A DNA stretch of 64,000 nt from an uncultured bacterium (GTDB taxonomy: Bacteria > Hydrothermota > Tepidihabitantia > B3-TA06 > CAYQJV01), in NCBI GenBank assembly GCA_964417925.1, contig CAYQJV010000001.1, forward strand, positions 22,192 to 86,191. The letters run 5' to 3'. Positions 1 through 64,000 of this stretch are shown here, one piece after another. Positions within the stretch are counted from its first letter, which is position 1. Each line of letters opens with the position of its first letter. The notes beneath the pieces are model-generated. The model saw only the letters and a list, made by a program, of their open reading frames with translations. It had not been told where the DNA came from and did no database searches. Made by a program: the position numbers and the translations under genes.

Positions 1-1664
1 TAGTAGAAAAAGAATATTTTGATATATTTTTAAAAGATTTGAAAAATCTCCCCTGTGAAGTAATCGATCTTTCTAAGATTCTTATTCCTATCCCAGAGCG
101 GGTAAAAGAAATTGAAGAACGATTAACGCGAATAAAAGAGCAAAGGAAAAACATAGAAACAAAAATAAAGCATTTAACTTCTTATTTTGAAAAACTTGAG
201 ATATTAATGGACTTTTATGAAAATGATTTACAATTAAAAAAAATAGAACGTTCCATCATTTCAACTAAAACCTCATATTACATAGAAGGATGGATAAAGG
301 TAAAGGATGAGAAAAAACTTCAAGATATAATTTCACGTTTCCCTTATACCACTTATACAGAGATTGCTCCAAAAGAGGATGAAAAACCTCCAGTAGCTTT
401 AGAAAACAAAAAGATATTTAAGCCTTTTGAACTCCTCCTTGAACTTTACGGTACTCCTCTCCCCAATGAATTGGATCCAACTCCCTTCCTTGCCCCCTTT
501 TTCTCTATATTCTTTGGAATATGCCTTACCGATGCAGGTTATGGAATTTTTCTTATATTTTTCATCTTACTTGCAATTTTAAAATTCAAGATAAAAAATA
601 GATTTTTAAACATCCTTTTTGCAGGAGGAATTTTTACAGTAATTGCGGGGGCCCTTACTGGTGGATGGTTTGGAGACCTGTTTGATAAAATAGGTCTTGG
701 ATTTCTTGTGGAATTTAAAAAAACCTTCATGTTGTTTGACCCTTTTAAAAATCCAATGCCGTTTCTATTGATTGCTCTTGGATTTGGTTATCTCCAGCTT
801 TTATGGGGTATCGGATTAGAAGTTTATGATTCTCTAAGACATAGAAATTATGGATGCGCATTTTTTGAAAATCTTCCCTGGATTGTATTTTTGGTTTCTA
901 TATTATCTATTTTCTTCCTTAAAGAAAAAAGCATTGCTTGGTCATTAATACTGCTTAGTTTATCTGTAATAACAGCACTTTCTTATAGACCTGAAAAGAC
1001 AAGTTTTATTGAAGGATTTGTATTTTGGTTTTTCTTTTTCTCTTTATTTTTACTGCTCGGAGTAAGATTTAAACTTGTAAAAACAGTTCCTTATTTATAC
1101 ATTAAATATATTTTCTTTCTCAGCTGGATCTTCCTTTTTGTACACTCCTTAGCCAAAACAATAAAGAATAAGTTAAAATCAGGTTATATTTGGATGGTTA
1201 TATGTACAGTTTTTGTGGCTCTTTATTGTTTAAGAATTTCCCCAAAATTCTCTTTCATTCTTGCAGTTGTCTCAGTTTTACTCTTTGGTGTCTCTACCAG
1301 TAAAGGATGGGGAGGAAGAATCGCCTGGGGACTTTACAATGTTTATGGAGCCACCGGATTTTTAGGTATAATACTTTCCTATATAAGGTTAATGGCACTG
1401 GGAATGGTAACCGGAGGAATTGCCATGGCAATAAATACAATGGCCTGGATGGTAATAAATATCCCAGTGCTGGGAATAATTCTTGCCTTGATTATCTTAA
1501 TGATAGGTCATATTTATAACATAGGAATAAATACCTTAGGTGGTGTAGTACATTCTTTAAGATTGCAATATGTTGAATTTTTCCCACGATTTTTCACGGG
1601 TGGAGGAGAAAGATTCTCTCCTTTTTCTCTTAGAACAAAAACGGTAAAGATAAAAGAAGTGTAA
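1..1664 (+). CDS. ntpI: V-type ATP synthase subunit I (V0 a-subunit), 5'-partial (frame open to window start)
   Basis: Hallmark motif FKPFELLLELYGTPLPNELDPTPFLAPFFSIFFGICLTDAGYGIF followed by multiple predicted TM helices. N-terminal coiled-coil-like region. Reading frame is open upstream of the TTG called at 39 to position 3. Confidence 0.85.
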   Translation, partial: VEKEYFDIFLKDLKNLPCEVIDLSKILIPIPERVKEIEERLTRIKEQRKNIETKIKHLTSYFEKLEILMDFYENDLQLKKIERSIISTKTSYYIEGWIKVKDEKKLQDIISRFPYTTYTEIAPKEDEKPPVALENKKIFKPFELLLELYGTPLPNELDPTPFLAPFFSIFFGICLTDAGYGIFLIFFILLAILKFKIKNRFLNILFAGGIFTVIAGALTGGWFGDLFDKIGLGFLVEFKKTFMLFDPFKNPMPFLLIALGFGYLQLLWGIGLEVYDSLRHRNYGCAFFENLPWIVFLVSILSIFFLKEKSIAWSLILLSLSVITALSYRPEKTSFIEGFVFWFFFFSLFLLLGVRFKLVKTVPYLYIKYIFFLSWIFLFVHSLAKTIKNKLKSGYIWMVICTVFVALYCLRISPKFSFILAVVSVLLFGVSTSKGWGGRIAWGLYNVYGATGFLGIILSYIRLMALGMVTGGIAMAINTMAWMVINIPVLGIILALIILMIGHIYNIGINTLGGVVHSLRLQYVEFFPRFFTGGGERFSPFSLRTKTVKIKEV

Positions 1665-1665
1665 C

Positions 1666-2904
1666 TTGTTACTTGCTTATCTATCTAAGATTCCACTCTT
1701 ATTATTGATCTTTGTAACGCTATATCTTGTATATTTTGCTCTAAAGGTAAAAATAAAAAGAGCTGTCCCAGAAATATATCCCATGGTAAGTGTATTGGTA
1801 TATGCCAAAAATGCAGGAAACACTATAAATCGAAAAATAAAAAACTTACTTGAACAAAACTATCCAAAAGAAAAATACGAAATAATTATTTATGATAACG
1901 GCTCTACAGATGAAACAAAAACCATATGTATGAAGTATGCCCAAAAAGGTAAAATAAAGTATCTAAGGGTAGCAGAAAACGAGAAAAATAAAAAACAAAA
2001 AAACATATGGATAATAAAGAAAAAACCTTACGACCGTAAAGCTCCTTTACTGGATTTTGCTATTAAGAACTTCTCCAAAGGAGAGATACTTTTAATGAAT
2101 GACCCTGATGTGATATGCGAGAAAAATTGGATTCTTGATATGGTACAGCCATTCAAGGATGAAAAAGTTGGTGGAGTTGCGGGAACTGTTCATTGTGGTA
2201 ATTACTACAAAAACTTGATGACAAGGCTAAGAGCTGTTGAAGATGAATGGAACTATGTAGTAACCAGAATGACAGAATCCTCCATTGTTGCTCTCTACGG
2301 GGCTAACTATGGATTAAGACGAAAAGCATGGGAGGAAACAGGACATGGGAATAGTTTGATAGAAGATGTAGATATTACACTTCTTCTTCTGGATAAAGGA
2401 TGGAAAATAGTAGGAATGTCAGCTTCGGGAGTAGAGGAAGAGGTAGAAAATTTAAAACAGTATTGGAGACAAAGAACAAGATGGTATAGGGCAAGATTCT
2501 GGGCTGTATTGAAAGGAAAGAATAAATTTGGGAAGATAAAAGCTTTTATACCTTATACCATCCAACCTCTTGCTCTTTTTTCAATGTATTCGGTTTTCAT
2601 CTCTGTCTTTAAATTTTGGAATCTACTGGACCTTATCCTTTCCTTGCTTCCTCTTTTACTACTCCATACTGCAATGATAATCGGTTTTATAAAAATAAAA
2701 ACAGGAAAAACATTTATCCCATACATTCCTCTTTATTTAACAGTGGATTCAATACTTTTTGCTTTCACCATTGCATATGTTCATACCTTAGGAAGATTTC
2801 AAAAAGAGTTATGGCCCTCCCTCGAAGAAAAGTATTACCATTCAGGGTCCCGCCTTAAAAAATGGTTTTTCTGGTATGAACAGAAAACAAGACGAAAAAA
2901 CTAA
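1666..2904 (+). CDS. Membrane-bound family-2 glycosyltransferase
   Basis: N-terminal TM helix then P-MVSVLVYAKNAGN...IIIYDNGSTDET (GT2 DxD-type signature) and C-terminal TM helices. Start codon uncertain (TTG). Confidence 0.6.
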   Translation: MLLAYLSKIPLLLLIFVTLYLVYFALKVKIKRAVPEIYPMVSVLVYAKNAGNTINRKIKNLLEQNYPKEKYEIIIYDNGSTDETKTICMKYAQKGKIKYLRVAENEKNKKQKNIWIIKKKPYDRKAPLLDFAIKNFSKGEILLMNDPDVICEKNWILDMVQPFKDEKVGGVAGTVHCGNYYKNLMTRLRAVEDEWNYVVTRMTESSIVALYGANYGLRRKAWEETGHGNSLIEDVDITLLLLDKGWKIVGMSASGVEEEVENLKQYWRQRTRWYRARFWAVLKGKNKFGKIKAFIPYTIQPLALFSMYSVFISVFKFWNLLDLILSLLPLLLLHTAMIIGFIKIKTGKTFIPYIPLYLTVDSILFAFTIAYVHTLGRFQKELWPSLEEKYYHSGSRLKKWFFWYEQKTRRKN

Positions 2905-3269
2905 CTTAAATTTTTTAAAAGAAGTTCCTTCGCCCTTTGAAAATGTTCGTATAGAGCTTTCTCTGGATTTTCTATATAATCTTTAAGGTCATTCATTCTT
3001 TCTATCTCTTCTTTTGTCTTCCCTTCTACCATTCTACATAAAATATCTGCAGCTACAAACATGTAAGGGTCACAATAAGCACACATAAACTTTATTTCTT
3101 TGATCCTTTTTTCTTCAATCCTTGCATAGAAAAAAACCTGATCCCGATGCGTTCCTTTTGGACATATCGTACCTTCAATACTCAAGTTGGCATTTTCCAA
3201 TCTTCCCATTTTTCCTTCTTCTTTATTAGAAAAGAGCTTTTTAAAATAATCTTGGGTAGTTTTTTCCAT
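2901..3269 (-). CDS. IscU/SufU-like Fe-S cluster scaffold protein (variant Cys motifs)
   Basis: About 120 aa with Cys-containing motifs (EGTICPKG, MCAYCDP, ILCRM) that align by pattern to Thermotoga IscU-like proteins. Lies immediately downstream of, and co-oriented with, the cysteine desulfurase gene. Confidence 0.5.
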   Translation of the reverse strand: MEKTTQDYFKKLFSNKEEGKMGRLENANLSIEGTICPKGTHRDQVFFYARIEEKRIKEIKFMCAYCDPYMFVAADILCRMVEGKTKEEIERMNDLKDYIENPEKALYEHFQRAKELLLKNLS

Positions 3270-3272
3270 ACT

Positions 3273-4595
3273 CTATCCTCCCAATGTAGGTATTTCTTTT
3301 AATTCCTCAAGAATTCTTTCCAAGGTATGAATAAAAATATCTGCCTCCTCCTTTGTATTGTAAAGATAAAGAGAAACCCTGTAGAGTGTTGGACGAAATC
3401 CAGGCCAAATGGAATCAAAATACCTCTCATGTGCATGGTACCATGAGTGTACACAAAATGTTCCCTTTCTTATCATGATATTTGAATATGCATCCAGCTT
3501 TTCATCCACATCTAAATCATCATGGGAAATTCGGGTTACAGGTTTCTTTATAAAGAAGGTAACTATGCCTGTTCTTTTTTCCTCAGATGGACCGATTATC
3601 TCCACTTCAGGAAAGTTATTTTTTATTTTTCTGGATATGTAAATCTGTAAATTCTTCTCATGTTGTTCTATCCTTTCTAATCCTACAGAAAGAAGATACT
3701 CTGCAGCAGCACCTGCACCTATTATTCCTGCATAGTTCTGTAAGCCTGCTTCGTATTTAAATGGAGGTTTAAAGTATTTTGGATGTTTAAAAAGATATGT
3801 ATCTTCAACAGTTCCTCCACCTACTATAAAGGGACGCATGATATTTTCCTCCTCCAGAATCTCCTTTCTACCATAAAGAACACCCATTCCAGTAGGCCCT
3901 CCCATTTTGTGGATTGAAAAGGCTAAAAAATCAATGCCCAGGTCTTGAACATCTACCTTCTTATGAGGAACGCTCTGCGCTCCGTCTACTAAAACAAAAG
4001 CCTGAGGATTGTTTTTTTTGATTACCTCCACTATCTCTTTTATAGTCGCATCAGAAATTTCTGCGCCATCAAGATTTGAAATCTGAGGAAAAGCAAATAA
4101 TCTTATCCTTTTGCCTTCCTCTGCTACCAGTTTTTTTAAATTTTTTATATCAAAGGTATTATCCTCAGCTGACTTCACCACAAGATGCTTTTTTATAATC
4201 CCCCTTGCCTCCAATTCCTGCCAAGGGCATAAGTTTGAATTATGTTCTTTATCAGTGGTCACTACTATATCTTCCTTATCCCATCTAATACTTTGAGCTA
4301 TAATGTTTATCGCCTCTGTAGCATTTTTAGTAAAAATTATTTCCTCGGGAAACCTTGCATTTATCAACTTTCTAATACTTTCTCTGGCCTTATTTACCTC
4401 TTCGTCAACCTTTTTTGCAAACCAGTGATGGCTTCTTTCCCCACACGCAGGATAATGATAATAGTAATCATTCATTACCTCTATCACTTGCCTTGGTTTC
4501 AAAGTCATACAAGCGTTGTCAAAATATATTGGGGGTTTACCATTTCTCTCTTGTTTCAAAGCAGGAAAATCTTCTCTACAGTCCGCTAAATCCAT
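3273..4595 (-). CDS. Cysteine desulfurase, class-V aminotransferase (SufS/Csd-like)
   Basis: PLP-lysine motif FSIHKMGGPTGMGVLYG; size and fold-type fit SufS/CsdA family. Confidence 0.8.
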   Translation of the reverse strand: MDLADCREDFPALKQERNGKPPIYFDNACMTLKPRQVIEVMNDYYYHYPACGERSHHWFAKKVDEEVNKARESIRKLINARFPEEIIFTKNATEAINIIAQSIRWDKEDIVVTTDKEHNSNLCPWQELEARGIIKKHLVVKSAEDNTFDIKNLKKLVAEEGKRIRLFAFPQISNLDGAEISDATIKEIVEVIKKNNPQAFVLVDGAQSVPHKKVDVQDLGIDFLAFSIHKMGGPTGMGVLYGRKEILEEENIMRPFIVGGGTVEDTYLFKHPKYFKPPFKYEAGLQNYAGIIGAGAAAEYLLSVGLERIEQHEKNLQIYISRKIKNNFPEVEIIGPSEEKRTGIVTFFIKKPVTRISHDDLDVDEKLDAYSNIMIRKGTFCVHSWYHAHERYFDSIWPGFRPTLYRVSLYLYNTKEEADIFIHTLERILEELKEIPTLGG

Positions 4596-4607
4596 TCTTC
4601 CTCCTTT

Positions 4608-5261
4608 TTATTCACTATATACTTTTATATCATCTATTCTATAGTAATCATCTGGACCAGATACAAAACCGATCCATCCTTCTTTCTGAATACTCAAAGG
4701 ATCCTCAGTAGATCCTATACAGGTTCCATCTAAGATAACAACAATAGAATCGGAAATAACGGTTATCCTTAAATCATGCCATTCCTTATCCGAAACAGTA
4801 AAAGGGATTTCTGCATCGAAAAGTATTGCTTCAACAGGGCCTGCATAGTTGTCTATCCTTTTTATACTCAACCTATCCGTATGCGAAATTTCTACCAAAT
4901 ATCCTTGAACTTCATTGCATCTTAATCCTATTCTTATATTGCCCTGTGTGGAAAATTCAAATCTCGCTTTTAGTACCAAGGTAAAATCCTGAAAATTTTT
5001 ATTTAAATAAAGAAGCGCAGGATACACCTCTTCACTTACTCCTGGAGGTGTAATTTCTAAAACTTTAGATTGCTCCTGTACGATGAAATCAAAGCTATCT
5101 GTATAAAGACCATTCCAACCTATCTTCCATTCTTCTGTCTGAAAGGTGAATCTTCCTTCTTTATATGTCTCAAAATCTTCTTCATACAGTAAACCGCTGG
5201 GAGGTTCTTCACATCCAACAACTATTAAAAGAAACCATAACATTATACACAACCTTTTCAT
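4608..5261 (-). CDS. Hypothetical lipoprotein (concanavalin/LamG-like fold guess)
   Basis: Signal peptide ending LIVVGC (lipobox-like). No recognised catalytic motif. Confidence 0.4.
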   Translation of the reverse strand: MKRLCIMLWFLLIVVGCEEPPSGLLYEEDFETYKEGRFTFQTEEWKIGWNGLYTDSFDFIVQEQSKVLEITPPGVSEEVYPALLYLNKNFQDFTLVLKARFEFSTQGNIRIGLRCNEVQGYLVEISHTDRLSIKRIDNYAGPVEAILFDAEIPFTVSDKEWHDLRITVISDSIVVILDGTCIGSTEDPLSIQKEGWIGFVSGPDDYYRIDDIKVYSE

Positions 5262-5353
5262 AAAAAAGTTTATTTAAATATCTCTAATTGTCAAATATTT
5301 AAAAAATTAATTGACTTTTAAGCTTTGTATGATAAAATAGAACACAAAAGGAG

Positions 5354-7360
5354 GTGTTTATGAAAAAATTGATATTACTAATTCCTTTTTTTATTTTTGC
5401 AAATTCTTTTACATTTAACCCTGAAGAACCTATCCAAGGACAAATATTCTCTGTTTCTTTTATCCCTGAATTTATAGAACCTACAGCCTTAAAAGGAATA
5501 TTTGTTGTAGAAAAAAAGGATACCACAGAAGTGAAATTATTAACACCTTTCATAAAAAATGAAAGGGTGGAGTTTAAAATAAAAATTCCCAAGGATGCAG
5601 AACTTCTTGAGTTTAAATTTGAAGATAACAATGGAAATGCTATTGACGATAGTGGTACTTACTTTGTTAAAGTAATAACAGATACTCTTTCTAAGCCAGT
5701 ATGGAATACCTATTACAGGTGGGCGAGAACCTATCTTAGATTTACAAAATACGATATTGAAAAGGTAAAAAATCTTCTAAAAGCAGAAATAAATTTTCAC
5801 CCCTCTAACTGGTTTGCAACAGATCTACTATGGCAGATTGAAATCAAACAAGACTCCACAAAACTTCCATATGTACGATACTTAGTGGATAGTTTGCTTC
5901 ATGAGGCAAAGGATTCAATAGAAATGCTTTATTTTGTGATTTTAAAAGCATCGGCAGATTATCTTAGATGGCCTGAACTTGCAGACAGCATGCTTACATT
6001 ATGTGCAGAGAAATATCCTGCAAGTAAGTATTGGCTTAACTCCTCCATTGTAAAACCTATTATTCAATATCTCCATGAAGTACCTCAAAGAGAAAAGAAG
6101 TTTGAAGAAAACATCTTTCCTATGTTAAAAGGAGATGGTAAAGAGTCTGCATACTACATTCTTTTTGTACTCTCTTTAATGAATCTTGATAAGGAAAAAG
6201 CAGAAATAATTGCCAAAACATACACAAGGGAATTCCCCAATTCAAAATATGCTCCTGCAATGCTTTTAGTATTCACAAATTATGCCTATCCTACAAGAGA
6301 TTCTTCCTGGCTTGAAGAAGTTGAAAAAATCTACACAAAGTACCCAGAAAATGAACAAGTAGTGTACAGTCTTGCAAGCTATTATAGAGAAATTAATGAA
6401 GAGAAAGCCTATAAGTTTTATAAAAAACTTCTTGAAATAAGAAGAACTCCTTATTATATCAAAGAGTTTATCCGATTTCTTGCAGATAAAAAAAGATACA
6501 GAAAAGAGTTTGAGAAATTGATAGATGAATTGGAAGATTCACTTAATATAGATTTTTACAGAAAGAAACTGTGGTGGTTGAATTTTGAAGAAAGGAAGAG
6601 AGAACAAATCAAAGATTATGCTGATATATACTGCATAAAAGCAATAGCAGAGTCTTCCAGGAAAAATTATGAAAAAGCAAAGGAACTCATTTACAAAGCA
6701 GATAGTATGTTAAAAGCCATCCATGTTTATGATAAATCGGTATTCTATTGCATGAAAAAAGTAGCAGAAAAAACCAAGGATATTGAAATGGAAAAAAGAG
6801 CCTTACTTGGAATCCTTTTTGAAGAAAGAACTAATAAAGGGATAATTACACGATTAAAAGAAATCTACAAAAAAGAGCATAACATTACAGAAGAATTTGA
6901 CAACTTCCTTGACAAAAAGATAAAGGAATTTCTCTTGGACTACAGATTACACCAACCCGCGCCTATTTTCTCTACTAAGGATATTAACGGTGAAACAATA
7001 GATCTATCCAAACTAAAGGGTAAAATAGTGGTTATAAATTTTTGGGCTACCTGGTGTGGTCCTTGCAGAAGAGAAATACCGGATCTAAACAGCCTTGTGG
7101 AAAGATTTAAAAATGACTCTGAAGTAGTTTTCCTTGCAATTAGTGGAGAAGAAAAGAATAAAATAGTTAAGTTTATAGAGAAAAATCCATTTAATTACAG
7201 ATTAATATACGATGCGGATAATATTTTAAAAATGTATTCTATACAAAGTATACCAACTCATATAATTATAGATAAAAAAGGGTACATACAGTTTAAAATT
7301 GTGGGGGCCACTCCTGGAATTGAGGAGATGCTGGAAGACTGGATAAAAGCACTAAAATAG
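5354..7360 (+). CDS. Secreted TPR-repeat protein with C-terminal TlpA/ResA-like thioredoxin domain
   Basis: N-terminal signal peptide MFMKKLILLIPFFIFANS. Long helical repeat region. C-terminal WATWCGPCRREIP (WCxxC thioredoxin motif). SD-like AAAGGAGGTG precedes the ATG. Confidence 0.65.
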   Translation: MFMKKLILLIPFFIFANSFTFNPEEPIQGQIFSVSFIPEFIEPTALKGIFVVEKKDTTEVKLLTPFIKNERVEFKIKIPKDAELLEFKFEDNNGNAIDDSGTYFVKVITDTLSKPVWNTYYRWARTYLRFTKYDIEKVKNLLKAEINFHPSNWFATDLLWQIEIKQDSTKLPYVRYLVDSLLHEAKDSIEMLYFVILKASADYLRWPELADSMLTLCAEKYPASKYWLNSSIVKPIIQYLHEVPQREKKFEENIFPMLKGDGKESAYYILFVLSLMNLDKEKAEIIAKTYTREFPNSKYAPAMLLVFTNYAYPTRDSSWLEEVEKIYTKYPENEQVVYSLASYYREINEEKAYKFYKKLLEIRRTPYYIKEFIRFLADKKRYRKEFEKLIDELEDSLNIDFYRKKLWWLNFEERKREQIKDYADIYCIKAIAESSRKNYEKAKELIYKADSMLKAIHVYDKSVFYCMKKVAEKTKDIEMEKRALLGILFEERTNKGIITRLKEIYKKEHNITEEFDNFLDKKIKEFLLDYRLHQPAPIFSTKDINGETIDLSKLKGKIVVINFWATWCGPCRREIPDLNSLVERFKNDSEVVFLAISGEEKNKIVKFIEKNPFNYRLIYDADNILKMYSIQSIPTHIIIDKKGYIQFKIVGATPGIEEMLEDWIKALK

Positions 7361-7924
7361 CTCAACCAGTCTTTTATAAGACCAAATAGCTTTATCCACA
7401 GGTCTTACTTCCACGATGAGATAGGGATCTATATCCTTGATAAACTCCCTATAAAAATTAAAGTCTATGCTTCCTTCTCCTAAGGGTAAATGTTCATCAG
7501 CATTTCCTCTGTTATCATGTACATGAACATTGATTATTCTATTTTTCATCTTCTCAAAAAAAGAAAACTCTTCTTCCTTCAATTCGGTTGGTACAGATTC
7601 TAAATGTCCTATGTCCATTGTAAATTTTATATTTTCTGTCTGCAAAAGTATAGCTCTCAAATCTCTCCTATGAAACCCTCCAGCATTTTCAATAGCAATA
7701 GGATAATCCTTTGCAATTTCATCCAAAATTTTTATCCTTTCTTCAAAGAGTTCTTCAAAAAAAGAAGAAAATATGTCGGCAGTGCATCTTTTTTCACCAC
7801 AAAAAGCAAGAGAAACTGGAAAACCTACATGCATAGTGTATGCCCTTATACCTCTGTCCTTTGAAAGCAATTCTAAAAGCCATGAGATATAACTTTTGAA
7901 AACCCCACGTTCTAAAAAAAACAA
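7352..7924 (-). CDS. Sugar-phosphate isomerase/epimerase (xylose-isomerase-like TIM barrel). The true start is probably upstream of the called TTG
   Basis: Motifs IENAGGF, INVHVHDNRGNADEHLPLGEGSIDF. The same frame stays open and protein-like (…ITTLELNLNNPYFLKAVENG…) up to about 8125 with no ATG/GTG/TTG. Confidence 0.55.
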   Translation of the reverse strand: MFFLERGVFKSYISWLLELLSKDRGIRAYTMHVGFPVSLAFCGEKRCTADIFSSFFEELFEERIKILDEIAKDYPIAIENAGGFHRRDLRAILLQTENIKFTMDIGHLESVPTELKEEEFSFFEKMKNRIINVHVHDNRGNADEHLPLGEGSIDFNFYREFIKDIDPYLIVEVRPVDKAIWSYKRLVELF

Positions 7925-8130
7925 AGAAAATCCCTCAGGTAAATGAAAAAGAAGGTTAAAATCCCTATCAGGGAGAGTATAATTACCATTTTCAACAGCC
8001 TTTAAAAAATAGGGATTATTGAGATTGAGCTCCAGTGTTGTAATTTTATTTTTAAATGCAAATTCAATTGCTTCATTTATTCTATCAAAACCTTCAAGAA
8101 TTTGTATTCCTTTCTTATTAACCTCTCTTA

Positions 8131-9456
8131 TTATCTTTCCTCCCTTATTTCATATCCATAACCAAGCCGTATTAACCTTCTTATATTTTCAAGATTCGTG
8201 ACAACCGCAAGTATTAACAAGGTAGGTATAATTAAGTTAAACAGAGCACCAAGAAATATTATAAATATCCTCATATCTCTACCGAATCTGAGGATACCCT
8301 CTCTCTCTATTATTTTATCATACCATACCGCTGTATAACTATTTAAAAAAGACCCCATCATGGTGAAAAATCCAAGTATCCATACCCATTCCTGTGCTGT
8401 ATGTAACCATGCTGCTCTGGTAAGACCAAGAATCATCAAACCATCTGCAACCCTATCAAGAACTCGGTCAAACCACTCCCCAAATTTGGAGATACTAAGT
8501 TTTAATCTCGCTATTTCTCCATCGCATCCATCTATTATAGAAGATAGTTGAGCAAGAATCCCTCCCGCGATTATCTTGATATATTCTCCAGTAAAAAAAC
8601 ACACAGATGCTATTACAGCGATTAAGAAACTTAAGAAGGTAACCTGATTGGGTGTTATCTTCGTTTTTGCAAGGAAGGTAGATATTTTTAGAGATACAGG
8701 TCTGTTGATAAAACGTGCAATAGGACCATCTGTAGGTTTAGAAAGATTCTTTACAAGAATTTTCTCTGCTTTTTCAAGAGCTACTTCATCATCTACATCT
8801 ACCCAGAAATGTCCTGTAACATCCATGGCGTCCAGTAATCCTCTTTCTGCAAGAATTTGATTTGCAGCAGAAAGTGTGTAACTTCCCCTTTTTATACTCT
8901 CCTTTAATGCATCAAATATCACAGGAGTACATAGAAAAACTCCTGTATCTATTCCATTATACTTTCTCAAATGTTTCCCTATCTTTTTTATCTTACCATC
9001 TTCTATCCATACCTTTGTAGCATCATCCAAGGTAAAATACCAACCATTTAAGTTTCTATCCACACACAGTACACAGTGATTCTCTTTAACTCCTCTTTTT
9101 ATTAACTCCTTTAAAGTTGTATGGTCAAAGAGATGGTCAGACATTAAAAGCACAAATTGCTTTTCATTTTTTAAAACTTTTTCTGCCTTTAATACAGAAA
9201 TTCCATTTTCTTTTTCCCATTCATCATTATACACATATTGAATCCTCACTCCATATTTTTTACCATCACCTAATTTTTGTTTTATTTCATCTCCTCTATA
9301 ACCAATCACTACCACAAATTCCTTTATGCCAGCTCTTTTAGCTCTATAAATTATCCTTTCAATTAAAGGAACTCCAAAAATAAGAGCGAGTGGCTTAGGA
9401 GCAAACTTTGATCTTAACCTTCTTCCCCGTCCAGCAGCAATGATTAAAGCCCTCAC
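8131..9456 (-). CDS. Bifunctional CTP:inositol-1-phosphate cytidylyltransferase / di-myo-inositol-phosphate-phosphate synthase (IPCT/DIPPS)
   Basis: N-terminal nucleotidyltransferase G-loop IIAAGRGRRL. C-terminal CDP-alcohol phosphatidyltransferase signature DGCDGEIARLKLSISKFGEWFDRVLDRVAD (DG-x2-AR-x8-G-x3-D-x3-D) followed by TM helices. Confidence 0.8.
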   Translation of the reverse strand: MRALIIAAGRGRRLRSKFAPKPLALIFGVPLIERIIYRAKRAGIKEFVVVIGYRGDEIKQKLGDGKKYGVRIQYVYNDEWEKENGISVLKAEKVLKNEKQFVLLMSDHLFDHTTLKELIKRGVKENHCVLCVDRNLNGWYFTLDDATKVWIEDGKIKKIGKHLRKYNGIDTGVFLCTPVIFDALKESIKRGSYTLSAANQILAERGLLDAMDVTGHFWVDVDDEVALEKAEKILVKNLSKPTDGPIARFINRPVSLKISTFLAKTKITPNQVTFLSFLIAVIASVCFFTGEYIKIIAGGILAQLSSIIDGCDGEIARLKLSISKFGEWFDRVLDRVADGLMILGLTRAAWLHTAQEWVWILGFFTMMGSFLNSYTAVWYDKIIEREGILRFGRDMRIFIIFLGALFNLIIPTLLILAVVTNLENIRRLIRLGYGYEIREER

Positions 9457-9575
9457 TTTATCACCTCCTTTCTGTAAAATTATACGCAGAAATCAAAAAG
9501 AATCAATTTGTCGTAAGAGGTGTTTTCTTGACTTTCACAGAAATTTTCTTAAAATGATGAAAAATAGGAGGAGAA

Positions 9576-10481
9576 ATGAAAAAAATTGTAAAAACTATCA
9601 TACTGTTCATCTCTTTATTATTCATTTTTGACTGTAAAAAAGAACTAAAACTTCCTGAAAATATTAAAGGGGAATTGGCATTTGTAAGTGATGAAGACGG
9701 CAATAGAGACATATATATAATGAAACTCCCAGAAAGAACTATAAAACAAATAACTTTTACACAAAATACACCTACAAACTCTCAAGTTGAAAACATGTTT
9801 ATCAGTTGGTCTGTTGACAACAAAATAGCCTTTACATCAACCAGGGATGGAAACAATGAAATCTATATCATAAATGCAGATGGCACTGGAGAAAAAAGAC
9901 TAACCAACAACAACTACTTTGACGGATATCCAACTTTTTCTCCGGATGGGAAAAAAATAGCCTTCTCTTCCGCTCCTGAAGGTAAAAAAGATATTTTCAT
10001 TCTTGATTTAACCACAGGCAAAGTAAAAAGACTTACAAAAACCTTAGGAGATGAAATTACTTTAAAATGGTCACCGGATGGTAAGAAAATAGCTTATGCT
10101 GCTTACGTAAAAGGTAAGGCTCAGATATTTGTATACGACTTTAAAACCAAAAAAATAACACAACTCACCCATAATGATGCAGACAATGTAAATCCCGCAT
10201 GGACTCCAGATTCAAAGAAGATTCTTTTTTCTTCAAATAGAACAGGAGACTTTGACATATATATTATGAATGCTGATGGTTCGGATCAAAAACCTCTAAT
10301 AACATCTCCTGAAAATGATGGAATGCCATCGGTATCCAGCGATGGGAAATGGATAGCTTTTCAGTCTTATAGGGACGGAAACTTTGAAATATATATTGCC
10401 TCTATGGACGGAAAGAAAATATATAGAGTGACAAATTCTAAATTTTATGAGAGAAATCCTGTATGGAAACCATTAAAATAG
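9576..10481 (+). CDS. TolB-like periplasmic beta-propeller protein (PD40 repeats)
   Basis: Signal peptide. Repeated SPDGKKIAF…G..DIY blades typical of WD40-like PD40 repeats. SD GGAGGAG 8 nt before the ATG. Confidence 0.65.
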   Translation: MKKIVKTIILFISLLFIFDCKKELKLPENIKGELAFVSDEDGNRDIYIMKLPERTIKQITFTQNTPTNSQVENMFISWSVDNKIAFTSTRDGNNEIYIINADGTGEKRLTNNNYFDGYPTFSPDGKKIAFSSAPEGKKDIFILDLTTGKVKRLTKTLGDEITLKWSPDGKKIAYAAYVKGKAQIFVYDFKTKKITQLTHNDADNVNPAWTPDSKKILFSSNRTGDFDIYIMNADGSDQKPLITSPENDGMPSVSSDGKWIAFQSYRDGNFEIYIASMDGKKIYRVTNSKFYERNPVWKPLK

Positions 10482-10494
10482 CAAAAACTCAATA

Positions 10495-11079
10495 ATGATT
10501 TTTATCATATTTACAGGATTTGTATCTTCTCTTTCTTTTTCTTCTACCTTTATAAACGGAAGTGGAATATATCTTACTCAGATAAATCATGAACCTTTTA
10601 ACTCATCTCCTTATTTTTATAGAATAAGCATTCGTACTGTTATAAAAGAAGTCCCGGTCAATTTGGGAATCTTATGTGAAAAAGAAGACAAAAGTAACAT
10701 TCCCGCTGTATTTTTATCTCTCAAAAGGTCATTTAAAGGTGTACCAGTGACTTTGGATTTAGTTCTACCTTCTGGATTTTTCACAAATAAGTTTATGGCA
10801 TCCTATTTTTTACTAGCTCATATAGCACTATGTTTACATTTGGAAAAAAATTTTTTAAAAGGATTTTCGGTTGGCATAAATACAGGAATAGGATACGCTA
10901 TGTATAAAGTTACACATGACATTGTTGAGGAGCAAAAATGGAAAAGTAATTTTGAAGGGATGGGAAGCATATATTCTACAATGAAGCTTCTCAAAATAAA
11001 AAAACGTGATGTAATATTCTATCAATCTTTTAATATTTTTACTCCATTTCTTTTCTTTTTTGGAATATGTATTCATTGA
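10495..11079 (+). CDS. Hypothetical protein (possible envelope protein)
   Basis: ORF only. Hydrophobic N-terminus. No recognisable motifs. Confidence 0.3.
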   Translation: MIFIIFTGFVSSLSFSSTFINGSGIYLTQINHEPFNSSPYFYRISIRTVIKEVPVNLGILCEKEDKSNIPAVFLSLKRSFKGVPVTLDLVLPSGFFTNKFMASYFLLAHIALCLHLEKNFLKGFSVGINTGIGYAMYKVTHDIVEEQKWKSNFEGMGSIYSTMKLLKIKKRDVIFYQSFNIFTPFLFFFGICIH

Positions 11080-12050
11080 TACTTTTTATTGTTTCTTCTT
11101 ATGAAGAAACGATAGGATTCCCTTTTTTAAAAATAGGTATAGGTGCAAGACCAGTAGCTATGGGAGAGGCATTCACTGCAGTAGCAGATGACCCTCAAGC
11201 CTTATTCTACAATCCAGGAGGATTAGGAAGTATAAAAAGATATGGTATATCTTTGACCACAATGAACGTTTTCTGGATAGGCAATTATACCTCTGCAGCT
11301 GGTATTATAGGGATAGGAAGATACATAGGCATAGGTATATTTGCAGGATTGCTTTCCGCAGAAGATATGTTAAGAAATAAAACAGGAGAAGAGTTAGGAA
11401 AGTTTTCCTATTACGACTCCTATGTGGGAGTAGGGACAGGATGTAGAATATCCAAAAAACTATCTATAGGAGGAAATGCAAGGTTTGTGTATTCAAAGAT
11501 ATATACATATTCTGCAACCTCTTTAACAATGGATTTAGGTGCTCTTTATATTTTTAATAAATTTGTGTCATTTGGAGCCTCTTTAAGGAACCTTGGGACC
11601 CCCAGAATTTTCATTAAAACCCCTGAATTTCCTCCCTTAGTCTTAACAAATGGAATTGCATTCAAATTTTCCTTAGGGAAAAATTACTTATTACTTTCTG
11701 CAGACATTGGCATAAACAACGAAGGAAAGTTAAATATAGGTACAGGATTTGAGCTGAGAATAGCTCCCTTATACCCTGATGAAACATCGCTATCTCTTAC
11801 AGAAGAAGTTTATGGTGTTCTTATAAGAGGTGGATATAAAACAGGAATAGGTGAAGGAGCAGGTGCAGGATTCAGTTTTGGAATGGGAGTGGAATATTAT
11901 ATGGAAGAAAACCTAACTCTCGTAATAGACGGGGTATCTCTGTACCATGGGGTTCTCGGAACCACTGAGAGAGTTTCCTTTTCACTACTCTATGAGCCCA
12001 CAACAAAGAAGAAAAGGCAATATCGTAGTTACCCGCCGCATTCCAAATAA
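11067..12050 (+). CDS. T9SS-associated outer-membrane beta-barrel protein (PorV/PorQ/PorP-like)
   Basis: Signal peptide then FLKIGIGARPVAMGEAFTAVADDPQALFYNPGGLG, which matches the conserved N-terminal motif of PorV/PorQ-type OM proteins. Gly/aromatic-rich beta-strand pattern. The 3' end may be overcalled. Confidence 0.45.
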   Translation: MYSLILFIVSSYEETIGFPFLKIGIGARPVAMGEAFTAVADDPQALFYNPGGLGSIKRYGISLTTMNVFWIGNYTSAAGIIGIGRYIGIGIFAGLLSAEDMLRNKTGEELGKFSYYDSYVGVGTGCRISKKLSIGGNARFVYSKIYTYSATSLTMDLGALYIFNKFVSFGASLRNLGTPRIFIKTPEFPPLVLTNGIAFKFSLGKNYLLLSADIGINNEGKLNIGTGFELRIAPLYPDETSLSLTEEVYGVLIRGGYKTGIGEGAGAGFSFGMGVEYYMEENLTLVIDGVSLYHGVLGTTERVSFSLLYEPTTKKKRQYRSYPPHSK

Positions 12051-12972
12051 AAAATCCTTTACTTCCTGCATCTAAAGCACCAAGAATCTGATAGAAAATG
12101 TAGTCTGGAGTAAAAAATGGTGTTTTATAATTAAACCCTTGAATGTATGCAACTACTTTAGCACCTGTATTTTTTAATCTTTTACGAGCGCGAATTATGC
12201 TCTCATAGTATAAAAGATAACTTCTTACAGGTTCTCCATATTCAGCAAAATCATATGGAGAAAAATGAGATGGATATAGCATTGGACACACGTAATCCAC
12301 GTATTTCCCCATATTCTCTATGTTTTGACCTTCTCCTACAAGGACCCTCCAAGTTGCATAACCAAACACATCTACTGAAAGGGGAAGTTTTGTATTTTTT
12401 CTTATATAGCGCACAAATGCGGTTATTGCTTCCTCTCGTTTACCCCATACTCCATAAAATAAACATCTTGAAATATCTCCATCCGTTGGGAATCTCACAT
12501 AGTCAAGTTGTATTTCATCAAAACCAAGCTCCTCAACTTCTTTTATTATGGAAAGTATATAATCCCATACCTTCTTATTATAAGGGTTTAACCACGAAAT
12601 CTTTTTATAATCTTCCCACAGTTCTTTTGTATACTTATCCCTTATTCCAAAATTACCCCATTGGGATGCATAATCATCTTTAAAGCATACTATTCTTGCA
12701 ATTACTTTTTTTATTCCATGAACCTTGAGTGAATCTATCAATTCTTTTACATCAAAAATCACAGAAACTGCTCCTGTGGATAATGCTATTTTATTTCGAG
12801 TATAAAATCTTATCTTCCCTCTATCGTCTTTCATATCTACTACTACTGCATTTAGCAATCCTTTTTCTCCTAATTCCTTTATTTTTTTTAAAAGAGCCTT
12901 ATTCTTTGCAGAGTAAGGTGTAAGATATATACCTCTATAGAAAAAATCATTGCATATTATAAGAACGATCAA
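11872..12972 (-). CDS. Putative glycoside-hydrolase-like TIM-barrel protein (DUF4015/GH114-like)
   Basis: Motif GFDEIQLDYVRFP typical of GHL/DUF4015 proteins. The first ~60 codons overlap the convergent OM-protein gene, so the real start may be internal. Confidence 0.4.
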   Translation of the reverse strand: MIVLIICNDFFYRGIYLTPYSAKNKALLKKIKELGEKGLLNAVVVDMKDDRGKIRFYTRNKIALSTGAVSVIFDVKELIDSLKVHGIKKVIARIVCFKDDYASQWGNFGIRDKYTKELWEDYKKISWLNPYNKKVWDYILSIIKEVEELGFDEIQLDYVRFPTDGDISRCLFYGVWGKREEAITAFVRYIRKNTKLPLSVDVFGYATWRVLVGEGQNIENMGKYVDYVCPMLYPSHFSPYDFAEYGEPVRSYLLYYESIIRARKRLKNTGAKVVAYIQGFNYKTPFFTPDYIFYQILGALDAGSKGFFIWNAAGNYDIAFSSLLWAHRVVKRKLSQWFREPHGTEIPRLLRELGFLPYNIPLPFQN

Positions 12973-12983
12973 TGAAAGAGAAA

Positions 12984-15077
12984 CTATATGCCTTTTAAAA
13001 TATGTCTATCAGTTTTTTCAAACTCTATCCTTGTACTATCTCTGTGGATATGCAGAAATCTGTGATATTCGCATTCTACTGTGGGGGCGTTATCTGCTTT
13101 AAAATACTCTTCTCTTGTAGATGGGCAATAAGGTGAAGCAAGTTGTCCGGTAAGAGTGCATATTTTTTTCATTACAATACCCTCAGGCATTGGAAAATCA
13201 GTGACAGGCCTGTTTTCAGTTGCTTTTTTCATAAACTCTGCCCATATTGGAGCAGCACAGGATCCTCCTGATGCTCCGCGATATATTGTCCTTTTTTCGT
13301 CAAAACCAACCCAAACCGCACACGTAATCTCAGGAGTAAATCCAACAAACCATGCATCGGTGTAATCATCTGTTGTACCTGTTTTACCTGCGGCAGGTCT
13401 TTTGAAACCTCTTCTTCTTATAATAGTAGCAGTAGCTCCCGGCATATCAAGGACGCTTCTCATCATACTGGTTACAAGAAACGCAGTTTGGGGGGATATT
13501 ACTTCTTCACCTTCTTCAGGTAGATTTTCTTCTATAATTCTTCCTTCTCTATCAACTATCTTTCTTATAAGAATGGGCTTTAATCTTCTTCCCATTCTTG
13601 GAAGAGTAGCAAAAGCAACTGCCATCTCAAAAGGAGTTACTTCTCCCGTACCTATTCCCACAGAAAGTACTGGAGGTAGTGGTGATTTTATACCCATCTT
13701 GTGGGCATACTCTATAACAAGCTCAGGGCCAAGATATTTGGTGAGTTTTAAAGCAATCAAGTTTCTGGATAGGGCAAGTCCTTCTCTAAGAGTCATAGGA
13801 CCCATAAACTTATGATCCCAGTTGGCAGGAGCATATCTTCTTCCAGCCACGGTTATTATCATTGGTGCATCTACCTCAACATCTGCAGGAGTGAATCCAT
13901 TGTCTATTGCTGCAGTGAATACAAAAACCTTAAACGCAGAACCAGGCTGTCTTCTTGCCTGCATTGCCCTATCAAAGGAACTATGTTTAAACTCCCTTCC
14001 ACCTACAAGGGCAAGTACATAACCTGTTCTATTATCTATTGCTACCAAGGCTGCTTGAAGATAAGGAGGAGGTTTTGTAGAGTCTGCATATTCAAGAGTA
14101 TCAAAATCACTTTTCTTAGGCTGTATATTATGTTTCTCCTCAAGAGTTCTTAGATAATTTTCCACCGCCTCATTGGCTGCTCTCTGTAAGTCTATATCTA
14201 CTGTGGTGTATACATAAACTCCTTGTTTGTAAATAAAATCGCTGCCGTATTTCTTTTCAAGATACCTCCTTACTTCCTCCACAAAATAGGCTGCATCATT
14301 TTCTTTTATTCTTCTGGGAACAATACCCAGAGGTGAAGATATGGCCTTTTTATACTCCTCTTCTGTAATTTCACCTATTTCATAAAGTTTTCTTATAAAA
14401 AGATTTCTTCTTTTCAAAGCCCTTTCTGGATGATAGTAAGGATTATAAACCTCAGGAGCCTTTGGCAAAGCAGCCAGTAAAGCACATTCTGCTATGTTTA
14501 ATTCATATACATGCTTGTTAAAATAGGTTTGGGCCGCTGCTTCAACTCCATAGGCCCCATGTCCAAAATAAACTTGGTTGAGATACATTTCTAAGATCTC
14601 TTTTTTAGAATACATTCTTTCAAGTCTCACTGCAAGTAAGGCTTCCTTAAGTTTTCTTATAAGAGTCCTTCTTTGAGTTAAAAACATATTTCTGGCAAGT
14701 TGTTGAGTAAGAGTACTTCCTCCTTGAACTATCCTTCCTGCAAGAATGTTTTTCACAAAAGCTCTTAAAAGATCGGGGAGACTAAGTCCCCAGTGTTTAT
14801 AAAACCTCTTATCTTCCACAGCAATCAATCCCTTCACCAGATACCGAGGTATACTTTCAAGTGGAACTGGTTCTCTTCTTTCCTCAAAAAATTCATAGAT
14901 GAGTCTATCTTTAATATCAAAGACCTTTGTAGTTAAAGGAGGTTTATAGTCAAGCAAAGATTCAGGTGCAGGAAGATCTTGTTCAAGGTATCTAATCACT
15001 GCCACAGAAATTCCCGCTACAAATGCATAGAAGAAAAGAGGAGAAATAATGAAGAAAAAGAGAAGTTTTTTAACCAT
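12984..15077 (-). CDS. mrcA: Class A penicillin-binding protein 1A (transglycosylase/transpeptidase)
   Basis: N-terminal TM anchor. GT51 motifs (EDKRFYKHWG, GGSTLTQQ). Transpeptidase motifs SAFK, SRN, KTGT. Confidence 0.85.
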   Translation of the reverse strand: MVKKLLFFFIISPLFFYAFVAGISVAVIRYLEQDLPAPESLLDYKPPLTTKVFDIKDRLIYEFFEERREPVPLESIPRYLVKGLIAVEDKRFYKHWGLSLPDLLRAFVKNILAGRIVQGGSTLTQQLARNMFLTQRRTLIRKLKEALLAVRLERMYSKKEILEMYLNQVYFGHGAYGVEAAAQTYFNKHVYELNIAECALLAALPKAPEVYNPYYHPERALKRRNLFIRKLYEIGEITEEEYKKAISSPLGIVPRRIKENDAAYFVEEVRRYLEKKYGSDFIYKQGVYVYTTVDIDLQRAANEAVENYLRTLEEKHNIQPKKSDFDTLEYADSTKPPPYLQAALVAIDNRTGYVLALVGGREFKHSSFDRAMQARRQPGSAFKVFVFTAAIDNGFTPADVEVDAPMIITVAGRRYAPANWDHKFMGPMTLREGLALSRNLIALKLTKYLGPELVIEYAHKMGIKSPLPPVLSVGIGTGEVTPFEMAVAFATLPRMGRRLKPILIRKIVDREGRIIEENLPEEGEEVISPQTAFLVTSMMRSVLDMPGATATIIRRRGFKRPAAGKTGTTDDYTDAWFVGFTPEITCAVWVGFDEKRTIYRGASGGSCAAPIWAEFMKKATENRPVTDFPMPEGIVMKKICTLTGQLASPYCPSTREEYFKADNAPTVECEYHRFLHIHRDSTRIEFEKTDRHILKGI

Positions 15078-15084
15078 TTAACAT

Positions 15085-15120
15085 AAAAGGGGGAGAGTAG
15101 AACTCTCCCCCCTTTTTTAA
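15085..15120. terminator. Bidirectional intrinsic terminator hairpin
   Basis: GGGGGAGAG-tagaa-CTCTCCCCCC followed by TTTTTT. Lies just past the 3' end of the minus-strand protease gene. Confidence 0.6.
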
Positions 15121-15130
15121 GTTTTTAATT

Positions 15131-18100
15131 TTACTCAACAAGAAGCACCTTGTAAGTCCTAACAGCCTTCTCTGATCTAAATCTCACAAAGTAAATTCCA
15201 GCAGGAACTTTGTAACCACTCTGAGTATAACCATTCCATTTTATCTGTATCTTACCTGATGCATAACCACTGTAAAGCTTTGTAACTTTTCTTCCCGAAG
15301 AATCAAAAATTTCAACGTCAAGGTATGTGTTCTTAGGAGTAAACACGTCGAAAACGATATATTTGATGGATGGATTTGTATATTCAACTGTGAAGGGAGC
15401 ATTCACCACTACGTCCTCTTCTATACCTGTTTCAAAATTTGTGCGATCGTAAAGTTCTTTGGCTGCTGCTGCGTTATTCTTTATATCGTTTAAATCATCT
15501 CCACCTACAAAAGCAAAGGCAACAATCACACTATCTCCAGGAGATATATCAAATGGTCCAGTAGAAACTACTACCGACCAATCAGTAGATTTTTCTGACT
15601 CAGATACCGAAATATCCCCTTTCAAGAACTTGAAAAGGGTAGTATCGTGCCATACATTATTTGTTCCTTGATATACATAAACAGGATTTTCAAGCAAAGA
15701 AAGATTTCTGTACTCTGGTGCAAGCACACAAACACCCACATAAGGAGTGTTTGTACCTGTTATGGTCATGTATGCAAGTCTTGTATCTTCATCAACTCCA
15801 CCTTCATTACTTCCAGCATCTTGCATATCGAAGTCTGCTATTATTCCTGCGTATAACCCATCTATAGTGTTGCTACCTTTATTAAAGATTTTATACCGTA
15901 AAATCACAAAATCTTCATATTCAGGAGAAGACCAAGCATATCCATACTGTTCAACCCATAATCCCTTGGGAGAAGGATGTCCTGCATCATTGAAAATAGC
16001 TTTTGAATCTTGATCCGAAATTTTACGCATGAACACCACCCTTCCATCTGGAACATCTGTAACCTCCCAATCTCTATTTCCTGCATTATTTGGAGTATTA
16101 GGATAGAATCTATCACAAACATAATCTTCTGAGTTGCCTGCTGCAAAAGACGCGTGGTACAGCCAGTTTTGACCTGTCTTTGGATACTTAAATCCCTGTC
16201 CTTTTTCGTTTATATCAAGAAATCCTATGGAGCCGTGTTGGGTTACCGTAAGTAATACATTACCTATGTTATGATCCGCATACTCCATCCTCGGTATTCC
16301 AATCATTACCTTAAACTTCATTACCGTAGAAAAGTTGGATGCTTCTATCTTCATTTCAAAATCAACCCAGGTTGCCTCAGGAGTAGACTCAGAAGCCTCA
16401 ACCACAAAACCATCTCCTACAGAGGTACCGCCTGAAGGTATATCACCATATTGTGCATCAGCATCCTCTATTAATACACAAGAAGCTGAAGATGATATCG
16501 TAGCATTTACATCTTCGAGATCCACATCACCAAGATTTTTCAATTTTACCTTTAATCTCACCTTTTCACCAGGGTCCCAGTTTCCATCAGGATTAAACTC
16601 TTCTGAATCATCAATAATTATATCTTCAATCACTACTGATTTCATTCCTTCATCCGATAGTCCTCCAGTCACTACAAGAGCAAATGGCTGAGGACCAAAA
16701 GGAACATTCTGAGCCTTCACTACTATTTTCCAAGTACCTATTTCTGGTGCACTTATAAAGACATTTTCTACAGGATTTTTTGAATCAGGTTCTCCTCCCG
16801 TGACAGATTCATTATCTTCAAACACATTTCCCAAATAAACATTATTTGATGGAGATATTACTTCAAGATCCAAATCATTCACAAGGGCAGGAGATGCATA
16901 CTCAACTGCAGGATAATCTGTCCATACCAGTGTTACTCTGAAAGGTTCAGTACCATCTACAACTTCAATCTCTGCTGAAAAAGCATATCCAGTTCTCAAA
17001 CCCTCCTTGAAATCCACTACTTTTAATTTTCTTTTATCTCCAGAGAAATAAAGTACGTTGTCCAGTTTCGGTCTTCCCCATCCTCCTTTTTCATCGGGAA
17101 TGGAGATCCCTGATACATCAAGTTCCACAGAGTTAATGAGCATTGCCTTTAAAAGAGCAGCGGACGGGATAAAAGAGTTTGAAAGGGTTTTGCTCCCTGA
17201 AGGATAGTATCCATCTGTAAAGTACTGTCTTATTAATAACGCATTACCCGCAGCCACAGGACATGCCATGGAAGTACCCTCTCCATTGGTATATCCATTA
17301 TCATTTCCTCCATAAGCTGACATTACAACTCCTGGCACCACTATATCGGGTTTTATCCTTCCATCCCAAGTAGGCCCTTTTGTAGTAAAGCTTGCCAAAG
17401 TAGTGGCAGCACTTCCATTAAGAGTAGCTCCCACTGCCACCACATTTTTTGCATTTGCCGGACTTCCTGTATATGGATTTGGAGGATTGTTCCCTGCTGC
17501 AAACATCACCAGATAATCAGGATAGTCCCACATTGTCATATCTGCTTCCATGCAGTCATGGTCATAAGCTCGTGTTGTTTGTTTTCCCCAAGAGTTTGAA
17601 ATTACTCTTGCTCCGCCTGCAGAATTACCTTTATATGCAATAGAAAGGCTATACTCAAGACTTACAGCATGAATTATCCCACCTGGATGACTTGCAGAAC
17701 CTCCATCAAGAAAATAGAGCTTAGCTTCAGGAGCCATTCCATCATAAACACTACTACCTCCTACTGGGTCATCACAACCAAGTACAGTGCAGGAAGTGTG
17801 GGTACCATGATAGAACCCATAGTACGGTTCATCACCAAATGTAATTATCCCTTCAGGATCATAAGCAGGTTTTTGATATGCAATTATTTTTCTATGATTG
17901 GGATAATCACCGAAATCATCTATAGGTACTGAAGGATCTCTAAACATATCATGAGAGGTTCTCACCCCAGAATCCAACACTGCACCTATCTGACCTTCTC
18001 CTTTTATTCCCATATCCCATACCTTTCTGTTATTTTCCTCCCAAGTTTGCACTACCCATTGCGCTTGGTTATTAAACAATCTGGGCATATGAAACTCTTC

Positions 18101-18724
18101 AACCCATCTTACTGCCTTTTCTTTTACTATTTCTCTAATTGCATTAGCAGGTAATTCAACTTTCAAAAGGTGATTCCATTTAGAATGGAATTTTTCTTTT
18201 ATTACACCTCCATACTGCTTTACCTTTTCAATCACAGGTTCTATATCCATATCAGGATATCCCACAATGATGAATGTATCCATAGAGGAGGAAGTTACAT
18301 TCAATGCATGGGGAAACTTATAATAAGGATGGTATACTCCCACCCAGTTAACAAATGGCTGTGTTTTTATTTTTACAATATCAGTCTTTTTAGCATGCAC
18401 CAGATATGCATAGTTAGGAATATAAAAATATATCTTAACTCCCATAGATTCAAGAAAAGAAGCATACTCACTGTAGATTGGCCCCTTAAACTGTACTATG
18501 TATACTCCATCTTTTCCCTCATAATCATCAACTCTTAAATCTTCAGGTATGTTAGGTTCACCATACCTGGTATCAAACTGTATTCCGCATCCAAGACTTA
18601 TGTATGTGGCATTATTGTAAACACGTGGAACAAACTGTCCAATCTCACCTTTTATGAAGTGTTGATTATACCCAAAAACGAATGTTATTATTCCTATGAT
18701 ACAAATGAACATCTTTTTCCACAT
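15131..18724 (-). CDS. Large S8 subtilisin-like serine protease with T9SS C-terminal sorting domain
   Basis: Catalytic triad motifs GAVLDSGV, HGTHTSCTVLG, GTSMACPVAAG. C-terminus IFDSSGRKVTKL…KVPAGIYFVRF…KVLLVE matches the Por_Secre_tail pattern. N-terminal signal peptide. Confidence 0.8.
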   Translation of the reverse strand: MWKKMFICIIGIITFVFGYNQHFIKGEIGQFVPRVYNNATYISLGCGIQFDTRYGEPNIPEDLRVDDYEGKDGVYIVQFKGPIYSEYASFLESMGVKIYFYIPNYAYLVHAKKTDIVKIKTQPFVNWVGVYHPYYKFPHALNVTSSSMDTFIIVGYPDMDIEPVIEKVKQYGGVIKEKFHSKWNHLLKVELPANAIREIVKEKAVRWVEEFHMPRLFNNQAQWVVQTWEENNRKVWDMGIKGEGQIGAVLDSGVRTSHDMFRDPSVPIDDFGDYPNHRKIIAYQKPAYDPEGIITFGDEPYYGFYHGTHTSCTVLGCDDPVGGSSVYDGMAPEAKLYFLDGGSASHPGGIIHAVSLEYSLSIAYKGNSAGGARVISNSWGKQTTRAYDHDCMEADMTMWDYPDYLVMFAAGNNPPNPYTGSPANAKNVVAVGATLNGSAATTLASFTTKGPTWDGRIKPDIVVPGVVMSAYGGNDNGYTNGEGTSMACPVAAGNALLIRQYFTDGYYPSGSKTLSNSFIPSAALLKAMLINSVELDVSGISIPDEKGGWGRPKLDNVLYFSGDKRKLKVVDFKEGLRTGYAFSAEIEVVDGTEPFRVTLVWTDYPAVEYASPALVNDLDLEVISPSNNVYLGNVFEDNESVTGGEPDSKNPVENVFISAPEIGTWKIVVKAQNVPFGPQPFALVVTGGLSDEGMKSVVIEDIIIDDSEEFNPDGNWDPGEKVRLKVKLKNLGDVDLEDVNATISSSASCVLIEDADAQYGDIPSGGTSVGDGFVVEASESTPEATWVDFEMKIEASNFSTVMKFKVMIGIPRMEYADHNIGNVLLTVTQHGSIGFLDINEKGQGFKYPKTGQNWLYHASFAAGNSEDYVCDRFYPNTPNNAGNRDWEVTDVPDGRVVFMRKISDQDSKAIFNDAGHPSPKGLWVEQYGYAWSSPEYEDFVILRYKIFNKGSNTIDGLYAGIIADFDMQDAGSNEGGVDEDTRLAYMTITGTNTPYVGVCVLAPEYRNLSLLENPVYVYQGTNNVWHDTTLFKFLKGDISVSESEKSTDWSVVVSTGPFDISPGDSVIVAFAFVGGDDLNDIKNNAAAAKELYDRTNFETGIEEDVVVNAPFTVEYTNPSIKYIVFDVFTPKNTYLDVEIFDSSGRKVTKLYSGYASGKIQIKWNGYTQSGYKVPAGIYFVRFRSEKAVRTYKVLLVE

Positions 18725-18773
18725 GTTACCTCCTTTTCTACTGGATTTTTACACAACAGTTTTTTATAACTTT

Positions 18774-21308
18774 TCACCTCCTTTCATATATGTTTACAAA
18801 TTTAACAAGCCTTCTTTCCTCTCCTTTCTCCATTTGAATGAAATATACTCCTGCGGCAAGGAAAATTGATTTTACATCTTCCCTATTTTTCAGTTTTCTC
18901 ACAATTCTTCCATTTGACGTATATATCTTAACACAATCATAATATTCCATAGCCTTCCGCAGAACATCATTTATCTTGCCCACGGAACTAAATATTATGC
19001 CTTTCTCTTCATATTGGTATGCAACCTCCTTTATTCCTGTAGAAATGGGTAACCCAAACTTAATTGTTATCAAATATTCTCCATACTCATAAAGGTCTAC
19101 AGAAAACTCTACCCTCTCTCCTTTAGCCAGTGAGCTTTTTGCCTTTACCAAGAATCCCTCAATGGCTTTACCTTCAGAAAAGGGAGGCACATTCTCAAAA
19201 TAAGAGATTGAATCTTTTACAATAACCTTTCCATCCTCACTTTTCAATACACCTAATAATGCATATACCTTATCAGGTGCAGAGTTTTTAATCAATAGAT
19301 TGAGTATCGCTGTTTCCCCGGGATCAAGCAATCCATTTTGATTTCCTCCTTCTAAGGTATCTGCTATTTCATAAGAATAATAGGTTATCTCTCCTTTTAA
19401 AGGAAATTTTATATCTCCGGTCACCACCACAGCATATGGTTGAGGACCAAAAGGAATGTTTTTACCTACTATCTTTACTATCCATGCACCTTCCTCAGGA
19501 ATCTCTATCCATACCAATTCCTCCACGTTGATCTCATCCCTTACCCCACCCTCAACAGAATATCCATTTTCAAAGTTATTACCGTAATAGACCTTTCCCG
19601 AAGGAGAGATAACTTCAAGGTCTAAGTCATTAACGAGCTGTTTTGAGGAAGAAAGTTCTGCGGGATAATCAGTCCAAACAAGTACTATTTTTAAAGGTAA
19701 ACCAGAAGATACTTCCACTGTAAAACTTTTTTCTTCATCGGTCTCTATACCTATGGTATCGTCTATTAAATAAAGTTTCCGCATATCCTCTGGGAAATAG
19801 AGCACGCTGTCAAGACATACCCTACCCCATCCACCTTTATTTGATGGCATAGAATACGAAGATGAAAGATGAACTGTAGAAGCCATTACCATTGCTTTCA
19901 ATAAAGCAGCAGAAGGAATAATCCGTTCTTCCTCATCGGGTACTCCACCTGGATAGTACCCATCTTTTAGATATTGATAAATCAATGCCGTAGCTCCTGC
20001 AACAGCAGGACATGACATACTGGTGCCAGACATTGAGTAATAATTCTCAGGACCTCCACCATAGGCTGAGATCAATACACCAGGAGCAACAACTGTGGGT
20101 TTTATTCTACCGTCATTGGTAGGACCAGGATCTGAAAACCCAGTAACCCTATCCGCACCACCACCATTAAAAGTAGCTCCCACTGTAATAATATCTTTAG
20201 CGGTTCCAGGAGGAGTAACCCTATAATCATCATTTCCTGCAGAAAAAAGAATAAGAAAATCTTTATGATTCCACATAAATTGATCGGTCTGATAACACTC
20301 AATATTGTATCCCCCTTCATATGCATTCCATCCCCAACTGTTGGAACTTAAAATTGCCCTTCCTGCTTCATTTCCTTCATAAGGCATTATATACATGTCA
20401 TTAAGATCATCCGGAGGATAAACACTATAACCTCCTGCACCTATGTCAACAAAATATATTTTTGCATCTTTTGCCATTCCATCATATGGAGCACTACCAT
20501 CTACATATTCATCATTGCCTGCTACAGTACACGCAGTATGCGTTCCATGATAATAGGCACTTGATGCATCTCCAAAGGATGCTAAGGAAGATCCAGGTTT
20601 ATATGCAATTATTTTTCTATGTTCAGGATAATCCCCCCAGTTCTCTATAGGATGTTCAGGATCTCTAAACATATTGTGATCTGTGTATATACCTGAATCA
20701 GAGGTACTTACGATAACCCCTTTACCTGTTATGCCTTTCTCCCATATTCTTCGGTTATCTTCTTCCCAGGTCTGCACCACCCATTGACATCGATTGTTAA
20801 ATAACACATGCTCTCTACATGGTTCAATCCATCTTATCCATTTAATCCTCGCTATCTTGTGTATATCTTCTCCATCTCCCTTAATTACAATAATCTTGTT
20901 CCATTGATTTATCGAAACCCTTAAAATTTCAAAACCTTTCTCTTGAAGAAAAGGAAGCACTTCATCTACCACTGCCTCTTCAAAAAGAAGAACCTTGAAA
21001 CTATCCACTACCGGTTTTATAATCTCGTGGTTATACTTCATTCTGCCTTCATAGGGAACGACCCCTGAAATATCCATATCCTTTAGAATCTCAGAAGTAA
21101 TCTTTCCATATACCAAGAAAGCGTTGTCTGGTATGTATCCTTTTACCTTTAATCCCTTGCTCTCCATTAGATTACGTGTATTTTTAAAAACTCCTTTCAC
21201 CTCAACAATGTAGTAATTTTCTTCATAAGTTATTTCAAATCTTCCAGTTATGGAAAGGTCTCCATTAAGGAGATGGAGAATAGAAAATAAAAAAAAGATG
21301 TTATTCAT
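18774..21308 (-). CDS. S8 subtilisin-like serine protease with T9SS-type C-terminal domain (paralog of the previous gene)
   Basis: Triad motifs VSTSDSGI, HGTHTACTVAG, GTSMSCPAVAG. C-terminus KIYTSNGRIVRKL…AAGVYFIQME…LVKFVNI is CTD-like. Signal peptide. Confidence 0.75.
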   Translation of the reverse strand: MNNIFFLFSILHLLNGDLSITGRFEITYEENYYIVEVKGVFKNTRNLMESKGLKVKGYIPDNAFLVYGKITSEILKDMDISGVVPYEGRMKYNHEIIKPVVDSFKVLLFEEAVVDEVLPFLQEKGFEILRVSINQWNKIIVIKGDGEDIHKIARIKWIRWIEPCREHVLFNNRCQWVVQTWEEDNRRIWEKGITGKGVIVSTSDSGIYTDHNMFRDPEHPIENWGDYPEHRKIIAYKPGSSLASFGDASSAYYHGTHTACTVAGNDEYVDGSAPYDGMAKDAKIYFVDIGAGGYSVYPPDDLNDMYIMPYEGNEAGRAILSSNSWGWNAYEGGYNIECYQTDQFMWNHKDFLILFSAGNDDYRVTPPGTAKDIITVGATFNGGGADRVTGFSDPGPTNDGRIKPTVVAPGVLISAYGGGPENYYSMSGTSMSCPAVAGATALIYQYLKDGYYPGGVPDEEERIIPSAALLKAMVMASTVHLSSSYSMPSNKGGWGRVCLDSVLYFPEDMRKLYLIDDTIGIETDEEKSFTVEVSSGLPLKIVLVWTDYPAELSSSKQLVNDLDLEVISPSGKVYYGNNFENGYSVEGGVRDEINVEELVWIEIPEEGAWIVKIVGKNIPFGPQPYAVVVTGDIKFPLKGEITYYSYEIADTLEGGNQNGLLDPGETAILNLLIKNSAPDKVYALLGVLKSEDGKVIVKDSISYFENVPPFSEGKAIEGFLVKAKSSLAKGERVEFSVDLYEYGEYLITIKFGLPISTGIKEVAYQYEEKGIIFSSVGKINDVLRKAMEYYDCVKIYTSNGRIVRKLKNREDVKSIFLAAGVYFIQMEKGEERRLVKFVNIYERR

Positions 21309-21324
21309 TTATACTCCTTTGTTT

Positions 21325-23157
21325 TTATTTTGGATAAAGCTTCATTGCTTCAAACCACCGCTGGAGTAACTCTTTTCTTTTTTTACTATCTTCTGGAAGG
21401 TTTAAAGGCCTTCCTCTTGCATCAATAATTATCCCCACCACACCTCCTTCCACTTCTGTTTCTAATTTTTTTCCATTTCCTGCTCCAACATCAAATCCTT
21501 TTTCAGGGATAATGAGTGCTTTTGCCTTTTTACCTACCTCCAATGGAATAACCTCTATATCTCCGAACCTAACCTCCTTTTCAATTTTTTTACCATCCAC
21601 GAAAATTTCAACCTTCACACATTTTGCCCCCTCCTTCGCAATCCCCTTTGGAGAAATACTTGTACCAAGGTGTATCAAGCAATCTTTTTCAAAAACCTCC
21701 ATTGCAGCCTTTTCGTGAACCGTAGAAAGAACACCAAGATGTGGCATCATAAATATACTATCCACTGCAAGTCTTGTAACTCCTTCAGGCTGAAAGGCAT
21801 CAAGCATCATCATTGCAGCTTGGGCTCTGCGTGGTGCATGAGAAAGTATACCTCCTGAGCCTACTATAAGAGAAAGAGACATCATATTAACAAGAGTTTC
21901 TCCTGTCATGGTTTGAGCAAAGGCTTCTGAAATTGTTCTTTCTACTTGAACTCCTTTTAACCCCACAGCCATTGTTTTATGCTGTTCAAGTGCAAGTCTT
22001 AAAGCCTCCCTTGCCACTGCATGCTCTATTTTCAAATCCTCAATGGTTGCAGGAATGGTAGTGGGTCTTATCATTTTGTTTCTTATCCTATTTCTTAAAA
22101 CTTTTTCATCAATGTCAAAAGGAAGCCACCGTATTATATTTTCGGTACCCGCTTCTACCAACACATTTGATATACTATAGGACATCCCAAGATTTGCACT
22201 TACAGTTCTGTTAAACACTCTATCCCCTTCATACTCAAAAACAGAAAATACATCAGTAGTTGCCCCTCCTATATCAACTCCTATTACATCTATCTCCTGT
22301 TTCTTCCCTATTCTTTCTATTAACAATCCTACAGCACCAGGGGTAGGCATTATAGGAACATCTGTCCAAGACATTAATTTTTTGTACCCAGGAGCATGCG
22401 CCATTACATGCTCCATAAAAAGTTCGTGTATCTTATCCCTTGCAGGTTTTAAATTTTCTCTTTCCAAAACAGGTCTTATGTTATCAACTATGGAAAGCGC
22501 TGTAACATCTCCTAAAATTCTCCTTATATGCTCTCTTGCATCTTTATTACCTGCATATATTACAGGTAATCTATACCCTACTCCAAATCTTGGCCTGGGA
22601 TCTGCTGCTCTTATAAGTTCAGCAAGTTCCACTACATGGGATATGGTACCACCGTCCACTCCTCCTGAAAGAAGAATCATATCAGGCCTGAGATGCCTTA
22701 TTCTTTCTATTTTTTGGTGAGGCAACCTCCCGTCGTTGGAAGCAATAACATCCATCACTATGGCTCCTGCTCCAAGAGCTGCTCTTGCTGCACTTTCTGC
22801 TGTCATGGTCATTACAACTCCTGCTACCATCATTTGCAGTCCACCGCCTGCAGAGGAAGTTGATATGTATATATCCACCCCTTTCTTTGAAGACTTCCTT
22901 GGTTTTATTATTTTTTCTCCATCCAAAATTTCTTTACCTGTAAGTTCCTCTACCTCTCTTATAGCATTTAAAACTCCTCTGGTAACATCCTCAAAAGGAG
23001 CCTCCACAGTGGTAGGGGCTTCCCCTCTTACAACCAATCTATACTCATCTCCCTTTTTTTCTATAAGAATTGCTTTTGTAGTAGTACTTCCACAGTCCGT
23101 TGCAAGAATTGTATTAATTTCTTCCTTTTTTCTCATTCTTTTCCCTCCTGTCTTCAA
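21325..23157 (-). CDS. ASKHA-fold ATPase, glutamate mutase MutL/GlmL-like
   Basis: N-terminus ILATDCGSTTTKAILI…TTVEAP…GVLNAIREVEE resembles the GlmL/MutL N-terminal actin-like ATPase motif. A second actin-like fold motif DIGGATTD appears later. Confidence 0.4.
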   Translation of the reverse strand: MKTGGKRMRKKEEINTILATDCGSTTTKAILIEKKGDEYRLVVRGEAPTTVEAPFEDVTRGVLNAIREVEELTGKEILDGEKIIKPRKSSKKGVDIYISTSSAGGGLQMMVAGVVMTMTAESAARAALGAGAIVMDVIASNDGRLPHQKIERIRHLRPDMILLSGGVDGGTISHVVELAELIRAADPRPRFGVGYRLPVIYAGNKDAREHIRRILGDVTALSIVDNIRPVLERENLKPARDKIHELFMEHVMAHAPGYKKLMSWTDVPIMPTPGAVGLLIERIGKKQEIDVIGVDIGGATTDVFSVFEYEGDRVFNRTVSANLGMSYSISNVLVEAGTENIIRWLPFDIDEKVLRNRIRNKMIRPTTIPATIEDLKIEHAVAREALRLALEQHKTMAVGLKGVQVERTISEAFAQTMTGETLVNMMSLSLIVGSGGILSHAPRRAQAAMMMLDAFQPEGVTRLAVDSIFMMPHLGVLSTVHEKAAMEVFEKDCLIHLGTSISPKGIAKEGAKCVKVEIFVDGKKIEKEVRFGDIEVIPLEVGKKAKALIIPEKGFDVGAGNGKKLETEVEGGVVGIIIDARGRPLNLPEDSKKRKELLQRWFEAMKLYPK

Positions 23158-23425
23158 ATTCTTCTATTTTTTGTATCAAAAGTTCAATATTTTCTCTATC
23201 TTCAAAAAATGCAGTAAGCCTATCATAAAAATTCGTTGAAGGTAAAAATGCTCCTACTATTGGTTGGAAAAAAACCATTAATTGACTTCCTACATAGGAT
23301 AATGGTTTGGAAGATTCTAAAAAAACAATCGCTATTGTAGAAAGCCTCATCTCCACAACCCTTTTTGCAATTTTCTCTGCCAGTTCCTCTCTCTCCTTCT
23401 TACTCAGGTCTTGTGCAAACATCAA
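23114..23425 (-). CDS. Hypothetical small protein (start uncertain)
   Basis: ORF only. Overlaps neighbours at both ends. Confidence 0.2.
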
Positions 23426-24845
23426 GCTCCTTTACCGCTTTTACTTCATCAAGCCTCTTTACAGGTGTTGTAAAAGGAGCATTCTTCAAAACCTCAGGAT
23501 TTTCTTTTGCTTCTTCTGCTATTTTTAAAAGCACCTCTGCAAACCTTTCAAGAGTCTCCTTAGACTCAGTTTCAGTAGGTTCTATCATAAGGGCCTCAGA
23601 AACAATTAATGGAAAATAAACTGTGGGGGCATGAAATCCATAATCAAGTAATCTCTTGGCTACATCAAGAGTTCTCACTCCATATTTTTTTAAAAAAATT
23701 CCAGAGGCAACGAATTCATGCATACAATAGTTCTTATAAGGGACTGGATATATTTTTTCTATTAACTTTTTTAAATAATTTGCATTAATGATTGCATGCT
23801 CTGCAACCTTTCTTAATCCTTGAGCTCCCATCATTCTTATGTAAACATAAGCCTTAACCATCACGAGAAAGTTACCATAAAATCCTTGGACCTTTCCTAT
23901 AGAATAAGGTCTATTAAAATCAAAATAATACTTCTCTCCATCATATTTTACCACTGGATAAGGGAGAAACTTTTCAAGATGTTTCTTAACCCCCACAGGA
24001 CCTGCTCCAGGCCCTCCTCCACCATGGGGAGTTGAAAATGTCTTGTGCAAATTAAAATGTACAATATCTACTCCTGCATCTCCTGGTCTTGTTATACCAA
24101 GTAAAGCATTCAGATTAGCCCCATCTAAATAGAGCTGAGCATCTATTCGGTGTAGAGCATCCGCTATTTCCTTTATATTTTTTTCAAAAAGTCCAAGAGT
24201 ATTGGGATTTGTAATCATCATTCCCGCAACATCTGGAGAAAGCTTAGAGTAAAAATCCTCCATATCCACAAGTCCGTCATCTGCTGATTTCACGGTAACC
24301 GAAGTATACCCTGAAAGAGCAACACTTGCAGGATTGGTTCCATGTGCAGAGTCAGGTACCAGTATTTTACTTTTTTTATTTTTCTTGTAATCATGATATG
24401 CCCTTATAAGCATTATTCCAGTGAGTTCACCATGCGCTCCTGCAGCAGGTTGAAGAGTTACTGCATCCATCCCACCTATTTCAGCAAGATATTCACCAAG
24501 TTCATACATCAACTGTAAAGCTCCCTGAACAAGAGGCTCTGGCTCAAGAGGATGCAAAGAAATAAAACCTTCGTAACTTGCAACTTCTTCATTTATTTTA
24601 GGATTGTACTTCATTGTACACGAACCTAAAGGATAGAATCCCTTATCTACATGATAATTTAAAACCGAAAGATTGACAAAATGCCTTACCAGTTCTGGCT
24701 CTGAAACCTCAGGAAGTTTAGCTTCTTTTTTTCTTAAATATCTCTCAGGGATAAGCTTATCAAGGGGCTTCTCTGTAATATCAAGTTCTGGAAGGGTATA
24801 AGCTTTCTTGCCTTTTTTTGAAATTTCAAAAATCAATTTTTCCAT
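23400..24845 (-). CDS. gcvPB: Glycine dehydrogenase (decarboxylating) subunit 2
   Basis: PLP motif [22 protein letters not shown]. Size and overall pattern of the P-protein C-terminal subunit. Confidence 0.85.
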
Positions 24846-24886
24846 ATCTTAAATTTTAAACTGAATCTCATTATTGTCAATAATTT

Positions 24887-26692
24887 CTACCTCTTGAAAA
24901 ACTCATCTACCACTATCTCTGTCATCACTACAGGATGAGTAAGTCCAAAGTTTTCAAGTACCTCAGGATGCACTTCACCTATTGTTCCCAAATATCTTCC
25001 ATTAAGGATAATCTGTGCTGTTCTTCCAGGAATAAACACAGGATGTTCTGTTTCCTGATAAACCGGGCTTTCCTCTATAATTTCCCTTAGTAAGGCATCG
25101 GTATAACTCCTTATCTCTGCATAACCTGTTTTGGGTCCCATTATTCCCATACATAACCTTGTTTCTTCTTCACTTCCTGTTTCCTTATCCAAGGAGAGAA
25201 AAACCACATCCCCTATCTCAAAAAATCTTTGAGGCATATCCTTTGTCTTGTTAACTGCAAAGGTTTCAAGCATTCCTGAAAAAAGATGCACCCTTACGAT
25301 CTTCTGGTACTGGCTTGCAGGATTTTTAATCTCTATGTAGTTGTTTTTATCCTTCATTCTTAATTTCTCAAAATGGTCTTTTGGATTTGTAAGCATGAGA
25401 GTCATTATCTCTTGAAAGCCAAGACCGGTCATTACCCTTCTTATGATATCACACAATCTCTCCATTCTCCTCTCATCACCTATGGTCATTGTTCGGGGAA
25501 GTTTTGTTTTTATTCTATTGTATCCATAAAAAATGGCAATATCTTCCACAATATCTATATCATGCATTATATCTGCTCTAAAGAAAGGAATTTCAACCTC
25601 TATTTTAGCATTCTTTTTCTTTACTCCAAAACGAGCACGCTCAAGAGAATCTATTATTTCCTCTTCTGTAATTTCTATGCCAAGTATTTTACTTACATAA
25701 TTTTTATCAACATTTCTTTTTTCAGTTACTGCTTGGGGAGAAAAAATTATCCTATTATCAGGATAAAAAATTTCTGTCTCTTCAACTCTACCACCAAGAT
25801 CTGCAATGGATGCAACAATTATATTCAAAGCCTTTTTCACATCCTCAAAAGATAAACCAGTAACATCTATAAAAAGAGATTCTGTTTTTTCTGTAACCTT
25901 TGTATCTTCACTATTAATAATAGGTGGCATTGAAAGGACTCTTCCTTTAGAATCAACAAGTAAAGGATACTTCTTCTTTAAAAGATGAGCAAATTCAATT
26001 CCTTTGGGATGCTTTTTCAAAATCTCAACCGGAGTCATTTCTTCATCTGTACCCAATGGAATAAATTTTATCTCCTCTTCCTCCACCACTCTATAATAGA
26101 TAGGAGGAGTTATTTTATTCAAATCATAGACTCCAATGGATGCTCTTTTTCTATTCCTTCCTACTGCCCAGTGGAGATTTTCCTGTAGTTTCATTATTGA
26201 TTTTAACCTCCAAGAGTCCATATGGATATTTTTAACCACTGCAGTAACTATCCAAGGTCTAATGTTCTTAACACTTTCATCAACGTACACCTTTATATCT
26301 CCTTTCTCAAAGGTATATTGAGGAAGCCCACGTTCAATCCCCAGATATCCCTTTATTATTCTGGAGAGACCTACTGCATCAAACATATCAGGTCTTGATG
26401 GAACAAGTTCTATCCTCACCACCTCATCCTTTCCTATCTCAGGAAACGAAATCTCACTCTCATAACCACACAAACAACATTTCTTAAGCGGTTCTTCATG
26501 AGAAACTCTTTCATTCAATCCGCCACATTCAGGACATTGGTGTATTACTATTTCAGAATATCCTTCAACATCCCCTCCAATATCTTCTATTATTCTTAAA
26601 AGTTCATCTCTTAAAAAATTCCTTCCAACAAGTTCTTCAAGTTTTTCTCTGGATATACTTACTACCGGCATAATGGACTCCTCCTGAGCCAA
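24887..26692 (-). CDS. pheT: Phenylalanine--tRNA ligase beta subunit, archaeal/eukaryal-type (about 600 aa)
   Basis: Length and domain order (Zn-ribbon-like CPECG…CCLCG, B3/4 and B5 regions) are typical of archaeal-type PheT. Overlaps pheS by 31 nt. Confidence 0.8.
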   Translation of the reverse strand: MAQEESIMPVVSISREKLEELVGRNFLRDELLRIIEDIGGDVEGYSEIVIHQCPECGGLNERVSHEEPLKKCCLCGYESEISFPEIGKDEVVRIELVPSRPDMFDAVGLSRIIKGYLGIERGLPQYTFEKGDIKVYVDESVKNIRPWIVTAVVKNIHMDSWRLKSIMKLQENLHWAVGRNRKRASIGVYDLNKITPPIYYRVVEEEEIKFIPLGTDEEMTPVEILKKHPKGIEFAHLLKKKYPLLVDSKGRVLSMPPIINSEDTKVTEKTESLFIDVTGLSFEDVKKALNIIVASIADLGGRVEETEIFYPDNRIIFSPQAVTEKRNVDKNYVSKILGIEITEEEIIDSLERARFGVKKKNAKIEVEIPFFRADIMHDIDIVEDIAIFYGYNRIKTKLPRTMTIGDERRMERLCDIIRRVMTGLGFQEIMTLMLTNPKDHFEKLRMKDKNNYIEIKNPASQYQKIVRVHLFSGMLETFAVNKTKDMPQRFFEIGDVVFLSLDKETGSEEETRLCMGIMGPKTGYAEIRSYTDALLREIIEESPVYQETEHPVFIPGRTAQIILNGRYLGTIGEVHPEVLENFGLTHPVVMTEIVVDEFFKR

Positions 26693-28161
26693 TCAAAATC
26701 AGCCCAATAAAGTTTTCTTATATCATCGATACCAAATCTAAGCATCGCAAGTCTCTCAAGCCCCAATCCCCAAGCAAGCACAGGAACTTTACAGCCGAAC
26801 GGAAGCGTAACCTCAGGTCTGAATATCCCTGCTCCACCAAGTTCTATCCACTCCTCGCCTTTAAACTTTACATAAACTTCAAGAGAAGGTTCAGTATAGG
26901 GGAAAAAGGAAGGCCTAAACCTTATCTCTTCAAAACCCATCTTTCTGTAAAATTCCTTTAACACTCCAAGAAGTGATGCAAAATCAGCCTCTTCATCAAT
27001 AACAATTCCATCCACTTGATGAAATTCAGGAAGATGCTTATATGTAATCTTTTCTCTTCTAAAAACTTTTCCTACAGTAAATACCTTTTGAGGAGGAGCT
27101 GGATGCTGTGCAAGATATCTTATGGTTGTTGCAGTAGTATGGGTTCTTAAAATGATTTTTCTGGCTTCCTTTTCACTCCAGTTATACTTCCACCCTTTTG
27201 AACCTGTTTTCCATCCATTTTCATGAGTTTCTTTGACATGTAAGACCCATTCATTATCTGGAATCTTTCCATATTCAGGCCTTTTTACATAAAAGGTATC
27301 CTGCATTTCCCTTGCAGGATGGTCCTGGGGTTGAAAAAGGGCATCAAAATCCCAAAAACCTGTCTCTACATATCCTGAATGTATCTCTTTAAATCCCATT
27401 TCAAGGAATATCTTCCTTGTTTCATCTATTATTTTCCTTAATGGATGAACTTTTCCAGGGAAAACCTCTTCCCCAGGAATTTTTACATCGTATTTTTTAA
27501 ATACAACATCTCTCCACTTGCCAGTGGAAATCAACTCAGGAGTAAGCCGAGTAACTTCCCTTGTTGGTTTTACCCGATAACCACTTTTTAATCCCAACTT
27601 ATCAATTATGGATAAATATCTTTTCACCCTTTCCTTCACATCTACTACATTCCTGGTTTTTAAAAACTTAATTCCTTTCTCATAATCAAATCCCTTCAAC
27701 TCTTCAACAGGAACTTCCTTTTTCTTCTTTAAAATTTCTATTATTCTCTCATCCTCCATTCTTTCTTTTCTATATTTTTCCCCTTCCTGGGTAAGTTTTA
27801 AGATCTCTTCTTCCTTTTTCCACAGTCCTTTCTTAAACCCCCATCTTAAACCTTCCTGAAAAATCTCTTTATTGAATTTTTTTCTCAATCCTTCAAAGGA
27901 CTCTTCATTTTTCTCAAACGCATTAAGAAGTAATCTCTCAGGAAATGATTTATTAATAAACTCTTCTGCCCTTTGTTTCAAAACAACTGCCTTTATTTTT
28001 TCTTCCTCTATCTTTAATATCCCCTTTTTCTCCAGCTCTTTTGCCACAGCATATACAAGAGATTGATTATAACCCGTTGTCTTTTCTATCTCTTCAAAGG
28101 AAGTCCTCTCTTTGCCCTGGCAAGCATTTAAAATATCGTATTCTCTTTTTGTTAATTCCAT
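26662..28161 (-). CDS. pheS: Phenylalanine--tRNA ligase alpha subunit, archaeal-type with N-terminal winged-helix extensions
   Basis: Class II motifs FRREKITYKHLPEFHQVDGIV and GAGIFRPEV. Long N-terminal DNA-binding-fold repeats as in archaeal/spirochaete PheS. Confidence 0.85.
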   Translation of the reverse strand: MELTKREYDILNACQGKERTSFEEIEKTTGYNQSLVYAVAKELEKKGILKIEEEKIKAVVLKQRAEEFINKSFPERLLLNAFEKNEESFEGLRKKFNKEIFQEGLRWGFKKGLWKKEEEILKLTQEGEKYRKERMEDERIIEILKKKKEVPVEELKGFDYEKGIKFLKTRNVVDVKERVKRYLSIIDKLGLKSGYRVKPTREVTRLTPELISTGKWRDVVFKKYDVKIPGEEVFPGKVHPLRKIIDETRKIFLEMGFKEIHSGYVETGFWDFDALFQPQDHPAREMQDTFYVKRPEYGKIPDNEWVLHVKETHENGWKTGSKGWKYNWSEKEARKIILRTHTTATTIRYLAQHPAPPQKVFTVGKVFRREKITYKHLPEFHQVDGIVIDEEADFASLLGVLKEFYRKMGFEEIRFRPSFFPYTEPSLEVYVKFKGEEWIELGGAGIFRPEVTLPFGCKVPVLAWGLGLERLAMLRFGIDDIRKLYWADFDWLRRSPLCR

Positions 28162-28170
28162 GATTTTTAA

Positions 28171-28198
28171 ATTATACTTTCAAAGTGTAAAAAATCAA
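28171..28198 (-). promoter_or_regulatory. Sigma-70-type promoter for pheST (TTGATT-N16-TATAAT) ending 9 nt from the ATG, giving a leaderless or near-leaderless mRNA
   Basis: On the minus strand, TTGATT…16 nt…TATAAT then ttaaaaatc then ATG. No SD. Confidence 0.45.
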
Positions 28199-28739
28199 GA
28201 TTAAAAAGAGAGTGTTCGAAAAATCCTTATTGCTGGTATTTTCTATCGTGAAAAAATCACCCATGCCCCTCAATGCAAACAAAAAAGGAGGCCCTAAAGC
28301 GCTATCCCCTCATCTATCTCATAACACTTGTCCGCCACCAAAACACCACCCATATCAACCTTATTTATAAATTTTAAGGCATCACTAACAACTTTACTTC
28401 ACTTGCATACGGACCTCCAGAAGAAGCAACAACAATAACTCTTCTACCATCCAAAGTAAGAATTATAACAACAACCTTCCCCTGAGATTTTATGTTTCTT
28501 ATCACCATATCCCTGGACCATCCACTATCCAAACCCTTAAATTAAAAGATAACTTTCTGCAAAAGTTTCTTAGGAAGTCTTTTAATTCGGGAAATGATAT
28601 GTTGAGAGGGATGGGGAGATGAAAATACCCATGAGGCTTTTCTAAAACTTCCCGATAGGACAATCCCTTAAGACTTTAAAAATATACAAAAATTCCCCAA
28701 ATGCAACCCTTATTTTTCGAACGGCCTTTATCATTGTAC

Positions 28740-28767
28740 TTGACTTTCAGTAAAAATTTATTATAAT
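28740..28767 (+). promoter_or_regulatory. Sigma-70-type promoter for the peroxiredoxin gene (TTGACT-N16-TATAAT)
   Basis: TTGACT at 28740-45 and TATAAT at 28762-67. Strong SD AAGGAGGT at 28799-806, ATG at 28810. Confidence 0.55.
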
Positions 28768-28809
28768 ATTACAATAATTTCAAGGTTGAAATAAAAACAA
28801 GGAGGTAGA

Positions 28810-29454
28810 ATGGAAGGAAAAATACCGTTGTTGGGGGATAAATTCCCTGAAATGGAGGTAAAAACCACTCATGGTAAGATTAAACTTCCAGAGCATTTTA
28901 AGGATAAATGGTTTATACTTTTCAGTCATCCCGCAGACTTCACTCCAGTGTGTACCACTGAATTTGTGGCTTTTCAAAAGAGATATGAAGAGTTTAAAAA
29001 ATTCAACTGTGAGCTCATTGGACTTTCTATTGACCAGGTATTTTCTCATATCAAATGGATAGAATGGATAAAGGAGAGTCTAAAAATAGAAATAGAATTC
29101 CCTGTTATTGCAGATGATACTGGAGAAATATCTAAGAAACTTGGTCTCATTCATCCTGGAAAAGGGACAAATACTGTGAGAGCGGTATTTATAGTGGATC
29201 CAAAGGGAACTGTAAGGGCTATTCTTTATTATCCCCAAGAATTGGGAAGAAATGTGGATGAAATTTTAAGAATGATAAAAGGATTTGAAATATCAGATAA
29301 ATACAATGTTGCCATCCCTGCAAACTGGCCTGATAATGAACTGGTAAAAGATGAAGTAATAATACCTCCTGCTGATAATGAAAAGGATGCAAAAGAAAGA
29401 CCTAAAAAATACAAGTGCTTTGACTGGTGGTTCTGTCATAAAAAGATAAAATAA
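28810..29454 (+). CDS. 1-Cys peroxiredoxin (Prx6/archaeal type) with Cys-rich C-terminal tail
   Basis: Peroxidatic Cys motif FTPVCTTE. C-terminal [10 protein letters not shown]. Confidence 0.85.
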
Positions 29455-29460
29455 GTTTTT

Positions 29461-29480
29461 CGGGAGGTGCTACCTCCCGG
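29461..29480 (+). terminator. Intrinsic terminator-like hairpin downstream of the peroxiredoxin gene
   Basis: CGGGAGGT-gct-ACCTCCCG flanked by TTTTT (5') and a U-rich tail. Sits between convergent genes. Confidence 0.45.
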
Positions 29481-29489
29481 AAGATTTAT

Positions 29490-32400
29490 TTATATTTCAC
29501 CAAGTACTTTTACCCATTCAACTCCTGGGAATTCTCGCAATTGCGAGATTAAACCAGGTGATGGATTAACCTTCAGTGTTTTACTTCTAATTTTTAATTT
29601 TTCTTTTATTGTAGTTCCTATACCATTGTAAATATGGATATGTAGTTCTGCTTTTCCAGGATGTTTCTTTACAAGTTCTAAAAGGTTGTATATCTCCTCA
29701 TCCCCTATTCCTACTGGATTGAATCCAAAGGAGAGAATGGAAATAGAAGAAATTGCCTTTTCAAAAGGTAGTATAAGAGAACTTCTTATTTTTGGACGTG
29801 TAGAATCCTCTTTAACTTCACATACTCCTTTCACAATTATAAGACTGTCATTTTTTAATATATCCTTTGTATCTTCATACTGCTTTGAAAAAACAATAAC
29901 ATCTATCTCGCCCTCAAAATCTCTAATAGAAACTGTAGCATATGGATTTCCATTCTTGTCCCTCTTGGTCCTTTTTGAAACCACTGCTCCTCCCACTGCT
30001 ATTACCTTTCCATCCAAATTTTCATCTATCTGGGAAGAAGGAATAAGTTTGAATCCATCATAAAACACACGATATTTATCCATGGGATGTCCGGATAAGT
30101 AAAAGCCAAAGGCCTCCTTTTCATAGGGTAAAAATTCATCCTTCTTTATCTTTCTTCTTTCTTTTGCCTTAGGTTTTACCTCCTTTTTCCCCAAATCAAA
30201 TATAGAAAGTTGCATTTTCATATAATAGACCCTTTCCTGATTAACTTTTTTTATCTCATCATCCAAGATTTCAAGTAAATATTTTCTGTCTGGTTCCAAA
30301 GAATCAAAACAACCTGCCTTAATCAGAAATTCAACACACTTTTTATTCACAAATTTTTTAGTCCTCAAAAGAAAATCTTCAAAATCTTTATACTTTCCCT
30401 TCTTTTCTCTTTCCTGAGTTATCGCTTTTGCTGCATTTTCTCCTACATTTTTTATACCTCCTAATCCAAATCTTATATTTTCTCCCTCAATTCTAAACTC
30501 ATAGTAACTTTTGTTTATGTCAGGGGGGAGAATCTTTATTCCAAGTCTTTTAGTTTCATTAAGAAACAAAAACAATCTATCTTCTGATTTGCCCATTTCT
30601 GAAGTCAAAAGTGCACTCATAAATTCAAGTGGATAGTTTGCTTTAAGATATGCAGTAGTATAAGAAAGATGAGCATATCCTGCAGAATGGGATTTATTGA
30701 ATCCATAGCCAGCAAACGGAGCAATGAGATTAAAAATCTGTATTGCTATTTTCTCTGAAATCCCCCTTTTTACTGCCCTCTTTATGAATTCTTCTTTCAT
30801 CTGATCCATCAACTCTGGGATCTTTTTACCCATCGCCCTTCTCAGAGTATCTGCCTCTGCAAGAGAAAAACCCGCTATTTGCTGGGCTATCTGCATTACC
30901 TGTTCCTGATAGAGAATAATTCCATAAGTTTCTTTAAGAATATCTTCAAGCTCTGGATGTAAATACTCTATATTTTTTCTACCATGTTTTCTATGGAAAA
31001 ACTCCTCCAGATTTATATTTCCTAAGGGACCAGGGCGATAAAGAGATATCACAGCGATTAAATCATTCATATCCTTTGGCTCCATCTTTTTTAAGATCTC
31101 CCTCATCCCTCCGCTTTCAAGTTGGAATATACCTATTGTATTTCCTTTTTTTAAAAGGCTAAAAGTTTTCTCATCATTTAAAGGAATATTTTTGACATCT
31201 ATCTCAATTCCCTTATTCCTTAAAAGTTGTTCTGTATTTCTTATTACTGTGAGTGTCCTAAGACCAAGAATATCCATCTTTAAAAGCCCTATGTCTTCAA
31301 CGGATTTCATATCGTACTGAGTACACACATCCTCCCCTGCTCTATAAAGAGGAAGAAACTCTGTAAGAGGCTCAGGAGTTATAACAACTCCTGAAGCATG
31401 GATAGAGGCATGTCTTGCAACTCCCTCAAGTTTAAGGGCTATTTTAAACATCTTTTCATATCTCTCATCTGACTTTATCATCTTTTCAAGCTCCTTATGC
31501 ACCGCAATTGCATCTTTTAAAGAAAGATTGGAAGGAATCATCTTTGCAATTCTGTCCACCTCTCCATAAGGTATATCAAGAACCCTTCCTACATCTCTTA
31601 TTGCAGCCCTTGCCTTCATTGTATCAAAAGTAATTATCCTTGCAACATTATCTTCGCCATACCGTTTCCTTATGTACTCTATTACATCATCCCTTCTGTC
31701 ATCTGCAAAATCTATATCAATATCTGGAAGTGTTACTCTTTCAGGATTCAAAAATCTTTCAAATATGAGATTGTATTTTAGAGGATCTATTTCTGTTATA
31801 TCAAGACAATAAAGTACCAAACTACCAACTGCAGAACCCCTTCCAGGTCCTACAGGAATATCATTACTTTTTGCAAAAGAAACAATATCCTTCACTATCA
31901 AAAAATATCCAGCAAATCCCATTTTCTCAATTATTGAGAGTTCATGTTCAAGTCTTCTTTTATAATTCTCCGGAGGTTGTGCTGGATAAAACTTTCTCTT
32001 TAACCCCTCTTCTGCAAGGTATTTTAAGTACTCAAAATCATTTTTATACTGCTCAGGAATGGGATATCTTGGAAGATGAAATTTCTTTTCGGAAAGAGAA
32101 AGGGAAACACTACATCTATCAGCTATTTTCACCGTATTTTCTAAAGCCATAGGAAGTTCTTTAAATATTTCATACATTTCTTCTGGAGATTTAAAGTAAA
32201 GCTCTTTTGTTTCAAATTTTAACCTTGCTTTCTCCGTAATTTTCTTTCCTGTTTGAATTGCAAGTAAAGCATCGTGAGCTTCATAGTCATCAGGAGAAAT
32301 ATAATGACAGTCATTTGTCGCCACTACCTCTACATTCTCTTTCTTGGCAAGTTCAACAAGTCCTTTTAAAATCTTTTCATTCTCTTGAATCCCAAGATAC

Positions 32401-32936
32401 TGAAGTTCTATAAAAAAGTTGTCTCTACCAAAAATATCAAGATACTGATAAAGAGCCTTTCTTGCCCTCTCGTAATCTCCCCTGCCAATCCAGAAAGGAA
32501 GTTCCCCTTTTAAACAACCAGAAAGAGCAATTATTCCATCTTTATACTTTGCAAGGACTTCTTTATCAATACGAGGCTTGTAGTAAAATCCTTCAAGATA
32601 AGCTATGGAGGAAAGCTTAAGTAGATTTTTGTATCCCTTGTTGTTTTCTGCAAGAAGAGTTATATGGTAATTGGATTCAGGAACCTGTGGATCTATCTTT
32701 TTTTCTGTTCTTTTACCTACTGCAACATAGGTTTCTATACCTATTATAGGTTTTATTCCTCTTTCTGAAATTTTTTTGTAAAAATTTACAACCCCAAACA
32801 TATTTCCATGATCTGTTATAGCAACAGCAGGCATTTTGTATTTTTCTGCCTGCTCTGCAACTCTCTCTATCCTTGCAAATCCATCAAGTAAACTGTAATC
32901 GGTATGAAGATGTAAATGAACAAATTTTTTACTCAT
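29490..32936 (-). CDS. dnaE: DNA polymerase III alpha subunit
   Basis: N-terminal PHP domain HLHLHTDYSLLDG. Polymerase core motifs. 1148 aa. Confidence 0.9.
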   Translation of the reverse strand: MSKKFVHLHLHTDYSLLDGFARIERVAEQAEKYKMPAVAITDHGNMFGVVNFYKKISERGIKPIIGIETYVAVGKRTEKKIDPQVPESNYHITLLAENNKGYKNLLKLSSIAYLEGFYYKPRIDKEVLAKYKDGIIALSGCLKGELPFWIGRGDYERARKALYQYLDIFGRDNFFIELQYLGIQENEKILKGLVELAKKENVEVVATNDCHYISPDDYEAHDALLAIQTGKKITEKARLKFETKELYFKSPEEMYEIFKELPMALENTVKIADRCSVSLSLSEKKFHLPRYPIPEQYKNDFEYLKYLAEEGLKRKFYPAQPPENYKRRLEHELSIIEKMGFAGYFLIVKDIVSFAKSNDIPVGPGRGSAVGSLVLYCLDITEIDPLKYNLIFERFLNPERVTLPDIDIDFADDRRDDVIEYIRKRYGEDNVARIITFDTMKARAAIRDVGRVLDIPYGEVDRIAKMIPSNLSLKDAIAVHKELEKMIKSDERYEKMFKIALKLEGVARHASIHASGVVITPEPLTEFLPLYRAGEDVCTQYDMKSVEDIGLLKMDILGLRTLTVIRNTEQLLRNKGIEIDVKNIPLNDEKTFSLLKKGNTIGIFQLESGGMREILKKMEPKDMNDLIAVISLYRPGPLGNINLEEFFHRKHGRKNIEYLHPELEDILKETYGIILYQEQVMQIAQQIAGFSLAEADTLRRAMGKKIPELMDQMKEEFIKRAVKRGISEKIAIQIFNLIAPFAGYGFNKSHSAGYAHLSYTTAYLKANYPLEFMSALLTSEMGKSEDRLFLFLNETKRLGIKILPPDINKSYYEFRIEGENIRFGLGGIKNVGENAAKAITQEREKKGKYKDFEDFLLRTKKFVNKKCVEFLIKAGCFDSLEPDRKYLLEILDDEIKKVNQERVYYMKMQLSIFDLGKKEVKPKAKERRKIKKDEFLPYEKEAFGFYLSGHPMDKYRVFYDGFKLIPSSQIDENLDGKVIAVGGAVVSKRTKRDKNGNPYATVSIRDFEGEIDVIVFSKQYEDTKDILKNDSLIIVKGVCEVKEDSTRPKIRSSLILPFEKAISSISILSFGFNPVGIGDEEIYNLLELVKKHPGKAELHIHIYNGIGTTIKEKLKIRSKTLKVNPSPGLISQLREFPGVEWVKVLGEI

Positions 32937-33001
32937 TTATTCAATATAACCTAAAACTTCTATTCAGTCAAGCGAACTCATAGGTGCAGTTTTTTTAAAT
33001 C

Positions 33002-33913
33002 TTACATTACTTTGTTTTTACCAAAAAATTTCTTTTTAAAATAATAAAACCTTGAAGTAACATATCTTATTTTATCAATCTTTTTTAAAACAGCCTCTTT
33101 TCCCCTTTGAATACAGAAATCCAGTTCAGAAAAGTTAGTCCAATGAAGTTCCTTTACATCTATCTCTACCACTACATCAGCTCTATCAAGAAGAAGTCTA
33201 AAAAGTTTAAACTTTGCGAGTTCATCACTTCTCAATATTACTTCAATTGCGGTATTGTAATCCCCAGGAGGAGAAGGTTGTTTTCCAAAAATAACAGCTA
33301 TCACTACATCCACTCCCAGTTCAAAAAGAGCATTTATAGGAACATTTGCAGTAACTCCTCCATCTACAAGCATCATTCCATCTTTTTTTACCACAGGAAA
33401 AATCCCAGGAATTGCAGCAGAAGCTTGAACTGCTTGCCATAGATATCCCTCCTTCATTATAACATCTTCACCAGAAATTAAATCAAGAGCCACTGTAGCA
33501 AAAGGAATTTTTGTCTCAGAAAACTTCCTATCCTCAAAAATATCTTTAAATACTTTCTCAGTTTTGTCCAAAGGGATTAAGGATGATTTAAAGAAACTCT
33601 CTGCTATGGCTATGCTATCTTTTAGCCTATTCTTTAACGTAGCAAGCCACCCTCCCCTTTCTTTACTGAATTTATCAAGCCCAAGCTCTTTAAATGCATC
33701 AGAAGAAACAAGCTCTTCTGCTTTCTTTTTTAAAAACTCTATATCAGGATTGAGTGCATACACTGCTCCTACTACTGCACCTATACTGGTTCCTGCCACA
33801 GCATCTATCTTGATACCTTCCTTCACAAGCATCTCCAATGCACCAATGTGGGCAAGTCCTTTTGCTCCTCCTCCGGAAAGGGCAACACCTACTTTGGGTT
33901 TAGAAAATATCAT
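33002..33913 (-). CDS. Patatin-like phospholipase
   Basis: Oxyanion GGGAKG, nucleophile GTSIGA (GxSxG), catalytic DGG (LVDGGV). Confidence 0.75.
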   Translation of the reverse strand: MIFSKPKVGVALSGGGAKGLAHIGALEMLVKEGIKIDAVAGTSIGAVVGAVYALNPDIEFLKKKAEELVSSDAFKELGLDKFSKERGGWLATLKNRLKDSIAIAESFFKSSLIPLDKTEKVFKDIFEDRKFSETKIPFATVALDLISGEDVIMKEGYLWQAVQASAAIPGIFPVVKKDGMMLVDGGVTANVPINALFELGVDVVIAVIFGKQPSPPGDYNTAIEVILRSDELAKFKLFRLLLDRADVVVEIDVKELHWTNFSELDFCIQRGKEAVLKKIDKIRYVTSRFYYFKKKFFGKNKVM

Positions 33914-35247
33914 ATTACCAAAATTGAACTTTTAACATAGGGTAGATAACCTTTACCAGTGATGATTCTCTCTTGGGATATTTCTTTTATATTTTTTAAA
34001 ATCTCAAATACATTTCCTTTAACCCCCCATGCCCCTGGTTCCACAATTCCTTTGATACTACCTTTTGAAATCACATAGCCTGAAAATACTGTGTTGGAAA
34101 AATCACCCGTAACCTTGTTTGCGGTGTGAAAACCAAGTAAAGACTTTAAAAGCAGACCATTTTCGGTGTTTTTTACCATTTTACTGAAAGAGACTTTCCC
34201 AGAATCCATTGACACAGCTCTCACAGTAGGCCTTATAGGAGCTTCTATCATATGTTCTGCTAAGATGGGCCTTCTCATTCCATTCCCAGTTGAAATGGTC
34301 TTGTGTTTTTCTGCTGTTTCTCTATCAAAGAGATAAGTCTTTACCACCCCTTTCTCCACCACAGTATTTACTTGTGAAGAAGTACCCTCATCATCGCATG
34401 GAGATGTAGCAGGAATATCAAAAGATACACCATCGTCATAAATAGTAACAAATTCTGGGGCACATCTCATACCTCTCTTTAATCGTGAATAGCCTTCATC
34501 CACTGATGTAATGTATAAATGTTCAAAAAAGACATTTCTCAGCATTCCTTCAAGCATAGAAGGATGTATTATCACCTCTATCTCTCTACCCTTGGCATTT
34601 ATCTCTTCTGGCTTCACTGTCCTTTTATCATAACTCTTTATAAAGTGCTCCATTTTTTTAAGAAATTTTTCCCAATCCTTTATCTCCCTTCCTGTCTCAA
34701 ACTCAAAGTCCCTTGAATCCAGGAAAACAGATCCTCCTGCTCCCGTCTCTTCCCAGAATATTAAAGCATCTGAAGAAAGAGTGTACACAAAGGCTTGTTC
34801 CTTTATTATTGAAATAGCTATGTTGTAATTATCCACATGTTTTTGCCCTCTGGCAATTTCATCCAGTACCTTAACGTACTCTTGCACAATCTTTGGTTTA
34901 TCAAACAGTTTAAGTGTACTTTCTTTTTTATATTCCGAATATTCAGCATCTTTTATTTCAGCAAAATTATTAAGATAGGTTTTTTCCATTTTTTCTTCTG
35001 CTTTGGACAGGGCAAGTTGAATTGAAGTCTTAGAAATCTCGGTTACACCTGCATAGCCTATTTTTCTATCTTTAAGAACCCTTAATCCAATACAGGGAAT
35101 TTCCAAAGAGGTAGATACCTTTATTTCACCATTTTCTGATATTACAGAAAAACCTGAACTCTTTTTAAACCATATCTCTACATCTTTAAAAGCCTTTTTT
35201 ACTGCTTCTTTTTTAACAATGTTAATTATTTTTTTTACTTCCTCCAT
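33910..35247 (-). CDS. TldD/PmbA-family metallopeptidase (PmbA/TldE-like partner)
   Basis: Length and C-terminal conserved region of the PmbA_TldD family. 4-nt overlaps with both neighbours. Confidence 0.65.
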   Translation of the reverse strand: MEEVKKIINIVKKEAVKKAFKDVEIWFKKSSGFSVISENGEIKVSTSLEIPCIGLRVLKDRKIGYAGVTEISKTSIQLALSKAEEKMEKTYLNNFAEIKDAEYSEYKKESTLKLFDKPKIVQEYVKVLDEIARGQKHVDNYNIAISIIKEQAFVYTLSSDALIFWEETGAGGSVFLDSRDFEFETGREIKDWEKFLKKMEHFIKSYDKRTVKPEEINAKGREIEVIIHPSMLEGMLRNVFFEHLYITSVDEGYSRLKRGMRCAPEFVTIYDDGVSFDIPATSPCDDEGTSSQVNTVVEKGVVKTYLFDRETAEKHKTISTGNGMRRPILAEHMIEAPIRPTVRAVSMDSGKVSFSKMVKNTENGLLLKSLLGFHTANKVTGDFSNTVFSGYVISKGSIKGIVEPGAWGVKGNVFEILKNIKEISQERIITGKGYLPYVKSSILVI

Positions 35248-35250
35248 CTC

Positions 35251-36723
35251 TCACCCCTGCACAACTAACTGAACATATGGATTGTTTTTTATTCTTGTCC
35301 ATTTAGGACCGCCATCTCCAACAGGTTTTGTTTGACCTGCTTTACCACAGAATCCTACATCTGAAATATCCAAAGGCCCTGCAAAAGCATCCACATACTT
35401 AAGAGCATGCAGAGTTTTTGCAGTAAAGTTTGACGGTTTTATCATCTTTGTTATCTTTCCATCTTCGATCAAGTATCCCATTTGAATGCTTGAAGACATT
35501 CCTTCCTTGCTCACCGCTCCTCCCAAGGTTCCTTTGAGAATCACCCCATATCTTATATCTTTAATAATATCTTCAAGTCTCTTTTTCCACACTTCTTTAT
35601 CTGCCGGATATATATACGTATTTGACATTCTACATACTCTTTCATCTCCAAGTTCAGAAAATCCTCCGCCGTTTGGTTCTCTTTTAAAGAAATCTGCTGT
35701 CTCCCTATTCAGAATAAAATCTTTCACCTCACCCCTTTCTGCAAGAAGTTTAACCTTTACCTCAACTCCTTCATCATCTATCATTTCAGTACCAAAACCA
35801 TCAGTATATACAGGTTTACCATCCTCATCCACAGGAGGACCATCAATAATGTTTACAACCTCAGATGCTATTTTCCCTCTCGGCATTCCAGATGCATCCA
35901 CTATTCCAGAACTTCCGTTTTTTATAATATCTGCCTCAAAATTATGCCCCAAAGCCTCATGGACAAACACTCCTATTGCATTAAAATCAAGAACAAAGTA
36001 TTCTATTCTTTTTATCTCTTCTGGACTCATCGTTTCTGCATTCAAAAGAGCAACAGTATATTCCATCCATTTTCTTATCTCCTCCTTTATCTCCTTTTTT
36101 AACCTCAAATTCTTGCCTTTTTCAAAAAGCAGTTCCAATCCTTTTATATTACCTATTCTCAATCTTGTCATTGCCCTTTCTCTATCTTTCACTGCCCTTG
36201 TAATTACCTGTAAGAAGGTTCTTGGTATTTTTTGAGTTCTATACAGACCATGAGTATCTGCAACAATCTTCTCATGATTCTCAGAATAGAACCACACTTC
36301 ATTTGTGATCTTTACTCCATGTTTTTCCTCCGCATTTTTTCTCTCTTTTTCAATACCTCTAAAAATGGTAGTAACAATATCCTCTATTTTCTCATCAACA
36401 AAGGAAATATCCGGAACTATCACATATCTTGTTTTACCTTCAGAAACAGAGGAAAGTGCATAATTTCTGGAAGGAATGATTTTTACAATACTTTCAGCCT
36501 TTTCCAAAGCATTCTTTAAACCTTCTGGTGAAGTCTTTATGGAGAAAATCTTCTTCTTTTTTACGAAACGAACCTGAACAGCAGACTTTACACTAAGAGG
36601 GACAATCGTTTTTTTCCCTCCTGTCTCTTTTATCTCTGTTTTTTCTACTTTTTCATACAGAACATCTACATAATCAAACTTTTGTTTTGCTTCTCTTAAA
36701 AAATCCTCTATTAATTTTTTCAT
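35251..36723 (-). CDS. tldD: TldD-like metallopeptidase
   Basis: HEALGHNFE (HExxxH) plus GxC metal-ligand region typical of TldD. Confidence 0.7.
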   Translation of the reverse strand: MKKLIEDFLREAKQKFDYVDVLYEKVEKTEIKETGGKKTIVPLSVKSAVQVRFVKKKKIFSIKTSPEGLKNALEKAESIVKIIPSRNYALSSVSEGKTRYVIVPDISFVDEKIEDIVTTIFRGIEKERKNAEEKHGVKITNEVWFYSENHEKIVADTHGLYRTQKIPRTFLQVITRAVKDRERAMTRLRIGNIKGLELLFEKGKNLRLKKEIKEEIRKWMEYTVALLNAETMSPEEIKRIEYFVLDFNAIGVFVHEALGHNFEADIIKNGSSGIVDASGMPRGKIASEVVNIIDGPPVDEDGKPVYTDGFGTEMIDDEGVEVKVKLLAERGEVKDFILNRETADFFKREPNGGGFSELGDERVCRMSNTYIYPADKEVWKKRLEDIIKDIRYGVILKGTLGGAVSKEGMSSSIQMGYLIEDGKITKMIKPSNFTAKTLHALKYVDAFAGPLDISDVGFCGKAGQTKPVGDGGPKWTRIKNNPYVQLVVQG

Positions 36724-36762
36724 TTAATTATGATATTCCTTTTTACTCTTATGTCAAAAAAG

Positions 36763-37920
36763 TTATTTTAAGTGAGAAGCCTCTCTTATAAGATGGGAAG
36801 CTATCACAAGCCTTTGTATTTCGTTAGTTCCTTCATAAATCTGGGTTATTTTTGCGTCTCTAAACATCTTTTCCACAGGGTATTCCTTCATATATCCATA
36901 TCCTCCAAATATCTGTATTGCCTCTGTAGTTACCCACATTGCAACATCCGATGCAAAAAGCTTTGCCATTGCAGAATCTTTTGATACATTTTTTGCTCCT
37001 GAATCAATGGTCTTTGCAGCTTGATAAACAAGAGCTCTTGCTGCTTCTATCCTTGTTGCCATCTCTGCAAGTTTAAATTGAATCCCTTCAAAGGAGGATA
37101 TAGGCTTTCCAAATTGAACTCTCTGAGTAGAGTATTTTAATGCCTCTTCAAAAGCTCCTTGAGCAATTCCTACTGCCTGAGCACCTATTCCCGGTCTTGT
37201 CATATCAAAAGTTCTCATTGCAATTATAAATCCTTGCCCCTTTTTACCCAATAGATTCTCCTTAGGGATTTTACAGTCTTGAAAAATCAACTCTCTTGTT
37301 GCAGATGCTCTTATTCCTAACTTATTCTCTTCCTTGCCAAAATCAAATCCTGGAATTCCCTTTTCTACAATGAAGGCAGAAAGTCCTCTTGCTCCTTTTT
37401 CTCTATCAGTGGATGCTATCACTACATATATTGATGCGACTCCACCATTTGTAATGAACTGTTTGGTTCCATTAAGAATAAAAGAGTCCCCTTCTTCCTT
37501 TGCGGTGGTTTCAATATTTGATGCATCAGAACCAGCATTTGCTTCAGTCAAAGCAAACGCTGCATATGCTTCTCCCGATGCAATTTTGGGAAGGTACTTC
37601 TTCTTCTGTTCTTCTGTTCCAAACAGAATTATTGGATATGCTGCCAGACCATTTGCTGCATAGCAAACTGCCACGCCTCCACATACCCTTGAAAGTTCCT
37701 CCACCACAAGAACCATCTCAAAGACTCCTCCTCCAAGTCCATCGTATTCCTCAGGGATGAAAACCCTCATCAGGTCGGCTTTCGCCAACTCTTCCATTAT
37801 TTCGTAAGGGAACTCTGCTTTTTCATCAAGTTCTTGCCTTACAGGTTTTATTTTTTCCTCTGCAATTTTTCTCGCCAGTTCTTTTATCATCTTCTGCTCA
37901 TCAGTAAGAAAATATTCCAT
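36763..37920 (-). CDS. Acyl-CoA dehydrogenase (short/branched-chain type)
   Basis: ACAD family motifs (YAAFALTEANAGSD, catalytic-base region YEGTNEIQRLVIA). About 385 aa. Confidence 0.85.
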   Translation of the reverse strand: MEYFLTDEQKMIKELARKIAEEKIKPVRQELDEKAEFPYEIMEELAKADLMRVFIPEEYDGLGGGVFEMVLVVEELSRVCGGVAVCYAANGLAAYPIILFGTEEQKKKYLPKIASGEAYAAFALTEANAGSDASNIETTAKEEGDSFILNGTKQFITNGGVASIYVVIASTDREKGARGLSAFIVEKGIPGFDFGKEENKLGIRASATRELIFQDCKIPKENLLGKKGQGFIIAMRTFDMTRPGIGAQAVGIAQGAFEEALKYSTQRVQFGKPISSFEGIQFKLAEMATRIEAARALVYQAAKTIDSGAKNVSKDSAMAKLFASDVAMWVTTEAIQIFGGYGYMKEYPVEKMFRDAKITQIYEGTNEIQRLVIASHLIREASHLK

Positions 37921-38023
37921 CTCTCCTCCTGTTTTGACTTTCTTTAATATTTTAAGTAAAAATTACTACAAAGTCAAACTTAATTTATCCCATAACCATA
38001 ATTTCAATCTCTTTGGTTTTTTC

Positions 38024-38053
38024 TTGACTTTTGAAAATATATGCTCATAATAT
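38024..38053 (+). promoter_or_regulatory. Sigma-70-type promoter abutting the secA ATG (TTGACT…CATAAT/TAATAT), suggesting a leaderless secA mRNA
   Basis: TTGACT at 38024-29, -10 at 38046-53, ATG at 38058. No SD. Confidence 0.4.
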
Positions 38054-38057
38054 CTCT

Positions 38058-41000
38058 ATGTTGAACATTTTAAAGAAGATTTTTGGTACAAAGCAGGAAA
38101 GAGAAATAAAAAGACTTAAACCAATAGTAGAAGAAATCAATAAAGTTTATGATAAGTTACATGGATTAAAGGATGAAGATTTAATAAAGAAAACCGAAGA
38201 CTTTGTTCAAAGACTCTATCAAGGTGAAGATGAAAAATCTGTAATGATTGAAGCATTTGCAGTTGTTAAAGAAGCATGTAGAAGACTCGTGGGTAAAAAA
38301 TGGCTTGTAAGAGGAATAGAAACTGAATGGAACATGATTCCATTTGATGTTCAATTAATGGGAGCAATAGTGTTACACGAGGGAAAAATTGCAGAGATGA
38401 AAACAGGCGAAGGTAAAACACTTGTCGCAACGATGCCTCTGTATCTCAATGCACTTATAGGAAGAGCAAGAGGACTAAAAAAAGAAAAAGATTTTTTGGT
38501 TAATGGAACCCCAAAAGGAGTATGCCATCTTGTAACTGTGAATGACTACCTTGCAGCAAGAGATAGGGAATGGATGGGACCAGTGTATGAATCCCTTGGA
38601 TTAACTGTTGGGGTGATACAGCAGGGAATGAGACCTGAAGAGAGAAAACCAGAATATAATGCAGATATTACTTATGGGACAAATAATGAATTTGGTTTTG
38701 ATTATCTGAGGGACAATATGGTTTTACGCTGGGAAGACAAAGTACAGAGGGGACATCACTATGCTATTATTGATGAAATTGATAGTATCTTAATAGATGA
38801 AGCAAGAACGCCTCTTATAATTTCAGGTCCTACAGAACCCAGGGATATGGAGTATAAAAAATGGAAACCAGCGGTTGAAAGACTCTATCATTCACAGATA
38901 GTACTTGTGAATAGATTGGTTGCAGAAGCAGAAAAACTATTAAAAGAAGGAAAAGAATTTGAAGCAGGTAAAAAACTATTGCAGGCAAAAAGAGGAGTCC
39001 CAAAACACAAGAAATTAATGAGGCTTGAAGAGGAACCCGGGGTAAAAAGATTGATAGAAGATGTTGAATTAAGGTTTATAAGAGAAAAGAAGTTACACGA
39101 ACTTGATGAAGAACTTTACTTTGTTGTAGATGAAAAACAGCATGTAGTGGATTTAACGGAAAAAGGAAGACAATTACTTTCTCCTAATAATCCTGAACTG
39201 TTTGTTCTACCTGATCTTGCAACAAAAACAGCAGAAATAGATAAGAATGAAAAATTAACTCCAAAAGAAAAAGCATACGAAAAGGAAAAGTTGTTTGAAG
39301 AGTATGCGAAGAAAAATGAAATTCTACACAACATTCATGCCCTTATAAAGGCATATACCCTTTTTGAGAGGGATGTAGACTACATTGTCCAAGACGGAAG
39401 AGTAATAATAGTTGATGAATTCACAGGAAGGTTAATGCCTGGAAGAAGATACTCTGACGGCTTACATGAAGCACTTGAAGCAAAGGAAGGGGTTAGAATT
39501 CAACAAGAAACTCAAACACTTGCAACAATCACCTTGCAGAACTATTTCAGAATGTATGAAAAACTTGCAGGAATGACAGGAACTGCTGCAACCGAGGCAG
39601 ATGAATTCTGGCATATTTATAAACTTGAGGTAGTTGTTATACCAACAAACAAACCCGTGAGAAGAATTGACTATCCAGATGTAATATTTAAAACAAAAAG
39701 AGAAAAGTATAATGCAATTATTGAAGAAATTGTAAAATGGCACAAAAAAGGAAGACCAATCCTCGTAGGAACCACCTCTGTTGAGGTATCAGAACTCTTA
39801 TCAAGAATGCTCAGAAGAAGAGGAATAAATCACAATGTGTTAAATGCAAAGCACCATCAGAAAGAAGCTGAAATAGTTGCAAAGGCAGGGCAACCTGGGG
39901 CAGTTACAATTGCAACCAACATGGCAGGAAGGGGAACTGATATAAAACTCGGTCCAGGAGTGAAAAAATGTAAGGAATGCTGTATCTTCAATCCTGAAGC
40001 AGAAAAGGATCCAGAAAAGGCAAAACTTGCAAAAGAATGTATGAAGGAAGTCCCATGCGGTCTCTACATTATAGGCACAGAGAGACACGAATCAAGAAGA
40101 ATTGACAATCAGTTAAGAGGAAGGGCAGGAAGACAAGGTGATCCTGGTTCTTCAAGATTCTTTTTATCCCTTGAAGATGACTTATTGAGATTATTTGGTA
40201 CCGATAGAATGTCTGGCTTAATGGAAAGGTTTGGCCCAAAAGAAGGTGAACCAATTCGTTCTCCCCTTGCAACGAAGGCTATTGAAAATGCTCAAAAAAG
40301 AGTTGAAAAAAGAAACTTTGAAATAAGAAAAAGGTTACTGGAGTTTGACGATGTAATGAACAGACAAAGAGAGGTTGTGTACTCTTTAAGAGACGAAATC
40401 CTTAAAGGAGAAAATCTTGACGATATTTTTTTGCAGTTGTTTGAGGAAGTAAATGAAAAAATAGTAGAAACTCATGCAATATCAAGATATCCTGAGGAAT
40501 GGAACTGGGAGGCGATTGAACAGGAGTTTGTGTCTTTATATCTCACAGATATCGTAAGACCTTCAAACTTTACAAAATATACAAAAGAAGATTTAATAGC
40601 TGAAATGAATGAAAAATCAAAAAAGGCCTTTGAAGCAAAAAAACAACAACTCGGTGAACAATTCCCTGAACTTGAAAAACTCGTCCTTCTCTCTACTCTT
40701 GACCATAAATGGAAAGACCATCTCTATCAACTTGATATTATAAAAGAGGGAATATCTCTGCGTGCCTATGGACAGAAGGATCCTTTGATTGAATACCAGC
40801 AAGAATCCTTTGCTTTATTTGAACAGATGATGGAGGAATTCAGAAAGGACTGTATAAGGCTTCTATTCAGAGCTCAACTTAGGCCTCAAACTGTAAAAAG
40901 AGAAACCCCTATGCCTGTACATGCCCAAAAACCTGCAATGGTGGGGGCTGGAGCAAAGGGAACTCAGCCTGATCCTAACTTTAATATCCATGAATATATA

Positions 41001-41087
41001 AGAAAATATGGAAAACCGGGAAGAAATGACCCATGTCCTTGTGGTTCAGGGAAAAAATTCAAAAAATGTCACGGAAGATTCTTATAA
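38058..41087 (+). CDS. secA: Preprotein translocase ATPase SecA
   Basis: Canonical N-terminus MLNILKKIFG…, DEAD-like motor motifs, C-terminal Zn-finger CPCGSGKKFKKCHG. The ORF track's TTG at 38031 adds 9 non-conserved residues. Confidence 0.9.
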   Translation: MLNILKKIFGTKQEREIKRLKPIVEEINKVYDKLHGLKDEDLIKKTEDFVQRLYQGEDEKSVMIEAFAVVKEACRRLVGKKWLVRGIETEWNMIPFDVQLMGAIVLHEGKIAEMKTGEGKTLVATMPLYLNALIGRARGLKKEKDFLVNGTPKGVCHLVTVNDYLAARDREWMGPVYESLGLTVGVIQQGMRPEERKPEYNADITYGTNNEFGFDYLRDNMVLRWEDKVQRGHHYAIIDEIDSILIDEARTPLIISGPTEPRDMEYKKWKPAVERLYHSQIVLVNRLVAEAEKLLKEGKEFEAGKKLLQAKRGVPKHKKLMRLEEEPGVKRLIEDVELRFIREKKLHELDEELYFVVDEKQHVVDLTEKGRQLLSPNNPELFVLPDLATKTAEIDKNEKLTPKEKAYEKEKLFEEYAKKNEILHNIHALIKAYTLFERDVDYIVQDGRVIIVDEFTGRLMPGRRYSDGLHEALEAKEGVRIQQETQTLATITLQNYFRMYEKLAGMTGTAATEADEFWHIYKLEVVVIPTNKPVRRIDYPDVIFKTKREKYNAIIEEIVKWHKKGRPILVGTTSVEVSELLSRMLRRRGINHNVLNAKHHQKEAEIVAKAGQPGAVTIATNMAGRGTDIKLGPGVKKCKECCIFNPEAEKDPEKAKLAKECMKEVPCGLYIIGTERHESRRIDNQLRGRAGRQGDPGSSRFFLSLEDDLLRLFGTDRMSGLMERFGPKEGEPIRSPLATKAIENAQKRVEKRNFEIRKRLLEFDDVMNRQREVVYSLRDEILKGENLDDIFLQLFEEVNEKIVETHAISRYPEEWNWEAIEQEFVSLYLTDIVRPSNFTKYTKEDLIAEMNEKSKKAFEAKKQQLGEQFPELEKLVLLSTLDHKWKDHLYQLDIIKEGISLRAYGQKDPLIEYQQESFALFEQMMEEFRKDCIRLLFRAQLRPQTVKRETPMPVHAQKPAMVGAGAKGTQPDPNFNIHEYIRKYGKPGRNDPCPCGSGKKFKKCHGRFL

Positions 41088-42019
41088 AAGAAGAGGAGTT
41101 AAAAAAGAAAAAAATATGCGTAATAATGGGAGGATGGTCTTCAGAAAGGGAAATTTCACTTCTCTCAGGTAGAAACATACTTGAATCCTTAAAAAGACAA
41201 GGGTTTGATGTTTATGGACTTGATTTAAAATCTCCAGAAGATTTAAAAAAGATAGACAAAAAAAATATGGATGTGGCATTTATAATCCTCCATGGCAAAC
41301 CAGGAGAAGATGGAACAATTCAAGGTTATCTTGAACTTTTAGGAATTCCATATACAGGTTCTGGAGTTGAAGCATCTGCAATAGGAATGGACAAGATAAT
41401 GACTAAAAAAATTTTTGTTTATGAAAAAATACCCACACCTCCATGGGTAGAGGTGAATCCTGAAGATATAAAAGGAAGTATTGAAATGGCAGTTGAAACA
41501 CTTGGAATACCTTTGGTATTAAAGCCAAGAAGAGAAGGTTCAAGTGTCGGGGTTGAAATAATAAAAAACACTAAACAAATTGAAGAAAAAACTAAAAAGG
41601 CTCTTTCCTTGTTTAAAGAGGTATTTTTTGAAAAATACATTCCAGGAGTTATAGCTACCGTAGGAATTCTTGATGATATGGTACTGCCAATCCTTGAACT
41701 AAGACCTAAAACAAGAGAGTTTTATGATTATGAAGCAAAGTATACAAAAGGGGAAACAGAGTTTATAATACCAGCACAACTTCCCCCAGAGGTTACAGAG
41801 AAGATAAAAGAGTATGCATGGAGAGGTTTTTCTGCAATAGGATGTAAGGGATTTGCAAGACTTGACCTTGTCGTGGAAGAGAGAAAATATCCTTATTTTT
41901 TAGAGATAAACACACTTCCCGGTATGACCGATCTCTCAGATTTACCTGCAGAAGCCTCTGCAATAGGAATATCCTATGATGAAGTTGTAAAAAGGATTTT
42001 AAAAAGCGCATTTTGTTAA
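41033..42019 (+). CDS. ddl: D-alanine--D-alanine ligase
   Basis: N-terminus KICVIMGGWSSEREISLLSG, ATP-grasp motifs, C-terminal RLDLVV…EINTLPGMT. Start may be the internal Met at 41066. Overlaps the secA 3' end. Confidence 0.8.
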   Translation: MSLWFREKIQKMSRKILIKEEELKKKKICVIMGGWSSEREISLLSGRNILESLKRQGFDVYGLDLKSPEDLKKIDKKNMDVAFIILHGKPGEDGTIQGYLELLGIPYTGSGVEASAIGMDKIMTKKIFVYEKIPTPPWVEVNPEDIKGSIEMAVETLGIPLVLKPRREGSSVGVEIIKNTKQIEEKTKKALSLFKEVFFEKYIPGVIATVGILDDMVLPILELRPKTREFYDYEAKYTKGETEFIIPAQLPPEVTEKIKEYAWRGFSAIGCKGFARLDLVVEERKYPYFLEINTLPGMTDLSDLPAEASAIGISYDEVVKRILKSAFC

Positions 42020-43209
42020 CTCTTACTTTATTTGCAAAAATACTTTTCTTAGAAAACACCTGTTTTTTTATCAAAGATGGAATTCTCTTTATGGTAACAG
42101 AAACCGAAAAAAGAAAACTCCCTATAATGGGAGAGGCTTTATCACTGGACAAATCCCAGAATAAAGTATACATATTAACCACTAAAGGAATAATTGCCTT
42201 TGATACCAAAGGAGAGGTTAAAAGTTCTTCTGCTGTATTCTCCTACAGTGAAAAGATCTTTGTGTACGACAACTCTCATATTTTTATCCCTTCTTCAGAT
42301 TTTTTAAACGCCTACAGAGATTACGGAGAAAAAATAAAACTCCTTTACTCTGTGGGAATACCCCCTTTTTATACCCACGTATTGAAAACCAAAAGAGGAG
42401 TGATGTTTCTATACAGAGATGGAAAAATTGAAATATTCCACCCTTATAAAAAAAAGTTTAAAAAGTTTAATCTGAAAACATCCTTTAAAAAACCAGTGGT
42501 AGTAGAAAATTTTTTATACTGGATCCATGAAAATGCCCTCTATGGGGCAGGACTATGGAGCATGAAAAAGAAAAAAATAACAAAGGTTGAAGAAGTTAAA
42601 GCTCTTACACAATGGAGAAATCTCCTACTCGTTGAAGAAAGTAAAAAACTCTCTCTATTTCACAAGTTTACTAAAATAACGGAAATAGAAATTGATTATG
42701 ACTCTCTTGTGTTTCATGATGGAAGTTCTGTATTGATAGCACTTAAAAGGGATTCTTTCTACGCTTTTTATCTACCAACTCTTAAGTTTATTAAAAAAGG
42801 AAAAAAAAGAAAAGAACAACTTATAATGCCTTTTGGAGAAAGAATTTTAGTATCAGAAATAAAAATTGTTAAAGAGAAACAACCCATTTCAGAAAAATTA
42901 TTTTTTGCATTACAGATAGGAGCCTTTAAAGACTCCTTAAATGCAGTAAAATATGTAGATAGTCTAAGCTTTTTACAACTTCCTTTATATGTAAAAAAAG
43001 AAAACGACCTCTATAAAGTAAGAATAGGCTATTTTTCAAAAAGAGAAGATGCAAAATATTTTAAAAGATTTTTAAAAAATCTTCCCTGCTGGATTGTGAA
43101 AGAAAAACAAATAGAGTTTAAAAAAGAAAATTATGAATTTGAAATACCAGGAGAAAAAAGGATAAAATTTATTTATAAAGATGGAATTATAAAATTCCTC
43201 TCTCCATAA
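42013..43209 (+). CDS. SPOR-domain (peptidoglycan-binding) protein
   Basis: C-terminal FALQIGAFKDSLNAVKYV…LYKVRIGYFSKREDAKYF matches the SPOR repeat pattern. Start uncertain. Confidence 0.5.
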   Translation: MLTLTLFAKILFLENTCFFIKDGILFMVTETEKRKLPIMGEALSLDKSQNKVYILTTKGIIAFDTKGEVKSSSAVFSYSEKIFVYDNSHIFIPSSDFLNAYRDYGEKIKLLYSVGIPPFYTHVLKTKRGVMFLYRDGKIEIFHPYKKKFKKFNLKTSFKKPVVVENFLYWIHENALYGAGLWSMKKKKITKVEEVKALTQWRNLLLVEESKKLSLFHKFTKITEIEIDYDSLVFHDGSSVLIALKRDSFYAFYLPTLKFIKKGKKRKEQLIMPFGERILVSEIKIVKEKQPISEKLFFALQIGAFKDSLNAVKYVDSLSFLQLPLYVKKENDLYKVRIGYFSKREDAKYFKRFLKNLPCWIVKEKQIEFKKENYEFEIPGEKRIKFIYKDGIIKFLSP

Positions 43210-44167
43210 ACCAGGATAGGGTATCTTTTACACTTTCCATAATAGGTCTCGGAGAATAACCAAATTCTCTTTTCACTCTTTCTTTACTAAAGATTGAATT
43301 ACTGAAGAGCAATGAAATAACATCTAAGCTAAATTTTTGTTCTGCCCCTGTTATTTCTCCATAAAGAGGGGCAACAAATAAAGAACCCATTTTTGCAATG
43401 CTTACAGGAATCTTGAACTTTAAAATCTTATTTCCTGTTACCTTTTCAACAAGTTCAATCAGGTGTTTCATCTTTAGTCTTTCTCCAGAAACTATATAAT
43501 TACTTCTTCTCTTTCCTTTTTCTGCAGATGCAATAATTATCTCCACCACATCTCTTACATCCACAAAATCATAGGCTCCGTCTACATAAAAACAATATTT
43601 TTTCTTTACAGTTTCTACAATAAATCTACCCATATGAGATGGCTTGAAATCAAAAGGACCTATCACACCTGTAGGGCTTACAATTACAGCATCCAATCCT
43701 CTTTTAACTCCCTCTAATACCTCCATGGCTCCCATTGCTTTTGACCTTCCGTACGTTGATACTGTATTTTCAGGATCAAAGGGAACTGTTTCATCAATTA
43801 TTCCTTTGCTAACCTTTTTTAGAGCATCTACAGAGGCGGTATACACAAGTTTTTCTACCCCACATTTTAAACACGCTTCAACAACATTTCTCGTACCCAC
43901 AACGTTTGTTTCAAACAATAGTCTTTTATTATCTCGCCCCAAACTAATTAACCCTGCAAGATGATAAACTACTTTTGCTCTGCGAAAACCCCTAAGAAGA
44001 GATGAAACATCTCTTACATCTCCTGTAATAACTTCTACATCCAATTCCTTAATAGATGAGAGATCAGAAGTAGGACGTACAAAAACCCTGACCTTCTCCC
44101 CTTTTTCTAAAAGTCTCCTTACAAGATTATTCCCTATATGCCCTGTTGCACCCGTAACAACAATCAC
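43187..44167 (-). CDS. NAD-dependent epimerase/dehydratase (extended SDR)
   Basis: Rossmann motif VTGATGHIGNNL. YxxxK region. Confidence 0.7.
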   Translation of the reverse strand: MIVVTGATGHIGNNLVRRLLEKGEKVRVFVRPTSDLSSIKELDVEVITGDVRDVSSLLRGFRRAKVVYHLAGLISLGRDNKRLLFETNVVGTRNVVEACLKCGVEKLVYTASVDALKKVSKGIIDETVPFDPENTVSTYGRSKAMGAMEVLEGVKRGLDAVIVSPTGVIGPFDFKPSHMGRFIVETVKKKYCFYVDGAYDFVDVRDVVEIIIASAEKGKRRSNYIVSGERLKMKHLIELVEKVTGNKILKFKIPVSIAKMGSLFVAPLYGEITGAEQKFSLDVISLLFSNSIFSKERVKREFGYSPRPIMESVKDTLSWFMERGIL

Positions 44168-44185
44168 CGTTTAAATATTAAGCGG

Positions 44186-44839
44186 TTAACTATCCTCTGG
44201 TTTATATCCTATTTTATGAAAAGGATTCACAACGCTTGAAGCAACATTTTTTAAATGAGCACTTACCCTTTTTAAATACCTTGAAAGGAGAGCAGCTATT
44301 ATTCCCTCTTTTGCAGAAATTTTTCTATCCTCTATTAATCTATCTATTATAAAATCGCATTCTTTTGCTATTTTTGCGTGTTCCTCCATCACACTCTTTG
44401 CTTTTTCTTTATCACCGTTTTTAAAACTTTCTATCACTTGAGGAAACATCTCTCTCACCTTGTTTTCAACTTTCCTTATCTTTTTAAAATACCTACCTTC
44501 CAATGGCTCTGGATAATGAACTGCAAGCTCCACCAAATTTTTTGAATAATCACCTATTCTTTCTATATCAACGATTATAGTAACAAGCACAAGAGAGGCA
44601 GGGACATCAACCGCAGGATTAATAACAAGATGTTCCAGTATTTTTTTCCTCACATCTATTTGATACTCGTTCAACTTCCTATCAATTGCATACAGGTCTT
44701 CTATCTCTCCTACCTCTATCATCATCTTCAATGCACTATTAAACATATCTTTGGCTATTTCAAGCATTTCAAAAGTTTTTTCAAAAGCTATCTTTAAAAG
44801 TCCAGACCTCTTCCATGCTTTTAAAACTTCTTCAAACAT
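44186..44839 (-). CDS. phoU: Phosphate-uptake regulator PhoU
   Basis: Two PhoU repeats with conserved D/E-x3-D motifs (e.g. ERIGDYSKN). Adjacent to the Pi transporter. Confidence 0.75.
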   Translation of the reverse strand: MFEEVLKAWKRSGLLKIAFEKTFEMLEIAKDMFNSALKMMIEVGEIEDLYAIDRKLNEYQIDVRKKILEHLVINPAVDVPASLVLVTIIVDIERIGDYSKNLVELAVHYPEPLEGRYFKKIRKVENKVREMFPQVIESFKNGDKEKAKSVMEEHAKIAKECDFIIDRLIEDRKISAKEGIIAALLSRYLKRVSAHLKNVASSVVNPFHKIGYKPEDS

Positions 44840-44843
44840 ATTA

Positions 44844-45917
44844 TCACCTCCTAAATATCAACATAAATATTAAAGGTAAAATAATAAAAATTAATAAAGG
44901 ATACAAAATTGCTACATACCTCTTTTTTGACATTGTTCTACCTATAACTTTTGCCAAAAAAATGGGGAATCTTCTTCCTGGATACCATATTACTATTCCA
45001 AAAATATTGAACATTAAATGAGAAAAGGCTGCCTGTACTGCATGAGGATTTTGAGTAACAAGTGAAGCGAGAATAGCCGTAACTGTGGTTCCAATGTTTG
45101 CTCCTAAGGTATAAGGGTATATCTTCTCCACACTTAAAAGCCCTGCAGCAGCTAAAGGGACAGCGAGGGATGTAGTAACAGAACTGGATTGAATAATTGA
45201 GGTAAAAATAACGCCCAAAAGAAGTGCTTTTAAGGGATTCCCAAAAAGATATCTATCCAACATCACTTCAAACCGTGCACTTACGAGTTTTTTAGTACTA
45301 TCAACAATCACCTTTAATCCCACATAAAGAGATATAACAGCCAGTGGAATGGTAATCCACACCTTACCAGCGCATACTACTATAATGAATTTTACTATAG
45401 GTTTGAATATTAGTTTTAAGGGACTTACAATATGCAAGCCTCCTACCGAAGAAAAAACCTTTGTTAAAAAACCAGATGTTTTCTGTATAGGATGGAATAT
45501 AATCTCCAGAGGAAAAAGAACAAGCACTGAAAGTAGATTAAAAAAGTCATGAACAATTGCAGCAGGCATTGCATTCTCAAATTCACTTTTTCGTGTAATA
45601 TGAAACAAGGCTACCAACGTATTTGTCACTGTGGTACCTATGTTTGCTCCCATTATAACAGGAATTGCATGAGAGAGAGGAATACTTCCAGAAGCAACAA
45701 GACCAACTGTAAGTGAAGTAGTTAAAGAAGAGCTCTGCACTATAGTTGTAGTGATTATTCCTATAAAAAGCCCTACAAAAGAATTGGTAGTAATTGCAAT
45801 CAACCTTTCTGCAAATCCTTTTCCCATAAGTTTCATTGAACCACTCAAAAGTTCTATACTTGTAAAAAAGAGGAACAAACCAACCAAAGGTAAAACAAGT
45901 TTAAGTATTTTTCTCAT
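44844..45917 (-). CDS. Na+/phosphate cotransporter (NptA/PNaS family, transporter core only)
   Basis: Duplicated QSSS motifs (IVQSSSLTTS, IIQSSSVTTS) in polytopic membrane repeats. Confidence 0.7.
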   Translation of the reverse strand: MRKILKLVLPLVGLFLFFTSIELLSGSMKLMGKGFAERLIAITTNSFVGLFIGIITTTIVQSSSLTTSLTVGLVASGSIPLSHAIPVIMGANIGTTVTNTLVALFHITRKSEFENAMPAAIVHDFFNLLSVLVLFPLEIIFHPIQKTSGFLTKVFSSVGGLHIVSPLKLIFKPIVKFIIVVCAGKVWITIPLAVISLYVGLKVIVDSTKKLVSARFEVMLDRYLFGNPLKALLLGVIFTSIIQSSSVTTSLAVPLAAAGLLSVEKIYPYTLGANIGTTVTAILASLVTQNPHAVQAAFSHLMFNIFGIVIWYPGRRFPIFLAKVIGRTMSKKRYVAILYPLLIFIILPLIFMLIFRR

Positions 45918-45929
45918 CCCATTACCCCT

Positions 45930-46475
45930 TTATTTAAGATAAAACTCTGCAAGAGAAAAATATTTGGGCCCCTGTGAAGAAAGTTCACTTCTATACAGAA
46001 TAAATTTATCTACCAGAAAAATCCTGCTTCTGTAAGGTATTTTAAGAGAAACACCAGTAGGTATTCTTAACCTTCCTATTGTGAGATGAGGGGTAAATCT
46101 ATGATGTTCGTTTTTAAATCCAAGGGGGGTTGTAGCTTTTTCTATCATTTTATTCAAACTTTTAAAATCATCTTCGCCTTCTTTAATTCCTATCCATATT
46201 ACCCTTGCCCTTGAAAGGGATGGAAAAGCTCCTATTCCTTCAAGACCTGCTTTAAATTTTGATACTTTTTTCACTATCCCCTCCATTATGTTTTTAACTT
46301 CCTTTACTTTCTTATCGTCAATGTTTCCAAGAAACTTTAAAGTAATGTGAAGATTCTTCTCTTCAACCCATTTCACATTTTTAATCTCTTTTTTCAAAGG
46401 TTCTATAACAATTTTTGTAACCTCTCTTCTAATATCAGAAGGAATAGGAATCCCTAAAAAGGCTCTTATCTCCAT
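45930..46475 (-). CDS. thpR: RNA 2',3'-cyclic phosphodiesterase (2H family, LigT/ThpR)
   Basis: Two H-x-T-x motifs: HITLKFLG and HLTIGRL. Confidence 0.7.
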   Translation of the reverse strand: MEIRAFLGIPIPSDIRREVTKIVIEPLKKEIKNVKWVEEKNLHITLKFLGNIDDKKVKEVKNIMEGIVKKVSKFKAGLEGIGAFPSLSRARVIWIGIKEGEDDFKSLNKMIEKATTPLGFKNEHHRFTPHLTIGRLRIPTGVSLKIPYRSRIFLVDKFILYRSELSSQGPKYFSLAEFYLK

Positions 46476-46483
46476 TTACTAAA

Positions 46484-47716
46484 TTAAATTAACTGCAAAA
46501 TAAATCTTCTTAGCAAGTCAAGCGTTGCAACAGCAGCTTGCTCTTTAATCATTCTTCTTGTTCCTTTAAATATCTTTTTTTCCACCACCGTATCCTCTTT
46601 GTCTGCAACTCCCATATATACAAGTCCAACCGGCTTTTCCTTAGTACCTCCTGAAGGACCAGCAATACCTGTTATAGATATGCCAACGTCTGTACTATAT
46701 CTCTCTCTCACTCCTACAGCAAGTTCTTTTGCCACCTCTTCACTTACTGCTCCGTACTTTTTTATCGTTTCTTCCTTTACCCCACATAATCTAATCTTAA
46801 GTTCATTGCTGTATGCAACTATACCTCCTTTAAAATATTCAGAACTTCCTGGAACATTGGTAATTCTATCCTGTACAAGTCCCCCGGTACATGATTCTGC
46901 TACAGAAAGACTCATTCCTTTTTTCTTTAAAATCTCTCCTATTACCTCTTCTATTTCCTTCTCATCTGTAGCATATACGTTTGGAGCAAGATAAGATTCC
47001 ACTTCCTTTACGACCTTTTTTAATCCTCTTTTACCCTCAAGATGCAACCTTATATCCACTCCTGTAATTGTTGGATGGAAAGAAAAACTCACATTTCTTG
47101 CCTTTTTCATTACCTTAGAAAGTCTATCTTGAATTTCTGTTTCTAAAAGATTTGTAGTCCTAATAACAGCTCTCTGAATTGGAGGAAGAGAATACTTCCC
47201 TTCAATATAGGGGATTACACTATCTTCAAACATTCTTTTTAACTCCTCTGGAACTGCAGGAAGCATTATTATAGATTTTTTATTCACAGAAATAATTATA
47301 CCAGGCGCCATTCCCACAGGATTTTCTATAATGGTAGCTCCTTTAGGGACAAGAGCCTGCTTGGTAGCCAACCCTGGCATTGCAACGCCTTGGTCTTCAA
47401 ATCTCTTTTTTAACTTAAGAAGTATTGAATCATCTATCACAAGCCTTTTTTTTAAAATATCCGCTACTGCTTCTTTTGTGTGGTCATCTAAGGTTGGTCC
47501 AAGACCACCTGTGGAGATTATAATGTCATTTTTTTCCATTGCTCTTCTAAAAGCCTCTTGTATCTCGTCTCTTACATCACCCACAGTTGTAATTCTTGTT
47601 ACCTCTATCCCTATATCTTGAAATCTCTTTGCAATAAAATTTGAATTGGTATCCACCACCTCCCCTGTAACAATTTCATCACCTACTACTATAATCTCTG
47701 CCTTTATGTGTGCCAT
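46484..47716 (-). CDS. cinA: CinA (MoCF-binding N-domain + nicotinamide-nucleotide amidohydrolase C-domain)
   Basis: N-terminus EIIVVGDEI…DTNS…STGGLGPT. C-terminal SVAESCTGGL…GISITGIAGPSGG. Confidence 0.8.
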   Translation of the reverse strand: MAHIKAEIIVVGDEIVTGEVVDTNSNFIAKRFQDIGIEVTRITTVGDVRDEIQEAFRRAMEKNDIIISTGGLGPTLDDHTKEAVADILKKRLVIDDSILLKLKKRFEDQGVAMPGLATKQALVPKGATIIENPVGMAPGIIISVNKKSIIMLPAVPEELKRMFEDSVIPYIEGKYSLPPIQRAVIRTTNLLETEIQDRLSKVMKKARNVSFSFHPTITGVDIRLHLEGKRGLKKVVKEVESYLAPNVYATDEKEIEEVIGEILKKKGMSLSVAESCTGGLVQDRITNVPGSSEYFKGGIVAYSNELKIRLCGVKEETIKKYGAVSEEVAKELAVGVRERYSTDVGISITGIAGPSGGTKEKPVGLVYMGVADKEDTVVEKKIFKGTRRMIKEQAAVATLDLLRRFILQLI

Positions 47717-48186
47717 TTTACCACCTCCATTAACAATCTGGTAACTATGTTCGCCATACCCCCTGCTACAATATCATCTACCACTACCCCACTCTTTTTA
47801 AAACTTTCTGCATAGTTAACAGGGGGTAGTTTAAAAATATCAAAAACTCTAAAAAAAATAAAACCCGAAATAACAGAAAATAAAGATAGAGGTAAAAAAA
47901 GGTAACTCACAAGCATTCCTACAAACTCATCAAGATTTATTCTCCCATCGTCCTTTCCCAGGACTTTTTCTGCCTTTGTAGTCAATGGAAAGGAGATGCC
48001 CGTGATTAAAAGGGTAAAAATAAAAAAGTAAAAAGGATATTTACCTATCAAAGCATAAAAAGGAATAGCAATAACTGCCCCTATGGTTCCAGGAGCAAAA
48101 GGACTATATCCTGAGAAAAAACATGTGGATAAAAAAACTGATAAATCTATCTTCTTTTTTTCTTCTTTGGAAAGACTCTTTCCCAT
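47704..48186 (-). CDS. pgpA: Phosphatidylglycerophosphatase A
   Basis: PgpA family pattern SGYSPFAPGTIG and membrane helices. Overlaps cinA and secF. Confidence 0.6.
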   Translation of the reverse strand: MGKSLSKEEKKKIDLSVFLSTCFFSGYSPFAPGTIGAVIAIPFYALIGKYPFYFFIFTLLITGISFPLTTKAEKVLGKDDGRINLDEFVGMLVSYLFLPLSLFSVISGFIFFRVFDIFKLPPVNYAESFKKSGVVVDDIVAGGMANIVTRLLMEVVKWHT

Positions 48187-49064
48187 TCTACAACTAAGTT
48201 AGAAAGAATAAATATGGAAGAGTAGGTTCCGATAAGTATACCTACAACAAAAGTAAAACCAAAGTCTTTAATTGTGGGAGCCCCAAAGATCCAAATTGAT
48301 ACTGCTACAAAAAGTGTTGTTAAACTTGTGATAACAGTTCTTGCCAAAGTTGCATTTATTCCAGCATTTACAACCTCTTCAATTGGCCTTCCTTTTAAAA
48401 GTTTCATCATTTCTTGAACCCTTACGGATACAACAATAGAATCATTAACCGAATATCCTATTATGGTCAAAAGCGCAGCAACTATTGCTATGGTTATTTC
48501 CTTACCAAGTAAAGTAAGGATACCAAGGGTAATAAATGCATCATGAAAAAGTGCCAAAACTGCTCCTACTCCAAATCTAAAGTCAAGTCTAAGCCCCACA
48601 TAAATAAGTATTCCCAACATTCCTAAAAGGAGTGCATAGATCGCTTTTAACTGTAATTCCTTACCTATTCTCGGACCCACCGTTTCTTCCCTTCTTAAAT
48701 CAACATCCAGGTTCTTTATCCGTTTTTTAAGTTTTGCTATTAGAATATCAGAAAAACTTCTCCCCTGTTCAAGTTTTTCCTTTGGGGGAACCTTTATGAT
48801 GTATTCATAACCTCCTCCTATCCTCTGTATTTCTGCCCGAGGCTCCCCAAGTTCAGAAAGCACAGCTCGTATTTCTTCTGTTTTTACTTCTTTTGAAAAC
48901 TTCAGTTCAATCAAAGTACCACCTGTAAAGTCAATTCCATATACAGGTCCACCTCTTACGATAAGAGCAATCACCGAAAGCAAAAATAAACATCCTGATA
49001 TAATATATCCTATCTTCCTTTTCCCAACAAAATCTATCTTTGTCTCTTTAAAAAAAGATATCAT
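48147..49064 (-). CDS. secF: Protein-export membrane protein SecF
   Basis: SecD/F family TM topology and conserved INDSIVV motif. Confidence 0.85.
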   Translation of the reverse strand: MISFFKETKIDFVGKRKIGYIISGCLFLLSVIALIVRGGPVYGIDFTGGTLIELKFSKEVKTEEIRAVLSELGEPRAEIQRIGGGYEYIIKVPPKEKLEQGRSFSDILIAKLKKRIKNLDVDLRREETVGPRIGKELQLKAIYALLLGMLGILIYVGLRLDFRFGVGAVLALFHDAFITLGILTLLGKEITIAIVAALLTIIGYSVNDSIVVSVRVQEMMKLLKGRPIEEVVNAGINATLARTVITSLTTLFVAVSIWIFGAPTIKDFGFTFVVGILIGTYSSIFILSNLVVEWERVFPKKKKRR

Positions 49065-49074
49065 TCTCTCCTCC

Positions 49075-50592
49075 TTATATCCACAGTTTTGTCACAGGTT
49101 TTCTTAACCACCATTCAAAAACTCCTCTGGTAAAGTAAACTGCTGTAAGAAGATTTATAATTAATCCAACCATAAGCGTAAGAGCAAATCCACGTATAGG
49201 GCCTGTTCCAAGCCAGTATAGAATTATCGCTGTAATTATTGTTGTAATATTGGCATCTACAATGGTTCTTATAACTTTAGAATATCCTGCATCTACTGCA
49301 GACCTCGGCGTTTTTCCGGTTCTGAGTTCCTCTCTTATTCTCTCAAATATCAAAACATTTGCATCAACAGCCATTCCTATGGTAAGGGCAATACCTGCTA
49401 TACCAGGTAAGGTAAGAGTAGCTCTAAAACCCGATAAAACAGCCAAAAGAAAGAATATGTTAAGCAACAGTGCAAAAACTGCTATAAAACCAGACAAACT
49501 ATAATAAATCACCATAAACACCACCACTGCAATAGCTCCAATTAATGCAGCAAGAATTCCAAGTCTAATGGAGTCAAGTCCAAGGGTGGGTCCGACACTT
49601 CTTTCCTCTGCAATTTTTACAGGAGCAGGAAGTGCACCTGAACGTAGAACAATTGCTATCTCCTTTGCCTTGTCCGCATCTATTCCTCCTCCTGAAATTC
49701 TCGCTCTACCATAAGGTATTCTTTCTTCTATTGTAGGCGCACTTCTCACCACACCATCCAGAATTATAGCAAGTCTTCTACCTATATTTTCTCCTGTTAC
49801 TCTATCAAAAATCCTTGCCCCTCTACTATTTAATCGGAGTTGAATTTCCCAACTTCCCTGAAGATTTGGATCAGTACCTTGATAAGGAGAATGCCTGGCA
49901 TCTGCAACATAGGCTCCTGTTAACTGAACTTTTTTCTCTACAAGGTACACCCTTCTTATACTCCTACCCTGATATTCCTCTTCAGGACCAAACATAAACT
50001 CAACATCAGAAGGAATTAGATGAGATGCCTCCTTTATCATCTTCTTCACCTCTGGTAAGTTCTCCTCATCCACCGCAACATCAGTTCCAACTGTTATAAG
50101 ATACTTAAAAAAGGGATTCTCCTTTGAAAGTGTATCCTTTTTAAAATAGTTGTTGATATCTGTATAAATGGCTTGAGCCCTCTCTGGATCTACAAGAAAT
50201 CTGAATTCAAGCTGCGCAGTCTGTCCTATAAGACTTTTAGCCCTTTCCCTCTGCACTCCTGGTAACTGAACAAGTATTCTATCTTTACCGATTTTCTGAA
50301 TAACAGGTTCATAAACACCGAACTGGTCTATTCTGTTTCTTATCACTTCAAGTGCCCTATCCGTAGCATCCTTTGCCTCTTCAGGGCTCAATTTACTCTT
50401 ATCCACTTCAAGCACAAGGTGCATTCCTCCTACAAGATCAAGCCCTAAATGTAATGACCTTTTCTGCAACTTTATTTTCTCCTCTTCAGATAAATCCTTA
50501 GAGGTATAGAGTACAATGGTAGGATATAAAAAATATATGCCTACTATAACAAGGGCTATAAAGATGATGAACTTCCATTTAAGGGTTTTCAT
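49075..50592 (-). CDS. secD: Protein-export membrane protein SecD
   Basis: Large periplasmic domain plus 6-TM core. LGLDLVGG motif. Upstream of secF. Confidence 0.85.
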   Translation of the reverse strand: MKTLKWKFIIFIALVIVGIYFLYPTIVLYTSKDLSEEEKIKLQKRSLHLGLDLVGGMHLVLEVDKSKLSPEEAKDATDRALEVIRNRIDQFGVYEPVIQKIGKDRILVQLPGVQRERAKSLIGQTAQLEFRFLVDPERAQAIYTDINNYFKKDTLSKENPFFKYLITVGTDVAVDEENLPEVKKMIKEASHLIPSDVEFMFGPEEEYQGRSIRRVYLVEKKVQLTGAYVADARHSPYQGTDPNLQGSWEIQLRLNSRGARIFDRVTGENIGRRLAIILDGVVRSAPTIEERIPYGRARISGGGIDADKAKEIAIVLRSGALPAPVKIAEERSVGPTLGLDSIRLGILAALIGAIAVVVFMVIYYSLSGFIAVFALLLNIFFLLAVLSGFRATLTLPGIAGIALTIGMAVDANVLIFERIREELRTGKTPRSAVDAGYSKVIRTIVDANITTIITAIILYWLGTGPIRGFALTLMVGLIINLLTAVYFTRGVFEWWLRKPVTKLWI

Positions 50593-51339
50593 CTATTCCT
50601 CCTTTGAATATTCCTTTATGATCTCTACCATTTCCCTTACCGCTCTTTCAAATCCTACAAAAACTGCTCTTGCAACAATTGCAAAGCCAATACTAAATCC
50701 TTCTATTTCAGGAATTTTTAAAAGAGGTATTATATTTTCATAGTTTATACCATGCCCTGCATGCACTGAAAGACCGAGTTTTTTCCCATATTTTGCTGCA
50801 TCCTTTAAGATTTTAAGATGTTTCTCTCTATTCTCTACCTCTTTTGAATACAAATCTGTATTCAACTCTATTCTATCTGCTCCTACTTTTTTCGCTATTC
50901 TTATAACCTCTTTGTAAGGCTCTATAAAAATGGAAACTCTTATTCCTGCTTCTTTAAGTCTCTTTATCACAGGTATTATATCTTTCTCCACTTTCTTAAG
51001 ATTCAACCCTCCCTCTGTAGTTACCTCCTCAGGCCTTTCAGGAACAAGAGTAACCTGATGAGGTTTTATTCTCAACGCAATATCCACCATCTCCTCTGTT
51101 GCAGCCATCTCAAGATTAATCTCCCCCTTAACAACCCTTTTTAAATTCTCTACATCCTCCTCCTTAATGTGTCTTCTATCCTGTCTGAGATGACAGGTAA
51201 TTCCACATGCACCTGCAAGTTCTGCTAACACTGCTGCATGAATAGGCGACGGAAAATTTTCTTTTCTTGCCTCTCTTAAAGTGGCAACATGATCCACATT
51301 CACAGAAAGCTCTTTCATGGATTGTTTATTATACCCCAA
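50593..51339 (-). CDS. pdxJ: Pyridoxine 5'-phosphate synthase
   Basis: LSVNVDHVATLREAR N-terminal signature. About 248 aa TIM barrel. Confidence 0.85.
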   Translation of the reverse strand: MGYNKQSMKELSVNVDHVATLREARKENFPSPIHAAVLAELAGACGITCHLRQDRRHIKEEDVENLKRVVKGEINLEMAATEEMVDIALRIKPHQVTLVPERPEEVTTEGGLNLKKVEKDIIPVIKRLKEAGIRVSIFIEPYKEVIRIAKKVGADRIELNTDLYSKEVENREKHLKILKDAAKYGKKLGLSVHAGHGINYENIIPLLKIPEIEGFSIGFAIVARAVFVGFERAVREMVEIIKEYSKEE

Positions 51340-51413
51340 AAAATATATTAGTCAAATATCCATTAACACCACTCCATGCCTTAACCATTCCACTCTCTCA
51401 AACCCTCAAAAAG

Positions 51414-51431
51414 TGTAACATTTATGTTACA
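51414..51431. promoter_or_regulatory. UAS-1: perfect 18-bp palindrome TGTAACATTTATGTTACA (predicted enhancer-binding-protein site)
   Basis: Inverted repeat TGTAACA-N4-TGTTACA with C-rich 5' flank ccctcaaaaag. Confidence 0.6.
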
Positions 51432-51486
51432 TTTAAATACAGTCTAAGCCTCATAATTACAGATACATACAAAAACCCTTCAAAAG

Positions 51487-51504
51487 TGTAACATTTGTGT
51501 TACA
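51487..51504. promoter_or_regulatory. UAS-2: palindrome TGTAACATTTGTGTTACA (one central substitution)
   Basis: Same half-sites. Centre is 73 bp from UAS-1. Confidence 0.6.
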
Positions 51505-51558
51505 TTCAAAGGCAATTTAAGTAATGTAGTTACAAAGCATACAAATACATTTAAAAAC

Positions 51559-51576
51559 TGTAACATTTATGTTACA
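51559..51576. promoter_or_regulatory. UAS-3: palindrome TGTAACATTTATGTTACA
   Basis: Centre is 72 bp from UAS-2 and about 80 bp upstream of the -24 element. Confidence 0.6.
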
Positions 51577-51646
51577 TTTTTGTTATATTCTGAAAAGCTT
51601 TCAATTTTTAAGTATAGGTATTTCATAACTTAATTTTTAGAATCTT

Positions 51647-51662
51647 TGGCATGTTTTTCGCT
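51647..51662 (+). promoter_or_regulatory. Predicted sigma-54 promoter (TGGCAT-N5-TCGC; -24 GG / -12 GC)
   Basis: GG and GC are at consensus spacing. The 29-bp block aatctttggcatgtttttcgctatataat is identical to the block at 63289-63317. Confidence 0.6.
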
Positions 51663-51711
51663 ATATAATATTGGGTGTAGAGAAAGGGGGTGAGATGATA
51701 AGAAAAAAACC

Positions 51712-51739
51712 TTGACAAAAGAATAAAAAAATATAAAAT
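51712..51739 (+). promoter_or_regulatory. Sigma-70-like promoter (TTGACA-N16-TAAAAT) inside the sigma-54 5'UTR, upstream of A1
   Basis: TTGACA at 51712-17, TATAAAAT at 51732-39. SD AGGAAG. The same element recurs at 54809-36 before A2. Confidence 0.45.
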
Positions 51740-51752
51740 TAGGAAGTGTAAA

Positions 51753-52163
51753 ATGAGAGGAGTAATAAAAATATTGGTTTTAGGTATGGTGGTGATGGTT
51801 ATAGCCCAGCCTTCCTATGATGAGAGGTGGGAAGGAGAGGCAGAAGGCACAGTAGTGGTGGATGGAGATACAATTGAGCCATGGGCTCACTGGACTGCCT
51901 GGGTTGAATATGATTATGTGCCTGGTAAGGATACTATTTGGGGAGTATGGCAGGATACGGAGACAGATGCATATGGAAATATATATGGTCATAGAAATGA
52001 GTCTGATGGTTCCGTTTCTGGAACATGGGATTGTGCTAATTATAATGTCTCTGGAGGATGGTCCGGAACCGCCACTGGTGGCGTAGGTAGTAAAGGCTCA
52101 GGAAAGTGGTGGATAAATGGGGAAGATAGTACAGGATGGTGGGAAGGTGAAAGAAAGGAGTAA
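51753..52163 (+). CDS. Small secreted Trp/Asp/Gly-rich protein A1 (136 aa, unknown family)
   Basis: Signal peptide MRGVIKILVLGMVVMVIAQP. Mature part is rich in W, D, G, E (WEGEAEG, GTWDC, WWINGEDSTGWWEGE). First 64 residues are identical to A2. Confidence 0.7.
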   Translation: MRGVIKILVLGMVVMVIAQPSYDERWEGEAEGTVVVDGDTIEPWAHWTAWVEYDYVPGKDTIWGVWQDTETDAYGNIYGHRNESDGSVSGTWDCANYNVSGGWSGTATGGVGSKGSGKWWINGEDSTGWWEGERKE

Positions 52164-52168
52164 AAATA

Positions 52169-52206
52169 AAGAGGGGGAGAGTTAAAAGGCTCTCTCCCTC
52201 TTTTTA
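52169..52206 (+). terminator. Intrinsic terminator/attenuator between A1 and B1
   Basis: AAGAGGGGGAGAG-ttaaaagg-CTCTCTCCCTCTT (12-13 bp stem, one G·U) followed by TTTTT. Confidence 0.6.
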
Positions 52207-52242
52207 AGGAGGGAATATGATGATGTTTTTACTTTTTTTTCA

Positions 52243-54795
52243 ATGATTATAAAAGATGATTTCCTTATATCTAAGGATAATCCAGTGCCATCTTCAAAAT
52301 CAAAGGTCTATGGGAAAGGTAGCAAAAAGGGAATCACAATTGTATGGCAAGATGAAAGGCTTGGAGGTGCATTTATAAAAGGAGATTATGCAGAAATTTT
52401 TTTCCAGAGTTTTGATTCCTTGAGGATGAAAATAGGAGGTAATAGAAGACTCGACATTACCCCTGAATGGAGGGTAAGAGTAGTGGGTGGTATAGGATAC
52501 TTTGATAAGGATGTTTCATTTCTCTGGAATACGGGAGATGGATTGTATTTTTGTAAGTATTCTAATAAAGGGGAACTTAAAATAAAAAGAAAAAGGATAA
52601 TCAGTGATGAAGAGTTTTATGGAAACTTGCGTCCTGATAAACCTGTTGGTTATTCAACTAATGAGATAAATAAAGGATTGGTATGCTTTACTGTGAGTTG
52701 TAAAAATGAAGGAGATAGAGTTTATGCTCTCTGTATCAATTCATGTGGTGAAGTTGTTCTTCCCATATTTACTGTAGATAGTATGCTTCCCGGAACCCCT
52801 TATTTCTGGAATGCAAAAGGTGCTATTTCAGATAGGGCATTTGGAGTTATTTATTGGGAAGGTGGGGTTGAGTATCGGATTAAGATATATACTCTTGATG
52901 GAAAATTTATTGATAAAATAATTTTGGGAAAGGGAGAGGGAACTCCCTATATTGAGATGGTAATGGATACCATTTATGTTGTGTGGTGTGAGTATCCTGA
53001 GATGAGCGTGTGGCTTGAGAAGTATGTTTTGAGAGAAGGTGGGGTTTCAAGGGAGTTTAAGGAGATGTTAAGCAAGGATGCATTGTGGTCTTCAAACATG
53101 CAGGTTGCTTTTGAATGGTGGGATAGGGATGAAGGACCTGTGGAAATTCCTTCTCTGGTTGTGATGACCGCATGGCATGACTGGGATGAAAAGAAGATAA
53201 AGTGCAGGGTATATTCAGGAGCAACTGGTGGTGAAATTGCAGGTGGTTCTTTTTCTCCCTCCGTTTCTGATACTGCAACTCCTGACTTTTCCCTTTTCTA
53301 TGGTGCAGGTAGGTTTCACATAGCATATGTTGACGACAGTAACCGGGTGATTGATGTTGCAACATATCTTACTCCTGATACCGAGCTTGTGTTTGCAGGT
53401 CCTCAGGTTGTAAGTGATGACAGCTGTGGTGAAGGATGGAGTGATGCAAGGCTTGCGGTTAACAGTAATGGAGATTTTGCAATTCTTTACTGGTCACCGG
53501 AAGGAAAGGCATTTGTAAAGTTTTTTGACAGAGATGGAAATCAGATATCCAAAGAGATAGATATTTCTACTCTCTTCACAACAAGATGTCCTTCAATGAT
53601 AGCTCCAATGATAGCAATGGATAATGAAAGAAATTTAATGGTAATAGCTTTGGAGGATTGGCTGGAGACTCTTCCGCCTATAAGGATAGAGTTTTATGGA
53701 TTGATTGTTAAGCCTTCAGGAGAAATAAAGAGGTTCAATATAGGGAGGTATCCTGAGGAGCTATACATAGGCGATAGTTATCTCACCTGTAATTCAAAAG
53801 GGGATTTCCTTTTCCTGTGGGATGAATTTCCATTTGGTTCTGAGGAAGAGAGAAATGTTATAAAGGGCAGGTTTTTTGATGCAAATGGAAGGCCAAAGAC
53901 AGATGTTTTTACTCTCAAGTTTCCTCTTGGCCCTATACACCCCACTGGAGCTGATGTTTTTGAGAATGGAGGGGCGGTTGTGGCGGCTGCAATGTCAAAT
54001 GCTGCACGCTCATGGGCAGTTGTGATAGACAGCACCGGTAATCCTTTGACAGAGTTAATAGAGTTTATACGCACCTATCCCGTTATTGCCTGTGATGGGA
54101 GGAATAGATGGGTGATGGCGGGATTAAATGTAAAGCCAAACTACATGGTTTTTGATAGAAAGGGCAATGTGATAAAGGATTTGCAGGTGATAGATGCATA
54201 TACATTTCCTTGGCCTTCTTTCTTTGGTCCTCGCCAGTTGTGGTGTGATATGGATACATCAGGGAGGTTTATAATCTACTGGACAGATTTTACTGAGGAT
54301 GCAAATCCTGATGTAAGGGCACAGATATTTTCAAGGGATGGTGACCCGGTATCAGAGATATTTGAGGTTCATAATCCTGATGCATTTCCTTATGAGTATC
54401 AGCTTTCTACCTGGCAGGGACTTGGAGTGACATCGGATAGGATTTATTTTATGTGGCTTGACAATCGCAGGATAAAGGGTTGGGACATATATGCAAAGGT
54501 AACGGACTGGGAGTATCCAACAGGAATTAAAGAAAAGAGAGAAAGTAAAAACTTAGATATAGAGTATTTGGGACCCCATATTTTAATAAGGTTTTCCCTT
54601 TCTTTTCCTCAGAATTTATCTATCAAACTCTACGATGTTTCAGGAAGAGTGGTAAAAAGCATCTTTTTAAAGGCAAAGAAAGGAGAAAATACAATTGAGA
54701 TAGAAAAAAATTTCCCTCCTGGAGTGTATTTTTTGAGAATAGAAGGGAAGGAAAAAGAATATAGCACTAAGATTCTCATTGTAAAAGGGAAATGA
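52243..54795 (+). CDS. Large beta-propeller-repeat protein B1 with T9SS C-terminal sorting domain. The 5' end is frame-disrupted relative to its SD-positioned ATG at 52217
   Basis: C-terminus LSIKLYDVSGRVVKSIFL…PGVYFLRIEG…KILIVKGK matches the Por_Secre_tail pattern. Internal repeats GDF-hhh-W…(I/V)xGRFFDxNGxP. SD AAGGAGGG at 52207-14 serves the ATG at 52217, whose frame stops at 52244 unless the T8 run (52233-40) gains one T. Confidence 0.7.
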   Translation: MIIKDDFLISKDNPVPSSKSKVYGKGSKKGITIVWQDERLGGAFIKGDYAEIFFQSFDSLRMKIGGNRRLDITPEWRVRVVGGIGYFDKDVSFLWNTGDGLYFCKYSNKGELKIKRKRIISDEEFYGNLRPDKPVGYSTNEINKGLVCFTVSCKNEGDRVYALCINSCGEVVLPIFTVDSMLPGTPYFWNAKGAISDRAFGVIYWEGGVEYRIKIYTLDGKFIDKIILGKGEGTPYIEMVMDTIYVVWCEYPEMSVWLEKYVLREGGVSREFKEMLSKDALWSSNMQVAFEWWDRDEGPVEIPSLVVMTAWHDWDEKKIKCRVYSGATGGEIAGGSFSPSVSDTATPDFSLFYGAGRFHIAYVDDSNRVIDVATYLTPDTELVFAGPQVVSDDSCGEGWSDARLAVNSNGDFAILYWSPEGKAFVKFFDRDGNQISKEIDISTLFTTRCPSMIAPMIAMDNERNLMVIALEDWLETLPPIRIEFYGLIVKPSGEIKRFNIGRYPEELYIGDSYLTCNSKGDFLFLWDEFPFGSEEERNVIKGRFFDANGRPKTDVFTLKFPLGPIHPTGADVFENGGAVVAAAMSNAARSWAVVIDSTGNPLTELIEFIRTYPVIACDGRNRWVMAGLNVKPNYMVFDRKGNVIKDLQVIDAYTFPWPSFFGPRQLWCDMDTSGRFIIYWTDFTEDANPDVRAQIFSRDGDPVSEIFEVHNPDAFPYEYQLSTWQGLGVTSDRIYFMWLDNRRIKGWDIYAKVTDWEYPTGIKEKRESKNLDIEYLGPHILIRFSLSFPQNLSIKLYDVSGRVVKSIFLKAKKGENTIEIEKNFPPGVYFLRIEGKEKEYSTKILIVKGK

Positions 54796-54808
54796 AAAGG
54801 AAGAAAAA

Positions 54809-54836
54809 TTGACAAAAAATAAAAAAAATATAAAAT
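54809..54836 (+). promoter_or_regulatory. Sigma-70-like promoter (TTGACA-N16-TAAAAT) for A2-B2. No UAS or sigma-54 element in this copy
   Basis: TTGACA at 54809-14, TATAAAAT at 54829-36. Duplicate of the 51712-39 element. Confidence 0.45.
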
Positions 54837-54840
54837 AGGG

Positions 54841-55254
54841 GTGGTGAGAAGAGTAATAAAAATATTGGTTTTAGGTATGGTGGTAATGGTTATAGCCCAG
54901 CCTTCCTATGATGAGAGGTGGGAAGGAGAGGCAGAAGGCACAGTAGTGGTGGATGGAGATACAATTGAGCCATGGGCTCACTGGACTGCCTGGGTTGAAT
55001 ATGATTATGTGCCTGGTAAGGATACTATCTGGGGTATATGGTGGGATGATGAGGGAGATACAGGGAGGATATATGGACACCGAGATGAAGCAAACGACTC
55101 TGTTTTTGGAACATGGGATTGTATCAACTGTGATGTATCTGGGGAATGGGAGGGAAAGGCAAATTATCCTACGACAGATAATGCACAAGGAGAGTGGTGG
55201 GTAACAAGTGGTGGAACTGGGGATGGCACATGGAGTGGGCATAGAGAAGAATAA
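54841..55254 (+). CDS. Small secreted Trp-rich protein A2 (paralog of A1; GTG start, or GTG at 54844)
   Basis: Identical signal peptide and N-terminal half to A1. C-terminal half diverged (IWWDDEGDTGRIYGHRDE…GEWWVTSGGTGDGTWSGH). Confidence 0.7.
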   Translation: MVRRVIKILVLGMVVMVIAQPSYDERWEGEAEGTVVVDGDTIEPWAHWTAWVEYDYVPGKDTIWGIWWDDEGDTGRIYGHRDEANDSVFGTWDCINCDVSGEWEGKANYPTTDNAQGEWWVTSGGTGDGTWSGHREE

Positions 55255-55260
55255 AAACAT

Positions 55261-55282
55261 GGGAGCCGGAAATCCGGCTCCC
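55261..55282 (+). other. GC-rich hairpin without U-tract between A2 and B2 (stability/processing element rather than terminator)
   Basis: GGGAGCCGG-aaat-CCGGCTCCC followed by ATAAAAAGGAGG (SD of B2). Confidence 0.45.
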
Positions 55283-55300
55283 ATAAAAAGGAGGTAAAAA

Positions 55301-57898
55301 ATGATATTTTTATTGTTTTTAATAGTTATAAAAGATGATTTCCTGGTATCTAAGGATAATCCATGCCATTCTTTTAAGTGTCAGGTTTTTGGAAAAGGAG
55401 AGGTGGATGGTTATACCATTGTATGGAGAGATGGGAGAACCGGAACAATTAATTTACCGAGTTTTTATGAGGAAATTTTCTTTCAGTGTTTTGATTCAAA
55501 TAGAGTTAAAATTGGGGATAACACAAGACTTGGGACATCTTCTGAGTGGAAGACAAGATATCTCGGGGGCATAGGATACTTCAAAGATGCAGTATCATTT
55601 ATATGGAATGAAGGATCCGGGATGGGGCAGGCAGATATTCAGGATACCATGGGAACCATTTACTTCTGTAAGTATGATAACAATAGGAATATGGTGATAA
55701 AACCTAAAAAACTCATTGATCATAATGATATTCGTATTTATCCATTTTATCCAGTACATTATTCTACCAATGGATGTAACAGAGGACTGGTATGTTTTGG
55801 GGAGATTGGAGAAAAGAAAACAAACTTTTATGCCTTGGTTATTGATTCTTGTGGAGAAATTCTTCTTCCTTTATTTGTTGTGGATACGGTTTCTGGGTCC
55901 CATCCAATTGTGAGGGGAGCAATATCAGACAGGTATTTTGCAATATTTTATTCCACCACTTTCAATCCTGCTATTTCCAGGATGAAGGTCTATTCAATTG
56001 ATGGAAAGGAAATTGATAGGATAGTTTTTGGAGAAAGCTTCAAGGCTTCTGCTATTAAAGTATTTCTTGACACAATTTATGTTGTTTGGAGTCCGTATTT
56101 TTATGATAGGGGTGAAGAGCTATGGTTGGAGAAGTATGTGGTTAAGGATGATGGTGTTGAGAGGGTATTTCAGGAGATTTTGATGAATAGATATCCAGCA
56201 AATATGCAGGTTGCTTTTGGATGGTGGGATAGGGATGAAGGACCTGTGGAGGTTCCTTCTCTGGTTGTGATGATCGCGTGGCATGACTGGGATGAGAAGA
56301 AGATAAAGTGCAGGGTGTATTCAGGAGCAACTGGTGGTGAAATTGCAGGTGGTTCTTTTTCTCCCTCTGTTTCTGATACTGCAACTCCTGATTTTTCTCT
56401 TTTCTATGGTGCAGGAAGGTTTCACATAGCATATGTTGATGACAGTAACCGGGTGATTGATGTTGCAACATATCTTACTCCTGATACCGAGCTTGTGTTT
56501 GCAGGTCCTCAGGTTGTAAGTGATGATACCTGTGGCAGGGGATGGAGTGATGCAAGGCTTGCAGTAAACAGCAATGGAGACTTTGCAATTTTTTACTGGT
56601 GCTATTATTATGACAGTCTGCGTGCCTTTGTGAAATTTTTTGATCAAAATGGAGATGAACTTTCAAAAGAGATTGAGGTTCCTCTTCGTTTCACAAGGTT
56701 TACCAATGTAACGACGGCTATGGATGATAGGAGAAATTTGATGATAATACATGCTCCTGAGGTTCTGGAAAAAAATGAGAATGGTCGTCCCACAAGGATA
56801 AGGTTTTATGGGGTTATTGTTAATCCCTCTGGAGAGGTCAAAAAGTTTACCATAGGGGAGTATCCACCTGATGAGTTTTACATGTCCTGGCATAGTTATG
56901 TTGCATGTAATTCTAAAGGGGATTTTCTTATACTCTGGTGTCATTTTCCTGGAGGGGATGGTCCTGAAAATGTTATAAGGGGCAGGTTTTTTGATGCAAA
57001 TGGAAGACCGAAAACAGATGTTTTTACTCTCAAGTTTCCCATAGGTCCCATAATGCCCACTGGGGCTGTTGTTTTTGAGGATGGAGGGGCGGTTGTAGGA
57101 GCTGCACTGTCAAATGCTGCACGCTCATGGGCGGTTGTGATAGACAGCATCGGTAATCCTTTAACAGAATTAATAGAGTTTATACGCACTTATCCTGTTA
57201 TTGCCTGTGATGGGAGGGATAGATGGGTGATGGCAGGATTAGATGTAAAGCCAAACTGCATGGTTTTTGATAGAAAAGGAAATGTGATAAGGGATTTGCA
57301 GGTGATAGATGCATATACATTTGCCTGGCCATCCCCAATTTTCCCTCAGCAGTTATGGTGTGATATGGATACATCAGGGAGGTTTATAATTTACTGGACA
57401 GATTTTACCGAGGATGCAAATCCGGATGTCAGGGCACAGATATTTTCAAGGGATGGTGACCCGGTATCAGAGATATTTGAGGTTCATAATCCTGATGCAT
57501 TTCCTTATGAGTATCAGCTTTCTACCTGGCAGGGACTTGGAGTGACATCGGATAGGATTTATTTTATGTGGCTTGACAATCGCAGGATAAAGGGCTGGGA
57601 CATATATGCAAAGGTAACGGACTGGGAGTATCCAACAGGAATTAAAGAAAAGAGAGAAAGTAAAAACTTAGATATAGAGTATTTGGGACCCCATATTTTA
57701 ATAAGGTTTTCCCTTTCTTTTCCTCAGAATTTATCTATCAAACTCTACGATGTTTCAGGAAGAGTGGTAAAAAGCATCTTTTTAAAGGCAAGGGAAGGAG
57801 AAAACAGGGTTGAAATAAAAAAGGATTTTCCCCAGGGAGTGTATTTTTTGAGGATAGAAAAAGGGAAAGTTTTACACAAAAAAATAATAATATTGTAA
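55301..57898 (+). CDS. Large beta-propeller-repeat protein B2 with T9SS C-terminal sorting domain (paralog of B1)
   Basis: SD AAGGAGGT 6 nt before the ATG. Short hydrophobic N-terminus MIFLLFLIVI. C-terminal 310 aa are almost identical to B1, including the CTD. Confidence 0.75.
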   Translation: MIFLLFLIVIKDDFLVSKDNPCHSFKCQVFGKGEVDGYTIVWRDGRTGTINLPSFYEEIFFQCFDSNRVKIGDNTRLGTSSEWKTRYLGGIGYFKDAVSFIWNEGSGMGQADIQDTMGTIYFCKYDNNRNMVIKPKKLIDHNDIRIYPFYPVHYSTNGCNRGLVCFGEIGEKKTNFYALVIDSCGEILLPLFVVDTVSGSHPIVRGAISDRYFAIFYSTTFNPAISRMKVYSIDGKEIDRIVFGESFKASAIKVFLDTIYVVWSPYFYDRGEELWLEKYVVKDDGVERVFQEILMNRYPANMQVAFGWWDRDEGPVEVPSLVVMIAWHDWDEKKIKCRVYSGATGGEIAGGSFSPSVSDTATPDFSLFYGAGRFHIAYVDDSNRVIDVATYLTPDTELVFAGPQVVSDDTCGRGWSDARLAVNSNGDFAIFYWCYYYDSLRAFVKFFDQNGDELSKEIEVPLRFTRFTNVTTAMDDRRNLMIIHAPEVLEKNENGRPTRIRFYGVIVNPSGEVKKFTIGEYPPDEFYMSWHSYVACNSKGDFLILWCHFPGGDGPENVIRGRFFDANGRPKTDVFTLKFPIGPIMPTGAVVFEDGGAVVGAALSNAARSWAVVIDSIGNPLTELIEFIRTYPVIACDGRDRWVMAGLDVKPNCMVFDRKGNVIRDLQVIDAYTFAWPSPIFPQQLWCDMDTSGRFIIYWTDFTEDANPDVRAQIFSRDGDPVSEIFEVHNPDAFPYEYQLSTWQGLGVTSDRIYFMWLDNRRIKGWDIYAKVTDWEYPTGIKEKRESKNLDIEYLGPHILIRFSLSFPQNLSIKLYDVSGRVVKSIFLKAREGENRVEIKKDFPQGVYFLRIEKGKVLHKKIIIL

Positions 57899-57968
57899 GT
57901 GAAATGTTGAAAAAGATATAAATATACAGTGACATAGTAAGAAAGTTCAAAAATTCTTCACACTCAAT

Positions 57969-57996
57969 TTGCATTTTTAGAAAAAATATGTATACT
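57969..57996 (+). promoter_or_regulatory. Sigma-70-type promoter (TTGCAT-N16-TATACT) for the small-ORF + kinase-EBP operon
   Basis: TTGCAT at 57969-74, TATACT at 57991-96. SD AAGGAGG at 58003-09, ATG at 58015. Confidence 0.45.
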
Positions 57997-58014
57997 TTCA
58001 AAAAGGAGGCTGTA

Positions 58015-58332
58015 ATGGTTTCATTACCGAAAAGTACTGTATACGGGGATGGTGTTAAAATCAACTCTTTACATGCAATACAGCTTCTTGACATGGAAAT
58101 TACATCTGTTAAAAGAAAAAGACGTGTAAAAAGTTCTTTGAGCACAATGTTCTTTATCAACCTCCTCTACAAAAAAGAATGCAATAAAATTACTGTCCAG
58201 ATGGATCCTGTAATAACTCACAAGAGTTATGACTACATAAATCATTGCTATAGAAACAGCAATAATAAAAAAGATAGTTTCCAAAAATTAAAGAAAATTT
58301 ACAACGAAGTAATAAACTTAACTAACAGGTGA
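58015..58332 (+). CDS. Small hypothetical protein (105 aa) translationally coupled to the kinase-EBP gene
   Basis: Strong SD then ATG at 58015 (the ORF track's 57988 start lacks an SD). Stop TGA overlaps the downstream GTG start (GTGA at 58329-32). No recognisable motif. Confidence 0.45.
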   Translation: MVSLPKSTVYGDGVKINSLHAIQLLDMEITSVKRKRRVKSSLSTMFFINLLYKKECNKITVQMDPVITHKSYDYINHCYRNSNNKKDSFQKLKKIYNEVINLTNR

Positions 58333-61300
58333 GCAGGTATAAAATAGTAGAAAAGATAGGGGAGGGAAATTACACCGTAGTATATAGAGCATATGACATC
58401 CTTTCTCAGAAGGAAGTGGCATTAAAAACTCTAAAGAACAAAGGAATTGATCCCGTGATTCTTAAAAGAGAGTATGTATTTTTAAAAAAATGCTCCCATC
58501 CTTATATAGTAAAGGTATATGAAGCAGGGTACTTAAAAGACACTCCTTATTTTACAATGGAGTACATAAAAGGAGAGGATATAAAGCAGTATCTAAAAAA
58601 GAAACGAAACGAGCAAAATTTCTGGACAATTTTTTCCACGCTCTTTTTAAAAATAGTTGCAGGAGTATCCCACTTTCACTTTAAAGGAATAATACATGGC
58701 GATCTCAAACCAAACAATATTCTTGTAGATGAACAGGACAATGTGAAAATAATAGATTTTGGTTTTGCCTTATTAAAAGGAGAAAAACCAGAGGGAACTA
58801 CAGTAGTATACACTGCTCCTGAAATCCTTAAAGGAAACCTTGATTATAGAGCAGACATTTATGCTATAGGGATGATAATGTACGAAATTATAGAAGGTAA
58901 AGATTTATTTACTCAACTCACCCCTGTAAATATTGTAAAAGAAAAGTTAAAATTTATTCCTTCTTTTTCAAAACCTATACCTTCTGAACTTAAAAATCTT
59001 GTGAAAAATATGCTTTCTCCAGAACCTTTCTTCAGACCGGATGCAAAAGAAATATACAGCACACTTTCAAAACTATCTGCAGAAAAAATAGAGATACAAT
59101 CCCAAGAGGAAATGACCACAATGCCAGTGGTAGGAAGAGAAGAACTAATAGATACTGCTTTAAAAGAGGGTAACAAAATAATATTCTATGGAGACCATGG
59201 TTATGGAAAATCAACTTTATTAAAAGAAATATCTTTTAGGGCTTGGCTTAAGAAAAAAAGGGTATTTGAAATCAATAAAGATAAAGAATACCTGCTTCTT
59301 GAATATTTAAAAACTCACTATAAAGTTAAAGCAACATCCAGGGAACATCTGTTTGCAGATATTGTATCCTCCCTTGAGAAAGAGTACGACATCTTCATAT
59401 TTGATGACCTACATCTATACTCTGAAGATGATATTGAGTTTGCAAGGTATCTTTATCTTTCCACAAAGAAGAATGTAATATTCTCAGCATTACCTTTAGA
59501 GTCCTTAAAAAAGAAGTTTGAAGAACCAGGCAGAATAGCGATAAAAAATATTCCTTCATTATCACCTAAAGAAATAAAAACTCTTGTATATATTCTTTTC
59601 CCAACCCTATCTCAGAAAGAGGAACTTACAGAAGAGCTCTATAGAATAACAAAAGGAATACCTCTGCTTTTAAAAAGCATTATTGAGATATTTTTAAAAG
59701 AAAAAATCCTTAAAAAAGAAGAGGATAAATTTATTTTTAATAGAGAGAAAATCAAAGGGTTAGAACTACCGAAAACTGTAAAAGAATTTGTAAAGAATTC
59801 ATTCAAAGAATTAAATGAAGATGAAAAAAACTTCTTACTTGCTGTCCACCTATTAAAAGACTTTGCATCCTTATCCAACATCTATCAAATGGTACAACTA
59901 AAAGAGGATAAGATATATTCCATAGCAGAAAGTTTAAAAATAAAAGAACTTATAAAAATAATCCAAAAAAACAACACAATTATCTACACACTTTCAACTG
60001 GAATTTATATCCCCTTTATAAAAAAACTAAAAAGTTATAAAGACCTTTTGGAAAAAAGTATAAAAATAATTGAAAAGGAAAACAGCACCAAAAAAATATA
60101 TCTTCTTGCAGAATACAACCATATTCTCGGTAAAAAAGAAAAGGCAGTTGATTATCTCTACACTGCAGTAAATACGGCAAGAAAAACCTCCCTCCTTTGT
60201 GAAGCAAAGAAATTTATAGAAATACTCATCCAGAACTATCCTATAGAAGACATACCAAACCCTTGCAAATTTTGTATTGTAGCCGGAGACATCTATCTAC
60301 TGCTTCATGAATTAAAAAAGGCTCAGACATTTTTCTCAATATCATTTTCCTTCTGCCCTCAAGAAAGAAAAAGTGATATTCATCACAGGATTGCTCAAAC
60401 AATGTTTTATCAGGGAAATATCAAAGATGCAAAACTGGAAACAATAAAGGGATTAAAATATGCAAAAGATAAACATGAATTATTGAATTTTCTATCATGG
60501 CTTTACATCTTTGATGGTGAAAAGCAAAGAGCAGAAAGAATCTTAAACCATGTAATAGCACATACAAATAACAAAGAGATACTTTCAAATGCATACTATA
60601 ACCTTGCAATACTTTACAAAAAATATAACCAATTTATTAAATGTGCTACGGTGCTTGGGAAAAGCATAAAATATCTAAAGGAAAAAGACATCTATGGTTA
60701 TGCGTTAAGACTTGAAATTGCTTGTGAAATGCTACTTCAGAAGGGATTTTTTAGAAATGCAGAAAGAATACTTTTAAAAATAAAAAATATTTGGGGAAAA
60801 ATTAAAAACTTAAATAAATATACATCAACTTTAATAAACATGGGAAGAATAAAAAGATTTGAAAATCCCAAAAAAGCACTTGAATACTTCCATCAAGCAG
60901 AAATCATGAGTCTCAAAATAAAAGATTATGAACTTTTTGCAAGTGCCCTTCTTAACTCTGCATTCTTATTTGAAACATACGGAAGAACTGAACAGGCTCT
61001 TGAAAGCATAGGTAAACTTCTTACATACGAACAAAAAATTTCAGAAGAGAGATTTTGTAAAGGAGTTTTTTATTATACAAAGTATCTACTTTTAACGAAT
61101 CAGATAGAAAAAGCAGAAGAATTTCTTAAAACCATCAAAAGGAAAGACTCTTCTTGGTGCCTTTTATCACAGACATTGGTTCTTTTTGAAAAAAATGATG
61201 ATAAAAGATTCAGAAAGGAGATGGTAGAAATACTATTAAGGGAAAATACCGAAGAAGAAGTCTCTGAAGCTCTTAATATTCTTTTTGAATATCATTACAA

Positions 61301-63149
61301 TAAAAATGATTTGGAAAGATGTAAAACCATCCTTGAAAGGATTAAAAAGATATCATATGCGAAAAAAAATCCTTTTAAAGAAGTTGAGATAATGTTAAAA
61401 ACAGCAATCCTTTTAAAAGATAAAAAACTACTTGAAGAAACAATAAAAAGAGCAGAAAGAATTCACTATTTCAATGCAAAACCCCTTGCCCTATCTATAC
61501 TTGGAAAGATATATTATGAGAAAGGAGATTACTTGAAGGCATATAAACATCTAAAAGAAGCAAGGGAAAATTTTGAGAGAATAGGAATGATAAATACCGC
61601 AGAAAAGATAAAAAAATATGAAGAAAAAGCAAAGGAAAAAAGTATAGAAATCCAAGTACCGGAAAGGAAATACTTAGATACACTTGAAAGAATAAGCGCT
61701 GTGGTAAAGGACTATTTTGGAAAAGATGAGTTTTTCCTTGAACTTTTAAACATTCTGATAGAAGCAACCTCTGCAGAAAGAGGAATGGTCATGATAGGGG
61801 AGAACCAAGAAAATCTATACTGCGTGGGAACTACAAATATAGATGAAGTTACTTATGTCGATGCAACCGCATTTTCAAAGACTGTATTAAAACATGTAAG
61901 AGAAGGTAAAAGAGGGATATATACAGAAGATGCAACAAAAGATCCCAGGTTTAAAGATGCAGAAAGTGTCAAACTAAAAGAGATAAAGTCAATTCTATGC
62001 GTTCCATTAATGGCAAAAGATGAAGTTATAGGAGTTCTCTATCTTGATAGTTCACTCAAAAAAGGACTCTTTACAGAAGAAACTCTAAAATTCATGGAGT
62101 CTGTATCAAATATAATAGGCACATTTGTGTATACCTCTTATACCGCAGAGAAAAAGTTTAAAGAACTTGAAAGGATAAAACTAAAAACTCAAGAAATAGT
62201 AATAGGAAGATCAAGAAAAATAAAAAGGATATTCAAGGAAATCCAACAAATTGCTCAAACAGATTCAAACATCCTCCTTATAGGAGAAACAGGAACAGGT
62301 AAAGGGGTAATTGCACGGTTAATTCATGAAAAGAGCAGGCGGAGCGAATATCTCTTTCAGTATATAAACTGTGGAGCAATTCCCTATGAACTATTTGAAG
62401 CAGAACTATTTGGATACAAAAAAGGAGCCTTCACAGGTGCAAGAGAAACAAGAAAGGGCTTACTTGAAGAGGCTCATAAAGGAACCGTTTTTTTGGATGA
62501 AATAGCAAATATTCCAATATCTGTCCAGGCAAAGTTGCTGGATGTAATAGAGCGAAAAAAAATAAGAAGGCTTGGAGAAAATATAGAAAGGGATATTGAT
62601 GTAAGGTTTATATTTGCAACAAACAGAGATTTAGAACAAGAAATAGAAAAGGAAAAGTTCAGAAATGACCTGTATTACCGAATTTCAACAACTGTTATTG
62701 AAATTCCACCACTAAGAGAAAGAAAAGAAGATATTCCTATATTTGTAGATTTCTTCATAGATAAATTTTCAAAAGAACTTAACAAAAATATAAAGGGAGT
62801 TTCACAAGAAGCCATGGAAATACTATTAAAATACCACTGGCCAGGAAATATAAGAGAGCTTTCCAATGTAATTGAACGGGCTGTAATTATGGCAGATAAA
62901 GAAACCATAGGCAAAAATCACATAGATAGAGGAATAATTGAATCAGTAATACCACCAGCCCCTCTAAAAATTGAAACAGAAAAAGTAAAGAAAGAGATGA
63001 TAATAAAGGCACTTCAACTCCACAAAGGTAACATCAAAAAAACAGCCCAATACCTGCACATAACCCGTCAACACCTCTCCAGGCTTTTAAAAAGATACAA
63101 CATTGACCCAGCCCAGTATAAACACCCCCAAAACCCCCAAAAAGTGTAA
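58329..63149 (+). CDS. Multidomain one-component regulator: Ser/Thr protein kinase + P-loop NTPase + TPR array + GAF + sigma-54 activator AAA+ + Fis-type HTH (1606 aa)
   Basis: Kinase motifs VALKTL, HGDLKPNN (58695-718), DFG, APE. P-loop GDHGYGKST (59190-216). Long TPR-like helical repeats. GAF-like block LLNILIEATSAERGMVMIG…VLYLDS. Sigma-54 AAA+ Walker A GETGTGKG (62283-306), GAFTGA (62424-41), Walker B VFLDEI, WPGNIRELSNVIERA. C-terminal HTH KTAQYLHITRQHLSRLLKRY. Confidence 0.8.
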   Translation: MSRYKIVEKIGEGNYTVVYRAYDILSQKEVALKTLKNKGIDPVILKREYVFLKKCSHPYIVKVYEAGYLKDTPYFTMEYIKGEDIKQYLKKKRNEQNFWTIFSTLFLKIVAGVSHFHFKGIIHGDLKPNNILVDEQDNVKIIDFGFALLKGEKPEGTTVVYTAPEILKGNLDYRADIYAIGMIMYEIIEGKDLFTQLTPVNIVKEKLKFIPSFSKPIPSELKNLVKNMLSPEPFFRPDAKEIYSTLSKLSAEKIEIQSQEEMTTMPVVGREELIDTALKEGNKIIFYGDHGYGKSTLLKEISFRAWLKKKRVFEINKDKEYLLLEYLKTHYKVKATSREHLFADIVSSLEKEYDIFIFDDLHLYSEDDIEFARYLYLSTKKNVIFSALPLESLKKKFEEPGRIAIKNIPSLSPKEIKTLVYILFPTLSQKEELTEELYRITKGIPLLLKSIIEIFLKEKILKKEEDKFIFNREKIKGLELPKTVKEFVKNSFKELNEDEKNFLLAVHLLKDFASLSNIYQMVQLKEDKIYSIAESLKIKELIKIIQKNNTIIYTLSTGIYIPFIKKLKSYKDLLEKSIKIIEKENSTKKIYLLAEYNHILGKKEKAVDYLYTAVNTARKTSLLCEAKKFIEILIQNYPIEDIPNPCKFCIVAGDIYLLLHELKKAQTFFSISFSFCPQERKSDIHHRIAQTMFYQGNIKDAKLETIKGLKYAKDKHELLNFLSWLYIFDGEKQRAERILNHVIAHTNNKEILSNAYYNLAILYKKYNQFIKCATVLGKSIKYLKEKDIYGYALRLEIACEMLLQKGFFRNAERILLKIKNIWGKIKNLNKYTSTLINMGRIKRFENPKKALEYFHQAEIMSLKIKDYELFASALLNSAFLFETYGRTEQALESIGKLLTYEQKISEERFCKGVFYYTKYLLLTNQIEKAEEFLKTIKRKDSSWCLLSQTLVLFEKNDDKRFRKEMVEILLRENTEEEVSEALNILFEYHYNKNDLERCKTILERIKKISYAKKNPFKEVEIMLKTAILLKDKKLLEETIKRAERIHYFNAKPLALSILGKIYYEKGDYLKAYKHLKEARENFERIGMINTAEKIKKYEEKAKEKSIEIQVPERKYLDTLERISAVVKDYFGKDEFFLELLNILIEATSAERGMVMIGENQENLYCVGTTNIDEVTYVDATAFSKTVLKHVREGKRGIYTEDATKDPRFKDAESVKLKEIKSILCVPLMAKDEVIGVLYLDSSLKKGLFTEETLKFMESVSNIIGTFVYTSYTAEKKFKELERIKLKTQEIVIGRSRKIKRIFKEIQQIAQTDSNILLIGETGTGKGVIARLIHEKSRRSEYLFQYINCGAIPYELFEAELFGYKKGAFTGARETRKGLLEEAHKGTVFLDEIANIPISVQAKLLDVIERKKIRRLGENIERDIDVRFIFATNRDLEQEIEKEKFRNDLYYRISTTVIEIPPLRERKEDIPIFVDFFIDKFSKELNKNIKGVSQEAMEILLKYHWPGNIRELSNVIERAVIMADKETIGKNHIDRGIIESVIPPAPLKIETEKVKKEMIIKALQLHKGNIKKTAQYLHITRQHLSRLLKRYNIDPAQYKHPQNPQKV

Positions 63150-63162
63150 CATTTATGTTACA
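63145..63162. promoter_or_regulatory. UAS-4: palindrome TGTAACATTTATGTTACA overlapping the regulator's stop codon
   Basis: TAA stop (63147-49) is inside the left half-site. C-rich flank cccccaaaaag. Confidence 0.6.
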
Positions 63163-63217
63163 TTTTGAGGCGGTCTAAGTTACGTAATTAAGTATATATA
63201 CAAATACCCCCAAAAAG

Positions 63218-63235
63218 TGTAACATTTATGTTACA
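63218..63235. promoter_or_regulatory. UAS-5: palindrome TGTAACATTTATGTTACA
   Basis: Centre is 73 bp from UAS-4 and about 70 bp upstream of the -24 element. Confidence 0.6.
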
Positions 63236-63294
63236 TTTTGAAAAAACCCCAATTTTTAAGTTACGGTGTTTTTTGACTTAATTTTTAAAATCTT

Positions 63295-63310
63295 TGGCAT
63301 GTTTTTCGCT
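63295..63310 (+). promoter_or_regulatory. Predicted sigma-54 promoter (TGGCAT-N5-TCGC), second copy
   Basis: 29-bp block identical to 51641-51669. SD AAGGAGGT and ATG at 63371 lie downstream. Confidence 0.6.
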
Positions 63311-63370
63311 ATATAATTATTAGTGTATGAAAAGGGAAATAAAAAACAAAAAAATAAAAAGGAGGTAAAC

Positions 63371-63532
63371 ATGAAAAAGTTGTTAGCATTGCTTGTTTTT
63401 GTTGGTGGTTTGCTTTTTGCTGATCCGCCTTCCCCTTGTGGTGGACCTGGAGATGATCCTCCTGATCCTACACCACCACCTCCTATTCCTATAGACGTAG
63501 AAAATATTGTTGAGGTGATACCGGGGGAGTAA
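63371..63532 (+). CDS. Small secreted Pro/Asp-rich peptide (53 aa precursor)
   Basis: Strong SD. Signal peptide MKKLLALLVFVGGLLFA. Mature DPPSPCGGPGDDPPDPTPPPPIPIDVENIVEVIPGE. The ORF track's 63323 start lacks an SD and sits at the predicted TSS. Confidence 0.55.
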   Translation: MKKLLALLVFVGGLLFADPPSPCGGPGDDPPDPTPPPPIPIDVENIVEVIPGE

Positions 63533-63735
63533 TGCTTAGAACTGAGGGGGCAATAAGGCTGAAGGCGAGAAAGGGATTAAAGGGATTAGAGATAAAGAAT
63601 GGGGACTATGTACGCATATTCACCACTACCCTGGATGATGAGTTTCTTGCAGAAATCCTTCGTTCTGTACCCAGATGTTATGAAGTACGGATAAAGCATG
63701 AAAGATTTGATGTTGAACTTTCCCTTACGCATTAG
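63532..63735 (+). CDS. Hypothetical 67-aa protein, start overlapping the upstream stop (TAATG)
   Basis: ORF with 1-nt start/stop overlap to the peptide gene. No recognisable motif. Confidence 0.35.
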   Translation: MLRTEGAIRLKARKGLKGLEIKNGDYVRIFTTTLDDEFLAEILRSVPRCYEVRIKHERFDVELSLTH

Positions 63736-63779
63736 CATGGGGAGGGGGTGTTGTCTATGGAGCATAGGAAAGGAGTAAA

Positions 63780-64000
63780 GAATGTTAAGGATGAGTAGGA
63801 GAATAGTTGCCACTATAAGAGAGCCTGATAAGGATAGAAGAGGAAGGGTAGTTGCTGTAATAATAGAACCTTATGAAATAGTATCTTTTAAAGAAATTTT
63901 GAAACTTGCATGCAATGGAACGGTATTTTATGTCAAAAATGGACATTACTTAGAAAGTGTACTGCCTTTTGATAGGGATGGAGATGGAAAGCCTGATTCC
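63780..64000 (+). CDS. Hypothetical protein, 3'-partial (runs off window)
   Basis: SD AGGAG 6-7 nt before the ATG at 63780. Open frame to window end. Not in the ORF track because it has no stop. Confidence 0.3.

Follow-up and report, generated by a model that had tools for sequence, protein, structure and literature searches.

The closest characterised analogue of the locus described here is the GcsR system of Pseudomonas aeruginosa. GcsR is a TyrR-like, glycine-responsive activator, and at gcs2 the RpoN promoter is preceded, within about 200 bp, by three 18-bp sites of the form TGTAACG-N4-CGTTCCG (PMC4894688). For this system, binding has been demonstrated by EMSA and RpoN dependence in Escherichia coli with an rpoN mutant, and gcsR adjoins its target operon (PMC4894688). 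The locus that we analysed likewise has three 18-bp dyads in front of a putative RpoN promoter and an adjacent activator gene, and the left arm of the GcsR site is identical to TGTAACA at six of seven positions. In contrast to GcsR, the 1606-aa protein encoded here has an N-terminus with kinase, STAND, TPR and GAF regions, and its putative targets are secreted proteins of unknown function.

The TyrR boxes of Enterobacteria (TGTAAA-N6-TTTACA) have the same 18-bp TGT-N12-ACA format, and 10 of the 12 positions in their arms are matched by the dyad described here. In both cases, a sigma-54-type AAA+ protein carries a C-terminal HTH. TyrR of E. coli works with sigma-70 and without GAFTGA function, and its boxes are usually adjacent. 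Its N-terminal domains are, however, unlike those of the 1606-aa protein, and only the format of the DNA site is similar. NorR is a GAF-regulated activator that requires three enhancer sites upstream of the sigma-54 promoter of norVW, and the locus here likewise combines a GAF domain in the activator with three candidate enhancer sites and a sigma-54-type promoter in module 1 described below. The NorR site is GT-N7-AC and NorR is a small three-domain protein that has no kinase or STAND module, which distinguishes it from the 1606-aa protein. The archetypal tandem dyad enhancers are those of NtrC, which lie 100–140 bp upstream of the -24/-12 promoter glnAp2 of E. coli, whose -12 element is TCGCT. 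Tandem dyads upstream of a -24/-12 element, and the TCGCT sequence itself, also occur here; however, NtrC is a response regulator and roughly three turns separate its sites (TGCACC-N5-GGTGCA), whereas the dyads here are spaced by 72–73 bp. The N-terminal chassis of the 1606-aa activator is the same as that of kinase-AAA_16-(TPR)-GAF sensor proteins, with 31–38% identity over at most one third of the protein, and none of these sensors was characterised in the searched literature. The same literature yielded no experimental work on kinase-fused sigma-54 activators and nothing specific on the dyad sequence or on a link between sigma-54 and type IX secretion.

Here, we analysed a 64-kb stretch of DNA from an uncultured hydrothermal-sediment bacterium (in the following, the window). 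A first-pass annotation had described a single dyad array that feeds a sigma-54 element. We found that this array is real, but that a whole second module (63145–63317) had been missed. Judged from the sequence, the repeats are most likely a standard enhancer and sigma-54 promoter that would be present twice beside an unusually large gene for a kinase-fused activator.

Dyads and modules

Module 1 contains three copies of the pattern TGTAACATTT[A/G]TGTTACA. These are dyad A at 51414–51431 (TGTAACATTTATGTTACA), dyad B at 51487–51504 (TGTAACATTTGTGTTACA) and dyad C at 51559–51576 (TGTAACATTTATGTTACA), with centre-to-centre distances of 73 and 72 bp, so that the coordinates, sequences and spacing of the first-pass annotation are exact. 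Dyad A is the putative distal activator site, with its centre about 250 bp 5' of the predicted transcription start, and dyad C is the proximal site; no strand is assigned to any of the dyads. The dyads had been described as perfect 18-bp palindromes, which is not the case: they are symmetric at 16 or 14 of 18 positions, with 7-bp arms that flank an asymmetric 4-nt centre. The centres of the half-sites are 11 bp apart and, because TGTWACA is itself palindromic, each dyad can also be read as an 11-bp direct repeat. A C-rich 5' flank, which had been reported for each copy, is present at two of the three sites in module 1 and missing at the remaining one (four of five dyads overall). The complete array of module 1 is a 73-bp tandem repeat with 2.5 copies and 78% identity.

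Module 2 begins on the stop codon of the activator gene, which lies inside dyad D (63145–63162). Dyad E (63218–63235) is located 73 bp from dyad D, and a second sigma-54-type promoter follows at 63295–63310 on the forward strand, with a predicted start near 63321. The two modules can be aligned over about 200 bp. Within this alignment, the dyads are identical at 35 of 36 positions (17 of 18 for B and D, 18 of 18 for C and E), the -24/-12 16-mer at 16 of 16 and the 43-bp promoter block at 41 of 43 positions, whereas the remaining DNA has a background identity of 57%. The sequence TGGCATGTTTTTCGCTATATAAT at 63295–63317 is identical to module 1. The naive binomial probability of such conservation is about 5e-8 for the dyads and about 1e-9 for the promoter block. 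The identity between the modules could, in part, stem from gene conversion instead of selection.

All five exact dyads of the window fall inside the two modules. Only 0.31 would be expected when up to two mismatches are allowed, and none of 100 shuffles reached the observed count. The dyads are located upstream of the sigma-54-type promoters, with distances from dyad centre to promoter midpoint of 232, 159 and 87 bp in module 1 and of 149 and 76 bp in module 2. They have half-sites about one helical turn apart, occur in at least two copies roughly 80–250 bp upstream and are, within the 64-kb window, specific to sigma-54-type promoters (5/5). The distance of about 80 bp to the -24/-12 element that had been noted before applies from the centre of dyad C to the GG (81 bp), whereas 70 bp separate the end of the dyad from TGGCA. 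In the stretch from the proximal dyad to the promoter, the modules differ by a sole indel, an 11-bp insertion in module 1 (51580–51590, no strand assigned; TTGTTATATTC) that constitutes a degenerate third 11-bp unit. As the indel is 11 bp long, the helical phase between dyad and promoter is preserved. Dimer sites of activators are usually spaced by two to three turns; the spacing of 72–73 bp is much wider, which counts against the enhancer model. The search against Rfam gave zero matches across the whole window.

The probable promoter and its conservation

The sigma-54-type -24/-12 promoter of module 1 is located at 51647–51662 on the forward strand (TGGCATGTTTTTCGCT), with a predicted start near 51673. 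We could confirm the consensus spacing that had been proposed for it: the GG at 51648–51649 and the GC at 51660–51661 are 10 bp apart, which is the exact sigma-54 spacing. In both modules, TGGCATG-TTTT-TCGCT has one mismatch to TGGCAY-N5-TTGCW. Matches to the loose -24/-12 pattern are no more frequent in the window than by chance (2 found vs 2.03 expected); the match is significant because of its position and conservation and not because of the pattern count. TGGCA-N8-GCW has only two matches in the window, each 60–70 bp 3' of a dyad, and outside the two modules the intergenic DNA of the window has no near-consensus -24/-12 site. An RpoN box is not encoded within the 64 kb.

The promoter is conserved in relatives. 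Members of the 136-aa cluster, which contains the product of the first gene after module 1, are found on short contigs, three of which are explicitly from hydrothermal-vent or GBSed-labelled samples. Upstream of the homologous small gene, TTGGCACGATTTTTGCT is found in L213 and L218, and TTGGCACCAATTTTGCT in L214, L215, L216, L217 and L221. In these seven related hydrothermal metagenome contigs, the promoter has the form TTGGCAC-N-TTTTGCT with a varying spacer, and one of its versions matches the consensus perfectly (TGGCACGATTTTTGCT). Our alignment A2 (seven sequences, five distinct versions) shows no change in TTTGGCA and TTT.GCT, whereas the spacer is variable, and L221 similarly keeps the doublets with a varied spacer. 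Across homologous promoters, the doublets are thus kept and the spacer can vary, and the indels of the relatives are located immediately 3' of the -24/-12 element. Invariant GG and GC with a variable spacer are the pattern expected of a functional -24/-12 element, which argues against the TATAAT-like sequence after the GC as the promoter. The first-pass annotation had named this sequence, at 51664–51669, as the rival to sigma-54; it has no -35 element and is lost in L216 and L217. A sigma-54 promoter at this position is strongly supported and appears very probable from the sequence.

The relatives differ at the position of the proximal dyad, where they carry AAAAAG[T/C]GTAAACTGTAAACA and no dyad. 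This sequence is absent from the window, and the contigs represent paralogous contexts. The dyad is thus without cross-lineage support. A second conserved inverted repeat, TTAAGT-N14-ACTTAA, is located between the proximal dyad and the -24 element at 51608–51633 in module 1 and at 63256–63281 in module 2 (no strand assigned to either). The window contains no further copy. In the relatives, the arms of this repeat are conserved and the spacer is free. Its half-sites are 20 bp apart, and its centre lies about 34 bp 5' of the GG, that is, at about -58 from the predicted start. As TTAAGT-N14-ACTTAA is conserved more widely than the dyad, it could be the real site of the activator. IHF was considered as a binding protein at the modules and rejected, as its consensus (WATCAANNNNTTR) fails to fit both modules by eye.

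The activator gene

The activator gene is located at 58329–63149 on the forward strand and encodes 1606 amino acids with a Ser/Thr kinase, a P-loop STAND-like region, TPR, GAF, a sigma-54 AAA+ domain with GAFTGA and HTH_8. The C-terminal part matches Sigma54_activat (PF00158, 2e-66), the AAA lid (PF25601) and HTH_8 (PF02954, 8.9e-8). Among the best 25 of 39 Pfam matches, the N-terminal region is represented by Pkinase, AAA_16/AAA_22, TPR and GAF, and neither ACT nor PAS is found. Because of these N-terminal matches in place of ACT-PAS, we conclude that the activator does not belong to the TyrR/GcsR family. When read directly from the translation, the kinase retains VALK, HGDLKPNN, DFG and APE, and the AAA+ domain retains Walker A and B. 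With a sigma-54 AAA+ domain, an intact GAFTGA and a C-terminal HTH_8, the protein has the features of a bacterial enhancer-binding protein. Its GAFTGA is the sole one of the window, in agreement with the earlier claim that this gene encodes the only such protein there, and the cluster genes that were scanned against Pfam include no second DNA-binding regulator.

The nearest proteins are only 31–38% identical over up to one third of the activator, which makes a comparison of orthologous sites impossible. The comparison of the HTH to solved structures returned NtrX and PrrA as weak matches (E = 0.06–0.17), from which we draw no conclusion on specificity. The same N-terminal chassis is found with GGDEF, cyclase, histidine-kinase or AraC outputs (P0019, P0022, P0024, P0027 and P0046), and with a sigma-54 output in eight clusters (P0002–P0009). 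One of the clusters with sigma-54 output is a Zixibacteria protein whose gene is followed by three type IX cargo genes. This homologue hints at a recurrent link to type IX secretion; no recognisable -24/-12 element or dyad was found near the cargo genes of the Zixibacteria locus (L222).

Putatively regulated genes

The first putatively regulated gene (51753–52163, forward strand) encodes a 136-aa secreted Trp-rich protein that is predicted to form a small beta-barrel. The structure model has a pLDDT of 80.5 and a weak resemblance (TM about 0.5) to the barrels of NHBA-C, hemophilin and lipocalin, and the family is found as three clusters in the protein search. The gene is followed by a strong terminator-like hairpin with a T-run (52168–52205, forward strand; -25.5 kcal/mol). 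Thereafter, the gene for an 850-aa protein that carries, at its C-terminus, a sorting domain for type IX secretion is located at 52243–54795 on the forward strand. The family of this protein comprises three proteins among 5.8 billion searched, and its structure model has low confidence (pLDDT 59.5), with generic beta-propeller-like matches (TM about 0.2). Both genes have a tandem duplicate at 54841–57898 on the same strand (a 137-aa gene at 54841–55254 and an 865-aa gene at 55301–57898) that has no -24/-12 element of its own, and a third paralogous gene pair (P0065/P0072) is located on a 24-kb contig. A 114-aa ORF of unknown function (57988–58332, forward strand) overlaps the start of the activator gene by 4 nt. 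Module 2 is followed, on the forward strand at 63371–63735, by genes for a 53-aa Pro-rich secreted peptide (63371–63532) and a 67-aa protein (63532–63735).

The leader of the 136-aa gene also contains a sigma-70-like sequence, TTGACA-16-TAAAAT, at 51712–51739 on the forward strand, which matches the consensus at 11 of 12 positions and might be a second promoter. It is repeated at 54809–54836 and is present in all relatives.

Proposed regulation and alternative explanations

We propose that a lineage-specific gene cluster is enclosed by two sigma-54 enhancer-promoter modules that are paralogues of each other. The 1606-aa activator would bind, as dimers, to the TGTAACA-N4-TGTTACA dyads via the C-terminal Fis-type HTH, and the spacing of 72–73 bp would place the three sites of module 1, like the two of module 2, roughly on the same face of the DNA. 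A signal that is perceived at the N-terminal kinase/STAND/TPR/GAF region might free the AAA+ domain for oligomerisation. From the proximal dyad to the -24 element, the DNA is AT-rich and includes TTAAGT-N14-ACTTAA; this stretch might bend or be bent by an architectural protein, and this bend would allow the activator to contact the closed sigma-54 RNA polymerase at TGGCATG-N4-TCGCT. ATP hydrolysis would then open the promoter, with predicted starts near 51673 in module 1 and near 63321 in module 2. Because a strong hairpin follows the gene, the output of module 1 is proposed to be mainly the 136-aa secreted beta-barrel protein; read-through past the hairpin would extend transcription into the genes for type IX secretion cargo and perhaps into the activator gene. 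The output of module 2 would be the small secreted-peptide genes.

Every test that we ran, all of them computational, favours the earlier interpretation as a sigma-54 enhancer and promoter. The assignment of the dyads to the kinase-fused activator is reasonable, and the whole model, including the dyads as the enhancer for the adjacent kinase-fused activator, is somewhat more probable than its negation. The logic of promoter and enhancer is textbook and is not expected to surprise a specialist; less ordinary are the architecture of the activator, the 73-bp spacing of the sites and the orphan secreted targets. If the model is correct, it matches a kinase-fused sigma-54 activator with its DNA site and promoter in a form that can be tested directly, and it offers a first entry point to the regulation of a gene family almost without relatives in this uncultured bacterium. 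More tentatively, and with a probability that we put clearly below one half, the 1606-aa protein might stand for a so far uncharacterised class of sigma-54 activator, whose AAA+ motor is joined directly to a eukaryote-like Ser/Thr kinase and a sensing chassis of STAND, TPR and GAF regions. The seven-turn 73-bp enhancer together with TTAAGT-N14-ACTTAA would then be the scaffold for a megadalton oligomer, and the output would be lineage-restricted secreted proteins and type IX secretion proteins.

Even if the sigma-54 promoter is real, it can be questioned whether the dyads belong to this activator. A different factor might bind the dyads, so that the 73-bp repeats serve another regulator or an architectural role, and the kinase-fused activator might act from TTAAGT-N14-ACTTAA or from solution. 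This would agree with the lack of the dyad in the relatives and with the finding that both modules, as well as the relatives without dyad, keep the arms of TTAAGT-N14-ACTTAA around a spacer that is free to vary. Furthermore, a distant kinase-activator locus (L223, 57% G+C) has TTAAGT-N13-ACTTAT directly before a divergent TGGTATGACATTTGCT, and its protein and the 1606-aa activator have an unusual R-x-H-L recognition helix in common. However, L223 too has TGT-N12-ACA, farther upstream. The half-sites of TTAAGT-N14-ACTTAA are 20 bp apart, about 34 bp 5' of the GG, which is the usual place for architectural proteins, and such a separation at about -58 is atypical for dimers of HTH_8 activators. 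The dyad, by comparison, has the 18-bp format and the 11-bp half-site spacing of proven activator sites and is located at enhancer distance, and the scanned cluster genes offer no further DNA-binding regulator. For these reasons we favour the dyad as the HTH site, and binding of the dyads by another factor seems rather unlikely. It is very unlikely that sigma-70-type promoters (TATAAT at 51664–51669 or TTGACA-16-TAAAAT at 51712–51739) transcribe the genes and that the -24/-12 element has no function. The 11/12 match of the latter, its repetition at 54809–54836 and its presence in all relatives would fit such promoters, as would the unenriched loose -24/-12 pattern and the window without RpoN box. 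Yet GG and GC are invariant over five distinct versions with changing spacers, one of them a perfect consensus, and the cluster encodes an activator with intact GAFTGA. As for the two candidates themselves, TATAAT is without -35 and missing in two relatives, and a start from TAAAAT would cost the ribosome-binding site. The presence of two promoter types together is, moreover, compatible with our preferred explanation.

The repeats might also be non-functional, either as tandem duplications or as weak bidirectional terminator hairpins, and homogenised by recent duplication or gene conversion. The array is indeed a 73-bp tandem repeat, an A-run and a T-run flank each dyad, the dyads can fold into hairpins of 9–11 bp, and dyad D is preceded by a stop codon. 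Nevertheless, the dyads are identical at 35 of 36 positions, whereas the repeat bodies reach 52–65%. As RNA, the dyads fold weakly, into stems that contain two G-C pairs and have energies of -7 to -12 kcal/mol compared to -25.5 kcal/mol for the local terminator, and the array of module 1 is not at the end of any gene because pdxJ diverges from it; the dyads thus do not have the properties of intrinsic terminators. Generic GTAACA-N4-TGTTAC arrays are common in metagenomes, which would fit repeats without function. Our scan for tandem copies detected 94 unrelated arrays with periods of 17–85 bp; these differ from the modules in flanks and spacings and are mostly without -24/-12 element, with none at comparable spacing. 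As the generic dyad is common, the metagenome scan is uninformative. We consider non-functional repeats very unlikely. In species genomes, the scan with the 18-mer found at least 117 loci, and the 80 that were listed have one match each. Recurring matches in Pseudomonas were rejected as regulator sites, as they fall within the 3'-terminal coding sequence of a conserved gene.

The ORFs that were scanned include no gene for a mobile element or an integrase. Beyond the window, the genes after module 2 are followed by a 99-aa gene, hypA and a gene for a ParA/CbiA-type ATPase. The cluster is flanked by the housekeeping genes pdxJ, secDF, secA, dnaE and pheS.

A second putative enhancer-promoter module and its flanking elements

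Besides module 1, the three 18-bp dyads and -24/-12 element at 51414-51662, the window contains a second complete copy of this putative enhancer-promoter unit at 63145-63317 (module 2). It starts at the stop codon of the kinase-activator gene and consists of two dyads and a -24/-12 block identical to that of module 1. This copy was absent from the first-pass annotation. Past window position 64000, the continuing contig L219 encodes hypA and a ParA/CbiA-type ATPase, possibly hypB-like (911-2007), 3' of the three small genes that follow module 2; the two genes may be co-transcribed with these. The contig ends of L001 and L219 show that independent short-read assemblies stop exactly at the dyad repeats, a pattern compatible with several genomic copies of these repeats.

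Immediately 5' of the -24 element, both modules carry a conserved inverted repeat, TTAAGT-N14-ACTTAA (51608-51633 and 63256-63281). Its conservation is wider than that of the dyad; it is also found in L214, L221 and L213, which are among the metagenome contigs with a homologue of the 136-aa secreted protein gene. Furthermore, a similar element precedes a sigma-54-like promoter beside a distant kinase-activator gene (L223, 9893-9916). A sigma-70-like sequence, TTGACA-16-TAAAAT (51712-51739 and 54809-54836), is conserved in all related contigs and is kept, together with an A-rich leader, 5' of the 136-aa gene in each of its copies, including the one that has no sigma-54 promoter.

Related sequences in other genomes

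On a Zixibacteria UBA10806 contig (L222, 10001-22029), three genes whose products have type IX secretion tails follow the gene of a homologous kinase-STAND-TPR-GAF sigma-54 activator; no -24/-12 element was recognised at this locus. The exact 18-mer TGTAACATTTATGTTACA occurs in several Pseudomonas species (L003, L008, L027, L033, L057, L080). In these species, the 18-mer forms the 3' end of the coding sequence of a conserved gene (...NDGPVTFMLQM*); we thus rejected it as a regulator site and conclude that its occurrence is a coincidence. Metagenome contigs (L132, L179, L139 and L123/L131/L170/L195) contain long GTAACA-N4-TGTTAC arrays, in which as many as 35 dyads recur with a period of 35-44 or 82 bp; these arrays appear unrelated to the window locus.

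The tandem putative target genes

The putative target families are rare. A search of 5.8 billion proteins found only three members of the 850-aa type IX cargo family (52243-54795, 55301-57898; P0065), and the two that are traceable (P0063 and P0064) lie on one 110.7-kb contig; the 136-aa family forms three clusters. The pair of small and large gene is duplicated in tandem (51753-54795 and 54841-57898). Internal stretches of 300 nt are 90-96% identical amid an identity of about 70% elsewhere, which suggests gene conversion.

A strong hairpin lies 3' of each small gene (52168-52205 and 55258-55285). The former (-25.5 kcal/mol), with its T-run, resembles a terminator or attenuator in front of the large gene; the latter has no T-run on the + strand. 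Between this first hairpin and the 850-aa ORF, an SD sequence and an ATG at 52218 are not in frame with the ORF (52218-52243). One T added to the T8 run at 52233-52240 would bring this ATG into frame, and the joined ORF would gain an N-terminus resembling that of its paralogue, MIFLLFLIVIKDD. The out-of-frame start could reflect a sequencing error in the homopolymer, or a slippage switch.

Follow-up and report, generated by a model that had tools for sequence, protein, structure and literature searches.

Concerted evolution by gene conversion is known for several sets of paralogous outer-surface genes, among them babA/babB and sabA/sabB of Helicobacter, opa of Neisseria and tpr of Treponema. 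The tandem locus described here, located in a 64,000-nt stretch of DNA (the window), resembled these families in that old, diverged paralogues carried near-identical tracts, silent sites included. Within the tracts the paralogues clustered by genome, the alleles in the population were mosaic, and conserved ends surrounded variable, exposed regions. It differed from them in that each repeat was a cassette of two genes that also included a promoter and an internal hairpin, the proteins were predicted propeller cargo of the T9SS instead of outer-membrane barrels, and the host was a free-living uncultured bacterium of hydrothermal sediment rather than a host-associated pathogen. The host belongs to candidate division WOR-3, and the locus is part of its core chromosome; its SecA was 61–70% identical to those of candidate division WOR-3 MAGs and 88% identical to that of another MAG. 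The contigs of relatives used for comparison were sampled at hydrothermal vents and in Guaymas Basin sediment.

The two units formed direct repeats spaced ~3.1 kb on the forward strand, each in the order A-hairpin-B. Unit 1 (51753–54795) contained A1 (51753–52163, 136 aa) and B1 (52243–54795, 850 aa). Unit 2 (54841–57898) contained A2 (54841–55254, 137 aa), an A1 paralogue with a GTG start, and B2 (55301–57898, 865 aa), which began with ATG behind a good RBS and encoded a short hydrophobic segment at its N-terminus. These ORFs agreed with a preliminary description of the region as a tandemly duplicated two-gene cassette. A tblastn scan of the 64-kb window for more copies found none beyond units 1 and 2. 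Overall, the units differed by ~26% with many indels. We consider it probable (roughly 0.7) that two anciently duplicated A-hairpin-B cassettes stand in tandem and that three of their segments were homogenised by conversion, a reading to which the regulatory and functional model given below is attached.

Sliding comparison of unit 1 with unit 2 showed 92–100% identity overall in three tracts and 45–70% elsewhere, although consensus building could inflate tract identity, because all sequences, those of the window and of its relatives, were short-read metagenome assemblies. Tract 1 (51753–51940, paired with 54844–55031) had 4 mismatches in 188 nt, with 97–100% identity at 51760–51940, covering the A signal peptide and ~43 mature residues. 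Tract 2 (53092–53450, paired with 56198–56556), corresponding approximately to B blades 6–7, had 20 mismatches in 359 nt and 92–98% identity. Tract 3 (53850–54680, paired with 56965–57795), corresponding approximately to blades 10–14 and the first half of the sorting domain, showed 82–100% identity and was composite: a stretch of 82–95% was followed by 361 nt with 1 mismatch. Exact runs of 196, 164 and 143 nt were found, the 164- and 196-nt runs lying within 54316–54676. The longest far exceeded those of 2000 column shuffles (mean 24, maximum 51), and every tract was bordered by unique sequence on either side. The identity was thus patchy and not uniform along the unit, as had been described, including the near-identical 5' halves and diverged 3' halves of A1 and A2. 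The two near-identical blocks proposed for B were also recovered, but the second did not extend to the stop codon, since the last ~115 nt (54680–54795) were only 50–80% identical, and it dipped locally to 77% at 54178–54237.

It was found that pairwise dS was 0–0.2 in the tracts (0.3–0.6 in some sub-tracts) and from 0.7 to saturated outside them, with saturation in the A 3' half, B blades 1–5 and blades 8–10. For tract 1 the values were 0–0.08, for tract 2 0.1–0.25, and for the sub-tracts of tract 3 0 to 0.6. Of the four-fold sites inside the tracts, 165 of 189 were identical (87%), against 37 of 92 outside (40%, p = 7e-16). Because tract dS fell at several distinct levels (0, 0.05, 0.2 and 0.3–0.6), the conversion events would be of different ages. 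The blocks coincided with the signal peptide, the propeller junction and the T9SS sorting domain, which are plausibly constrained, and omega was lowest there, as would be expected if they were simply the constrained parts of two old paralogues preserved by purifying selection without recombination. Protein constraint, however, cannot fix silent and four-fold sites, nor can it yield exact runs of 143–196 nt or clustering by source confined to the blocks, and no Rfam RNA able to constrain nucleotides overlapped the region. Selection alone was accordingly judged extremely improbable.

The decisive test came from the phylogenetic signal in metagenome contigs of related strains, read from quartets of window units 1 and 2 (W1 and W2) with the relatives L003 and L004. 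At B 52243–53090, the informative sites supported the orthology grouping (W1,L004)|(W2,L003) by 56 + 103 against 12 + 1, that is, 159 against 13. In the tracts, the grouping (W1,W2)|(L004,L003) was obtained by 12:0 at 51753–51935 and 11:1 at 53201–53340 (tract 2 quartets, 5:3 and 11:1), a grouping called within-source with the limit that L003 and L004 came from the same sample and may not be one genome. The switch from orthology to within-source grouping occurred exactly at the tracts, which indicates concerted evolution by gene conversion. Together with the low tract dS at several levels, it upholds the recurrent gene conversion of the preliminary description, and an old tandem pair that was repeatedly patched in this way is supported by these sequence comparisons.

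The same description had called the pair diversifying and compared it with polymorphic toxins, and neither proposal was sustained. Pairwise omega was below 1 in every window (0.05–0.93) and dS was saturated in the relevant segments; no positive selection was detected by this measure, a further difference from bab, sab, opa and tpr, and the term diversifying therefore reflects allele diversity only. No toxin domain was found, the locus contained no toxin or immunity gene, and the C-terminus was the conserved part. A DGR signature was not found at the locus either.

Divergent module types were 96–100% alike across strains (W1 and L004 at 52692–53077; W2 and L007 over A2 and the N-terminal third of B2), so exchange of modules between strains clearly happens. 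L006 switched from L003-like to W2-like near 52750, and the L007 B combined a B2-type N-terminal third with B1-type sequence at 53451–53850 (56:2:2), although an assembler switch inside the repeat is possible for this chimera. Such similarities and inter-type mosaics would also be expected if the duplication were recent, its divergent segments had been imported from alleles of other strains, and the tracts showed its true young age. This was considered unlikely. Both cassette types or inter-cassette junctions already occurred in no fewer than three independent samples (L003, L004, L006 and L007), and the tract dS values did not correspond to one age. In a different genome, the paralogues P0012 and P0014, only 39% identical, showed the same C-terminal homogenisation, with DNA identity of 40–55% over the body and 88% over approximately the last 100 codons. 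Old duplication with repeated conversion is the simpler explanation for these observations.

The preliminary description had warned of an assembly hazard, and independent contigs of relatives indeed ended within the conserved block; the break points of L005 and L006 were at the same residues and that of L004 slightly further on. These breaks, the short-read origin of all contigs, the isolated position of P0014 on a 2.9-kb contig and the type switch of L007 exactly within tract 2 are consistent with a two-copy structure or tract identity that arose when strain variants were collapsed, expanded or joined into chimeras during metagenome assembly. But the ~26% difference between the units, their many indels and the unique flanks around each tract argue against it. 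The succession of B C-terminus, A and B was present in L003 and L007, the L004 and L006 contigs opened with the B stop codon, and the junction from B stop to A start was recovered by independent assembly in four contigs, representing three samples. In another sample, paralogue identity was 90–94% in the tracts compared with 51–67% in the flanks. We therefore regard an artefact as quite improbable.

Protein A was Sec-exported, acidic and Trp-rich, in agreement with the small Trp-rich secreted protein described earlier. The A1 signal peptide MRGVIKILVLGMVVMVIA was followed by a mature part of 118 residues with 12 Trp, which was modelled as an 8-stranded soluble beta-barrel (pLDDT 79; 74–93 per 10-residue block of the mature part). 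Comparable small 8-stranded soluble barrels are the C-terminal barrels of NHBA, TbpB, LbpB, fHbp and hemophilin, and the avidin/streptavidin family. In sequence A was unlike all of them, with no Pfam, NCBIfam or PDB-sequence match. It had neither a lipobox cysteine nor a handle domain, and its predicted partner was a T9SS cargo instead of a Slam or TonB system. The folds of the A barrel and the B propeller are generic.

Protein B could be compared with T9SS type A cargo (Por_Secre_tail). The C-terminal ~70-residue domains of B1 and B2 matched PF18962 (41 and 36 bits) and TIGR04183 (49 and 41 bits) above the curated cut-offs, confirming the ~850-aa T9SS cargo noted before, and a big secreted beta-rich passenger preceding the sorting domain is typical of such cargo. 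The passenger, unlike that of known cargo, belonged to no Pfam family and was a very divergent member of a ~55-residue propeller-repeat family. The body was modelled as two 7-bladed beta-propellers (~14 blades) followed by a C-terminal beta-sandwich (pLDDT 79.5, pTM 0.75); the model was made for B2, to which B1 is 69% identical. There were 570 remote homologues, mostly repeat proteins of 850–950 aa, and a Pfam scan of nine of them gave matches to the T9SS sorting domain in five (three above cut-off). No T9SS machinery was visible in the 64-kb window.

B1 as assembled had neither an in-frame start nor a signal peptide, differing in the latter from T9SS type A cargo; the preliminary description was silent on both. 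The cause was a T8 tract at 52233–52240, within an RBS-proximal mini-ORF ATGATGATG (MMMFLLFFQ*, 52217–52246, + strand) that was out of frame with B1 and whose ATGA stop/start overlapped the B1 ATG. One added T would give MMMFLLFFSMIIKDDF, the counterpart of MIFLLFLIVIKDDF in B2 and MIEIFLFLMPLKDDF in L004. In A2, the GTG start was poor, being overlapped by its own Shine-Dalgarno. B of unit 1 and A of unit 2 may therefore not be expressed normally. A pilE/pilS-type system of antigenic or phase variation, with A1 and B2 expressed, A2 and B1 as partly silenced donors and T8 as a slippage switch, would suit these defects: the RBS-proximal ATGs of B1 lie in another frame, T8 forms a U_UUU_UUU slippery heptamer between them and the B1 frame, and a stop follows two codons later. 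In L007, moreover, the signal peptide of the A2-type copy has lost 1 nt, and both apparently impaired window genes retain full-length ORFs with omega below 1. We hold this to be unlikely, since the start of the B1-type gene was intact in L004 and L005, the genes were full-length with their own promoters rather than truncated cassettes, and a homopolymer error or recent inactivating mutation accounts for B1 equally well.

Upstream of A1, the palindrome TGTAACA-N4-TGTTACA occurred three times without mismatch (51414–51431, 51487–51504 and 51559–51576, + strand), at spacings of 73 and 72 nt. In the whole window it was matched exactly five times (repeat family D4), against an expectation of 0.31 with as many as 2 mismatches allowed, and the two matches outside this group directly followed the activator gene. 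The three are candidate upstream sites of the sigma-54 activator. A sigma-54-type promoter, TGGCATGTTTTTCGCT (-24 GG / -12 GC), lay at 51647–51662 (+ strand), ~70 nt beyond the palindrome at 51559–51576 and 90 nt before A1. The correct spacing and the inverted repeats 70–250 nt upstream are as in NtrC-class systems, although the -12 element was TCGC and not the consensus TTGC. In relatives, the promoter at this position ahead of A had the full consensus TGGCAC-N5-TTGCT and was kept before each cassette. A sigma-70-like promoter (TTGACA-N16-TAAAAT, 11 of 12 matches, + strand) was located at 51712–51739, inside the predicted sigma-54 5' UTR, and another with the same hexamers and score at 54809–54836. 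The former was kept in L001, L003, L004, L006 and L007. The earlier statement that both units include such a promoter was correct as to the hexamers, but the sigma-54 promoter and upstream sites before unit 1 had been missed. Unit 2 had no sigma-54 promoter because the B1–A2 spacer was only 45 nt; as the remote relative L090 also had sigma-70-type promoters, sigma-54 control was not universal.

Within the cassettes, a GC-rich stem-loop between A1 and B1 (52168–52205, + strand; 16 pairs, -25.5 kcal/mol) was followed by U5 and is predicted to be an intrinsic terminator or attenuator. That between A2 and B2 (55259–55284, + strand; 11 pairs, -22.9 kcal/mol) was also GC-rich and of unrelated sequence. 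Every allele type had an equivalent hairpin of unlike sequence (-21 to -25.5 kcal/mol), as did the distant WOR-3 relatives L088, L090 and L091, which kept the A-hairpin-B module at 20–25% B identity. The putative activator of the cassette promoter is an adjacent 1606-aa regulator (58329–63149, + strand) which, like NtrC-class proteins, contained a sigma-54 AAA+ domain with GAFTGA and a Fis-type HTH (HTH_8); in this fusion, N-terminal Ser/Thr kinase, P-loop NTPase, TPR and GAF domains replaced the receiver domain. A second regulatory module followed at 63145–63310 (+ strand; families D4–D6), with two exact palindromes at 63145–63162 and 63218–63235 and the identical sigma-54 16-mer at 63295–63310. 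It is predicted to drive a 53-aa Pro-rich signal-peptide ORF at 63371–63532.

Transcription would begin at the sigma-54 promoter, activated from the three palindromes by the kinase-fused enhancer-binding protein, and each cassette would add its own weaker sigma-70-type promoter. The hairpin may attenuate read-through, so that more A than B would be made. B is probably exported via Sec and then the T9SS as a surface-displayed or released binding propeller, with A as its periplasmic or surface partner.

Conversion-driven evolution at this locus is real and well-supported, but familiar for surface-protein families. The copies diverged long ago, and the signal peptide and first ~43 residues of A, blades 6–7 of B, and blades 10–14 with the N-terminal half of the sorting domain were overwritten by non-reciprocal homologous recombination, several times and at different ages. 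The paralogues of one genome are therefore nearly identical in these segments and the orthologues of other strains are not. Crossovers within the conserved tracts may also shuffle the divergent modules among strains, giving a mosaic allele population with arrays varying in copy number. The invariant tracts would have to fit shared machinery (Sec, T9SS recognition and the propeller junction), and the variable blades would face the environment.

The four genes of the locus were found on the same strand in the order A1 (51753-52163, an ORF of 136 aa), B1 (52243-54795, 850 aa), A2 (54841-55254, 137 aa, with a GTG start) and B2 (55301-57898, 865 aa), and the two A/B units were joined by direct repeats ∼3.1 kb apart. 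In a global alignment, units 1 and 2 were 74% identical overall, with a strongly patchy distribution. Identity was 97-100% at 51760-51940 (tract 1), 92-98% at 53092-53450 (tract 2) and 82-100% at 53850-54680 (tract 3), versus 45-70% with numerous indels outside these three tracts. The longest exact runs between the units were 196, 164 and 143 nt. The patchy identity claimed in the preliminary description was thus confirmed, since in 2000 column shuffles of the alignment the longest run averaged 24 nt and never exceeded 51 nt, against the 196 nt observed. The boundaries which it gave for the blocks were accurate within a few bases, except that the second B block does not reach the stop codon, because the last ∼115 nt of B (54680-54795) were diverged again. 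The GC content of the cassettes (39-40%) was slightly higher than that of the flanks (31-37%). A search for further cassettes, which had been suggested as a check, found no third copy elsewhere in the 64-kb window. The 430-nt gap between B2 and the downstream activator gene (57899-58328) held a 114-aa ORF (57988-58332) with no match in Pfam or PADLOC, and no terminator-like hairpin was found there 3' of B2.

Silent sites were compared between the units in codon-wise Nei-Gojobori windows. In the divergent modules, pS was 0.5-0.78 and dS ranged from 0.7 to saturated, and in the tracts dS was 0-0.25. Sub-tract levels of ∼0, 0.05, 0.2 and 0.3-0.6 were obtained, and these several distinct levels indicated multiple conversion events differing in age. 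Four-fold sites were identical at 165 of 189 positions in the tracts (87%) versus 37 of 92 outside (40%; Fisher p = 7e-16). The window copies were also compared with metagenome contigs of related strains, namely L001-L006, which derive from metagenomes of Guaymas Basin sediment and hydrothermal vents, plus L007. In quartets with L003 and L004, which share one sample and may not be one genome, parsimony-informative sites at B 52243-53090 placed window B1 with L004 and window B2 with L003, the grouping by orthology, by 159 to 13. The window copies paired with each other, against L004 and L003, in tract 1 (12:0) and in the core of tract 2 (11:1). Per-100-nt identities at 53171-53270 were 96% between the two window units, 90% between L003 and L004 and 78-86% for the cross-source pairs. 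This clustering of paralogues by source in the tracts and of orthologues outside them is the hallmark classically left by concerted evolution. Purifying selection alone was rejected as an explanation, because it cannot yield the switch of grouping between tracts and flanks that was seen in the quartets and the per-100-nt identities. Recurrent gene conversion, as originally proposed, was therefore upheld by both the silent-site homogenization and the switch in grouping. The proposal that the pair is diversifying was not supported by the dN/dS comparison: no window had a pairwise omega above 1, and values of 0.7-0.9 were reached only in the C-terminal third of A, so that positive selection was not shown. 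A diversity-generating retroelement was excluded, because the tract mismatches were mostly transitions and occurred at all four bases without adenine bias. The main interpretation supported by these data is that two ancient tandem cassettes have been held partly identical by repeated gene conversion. Concerted evolution is a known evolutionary mode, found here in uncharacterized proteins of an uncultured phylum.

Contigs L003 and L007 ran from the C-terminus of a B gene through A into another B, and L004 and L006 opened with the final codons and stop of a B gene; these B/A junctions indicated tandem arrays in at least three other samples and lend the two-copy structure of the window indirect support. 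A spacer of ∼200 nt with a sigma-54 promoter preceded every cassette in L003, L004 and L006, and in the window and L007 the type-2 cassette began only ∼45-55 nt after the preceding B. In L003, the A C-terminus and the B N-terminus each belonged to a third type. L006 was the same as L003 up to ∼52700 and then 96-100% B2-like, relative to the window. L007 was of B2 type over A and the first third of B, and of B1 type at 53451-53850 (56:2:2). Because this switch lies inside tract 2, it may be either a real crossover or an assembler jump. Taken between strains, a shuffling of modules is supported. The warning that the locus is an assembly hazard proved correct, with L005 and L006 breaking off where tract 2 begins and L004 ending within it. 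A scan of the genome contigs with B2 gave no match, and a scan of metagenomes added L007 only. In a word-indexed homology search, B retrieved only B1, B2 and one relative of 84% identity, and A retrieved 3-4 clusters. A third cassette (proteins P0002/P0005), of the same or another genome, was located on a 24-kb contig. Exact matching of P0001, P0002 and P0005 retrieved no contig.

By its C-terminal sorting domain, which scored above the curated cut-offs, B is a predicted type A cargo of the T9SS. TIGR04183 matched B1 with 49.3 bits and B2 with 41.1 bits (cut-off 23), and PF18962 with 40.8 and 36.1 bits (cut-off 27). Besides this domain, the body of B matched no Pfam or NCBIfam family, and neither A nor B had a match in PADLOC. 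By exhaustive profile search, B had 570 remote relatives at E ≤ 0.001, most of them 850-950 aa long with 7-13 matched repeats. When nine of these were scanned against Pfam, a T9SS sorting domain was found in five, in three of them above the curated cut-off. The closest remote relatives, P0012 and P0014, had the mature N-terminus (V/I)IKDD(F/C)LV directly after the signal peptide, as in B, and had a C-terminal blade in common with it (...W.DNRR.KGWDIYAKVTDW). A short hydrophobic N-terminus preceded the conserved mature start IKDDFLV in B2 and the relatives, and a classical signal peptide was found at this position in P0012. The likeness to polymorphic toxin systems noted in the preliminary description was not sustained: the C-terminus of B is the conserved T9SS domain, and no toxin, Rhs or immunity family was found. 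Moreover, the small partner gene A lies upstream of B and encodes a signal peptide, whereas in the toxin/immunity order the immunity gene lies downstream.

No match for A was found in Pfam or NCBIfam, and the A profile likewise retrieved no PDB sequence. The signal peptide of A ended between VIA and QPS, with no cysteine there. De novo transmembrane barrels and OmpA ranked among the top fold matches of A. Inspection of the sequence nevertheless led to the rejection of a transmembrane barrel, as the strands were short, the alternate residues making up one face were charged or polar and the protein was strongly acidic. The likeness to the avidin family and to the barrels of Slam-dependent lipoproteins was one of fold only, since A lacked both sequence membership (Avidin, TbpB_B_D) and a lipobox. 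The structural models show a double propeller for B and an eight-stranded soluble barrel for A; B would be a surface-displayed binding propeller with A as its small barrel partner. In the literature, no relevant work was found on the T9SS in WOR-3, or on the T9SS in combination with gene conversion or sigma-54.

It was found that three remote B homologues (20-25% identity) each had a small Pfam-less gene directly upstream on the same strand. The small product on contig L088 was 32% identical to A with the same Trp/Gly ladder, and those on L090 and L091 matched the A profile with probabilities of 98% (E 3e-14) and 91%, respectively. A GC-rich stem-loop was present between A and B in every case examined, with folding energies of -21 to -25.5 kcal/mol for the three allele types and L088; those of L090 and L091 were identified by sequence inspection. 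As the stem sequences were unrelated, it is the structure that is conserved and not the sequence. A U-run followed the stem in unit 1 and L004, giving an intrinsic terminator, and was absent in unit 2. Rfam gave no match in 51-64 kb. The hairpin may act by attenuation, putting A above B in amount. The A-like gene preceding the remote B homologue P0018 on L091 (3303-4000) was interrupted; the conserved C-terminal motifs GEWYYWNG...NFWGE went on in the 130 nt past the called stop, which indicated a frameshift or a pseudogene.

In assembly GCA_964356135.1, two B-family paralogues (L088 818-3436 and L089 114-2684) were 39% identical overall. The DNA identity of the L088 paralogue to the gene of P0014 was 40-55% in the body and 88% across roughly the final 100 codons, sorting domain included, where third positions were 72-80% identical. 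This 88% identity indicated that C-terminal homogenization recurs in the B family. L089 is a 2.9-kb contig holding the P0014 gene alone, which suggests that the assembly breaks at repeats. Synteny between the window and L088 was also observed in a PBP1 gene adjoining an S8 peptidase gene.

The sigma-70-like promoter previously described for both units was found before each (TTGACA-N16-TAAAAT). In addition, the 413 nt upstream of A1 contained three exact copies of the palindrome TGTAACA-N4-TGTTACA, spaced by 73 and 72 nt, followed by TGGCATGTTTTTCGCT at 51647-51662. The latter has the -24 GG and -12 GC of a sigma-54-type promoter at canonical spacing, and the exact 16-mer is duplicated in the window. 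A second module (63145-63310), directly after the stop of the activator gene and ahead of a 53-aa Pro-rich ORF, showed two exact palindromes 73 nt apart and an identical TGGCATGTTTTTCGCT (at 63295). The five exact palindromes in the window compare with 0.31 expected, an expectation computed for ≤2 mismatches. The sigma-54-type motif alone was not above chance (5 matches vs 2.9 expected). A perfect TGGCAC-N5-TTGCT stood ahead of A at the homologous position in L001-L006. In L088 the corresponding site was TGGCAC-GGGAA-TTGCT, preceded by GGACA-N4-TGTCC palindromes, and in L090 sigma-70-type promoters were found instead of the sigma-54 type. The activator gene (58329-63149) encodes 1606 aa with Ser/Thr kinase, P-loop NTPase, TPR, GAF, Sigma54_activat (2e-66) and HTH_8 domains, and GAFTGA was present in the translation. 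Its PADLOC matches were RtcR/PspF-like AAA-HTH models on the C-terminal AAA+/HTH part and mad6, PD-T4-6 and MkoA on the kinase domain; these cover single domains only and do not amount to a defence-system call. From these motifs, a putative sigma-54 regulon under the control of the adjacent activator is proposed. The second module is predicted to drive the 53-aa Pro-rich ORF, which has a signal peptide (MKKLLALLVFVGGLLFA|DPPSPCGGPGDDPPDPTPPPPIPI..., with the module and ORF together spanning 63145-63532), and small ORFs continued beyond it to the window end. The three palindromes upstream of A1 sit in direct repeat units of ∼73 nt (51394-51580; AAACCC..AAAAGTGTAACATTTATGTTACATTT...), indicating that the upstream activator region has itself been expanded by tandem duplication.

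The starts of two genes were unusual. At 52217, ATGATGATG follows the Shine-Dalgarno sequence of B1, and its frame closes at nine codons (MMMFLLFFQ*). The TGA of this mini-ORF (52217-52246) overlaps the ATG of B1 (ATGA), and a T8 tract (52233-52240) lies in between. Because the RBS-proximal ATGs are out of frame with B1, B1 as assembled begins with MIIKDDF and has no signal peptide. Adding one T to the T8 tract gave MMMFLLFFSMIIKDDF, collinear with B2 (MIFLLFLIVIKDDF) and L004 (MIEIFLFLMPLKDDF). The tract also forms the heptamer U_UUU_UUU, and a stop follows two codons further on. The missing signal peptide of B1 may reflect an error in the homopolymer, a frameshift of recent origin, phase variation, or slippage, either transcriptional or -1 ribosomal. 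The GTG start of A2 (54837-54846) is overlapped by its own Shine-Dalgarno sequence, and the A2-type gene of L007 (521-575) begins with a normal ATG but has lost 1 nt within its signal-peptide region. In two strains, the A gene of copy 2 therefore appears impaired, in each by a different route.

It is conceivable, though we consider it improbable, that the array is a regulated surface-variation device in which an activator switch, gated A/B genes and tracts serving as recombination hinges work together. The kinase-fused sigma-54 activator would turn on a set of A/B cassettes, with only part of their genes competent for export at any one time, here A1 and B2. B1 would be gated by the slippery T8 (U_UUU_UUU) and A2 by its crippled start. 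The conserved tracts would be built-in hinges, at which the variable blades and the co-varying half of A would be shuffled between expressed and semi-silent copies. Silent-cassette variation of the pilE/pilS or vlsE type would have one expression site and promoterless or truncated donors, with segmental conversion within a clone; here B1 lacks an in-frame start and the start of A2 is poor, yet both genes are full-length and have promoter-like sites upstream.

The window belongs to the core chromosome, with genes for DnaE, SecA, SecDF, PheST, PBP1 and PdxJ. Its SecA was 88% identical to that of one MAG and 61-70% to those of candidate division WOR-3 MAGs, one of them from Guaymas. On the minus strand, two large Peptidase_S8 genes (1197 and 844 aa) were observed side by side at 15131-21308. 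The C-terminus of the second gave a weak T9SS-tail-like tblastn match with the B2 sorting domain as query (E 0.019) and no Por_Secre_tail in a Pfam scan at E ≤ 1e-5. A further tandem pair of secreted paralogues may be present here.

As a repeat, the locus causes breaks or false joins in short-read assemblies. Long reads are needed here for gene models and strain comparisons. The preliminary description is extended by three elements: the A-hairpin-B module, a predicted circuit of sigma-54 type and the frameshifted start of B1. The module is conserved and uncharacterized, and consists of a small Trp-rich barrel, a hairpin and a double-propeller T9SS cargo; the predicted circuit combines the kinase-fused sigma-54 activator with palindromic sites and promoters. 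To our knowledge, candidate division WOR-3 is a phylum without a cultured model, and the locus provides a statistically solid case in it of secreted surface proteins that evolve in concert and have their modules shuffled. It also hints that free-living sediment bacteria may maintain variable surface repertoires as well, for example under pressure from phages, predators or substrates.

Follow-up and report, generated by a model that had tools for sequence, protein, structure and literature searches.

What are the two small, tryptophan-rich proteins that head the cassettes at this locus, and are they linked in function to the large exported proteins encoded next to them? The window, a stretch of 64,000 nucleotides from an uncultured bacterium, carries both genes on the plus strand. 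A1 (51753..52163) starts with ATG and encodes a precursor of 136 aa, whose mature form of 118 aa is rich in Trp, Gly and acidic residues and is predicted to be a beta-barrel. A2 (54844..55254) encodes a 136-aa paralogue from a GTG start, which is also the start in the public annotation (protein P0010), and an alternative GTG at 54841 would give 137 aa. The two proteins are 70% identical (E 7e-64). Both ORFs carry all of the Trp/Gly/Asp/Glu-rich motifs quoted in the first-pass annotation, and both have the cleavable signal peptide it described, with cleavage between MRGVIKILVLGMVVMVIA and QPS. Its count of one Cys per protein was wrong for A2, which has two (in WDC and INC). Mature A (118 aa) contains 12 Trp, or 10.2% of its residues versus 1.2% in the long ORFs of the window, together with 14-17% Gly, 19-23% Asp plus Glu and no Leu (pI ~4.1), and it ends in GERKE or GHREE. 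The presence of homologues of ~30% identity in other metagenomes, a dN/dS below 1 and a fold predicted with moderate-to-good confidence indicate that A1 and A2 are real genes.

Scans of A1, A2 and the neighboring B1 with Pfam, NCBIfam, PADLOC and PHROGs returned nothing besides the T9SS tail of B. Thus, the view that A is a secreted family with no assignable motif held up, as A had no match in Pfam or NCBIfam and no significant one in a PDB profile search. The C-terminal Por_Secre_tail domain was absent from A1 and A2 in the Pfam and NCBIfam scans, indicating that A is not T9SS cargo by that criterion. Tat hitch-hiking was also considered and rejected: in relatives, RG or RE stands in place of the RR of A2, and the site departs from RRxFLK.

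A word-indexed search with A found close relatives only. When the profile was run exhaustively against 1.84 billion representatives, 19 proteins were obtained at E<=1e-3, and only ~15 clusters were true small secreted A homologues; the long proteins matched by the profile (P0014, P0017, and P0025) were WD40 or blade repeats. The profile matched the fetched loci with E values from 1e-12 to 1e-48 (hmmsearch). When patterns of close relatives of A were used for scanning, no locus was detected in the GTDB representative genomes, and the sole find in the metagenomes was a near-identical contig (L001). Exact look-ups of P0001 and P0002 returned no record. Every full-length member of the family carries a signal peptide or a lipobox. 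In two homologues (L007 and P0027), the lipobox takes the place of the usual signal peptide, and these are probably lipoproteins. Judged from these sequences, A is a rare, previously unnamed family of small exported proteins.

An alignment of 18 members delimited an all-beta domain of ~115-150 aa with the motifs E-x-W-x-G, P-W/F-x-x-W, G-x-W-x-D, G-x-[IF]-x-G, G-T-W, G-x-W-x-G, G-x-W and a terminal G-x-[RK]. The only invariant columns were W47, W66, W92 and glycines, and no polar residue, including any His, Tyr or Cys ligand residue, was conserved. Since the invariant residues are limited to Trp and Gly, A looks like a scaffold for binding and not like an enzyme. The work thereby defines a new domain family, a Trp-core mini-barrel that is missing from Pfam and NCBIfam. 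Even if A were merely a generic binding scaffold, this would still be a useful annotation for ~20 orphan clusters.

The motifs recall MORN repeats and the propeller blades of B (G-x-W-x-D ... G-x-I-Y-G-x-R), and the A profile matched FAP207 weakly (E 0.098). At the level of profiles, this likeness is a compositional or motif echo and not homology. A derivation of A from B-type blades was rejected, as hhalign gave a probability of 0.35% between the A and B profiles.

The first-pass annotation had proposed predicting the structure of A alone. The AF2 model (pLDDT 79.4, pTM 0.72) is an all-beta up-and-down meander of about ten strand segments and contains no helix. One face of the strands consists of W/G/A/I/V and the other of E/K/S/T/D, which is the pattern of a soluble barrel. 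A would accordingly be a soluble barrel of ~8 strands, with closure, strand count and Trp orientation read from DSSP strands and fold matches and not from coordinates. Its core would be filled by Trp with flanking Gly, leaving an acidic exterior and no ligand cavity. The best Foldseek matches in the PDB were 8-stranded soluble barrels, all of them weak (TM 0.5-0.56), namely NHBA (6cuj and 5o1r), HphA (6om5 and 8gmm), TbpB lobes, the designed barrel 6d0t and lipocalins. The top match was 6cuj (E 1.7e-3, TM 0.56), and NHBA, HphA and TbpB all had E values of at least 1.7e-3 with TM of 0.52-0.56. Remote homology, also proposed earlier as a check, brought up no well-characterised family with significance: in the comparison of the A-family profile with PDB sequences, NHBA independently ranked second, at E values of 0.67 and 7.4.

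The matches also included OmpA, Ail, NspA, OmpW and designed transmembrane barrels, which would suit an 8-stranded outer-membrane barrel of the OmpX/Ail/OmpA type. However, the rmsd of these matches is 7-15 A, Leu is absent from mature A, which is 19-23% acidic with a pI of 4.1, a charged strand face lies opposite the W/G face, and the C-terminus (GERKE or GHREE) has no aromatic beta-signal. We rejected this identity on composition and consider it extremely improbable.

Calycins (lipocalins, nitrophorins, and avidin-like proteins) and designed 8-stranded barrels resemble the model of A in being meanders of similar size with Gly kinks beside core aromatics (6d0t, 4xmc, and 4es7), but the TM is only ~0.5, and A lacks the flanking helix and the lipocalin motifs. 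The helix that packs on the barrel at the C-terminus of lipocalins is absent from the A model, and no lipocalin Pfam family matched the A family at E<=1. Whereas the calycin core is a ligand cup, that of A appears to be filled with Trp. A closer comparison is offered by the C-terminal barrel of NHBA (GNA2132) and by the barrels of TbpB, fHbp and HphA (TbpB_B_D, PF01298; Slam/T11SS cargo), which are small soluble up-and-down barrels of ~110-120 residues, as is predicted for A. NHBA aligns with A weakly but in register, through G-x-W/F-x-G strands and a terminal G-x-F/W-G-x-K/R. Some A homologues are probably lipoproteins, which is a further likeness. The differences are that A would be a stand-alone barrel, while the NHBA-type barrel is one domain, at the C-terminus, of a larger lipoprotein, and that A occurs in phylum WOR-3 with a T9SS neighbor instead of a Slam/T11SS context. 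The precomputed Pfam annotation of the loci fetched did not list DUF560, the Slam outer-membrane translocator.

This likeness raises the question of whether A captures a ligand, as do the barrel domains of TbpB/HphA-type proteins in Proteobacteria. A would then be a secreted or surface-tethered protein, hemophore- or lectin-like, whose small molecule or glycan is handed to B or used beside it. NHBA, the HphA haemophores and the TbpB barrels lead the structural matches, the profile match to NHBA extends in register over the last four strands, two homologues have lipoboxes, and A is rich in aromatic residues with an acidic surface. Besides, 11 A paralogues that diverge from each other stand in tandem on a single contig (L004), as would suit a ligand-diversified binder. 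Nevertheless, PF01298 was unmatched in all 18 members scanned with Pfam at E<=1, and the PDB profile match stands at E 0.67. A has neither the N-terminal handle or clamp that holds haem in HphA nor a conserved His, Tyr or Cys that could serve as a ligand residue, and its core appears to be packed with the invariant Trp and Gly, which would leave no obvious cavity. A also has no T9SS tail and no evident route across the outer membrane. We therefore regard ligand capture as unlikely.

Each A gene of the window is followed by a B gene. B1 (52243..54795, plus strand) encodes a multi-propeller-like protein of 850 aa that ends in a sorting domain of T9SS type A, and its true start may be 52217, should the T8 run at 52232-52239 in fact be T9. 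B2 (55301..57898, plus strand) encodes an 865-aa paralogue (72% identity, mosaic) that also has a T9SS C-terminal domain. The tails were matched by TIGR04183 (3.5e-13 in B1 and 1.3e-10 in B2) and by PF18962. This tail was the sole Pfam/NCBIfam match in B, no catalytic domain was recognisable, and a PDB sequence search with B1 returned no match. The structure model of B1, built from 3 sequences, resembles non-enzymatic tandem propellers; considering its low confidence (pLDDT 59.5), we used it solely for the label "tandem propeller-like".

A T9SS-tailed propeller gene lies directly after A in 10 of the 11 independent loci with enough sequence, and in nine of them it is B-like. A immediately precedes a B-like gene at two places in the window and in L001, L002/3, L006, L007, L010, L018, L025 and L029/30, and in L028 it precedes a different T9SS-tailed propeller-like protein. 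The order holds at ~30% identity of A and ~25% identity of B. It had been stated beforehand that a loss of A-B synteny in relatives would count against a link between the two; instead, the order is kept in distant relatives, and the suggested co-occurrence of A-like genes with T9SS cargo is borne out by the same loci. Neighbors of A in the fetched loci comprise T9SS-tailed proteins, sigma-54 regulators and an ECF sigma factor. Given that A is almost always immediately before a T9SS propeller gene in these uncultured WOR-3 bacteria, A is probably a binding partner of the B propeller, and we infer the A-B contact from this gene order. Two observations count against this reading. Ten B-family loci (L011-L016 and L020-L023) have no A-like gene, indicating that B generally does not need A, and B is missing from the 8 kb around the L004 array, indicating that A is able to expand independently.

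T9SS cargo is generally thought to need nothing beyond a Sec signal plus a tail at the C-terminus, and we know of no dedicated partner protein of an individual T9SS cargo. The titles and abstracts covered by our literature search held nothing relevant on such partners, and the search found no paper that combined WOR-3 with T9SS.

A protein next to exported cargo may also restrain it. Small exported beta-barrel inhibitors such as AprI/Inh, MliC/PliC and staphostatins are encoded beside secreted enzymes. They share with A its size, its signal peptide or lipobox and a gene adjoining that of an exported protein, and they follow the logic of an overproduced partner that protects or modulates. A could likewise act in the periplasm, as an inhibitor or immunity-type protein that blocks an activity of B or of a neighboring T9SS cargo before export. 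In line with this, A is a small exported barrel that is probably made in excess (see the hairpin below), it has lipoprotein variants and a fast-evolving surface over a conserved core, and the gene cluster of L028 also holds an M6-like HEWGH peptidase. But the top 50 fold matches of A include no known barrel inhibitor, and B has no detectable enzyme domain, its low-confidence model being like non-enzymatic propellers. Inhibition thus seems quite unlikely. For the antigen or immunity function suggested in the first-pass annotation, there was nothing specific in favor.

The junction between the two genes is conserved as well. The first-pass annotation placed a real terminator between A1 and B1. 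A hairpin after A1 (52168..52208, plus strand) has a 16-bp stem followed by UUUUU (-30.2 kcal/mol, z -4.24) and lies before B1, as a putative terminator or attenuator that is terminator-like in its U5 tail. The hairpin after A2 (55259..55284, plus strand) has an 11-bp stem (-22.9 kcal/mol, z -5.5), without a U-tract on the plus strand. A hairpin was present behind the A stop codon at all 11 A-B junctions folded, with stems of 9 to 16 uninterrupted base pairs. The excess of A over B, expected earlier from the A1 hairpin, can hence be argued from every junction: a strong hairpin at the stop codon suggests that A is probably made separately from B and is the more abundant of the two.

Sigma-70-like promoters (TTGACA-16-TAAAAT) precede A1 (51712..51739, plus strand; 11 of 12 consensus positions) and A2 (54809..54836, plus strand), the element being part of the cassette duplication (repeat D19). 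For B, an apparent sigma-70-type promoter of its own was read by eye right beside the hairpin in eight loci, with no shuffle control. Such promoters would mean that co-expression of A and B is not required, which counts against an obligate folding chaperone. Rfam detected no RNA family in the window and six loci; the ~130-nt leaders in L010 and L018 therefore fit no riboswitch or RNA family described there.

A1 is also preceded by a predicted sigma-54 type promoter, TGGCATGTTTTTCGCT (51647..51662, plus strand), with the GG/GC spacing of the -24/-12 consensus. It has two matches in the window versus 0.1 expected, the second being an identical 16-mer at 63295. TGGCAC-N5-TTGC sites lie before the A homologues in L002 and L006, so that predicted sigma-54 promoters precede A in three lineages, whereas the A-B loci L010 and L018 have no sigma-54 motifs. 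Between 51414 and 51576 (plus strand), three palindromes TGTAACA-N4-TGTTACA begin at 51414, 51487 and 51559, 72-73 bp apart and 90-235 bp upstream of the promoter. They were also detected as the direct-repeat family D10, and the window has 5 such palindromes versus 0 expected. A sigma-54 enhancer-binding protein could use them as upstream activator sites. A gene for such a protein is close to A1: the regulator (58329..63149, plus strand) has 1606 aa and the architecture Ser/Thr kinase - AAA - TPR - GAF - sigma-54 activator - HTH_8, its Sigma54_activat and HTH_8 domains fitting an enhancer-binding protein. A regulator of the same architecture adjoins the A-B pair in L002. It is a candidate activator of the A1 promoter, and TGTAACATTTATGTTACA is a candidate target sequence for its HTH_8 domain. 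The other two palindromes (63145 and 63218) are just past the regulator gene and form with the identical promoter a second module (63145..63310, plus strand), so that palindromes plus promoter stand on either side of the gene. Behind the second copy is a small Pro-rich secreted ORF (63371) unrelated to A.

Such separate control might mean that A acts independently, for example as an envelope or stress protein of the sigma-54 regulon, and that shared regulation or the common ancestry of the locus is all that accounts for its place beside B. A is equipped with a promoter and a terminator, B apparently has its own promoter in eight loci, the identical module serves the unrelated ORF, and the array without B and the many B homologues without A point the same way. 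However, 10 of the 11 informative loci keep the order A-hairpin-B at ~30% identity of A and ~25% of B, including L010 and L018 without sigma-54 motifs, and this is hard to explain unless the two are functionally linked. Independence of A is thus rather doubtful.

Taken as a whole, we favor the reading of A as an exported Trp-core barrel that is a separately regulated, abundant binding partner of B, with a rough probability of 0.45. After Sec export and signal-peptide cleavage, mature A (118 aa) would fold into a soluble up-and-down barrel of about eight strands, in which invariant Trp between Gly (G-x-W-x-G strands) fill the core and the acidic exterior evolves fast. Its gene and that of B, a T9SS-exported multi-propeller surface protein, form a conserved two-gene unit. 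A would be transcribed from its own promoter, of sigma-54 type in three lineages, which in the window the kinase/GAF/sigma-54 activator probably drives via the TGTAACA-N4-TGTTACA sites. The hairpin after the stop codon would end or attenuate transcription, leaving A expressed apart from B and probably in excess. Most likely A would act in the periplasm or at the outer membrane, as a stoichiometric and lineage-matched partner that binds the B propeller, and it could serve as an escort or holdase ahead of T9SS export or as a regulated modulator or inhibitor of B. The gene for the small barrel, the hairpin and the gene for the propeller cargo, with predicted sigma-54 control, make up a conserved unit in the uncultured candidate division WOR-3, and A and B give a concrete protein pair that can be tested cheaply. 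A bolder and quite speculative version, which we think improbable, is that A is the first cargo-specific T9SS partner, a small periplasmic or lipid-anchored Trp-core barrel in cognate, co-diverging pairs that is turned on separately by a kinase-coupled sigma-54 activator and thereby controls the time at which, or the state in which, the propeller arrives at the surface in WOR-3.

The two cassettes of the window bear on the pairing of A and B in another respect. The first-pass annotation took the constant N-terminal half of A as a docking part and the variable C-terminal half as an interaction part. This division was not sustained: the N-halves of A1 and A2 are identical (dS ~0-0.17) and the C-halves have a dS of 0.8-2.2, indicating recent gene conversion over old paralogues, and conservation across the wider family spans all strands (W47, W66, W92, W119, and glycines). 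B1 and B2 show the same mosaic, and the block of old divergence runs unbroken across the C-half of A and the N-third of B. Such a contiguous divergent block is compatible with co-adapted A/B pairs, and it could simply be where the conversion tracts stopped.

A1 (51753-52163, 136 aa) and A2 (protein P0010; 54841-55254, or 54844-55254 in the public annotation) shared 70% identity (E 7e-64). Both ORFs were as the first-pass annotation had described, with all the motifs quoted there in the translations and the claimed signal peptides present and of the standard type (MR(G/R)VIKILVLGMVVMVIA followed by QPS). The mature proteins of 118 aa contained 12 Trp (10.2%; the long ORFs of the window average 1.2% and reach at most 2.9%), 14-17% Gly, 19-23% Asp+Glu and no Leu, with a pI of ~4.1, in line with the reported Trp/Gly/acidic richness. 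The single Cys ascribed to each protein was correct for A1, whereas A2 had two. Within both genes, a short palindrome, TGAGCCCATGGCTCA, at the EPWAH codons (51875-51889 and 54966-54980) was flagged on the minus strand by the terminator scan and most likely arises incidentally from the coding sequence. A near-identical copy of A2 on a metagenome contig (Ga0190286_1010541, L001, 523-560) had a 1-nt deletion in the signal-peptide codons, and its frame from the ATG ended after 13 codons; either the assembly is in error or the strain carries a pseudogene.

No match to A was found in Pfam, NCBIfam, PADLOC or PHROGs, in agreement with the earlier statement that no motif could be assigned. A word-indexed search of 5.8 billion proteins returned only three unnamed clusters with 64-100% identity. 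When 1.84 billion representatives were searched exhaustively by HMMER with a profile of close A relatives, 19 proteins were obtained at E<=1e-3, of which ~15 were small (101-226 aa), nearly all with signal peptides, and shared motifs from one end to the other, namely E-x-W-x-G, P-W/F-x-x-W, G-x-W-x-D, G-x-I/F-x-G, G-T-W-(D-C), G-x-W-x-G, G-x-W and, at the terminus, G-x-R/K. In two homologues (that of locus L007, and P0027), a lipobox, MLSC, replaced the signal peptidase I site. P0014, P0015, P0017 and P0025, which are WD40, low-complexity repeat or propeller-blade repeat proteins matching at the motif level only, were rejected as homologues. The A family is real and very rare and, so far as the databases and searches used here show, it and its Trp/Gly signature appear to be new.

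The AlphaFold2 model of A, computed from an 8-sequence alignment (pLDDT 79.4, pTM 0.72), consisted of ~10 beta-strand segments forming a meander, with no helix and a disordered signal peptide. Among the best Foldseek matches in the PDB were the C-terminal 8-stranded barrel of neisserial NHBA (6cuj, E 1.7e-3, TM 0.56; 5o1r), HphA haemophores (6om5, 8gmm) and TbpB lobes, the three with the best fold likeness, followed by a de novo designed barrel (6d0t), lipocalins and nitrophorins. The fold class is already known. Judged by the meander and the fold matches, the strands, probably about eight, would close into a barrel. NHBA also ranked second when the A-family profile was compared with PDB sequences, aligning in register across the last four strands at a non-significant E of 0.67. 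Next to the haemophore matches, a role for A as a hemophore- or lectin-like ligand binder is conceivable though doubtful; the 18-member A alignment contained no conserved polar residue, and its only invariant columns were W47, W66, W92 and glycines, with W119 nearly so. These Trp and Gly residues would be structural, leaving the surface free to vary. Transmembrane barrels (OmpA, Ail) were listed by Foldseek as well, but at an rmsd of 7-15 A. The predicted strands had one face of W/G/A/I/V/C and an opposite face of E/K/R/S/T/D, which, along with the composition and a C-terminus that is not aromatic, indicates that A is probably a soluble barrel whose core is packed with Trp; an outer-membrane barrel is highly improbable.

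The B genes adjoin the A genes on the 3' side, B1 (52243-54795, 850 aa) after A1 and B2 (55301-57898, 865 aa) after A2. The only database match of B was the type A C-terminal sorting domain of T9SS. The B1 model was poor (pLDDT 59.5, three homologues only) and showed an all-beta protein with repeated four-strand sheets, matching tandem propellers such as EMC1, LRP6 and sortilin. An alignment of the A and B profiles by hhalign gave a probability of 0.35%, indicating that A was not derived from B.

For synteny, six-frame ORFs were searched by hmmsearch with the profiles of A and B. They came from the contigs with distant A homologues and from 18 loci of GTDB representative genomes, found with the B alignment, whose titles read candidate division WOR-3 (NCBI phylum Caldifarciminota; 10), Candidatus Cloacimonadota (1) or only 'uncultured bacterium'/'bacterium' (7). 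An A-like ORF was the immediate 5' neighbour of a B-like gene at two places in the window and in L001, L002/L003 (31% identity for A and 26% for B), L006, L007, L018, L010 (in the order B-end, A, B-start), L025 and L029/L030. In L028, A preceded a different propeller-like protein, whose CTD-like C-terminal region closely resembled that of B in L025 and in L029. Thus A and B, proposed as partners by the first-pass annotation, are syntenic in relatives, with A upstream of a B-like or, in L028, another propeller-like gene in 10 of 11 informative loci. A is found beside some members of the B family only; ten B-family loci had none. In six of these ten (L011, L012, L020-L023), B was preceded by a conserved protein of ~1075 aa (motif RVLALRVEF.ED...LTTGNGKMDL.GFL....GLYYDPPHTKKYFE); here the B family shows another conserved partner arrangement, distinct from that with A. 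No enzyme domain was detectable in B, and it is unlikely, for all the adjacency, that A is a periplasmic inhibitor or immunity-type partner.

Another kind of exception to the pairing was L004 (Logan SRR16002674), an 8.3-kb contig with no B-like gene and, at 589-6896, 11 diverged A paralogues in tandem (136-174 aa, all with a signal peptide; two of them, at 4161-4661 and 6372-6896, belong to a Cys-rich subtype). Such an array would suit an A that is an independent sigma-54 regulon protein; set against the adjacency elsewhere, this explanation is improbable.

A constant N-terminal half for docking and a variable C-terminal half for interaction had been proposed for A. In a codon-wise comparison of A1 and A2, dS was ~0-0.17 over residues 1-66 and 0.8-2.2 over residues 67-136; dN/dS ranged from 0.15 to 0.8. 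B1 and B2 were similarly mosaic, near-identical blocks (284-383, 576-625, 676-825) standing among old, saturated ones. The pattern is thus the product of gene conversion that recently took place between old paralogous cassettes, rather than of selection for a docking half, and family-wide conservation spans the whole A protein. The old divergent block ran contiguously from the A C-half through the N-terminal third of B, which is compatible with co-adapted A/B pairs.

We folded 11 A-to-next-gene junctions (window A1 and A2, L002, L006, L007, L010, L018, L024, L025, L028, L029) and two spacers of the L004 array, and each had a strong hairpin 3' of the A stop codon, with stems of 9 to 16 uninterrupted base pairs. 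The terminator reported between A1 and B1 was among them, the only one with a U5 tail. In eight loci (L006, L007, L010, L018, L024, L025, L028, L029), TTGACA-16/17-TAnnAT, read by eye in the folded sequences without shuffle control, abutted the hairpin and was followed by the B ribosome-binding site, which suggests a sigma-70-type promoter of B's own. The window had no space for one ahead of B1 or B2; TTGACA-16-TAAAAT preceded A1 and A2 instead. Sigma-54 promoters lay 5' of A in three lineages: the window (TGGCATGTTTTTCGCT, 51647, upstream of A1), L002 (TGGCACGATAATTGCA) and L006 (TGGCACGGGAATTGCT, with GGACA-N4-TGTCC palindromes further upstream). In L010 (790-975) and L018 (9295-9400), a sigma-70-like promoter (TTGACA...TAAAAT or TATAAT) took the place of the sigma-54 one ahead of A, together with a ~130-nt leader that matched no known RNA family in Rfam. 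We infer that the A transcript is inducible, separately terminated and probably abundant, and that B may be transcribed by read-through from A in the window and on its own elsewhere.

The palindrome TGTAACA-N4-TGTTACA occurred five times in the window against none expected, three upstream of A1 and two just 3' of the stop codon of the 1606-aa regulator (58329-63149, plus strand; kinase, AAA, TPR, GAF, sigma-54 activator, HTH_8), each set followed by the identical sigma-54 promoter 16-mer. The second module (63145-63532 with the ORF downstream of it) comprised two TGTAACATTTATGTTACA palindromes 73 bp apart and TGGCATGTTTTTCGCT at 63295, so that the regulator gene is flanked by two putative target operons. 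Downstream, a small ORF (ATG 63371) encoded a signal peptide and a Pro-rich peptide (ADPPSPCGGPGDDPPDPTPPPPIPIDVENIVEVIPGE). L002 had a regulator of matching architecture and a second, short sigma-54 activator directly 5' of A. The conserved A-hairpin-T9SS-propeller gene unit with sigma-54 control in WOR-3 is new so far as the databases and searches here show. We favour, tentatively and at a probability of roughly 45%, a reading in which A, a scaffold of the Trp-core mini-barrel type, would bind the T9SS propeller protein encoded next to it. A would be produced separately from B, probably in surplus, under sigma-54/kinase control, and would act as an escort or holdase for B or as its regulated modulator.

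The frame of B1 from 52243 lacked a signal peptide. Upstream (52217-52245), ATGATGATG...T8...CAATGA encoded MMMFLLFFQ*; with nine T instead of eight in the run at 52232-52239, B1 would begin MMMFLLFFSMIIKDDFL and would match B2 (MIFLLFLIVIKDDFL) and the protein P0031 (MLIFLVSMIIKNDFL) in having a short hydrophobic N-terminus. The T8 run could reflect a sequencing error in the homopolymer, a frameshift of the pseudogene type or phase variation through strand slippage. The B N-terminal hydrophobic segments of this clade (window 55301-55345; L029 3799-3850) were unusually short, ~10-13 residues, with no positively charged n-region and a conserved K-(D/E/N)-D-F-L motif thereafter; the L002 B homologue had a full-length signal peptide (MKRRWFCVINSILMVIAAPLIGAVLKNDFLL).

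Follow-up and report, generated by a model that had tools for sequence, protein, structure and literature searches.

A frame break at a T8 run in the leader of a T9SS-tagged protein from an uncultured bacterium: probably a recent slipped-strand indel, not programmed recoding

Phase-variable repeats within signal-peptide codons include the CTCTT repeats of Neisseria opa and the CT/homopolymer tracts of Helicobacter pylori outer-membrane-protein genes. Programmed transcriptional slippage has been described for Shigella mxiE (T9) and Thermus dnaX (A9), and unprogrammed slippage partly rescues disrupted open reading frames (ORFs) that contain A/T runs (Baranov et al. 2005; PMC1088944). Homopolymer lesions partly rescued by slippage are also documented for the poly(A) tracts of insect endosymbionts (e.g., Blochmannia vafer; PMC3017870) and for Citrobacter rodentium tssM (PMC4256274). 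The usual threshold for slippage is a run of 9 bases, although runs of 8 are productive in some bacteria, and 8-base A/T runs give low-level transcriptional restoration of frame (PMC1088944).

The locus described below lies in a 64,000-nucleotide stretch of DNA from an uncultured bacterium, analysed as a whole and referred to as the window, and it concerns B1, one of the three members (B1, B2 and B3) of a secreted-protein family. Its start region and the comparator gene B2 comprise the following features.

51712..51739, + strand: promoter-like TTGACA-16-TAAAAT site 5' of A1, matching the consensus at 11 of 12 positions.
51753..52163, + strand: A1, the partner gene upstream of B1, an ORF for a small protein of 136 aa that carries a canonical signal peptide (MRGVIKILVLGMVVMVIAQP...).
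52170..52205, + strand: GC-rich 14-bp hairpin (52170-52201) followed by a U-tract (52202-05), 3' of the A1 stop and 5' of the Shine-Dalgarno (SD) sequence of B1.
52206..52213, + strand: SD sequence AAGGAGGG, with a 7-nt match to the anti-SD consensus (AAGGAGG).
52217..52246, + strand: detached leader mini-ORF, translated as MMMFLLFFQ and a stop, whose homologues stand in frame as the leaders of B2, of B3 and of the orthologues of B1.
52233..52240, + strand: T8 homopolymer, where a change in length breaks the frame, with U UUU UUU at 52234-40 in the leader frame.
52243..54795, + strand: B1 body ORF, 850 aa, consisting of Met and a mature domain that opens with the motif IIKDDF.
55301..57898, + strand: B2, the tandem paralogue, an intact SD-ATG-leader-body ORF (MIFLLFLIVIKDDF...) that serves as the in-frame comparator.

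The TTGACA-16-TAAAAT site is presumed to be the promoter of the A1-B1 unit; an identical promoter-like site precedes A2 (54809-36), and the hexamers show no variation among the 7 A-upstream regions that were aligned, from 5 assemblies. A1 has no match in Pfam or NCBIfam, and its homologues always stand directly upstream of a B gene. The segment 52170-52260 folds at -28 kcal/mol (z = -3.2), and the units of B2 and B3 carry a perfect hairpin of different sequence at the same place. A strong SD had been proposed at 52207-14 from the letters of the window; the element is real, but it begins and ends one base earlier. Its GGAGG (52208-12) lies 4, 7 and 10 nt from the three ATGs of ATGATGATG (52217-25), the SD-served start of the leader frame, an SD-to-ATG arrangement common to all B-gene copies. 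At A2 in the window, 6 nt of SD-ATG spacing have been lost.

As the sequence-only reading had described, and as can be read directly from the DNA, the frame opened at 52217 encodes MMMFLLFFQ, runs through the T8 tract (flanked by GTTTTTAC on its 5' side and nCAATGATTATAAAAG on its 3' side) and stops at TGA 52244-46. The B1 body starts at ATG 52243, offset by 26 nt and therefore in the -1 frame, with the TGA of the leader overlapping the ATG of B1 (ATGA, 52243-46). The same reading had found no SD for this ATG, and indeed the 22 nt before it hold no SD match, against the 7-nt match that serves ATG 52217. From the upstream stop (52183-85) to 52243 the B1 frame contains no ATG, GTG or TTG, and a non-ATG start in this frame 3' of the SD was rejected, since none exists. 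The NCBI record of B1 (P0001, 850 aa) is called from ATG 52243, and its protein cluster has one member. The minus strand at the site has no ORF, only weak promoter-like chance matches (18 vs 12.4 +/- 4.1 expected), and the Rfam search of 51600-52700 gave only sub-threshold chance matches, the best at 24 bits vs a gathering score of 50.

Addition of one T to the run yields MMMFLLFFSMIIKDDF..., colinear with B2 (MIFLLFLIVIKDDF), which bears out the earlier proposal; removal of two T's (T6), a solution absent from that proposal, restores the B1 frame as well as T9 does. T9 or T6 would restore the frame because B1 in the window carries 2 extra nucleotides in the T-rich stretch compared with all 7 other copies. 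Thus T9 and T6 place the leader in frame (ON), and T8 and T7 place it out of frame (OFF). The full-length pre-B1 protein would then begin MMMFLLFFSMIIK..., and its junction, SMIIK, recurs in P0003, the third family member (MLIFLVSMIIKNDF).

Several lines of evidence indicate that the detached segment belongs to B1 and that a change in the length of the T-run separates it from the mature domain, as had been suspected. Distant homologues place a signal peptide of 15-28 aa directly before the motif [IV][IV]K[DN]DF, which marks the segment as the putative export leader of B1, and the paralogues and orthologues agree with this family-wide position. The candidate Sec leader is present in B1 only if the frame is repaired. 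The leaders of this clade, hydrophobic stretches of 8-10 residues, are atypically short for Sec signals and have neither a basic n-region nor an AXA-type site, so that losing the leader is only presumed to matter. In B2 the leader cannot be longer, because an in-frame TAA stands at 55295-97. At the other end of B1, residues 780-846 form a C-terminal T9SS type-A sorting domain (Por_Secre_tail / TIGR04183; Pfam E = 2.8e-10, NCBIfam E = 3.5e-13, both above the cut-offs). Beyond this domain the B proteins match nothing in Pfam or NCBIfam, the family profile found no sequence match in the PDB, and the usable alignment of the family is 3 sequences deep. Comparison of B1 with its orthologue in L005 gives dN/dS = 0.27, and the other two frames of B1 contain 68 and 89 stops; B1 has thus been under purifying selection.

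We compared B1 with relatives whose contigs were reached from homologues of A1 through the members of their clusters. The B1 orthologues of three independent metagenome assemblies (L005, L006 and L009) are unbroken from the SD-proximal ATG (MIEIFLFLMPLKDDF...), and their leader, ATGATAGAAATATTTTTGTTTTTGATGCCCTTAAAGGATGAT, has T5 runs only (T5+T5). B2, P0003 and the orthologues of B2 and of B3 have in-frame leaders too. The break is absent from 7/7 related copies in 5 assemblies. B2, B3 and their orthologues likewise lack the T8 tract and have T5 runs at most. Conservation of the homopolymer among orthologues had been suggested as a check, and the outcome is that the T8 is not conserved. Since related copies from other samples lack both the break and the T8, the data point to an ordinary frameshift in a homopolymer, or to an assembly error, and not to programmed recoding. 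A further contig from a metagenome scan, L001, covers the 3' end of B1, A2 and B2 but not the start of B1; its A2-like gene has a 1-nt deletion in the signal-peptide codons that does not lie in a repeat tract. Look-ups by exact DNA, protein-guided search and exact product (B1, P0001, P0003, A1, PdxJ and P0154) returned no second sequence of the same strain.

The sequence-only reading had raised a programmed frameshift as one explanation, in which either -1 frameshifting on U UUU UUU (52234-40) or programmed transcriptional slippage makes full-length B1. The layout invites this idea: the heptamer follows the X XXY YYZ pattern in 0-frame register with ATG 52217, a -1 shift on it yields exactly MMMFLLFFS-MIIKDDF, the 0-frame stop follows two codons after it, and a run of 8 falls in the range that is productive in some bacteria. 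However, the heptamer and the two-frame arrangement are conserved in 0/7 of the related copies. The recoding signals are missing as well: the 57-100 nt downstream fold no more stably than shuffled sequences (z = -0.49 to -0.75), the only SD precedes the heptamer by 21 nt instead of the ~10-14 nt of a stimulator, and no frameshift element reaches the Rfam threshold. U_UUU_UUU is moreover a poor bacterial shift site, far less shift-prone than A_AAA_AAG in E. coli (PMC5009743), and the 0-frame product would be a useless 9-mer. We therefore set programmed recoding aside as extremely improbable.

It could also be argued that ATG 52243 is a genuine and sufficient start, with the leader dispensable in this clade, the 850-aa protein functional and the break neutral. 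NCBI calls the gene there, P0003 has a Met at the same position (SMIIK), the ATGA overlap permits coupling, and the clade leaders are too short and too atypical for confident Sec signals. Against this, B2 and the orthologues of B2 and B3 have no Met there (V-IK) and must consequently start at the SD-proximal ATG, and ATG 52243 has no SD. Despite many substitutions, moreover, the leaders of three paralogue groups in two lineages have all stayed open, in frame and strongly hydrophobic. A T9SS sorting domain, finally, presupposes Sec export. Hence, we consider a functional internal start very improbable.

Whether the T8 exists in the organism is a separate question, and here the internal controls of the window are informative. 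The remaining 78 coding A/T runs of at least 7 bases, 11 of them runs of 8, break no ORF, which leaves the break at B1 unique among 79; a T8 at 21289-96, in the signal-peptide codons of a subtilase, is in frame; and DnaE, SecA, PheS/T, PBP1 and Ddl, the housekeeping genes tested, are all full length. The assembly thus looks good at homopolymers. Repeat-collapse mis-assembly was considered and rejected as unlikely, since the site lies in a divergent block with 47-69% identity between the two units, outside the repeat-identical blocks.

These controls bear directly on the possibility, also raised at the outset, of a sequencing error, in which the organism would carry T9 (or T6), B1 would be intact from ATG 52217, and the T8 would reflect a one-base miscall or a chimeric strain consensus. 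A single added T does make the protein colinear with all its relatives, and an otherwise perfect B1 ORF with a normal dN/dS would be expected of an artefact just as well. The DNA evidently comes from a metagenome assembly, as the relatives all come from vent/sediment metagenomes, and a true T9 would be the longest homopolymer of the window, whose 64 kb contain none of at least 9 bases; miscalls concentrate at such longest runs. On the other side, a true T9 would be atypical here, genomes commonly selecting against runs of 9 or more (PMC1088944). We judge an error somewhat unlikely, and by the controls of the window it is less likely than a real T8.

We favour, as probable on balance, a recent, lineage-specific and non-programmed slipped-strand indel in the T-run that put the B1 leader out of frame and left B1 export-OFF or leaky. 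The ancestral B1 was a single gene, with promoter, A1, hairpin, SD, ATG, a short hydrophobic export leader and a mature domain running from IIKDDF to the T9SS sorting domain, and the T-run is built from the Leu/Phe/Phe/Ser codons CTT TTT TTT TCA. The change in length would most simply be T9 to T8 or, alternatively, T6 to T8, and the T8 itself is probably biologically real. The lesion would be recent, because the 850-codon ORF is otherwise intact and B1 has been under purifying selection. As assembled, the gene would recruit ribosomes at the SD, and translation would yield MMMFLLFFQ before ending at TGA 52244-46. A fraction of ribosomes may reinitiate at the overlapping ATG 52243 and produce a leaderless B1, which would not be exported because it is made without a leader. 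Unprogrammed slippage of RNA polymerase or ribosomes on U8 could likewise yield a small fraction of full-length pre-B1. The expected outcome is a B1 that is export-OFF or leaky, with B2 and B3 remaining ON.

The deposited 850-aa B1 should accordingly be flagged as frameshifted or possibly mis-assembled, and not treated as native, because it starts at an SD-less internal Met and has no export leader. More broadly, B1 would be one more case in which A/T homopolymers in the hydrophobic leader codons of AT-rich genomes act as natural frameshift hotspots.

The same indel might instead be one state of an evolved contingency switch, another of the original suggestions, in which the T-tract in the leader codons toggles B1 export between ON (T9/T6) and OFF (T8/T7). 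The tract does lie in the 5' coding region of a T9SS-tagged protein with three paralogues, in a variable family whose mosaic identity blocks (96-100% / 50-60%) are typical of gene conversion; start-region lesions also occur in the A2-like gene of L001 and in A2 of the window; and T8/T9 runs are intrinsically hypermutable (PMC1088944). On the other hand, the B1 orthologues (T5+T5), B2, B3 and their orthologues have no such tract, the L001 lesion is outside a repeat tract, and a T8 is common by composition, with 15 A8/T8 runs in the 64 kb. Runs of at least 7 bases are enriched in the 5' ends of genes (12/79 vs about 6% expected) because of Phe and Lys codons. The suggestion thus gained no positive support, although the site is still inherently mutable, and we regard an evolved switch as improbable. 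Were it true, it would amount to contingency-style phase variation, alongside gene conversion between A-B units, in a free-living uncultured hydrothermal-sediment bacterium; switching could, for example, let cells escape recognition of the surface protein by phage or predators, and the L001 and window A2 lesions would belong to the same shuffling of expression. Heterogeneity in tract length, if real, would suggest that secretion is phase-variable in an uncultured lineage from the environment.

Set against the described systems, B1 resembles each in part. With E. coli dnaX and IS3-type -1 frameshifting it shares a 0-frame heptamer of the X XXY YYZ type and a nearby 0-frame stop, but it lacks both an SD at the stimulatory distance of about 10-14 nt and a hairpin or pseudoknot downstream, its heptamer is weak and not conserved, and its 9-aa 0-frame product has no plausible use. 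As in Shigella mxiE and Thermus dnaX, a T/A run lies between overlapping frames and insertion of one nucleotide into the mRNA joins a short first ORF to a long second one; those runs, however, are conserved and 9 nt long, whereas that of B1 measures 8 nt and occurs in one genome only. As in Neisseria opa and the H. pylori genes, a tract in leader codons decides the frame of the mature exported protein, and the gene is one of several recombining copies that encode secreted or surface proteins. The B1 tract differs in that it is not common to paralogues or orthologues and is no longer than composition predicts, and its host is an uncultured vent/sediment bacterium and not a host-adapted pathogen. 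Compared with the slippage-rescued homopolymer lesions, the B1 break is known from sequence alone and lies at the extreme 5' end, at the boundary of leader and mature domain, a position that, together with the ATGA stop/start overlap, also allows the downstream ORF to be made on its own. As in those lesions, a gene that is otherwise intact is divided by a one-base indel within an A/T run, relatives do not share the break, and the run of 8, at the lower edge of documented slippage, may be long enough to let RNA polymerase bring a minority of transcripts back into frame.

The region in which the leader of B1, the first of two tandem paralogues, parts from the body of its gene reads as follows:

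52161-63, + strand: stop codon of A1, the small gene directly upstream of B1
52170-52201, + strand: 14-bp GC-rich hairpin, then UUUU, between the A1 stop and the B1 Shine-Dalgarno sequence (SD)
52206-13, + strand: SD, AAGGAGGG
52217-25, + strand: ATGATGATG, start of the leader frame
From 52217, + strand: leader remnant, translated as MMMFLLFFQ, with stop TGA at 52244-46
52233-40, + strand: run of eight Ts (T8)
52234-40, + strand: U UUU UUU, in register with the leader frame
From ATG 52243, + strand: B1 ORF, 850 codons, in the -1 frame relative to the leader, with stop and start overlapping as ATGA

The leader frame, the T8 and the -1 offset of the B1 ORF are as the sequence-only reading had described them; its SD is also present, but lies one base earlier than the 52207-14 assigned to it. 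ATG 52217 is served by the 7-nt AAGGAGG, and SD cores of at least 4 nt are found at about half of the ORF starts in the window, often as the full AAGGAGG(T). In the B1 frame, no ATG, GTG or TTG was found after the preceding stop (52183-85) and before 52243, nor was any SD-like sequence found in the 22 nt ahead of ATG 52243.

Among 5.8 billion protein clusters, the only close relatives of B1 are its paralogue B2 and P0003 (868 aa, from another NCBI contig). The N-termini are MIFLLFLIVIKDDF in B2, MLIFLVSMIIKNDF in P0003 and, with one T inserted, MMMFLLFFSMIIKDDF in B1, which shows the 'SMIIK' junction only once the frame is repaired. Searching 1.84 billion representatives with a profile gave 765 more distant relatives (E<=1e-3), mostly of 840-960 aa, repeat-built and with the same C-terminal T9SS sorting domain as B1. 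Those that were read carry a normal signal peptide of 15-28 aa and directly then [IV][IV]K[DN]DF[LV]VN (for example, MVLKLGLLCVLAGSLTAA before IIKDDFLVND and MRFGFLFIPFLLNAG before VIKDDFLVND). Because the signal peptide directly precedes the motif in these relatives, the segment severed from B1 occupies the signal-peptide position, with IIKDDF as the mature N-terminus. B1 and B2 both have a type-A T9SS C-terminal sorting domain, which presupposes Sec export, and no further known domain. The leaders of paralogues and orthologues, together with signal-peptide placement in distant relatives, bear out the earlier proposal that the leader belongs to the B1 gene; that it is dispensable, with 52243 as the true start, is very improbable.

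All members of the B clade (window 55301-55330; related-strain contigs L004-L007 and L009; P0003) have merely 8-10 hydrophobic residues before [IV]IK[DN]DF, without a basic n-region or an AXA-like site, whereas the canonical signal peptides of distant homologues at this place measure 15-28 aa. This minimal leader is a putative Sec signal for T9SS cargo. The B family as a whole (window 52243-54795 and 55301-57898; P0004-P0152) is large and uncharacterised, with up to 13 matches per protein to a recurring unit, ...GNFVVVW.D.R.G..DIY(A/G)QR(Y/F)...G.P.G.NF(R/K)VN.D...; apart from the T9SS tail it matched no Pfam or NCBIfam model, and a sequence search found no relative in the PDB.

Contigs of related strains, reached via A1 homologues, are short and come from hydrothermal-vent and Guaymas-type sediment metagenomes. 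Three from separate assemblies (L005, L006 and L009) carry a B1 orthologue that is ~83-85% identical to window 51645-53304 at the nucleotide level and 81% identical in amino acids. The sequence of each runs ...AAGGAGGAAATT ATG ATA GAA ATA TTT TTG TTT TTG ATG CCC TTA AAG GAT GAT..., translated as MIEIFLFLMPLKDDFLISKDNPVPS, one uninterrupted frame that begins at the SD-proximal ATG and contains T5 runs at most. Orthologues of B2 (L001 and L002: MIFLLFLTVIKDDF) and of B3, the group of P0003 (L004 and L007: MLIFLISVVIKNDF), are also in frame. In an alignment of eight sequences, window B1 has two additional bases precisely within the T-rich stretch (35 nt before the Lys codon in the leader vs 33 in the orthologue), and either T9 (+1) or T6 (-2) restores the frame. 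Since the relatives are in frame and window B1 alone has the extra bases, the comparison indicates that ancestral B1 was a single ORF and that the break is peculiar to the genome studied here. Conservation of the homopolymer, which had been suggested as a check, was not found: T8 is missing from all orthologues and paralogues compared.

These comparative data refute the earlier suggestion of a programmed frameshift. Programmed recoding, in which -1 frameshifting or programmed transcriptional slippage yields full-length B1, also lacks a stimulatory structure, as the 57-100 nt 3' of the T-run fold no better than shuffles (z = -0.49 to -0.75), and Rfam returned nothing but sub-threshold noise in the B1 start region. 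SD-stimulated -1 shifting, as in dnaX, needs a spacing of ~10-14 nt, whereas the only SD at B1 lies 21 nt 5' of the heptamer. In addition, U_UUU_UUU is far less shift-prone than A_AAA_AAG in E. coli (Atkins et al., PMC5009743). On fold, SD spacing, Rfam, literature and non-conservation combined, we reject both forms of programmed recoding as scarcely credible. Low-level unprogrammed slippage at the T8 is to be expected; a frameshifted apoB allele with a run of eight As gives about a tenth full-length product, and in some bacterial IS elements 8-A runs seem to be productive (Baranov et al. 2005, PMC1088944).

Ribosomes brought in by the SD would make the 9-codon remnant and stop at the TGA overlapping ATG 52243. 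Coupling by termination-reinitiation at ATGA overlaps is common in bacteria, and here it would give leaderless B1 that is not exported, with minority U9 transcripts or -1 shifted ribosomes supplying full-length pre-B1. B1 export would thus be OFF or leaky, while B2 and B3 are intact.

The window itself served as an internal control for homopolymer accuracy. It contains 86 A/T runs of at least 7 bases, 79 of them inside called genes, and the B1 run is the only one of the 79 with a frame break. For example, a neighbouring subtilase gene (minus strand 18774-21308, 844 aa) has an in-frame T8 at 21289-96, in the signal-peptide codons ATG AAT AAC ATC TTT TTT TTA; this run, in the leader MNNIFFLFS, is a further potential slippage hotspot like that of B1. 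The DnaE, SecA, PheS, PheT, PBP1, Ddl and MutL-like genes are full length against Pfam models, and repeat collapse is unlikely because the tandem units share merely 47-69% identity at the B1 T8. These controls argue against error-prone assembly, and the sequencing error proposed earlier is thereby narrowed to an isolated miscall or strain-chimeric consensus at this site. Such an artefact is unlikely, though to be taken seriously: a true T9 would top all homopolymers in the window, but the remaining 78 coding runs are unbroken, the housekeeping genes tested are full length and the site lies outside any repeat-identical block. At 35.7% GC, the window has 15 runs of exactly 8 and 71 of 7, and no homopolymer of at least 9 bases was found in the 64 kb, which agrees with the counter-selection of A/T runs of at least 9 described for genomes (Baranov et al. 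2005, PMC1088944).

Relative to its orthologue, B1 has a dN/dS of 0.27, compared with 0.35 for B2, and the alternative frames of B1 contain 68 and 89 stops. B1 was therefore under selection until recently, and a young lesion, one that can revert and an artefact would each account for this equally well. We give somewhat better than even chances to a real, unprogrammed indel. The case comes down to an ordinary frameshift in a homopolymer, or possibly to faulty assembly, in a family of secreted proteins that is poorly characterised.

The array holds other irregularities. The A1-B1 and A2-B2 units (51650-54840 vs 54740-57960) form a mosaic of 96-100% identical blocks (51837-51936, 53183-53482 and 53853-54652) alternating with 47-69% blocks, a gene-conversion-like pattern. 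Window A2 (54826-54846) is without 6 nt that the other six A-gene starts all have (consensus AGGAGGTGTAAAATGAGAGGA vs AGGGGTG------GTGAGAAGA), so that its start codon is GTG and its SD is degraded, a further start-region lesion within the array of this genome. An A2-like gene on L001 (523-565; JGI Ga0190286_1010541) is minus one G in its signal-peptide codons (ATACT-GTTTTGG vs ATACTGGTTTTGG in five other copies) and reads MRGVIKILFWIRW*; this second leader-region frame break of the locus family, outside any homopolymer, could be a low-coverage error. Every unit has a perfect GC-rich hairpin between A stop and B SD (window 52170-52201 and 55259-55284; L004 ~968-988; L005 ~693-722), its structure kept and its sequence differing by unit (arms AGAGGGGGAGAG/CTCTCTCCCTCT in B1, GGGAGCCGG/CCGGCTCCC in B2 and AGAGGGGGG/CCCCCCTCT in B3 units); it may serve as an attenuator/terminator, or in stabilising or processing the mRNA, and thereby set the A:B ratio. 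On L005 (685-735), as on L006 and L009, the A stop shares a frame with the B ORF, open through the hairpin (*NRRGELKGSPLFKEEIMIEIF...), probably by coincidence. Arrays in related strains are longer or differently ordered, as their A genes follow a further B gene, whose 3' end is seen at L004 1-349 and L005 3-44; in the window, pdxJ-side sequence lies ahead of A1. A 1606-aa ORF (58329-63149) follows immediately downstream of the array; judged from translation only, its product appears to be an N-terminal Ser/Thr protein kinase fused to a long helical-repeat region and, at the C-terminus, to a sigma-54-type AAA+ activator that has a DNA-binding tail.

Of the phase variation proposed earlier, the mutability of the site stands: the tract is intrinsically mutable, so reversion is plausible. 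An evolved switch is improbable. The family DNA is mosaic, with 96-100% blocks among ~50-60% blocks suggesting gene conversion, but T8 runs are commonplace (15 in 64 kb) and the first 90 nt of genes generally have an excess of A/T runs because of Lys and Phe codons (12/79 runs of at least 7 vs ~6% expected, ~2.4-fold). As in classic contingency genes, the B1 tract lies in the leader codons of a secreted protein from a multi-copy family; being missing from every paralogue and orthologue compared, however, it appears to be a by-product of composition (CTT TTT TTT TCA, encoding L F F S) and not a selected switch.
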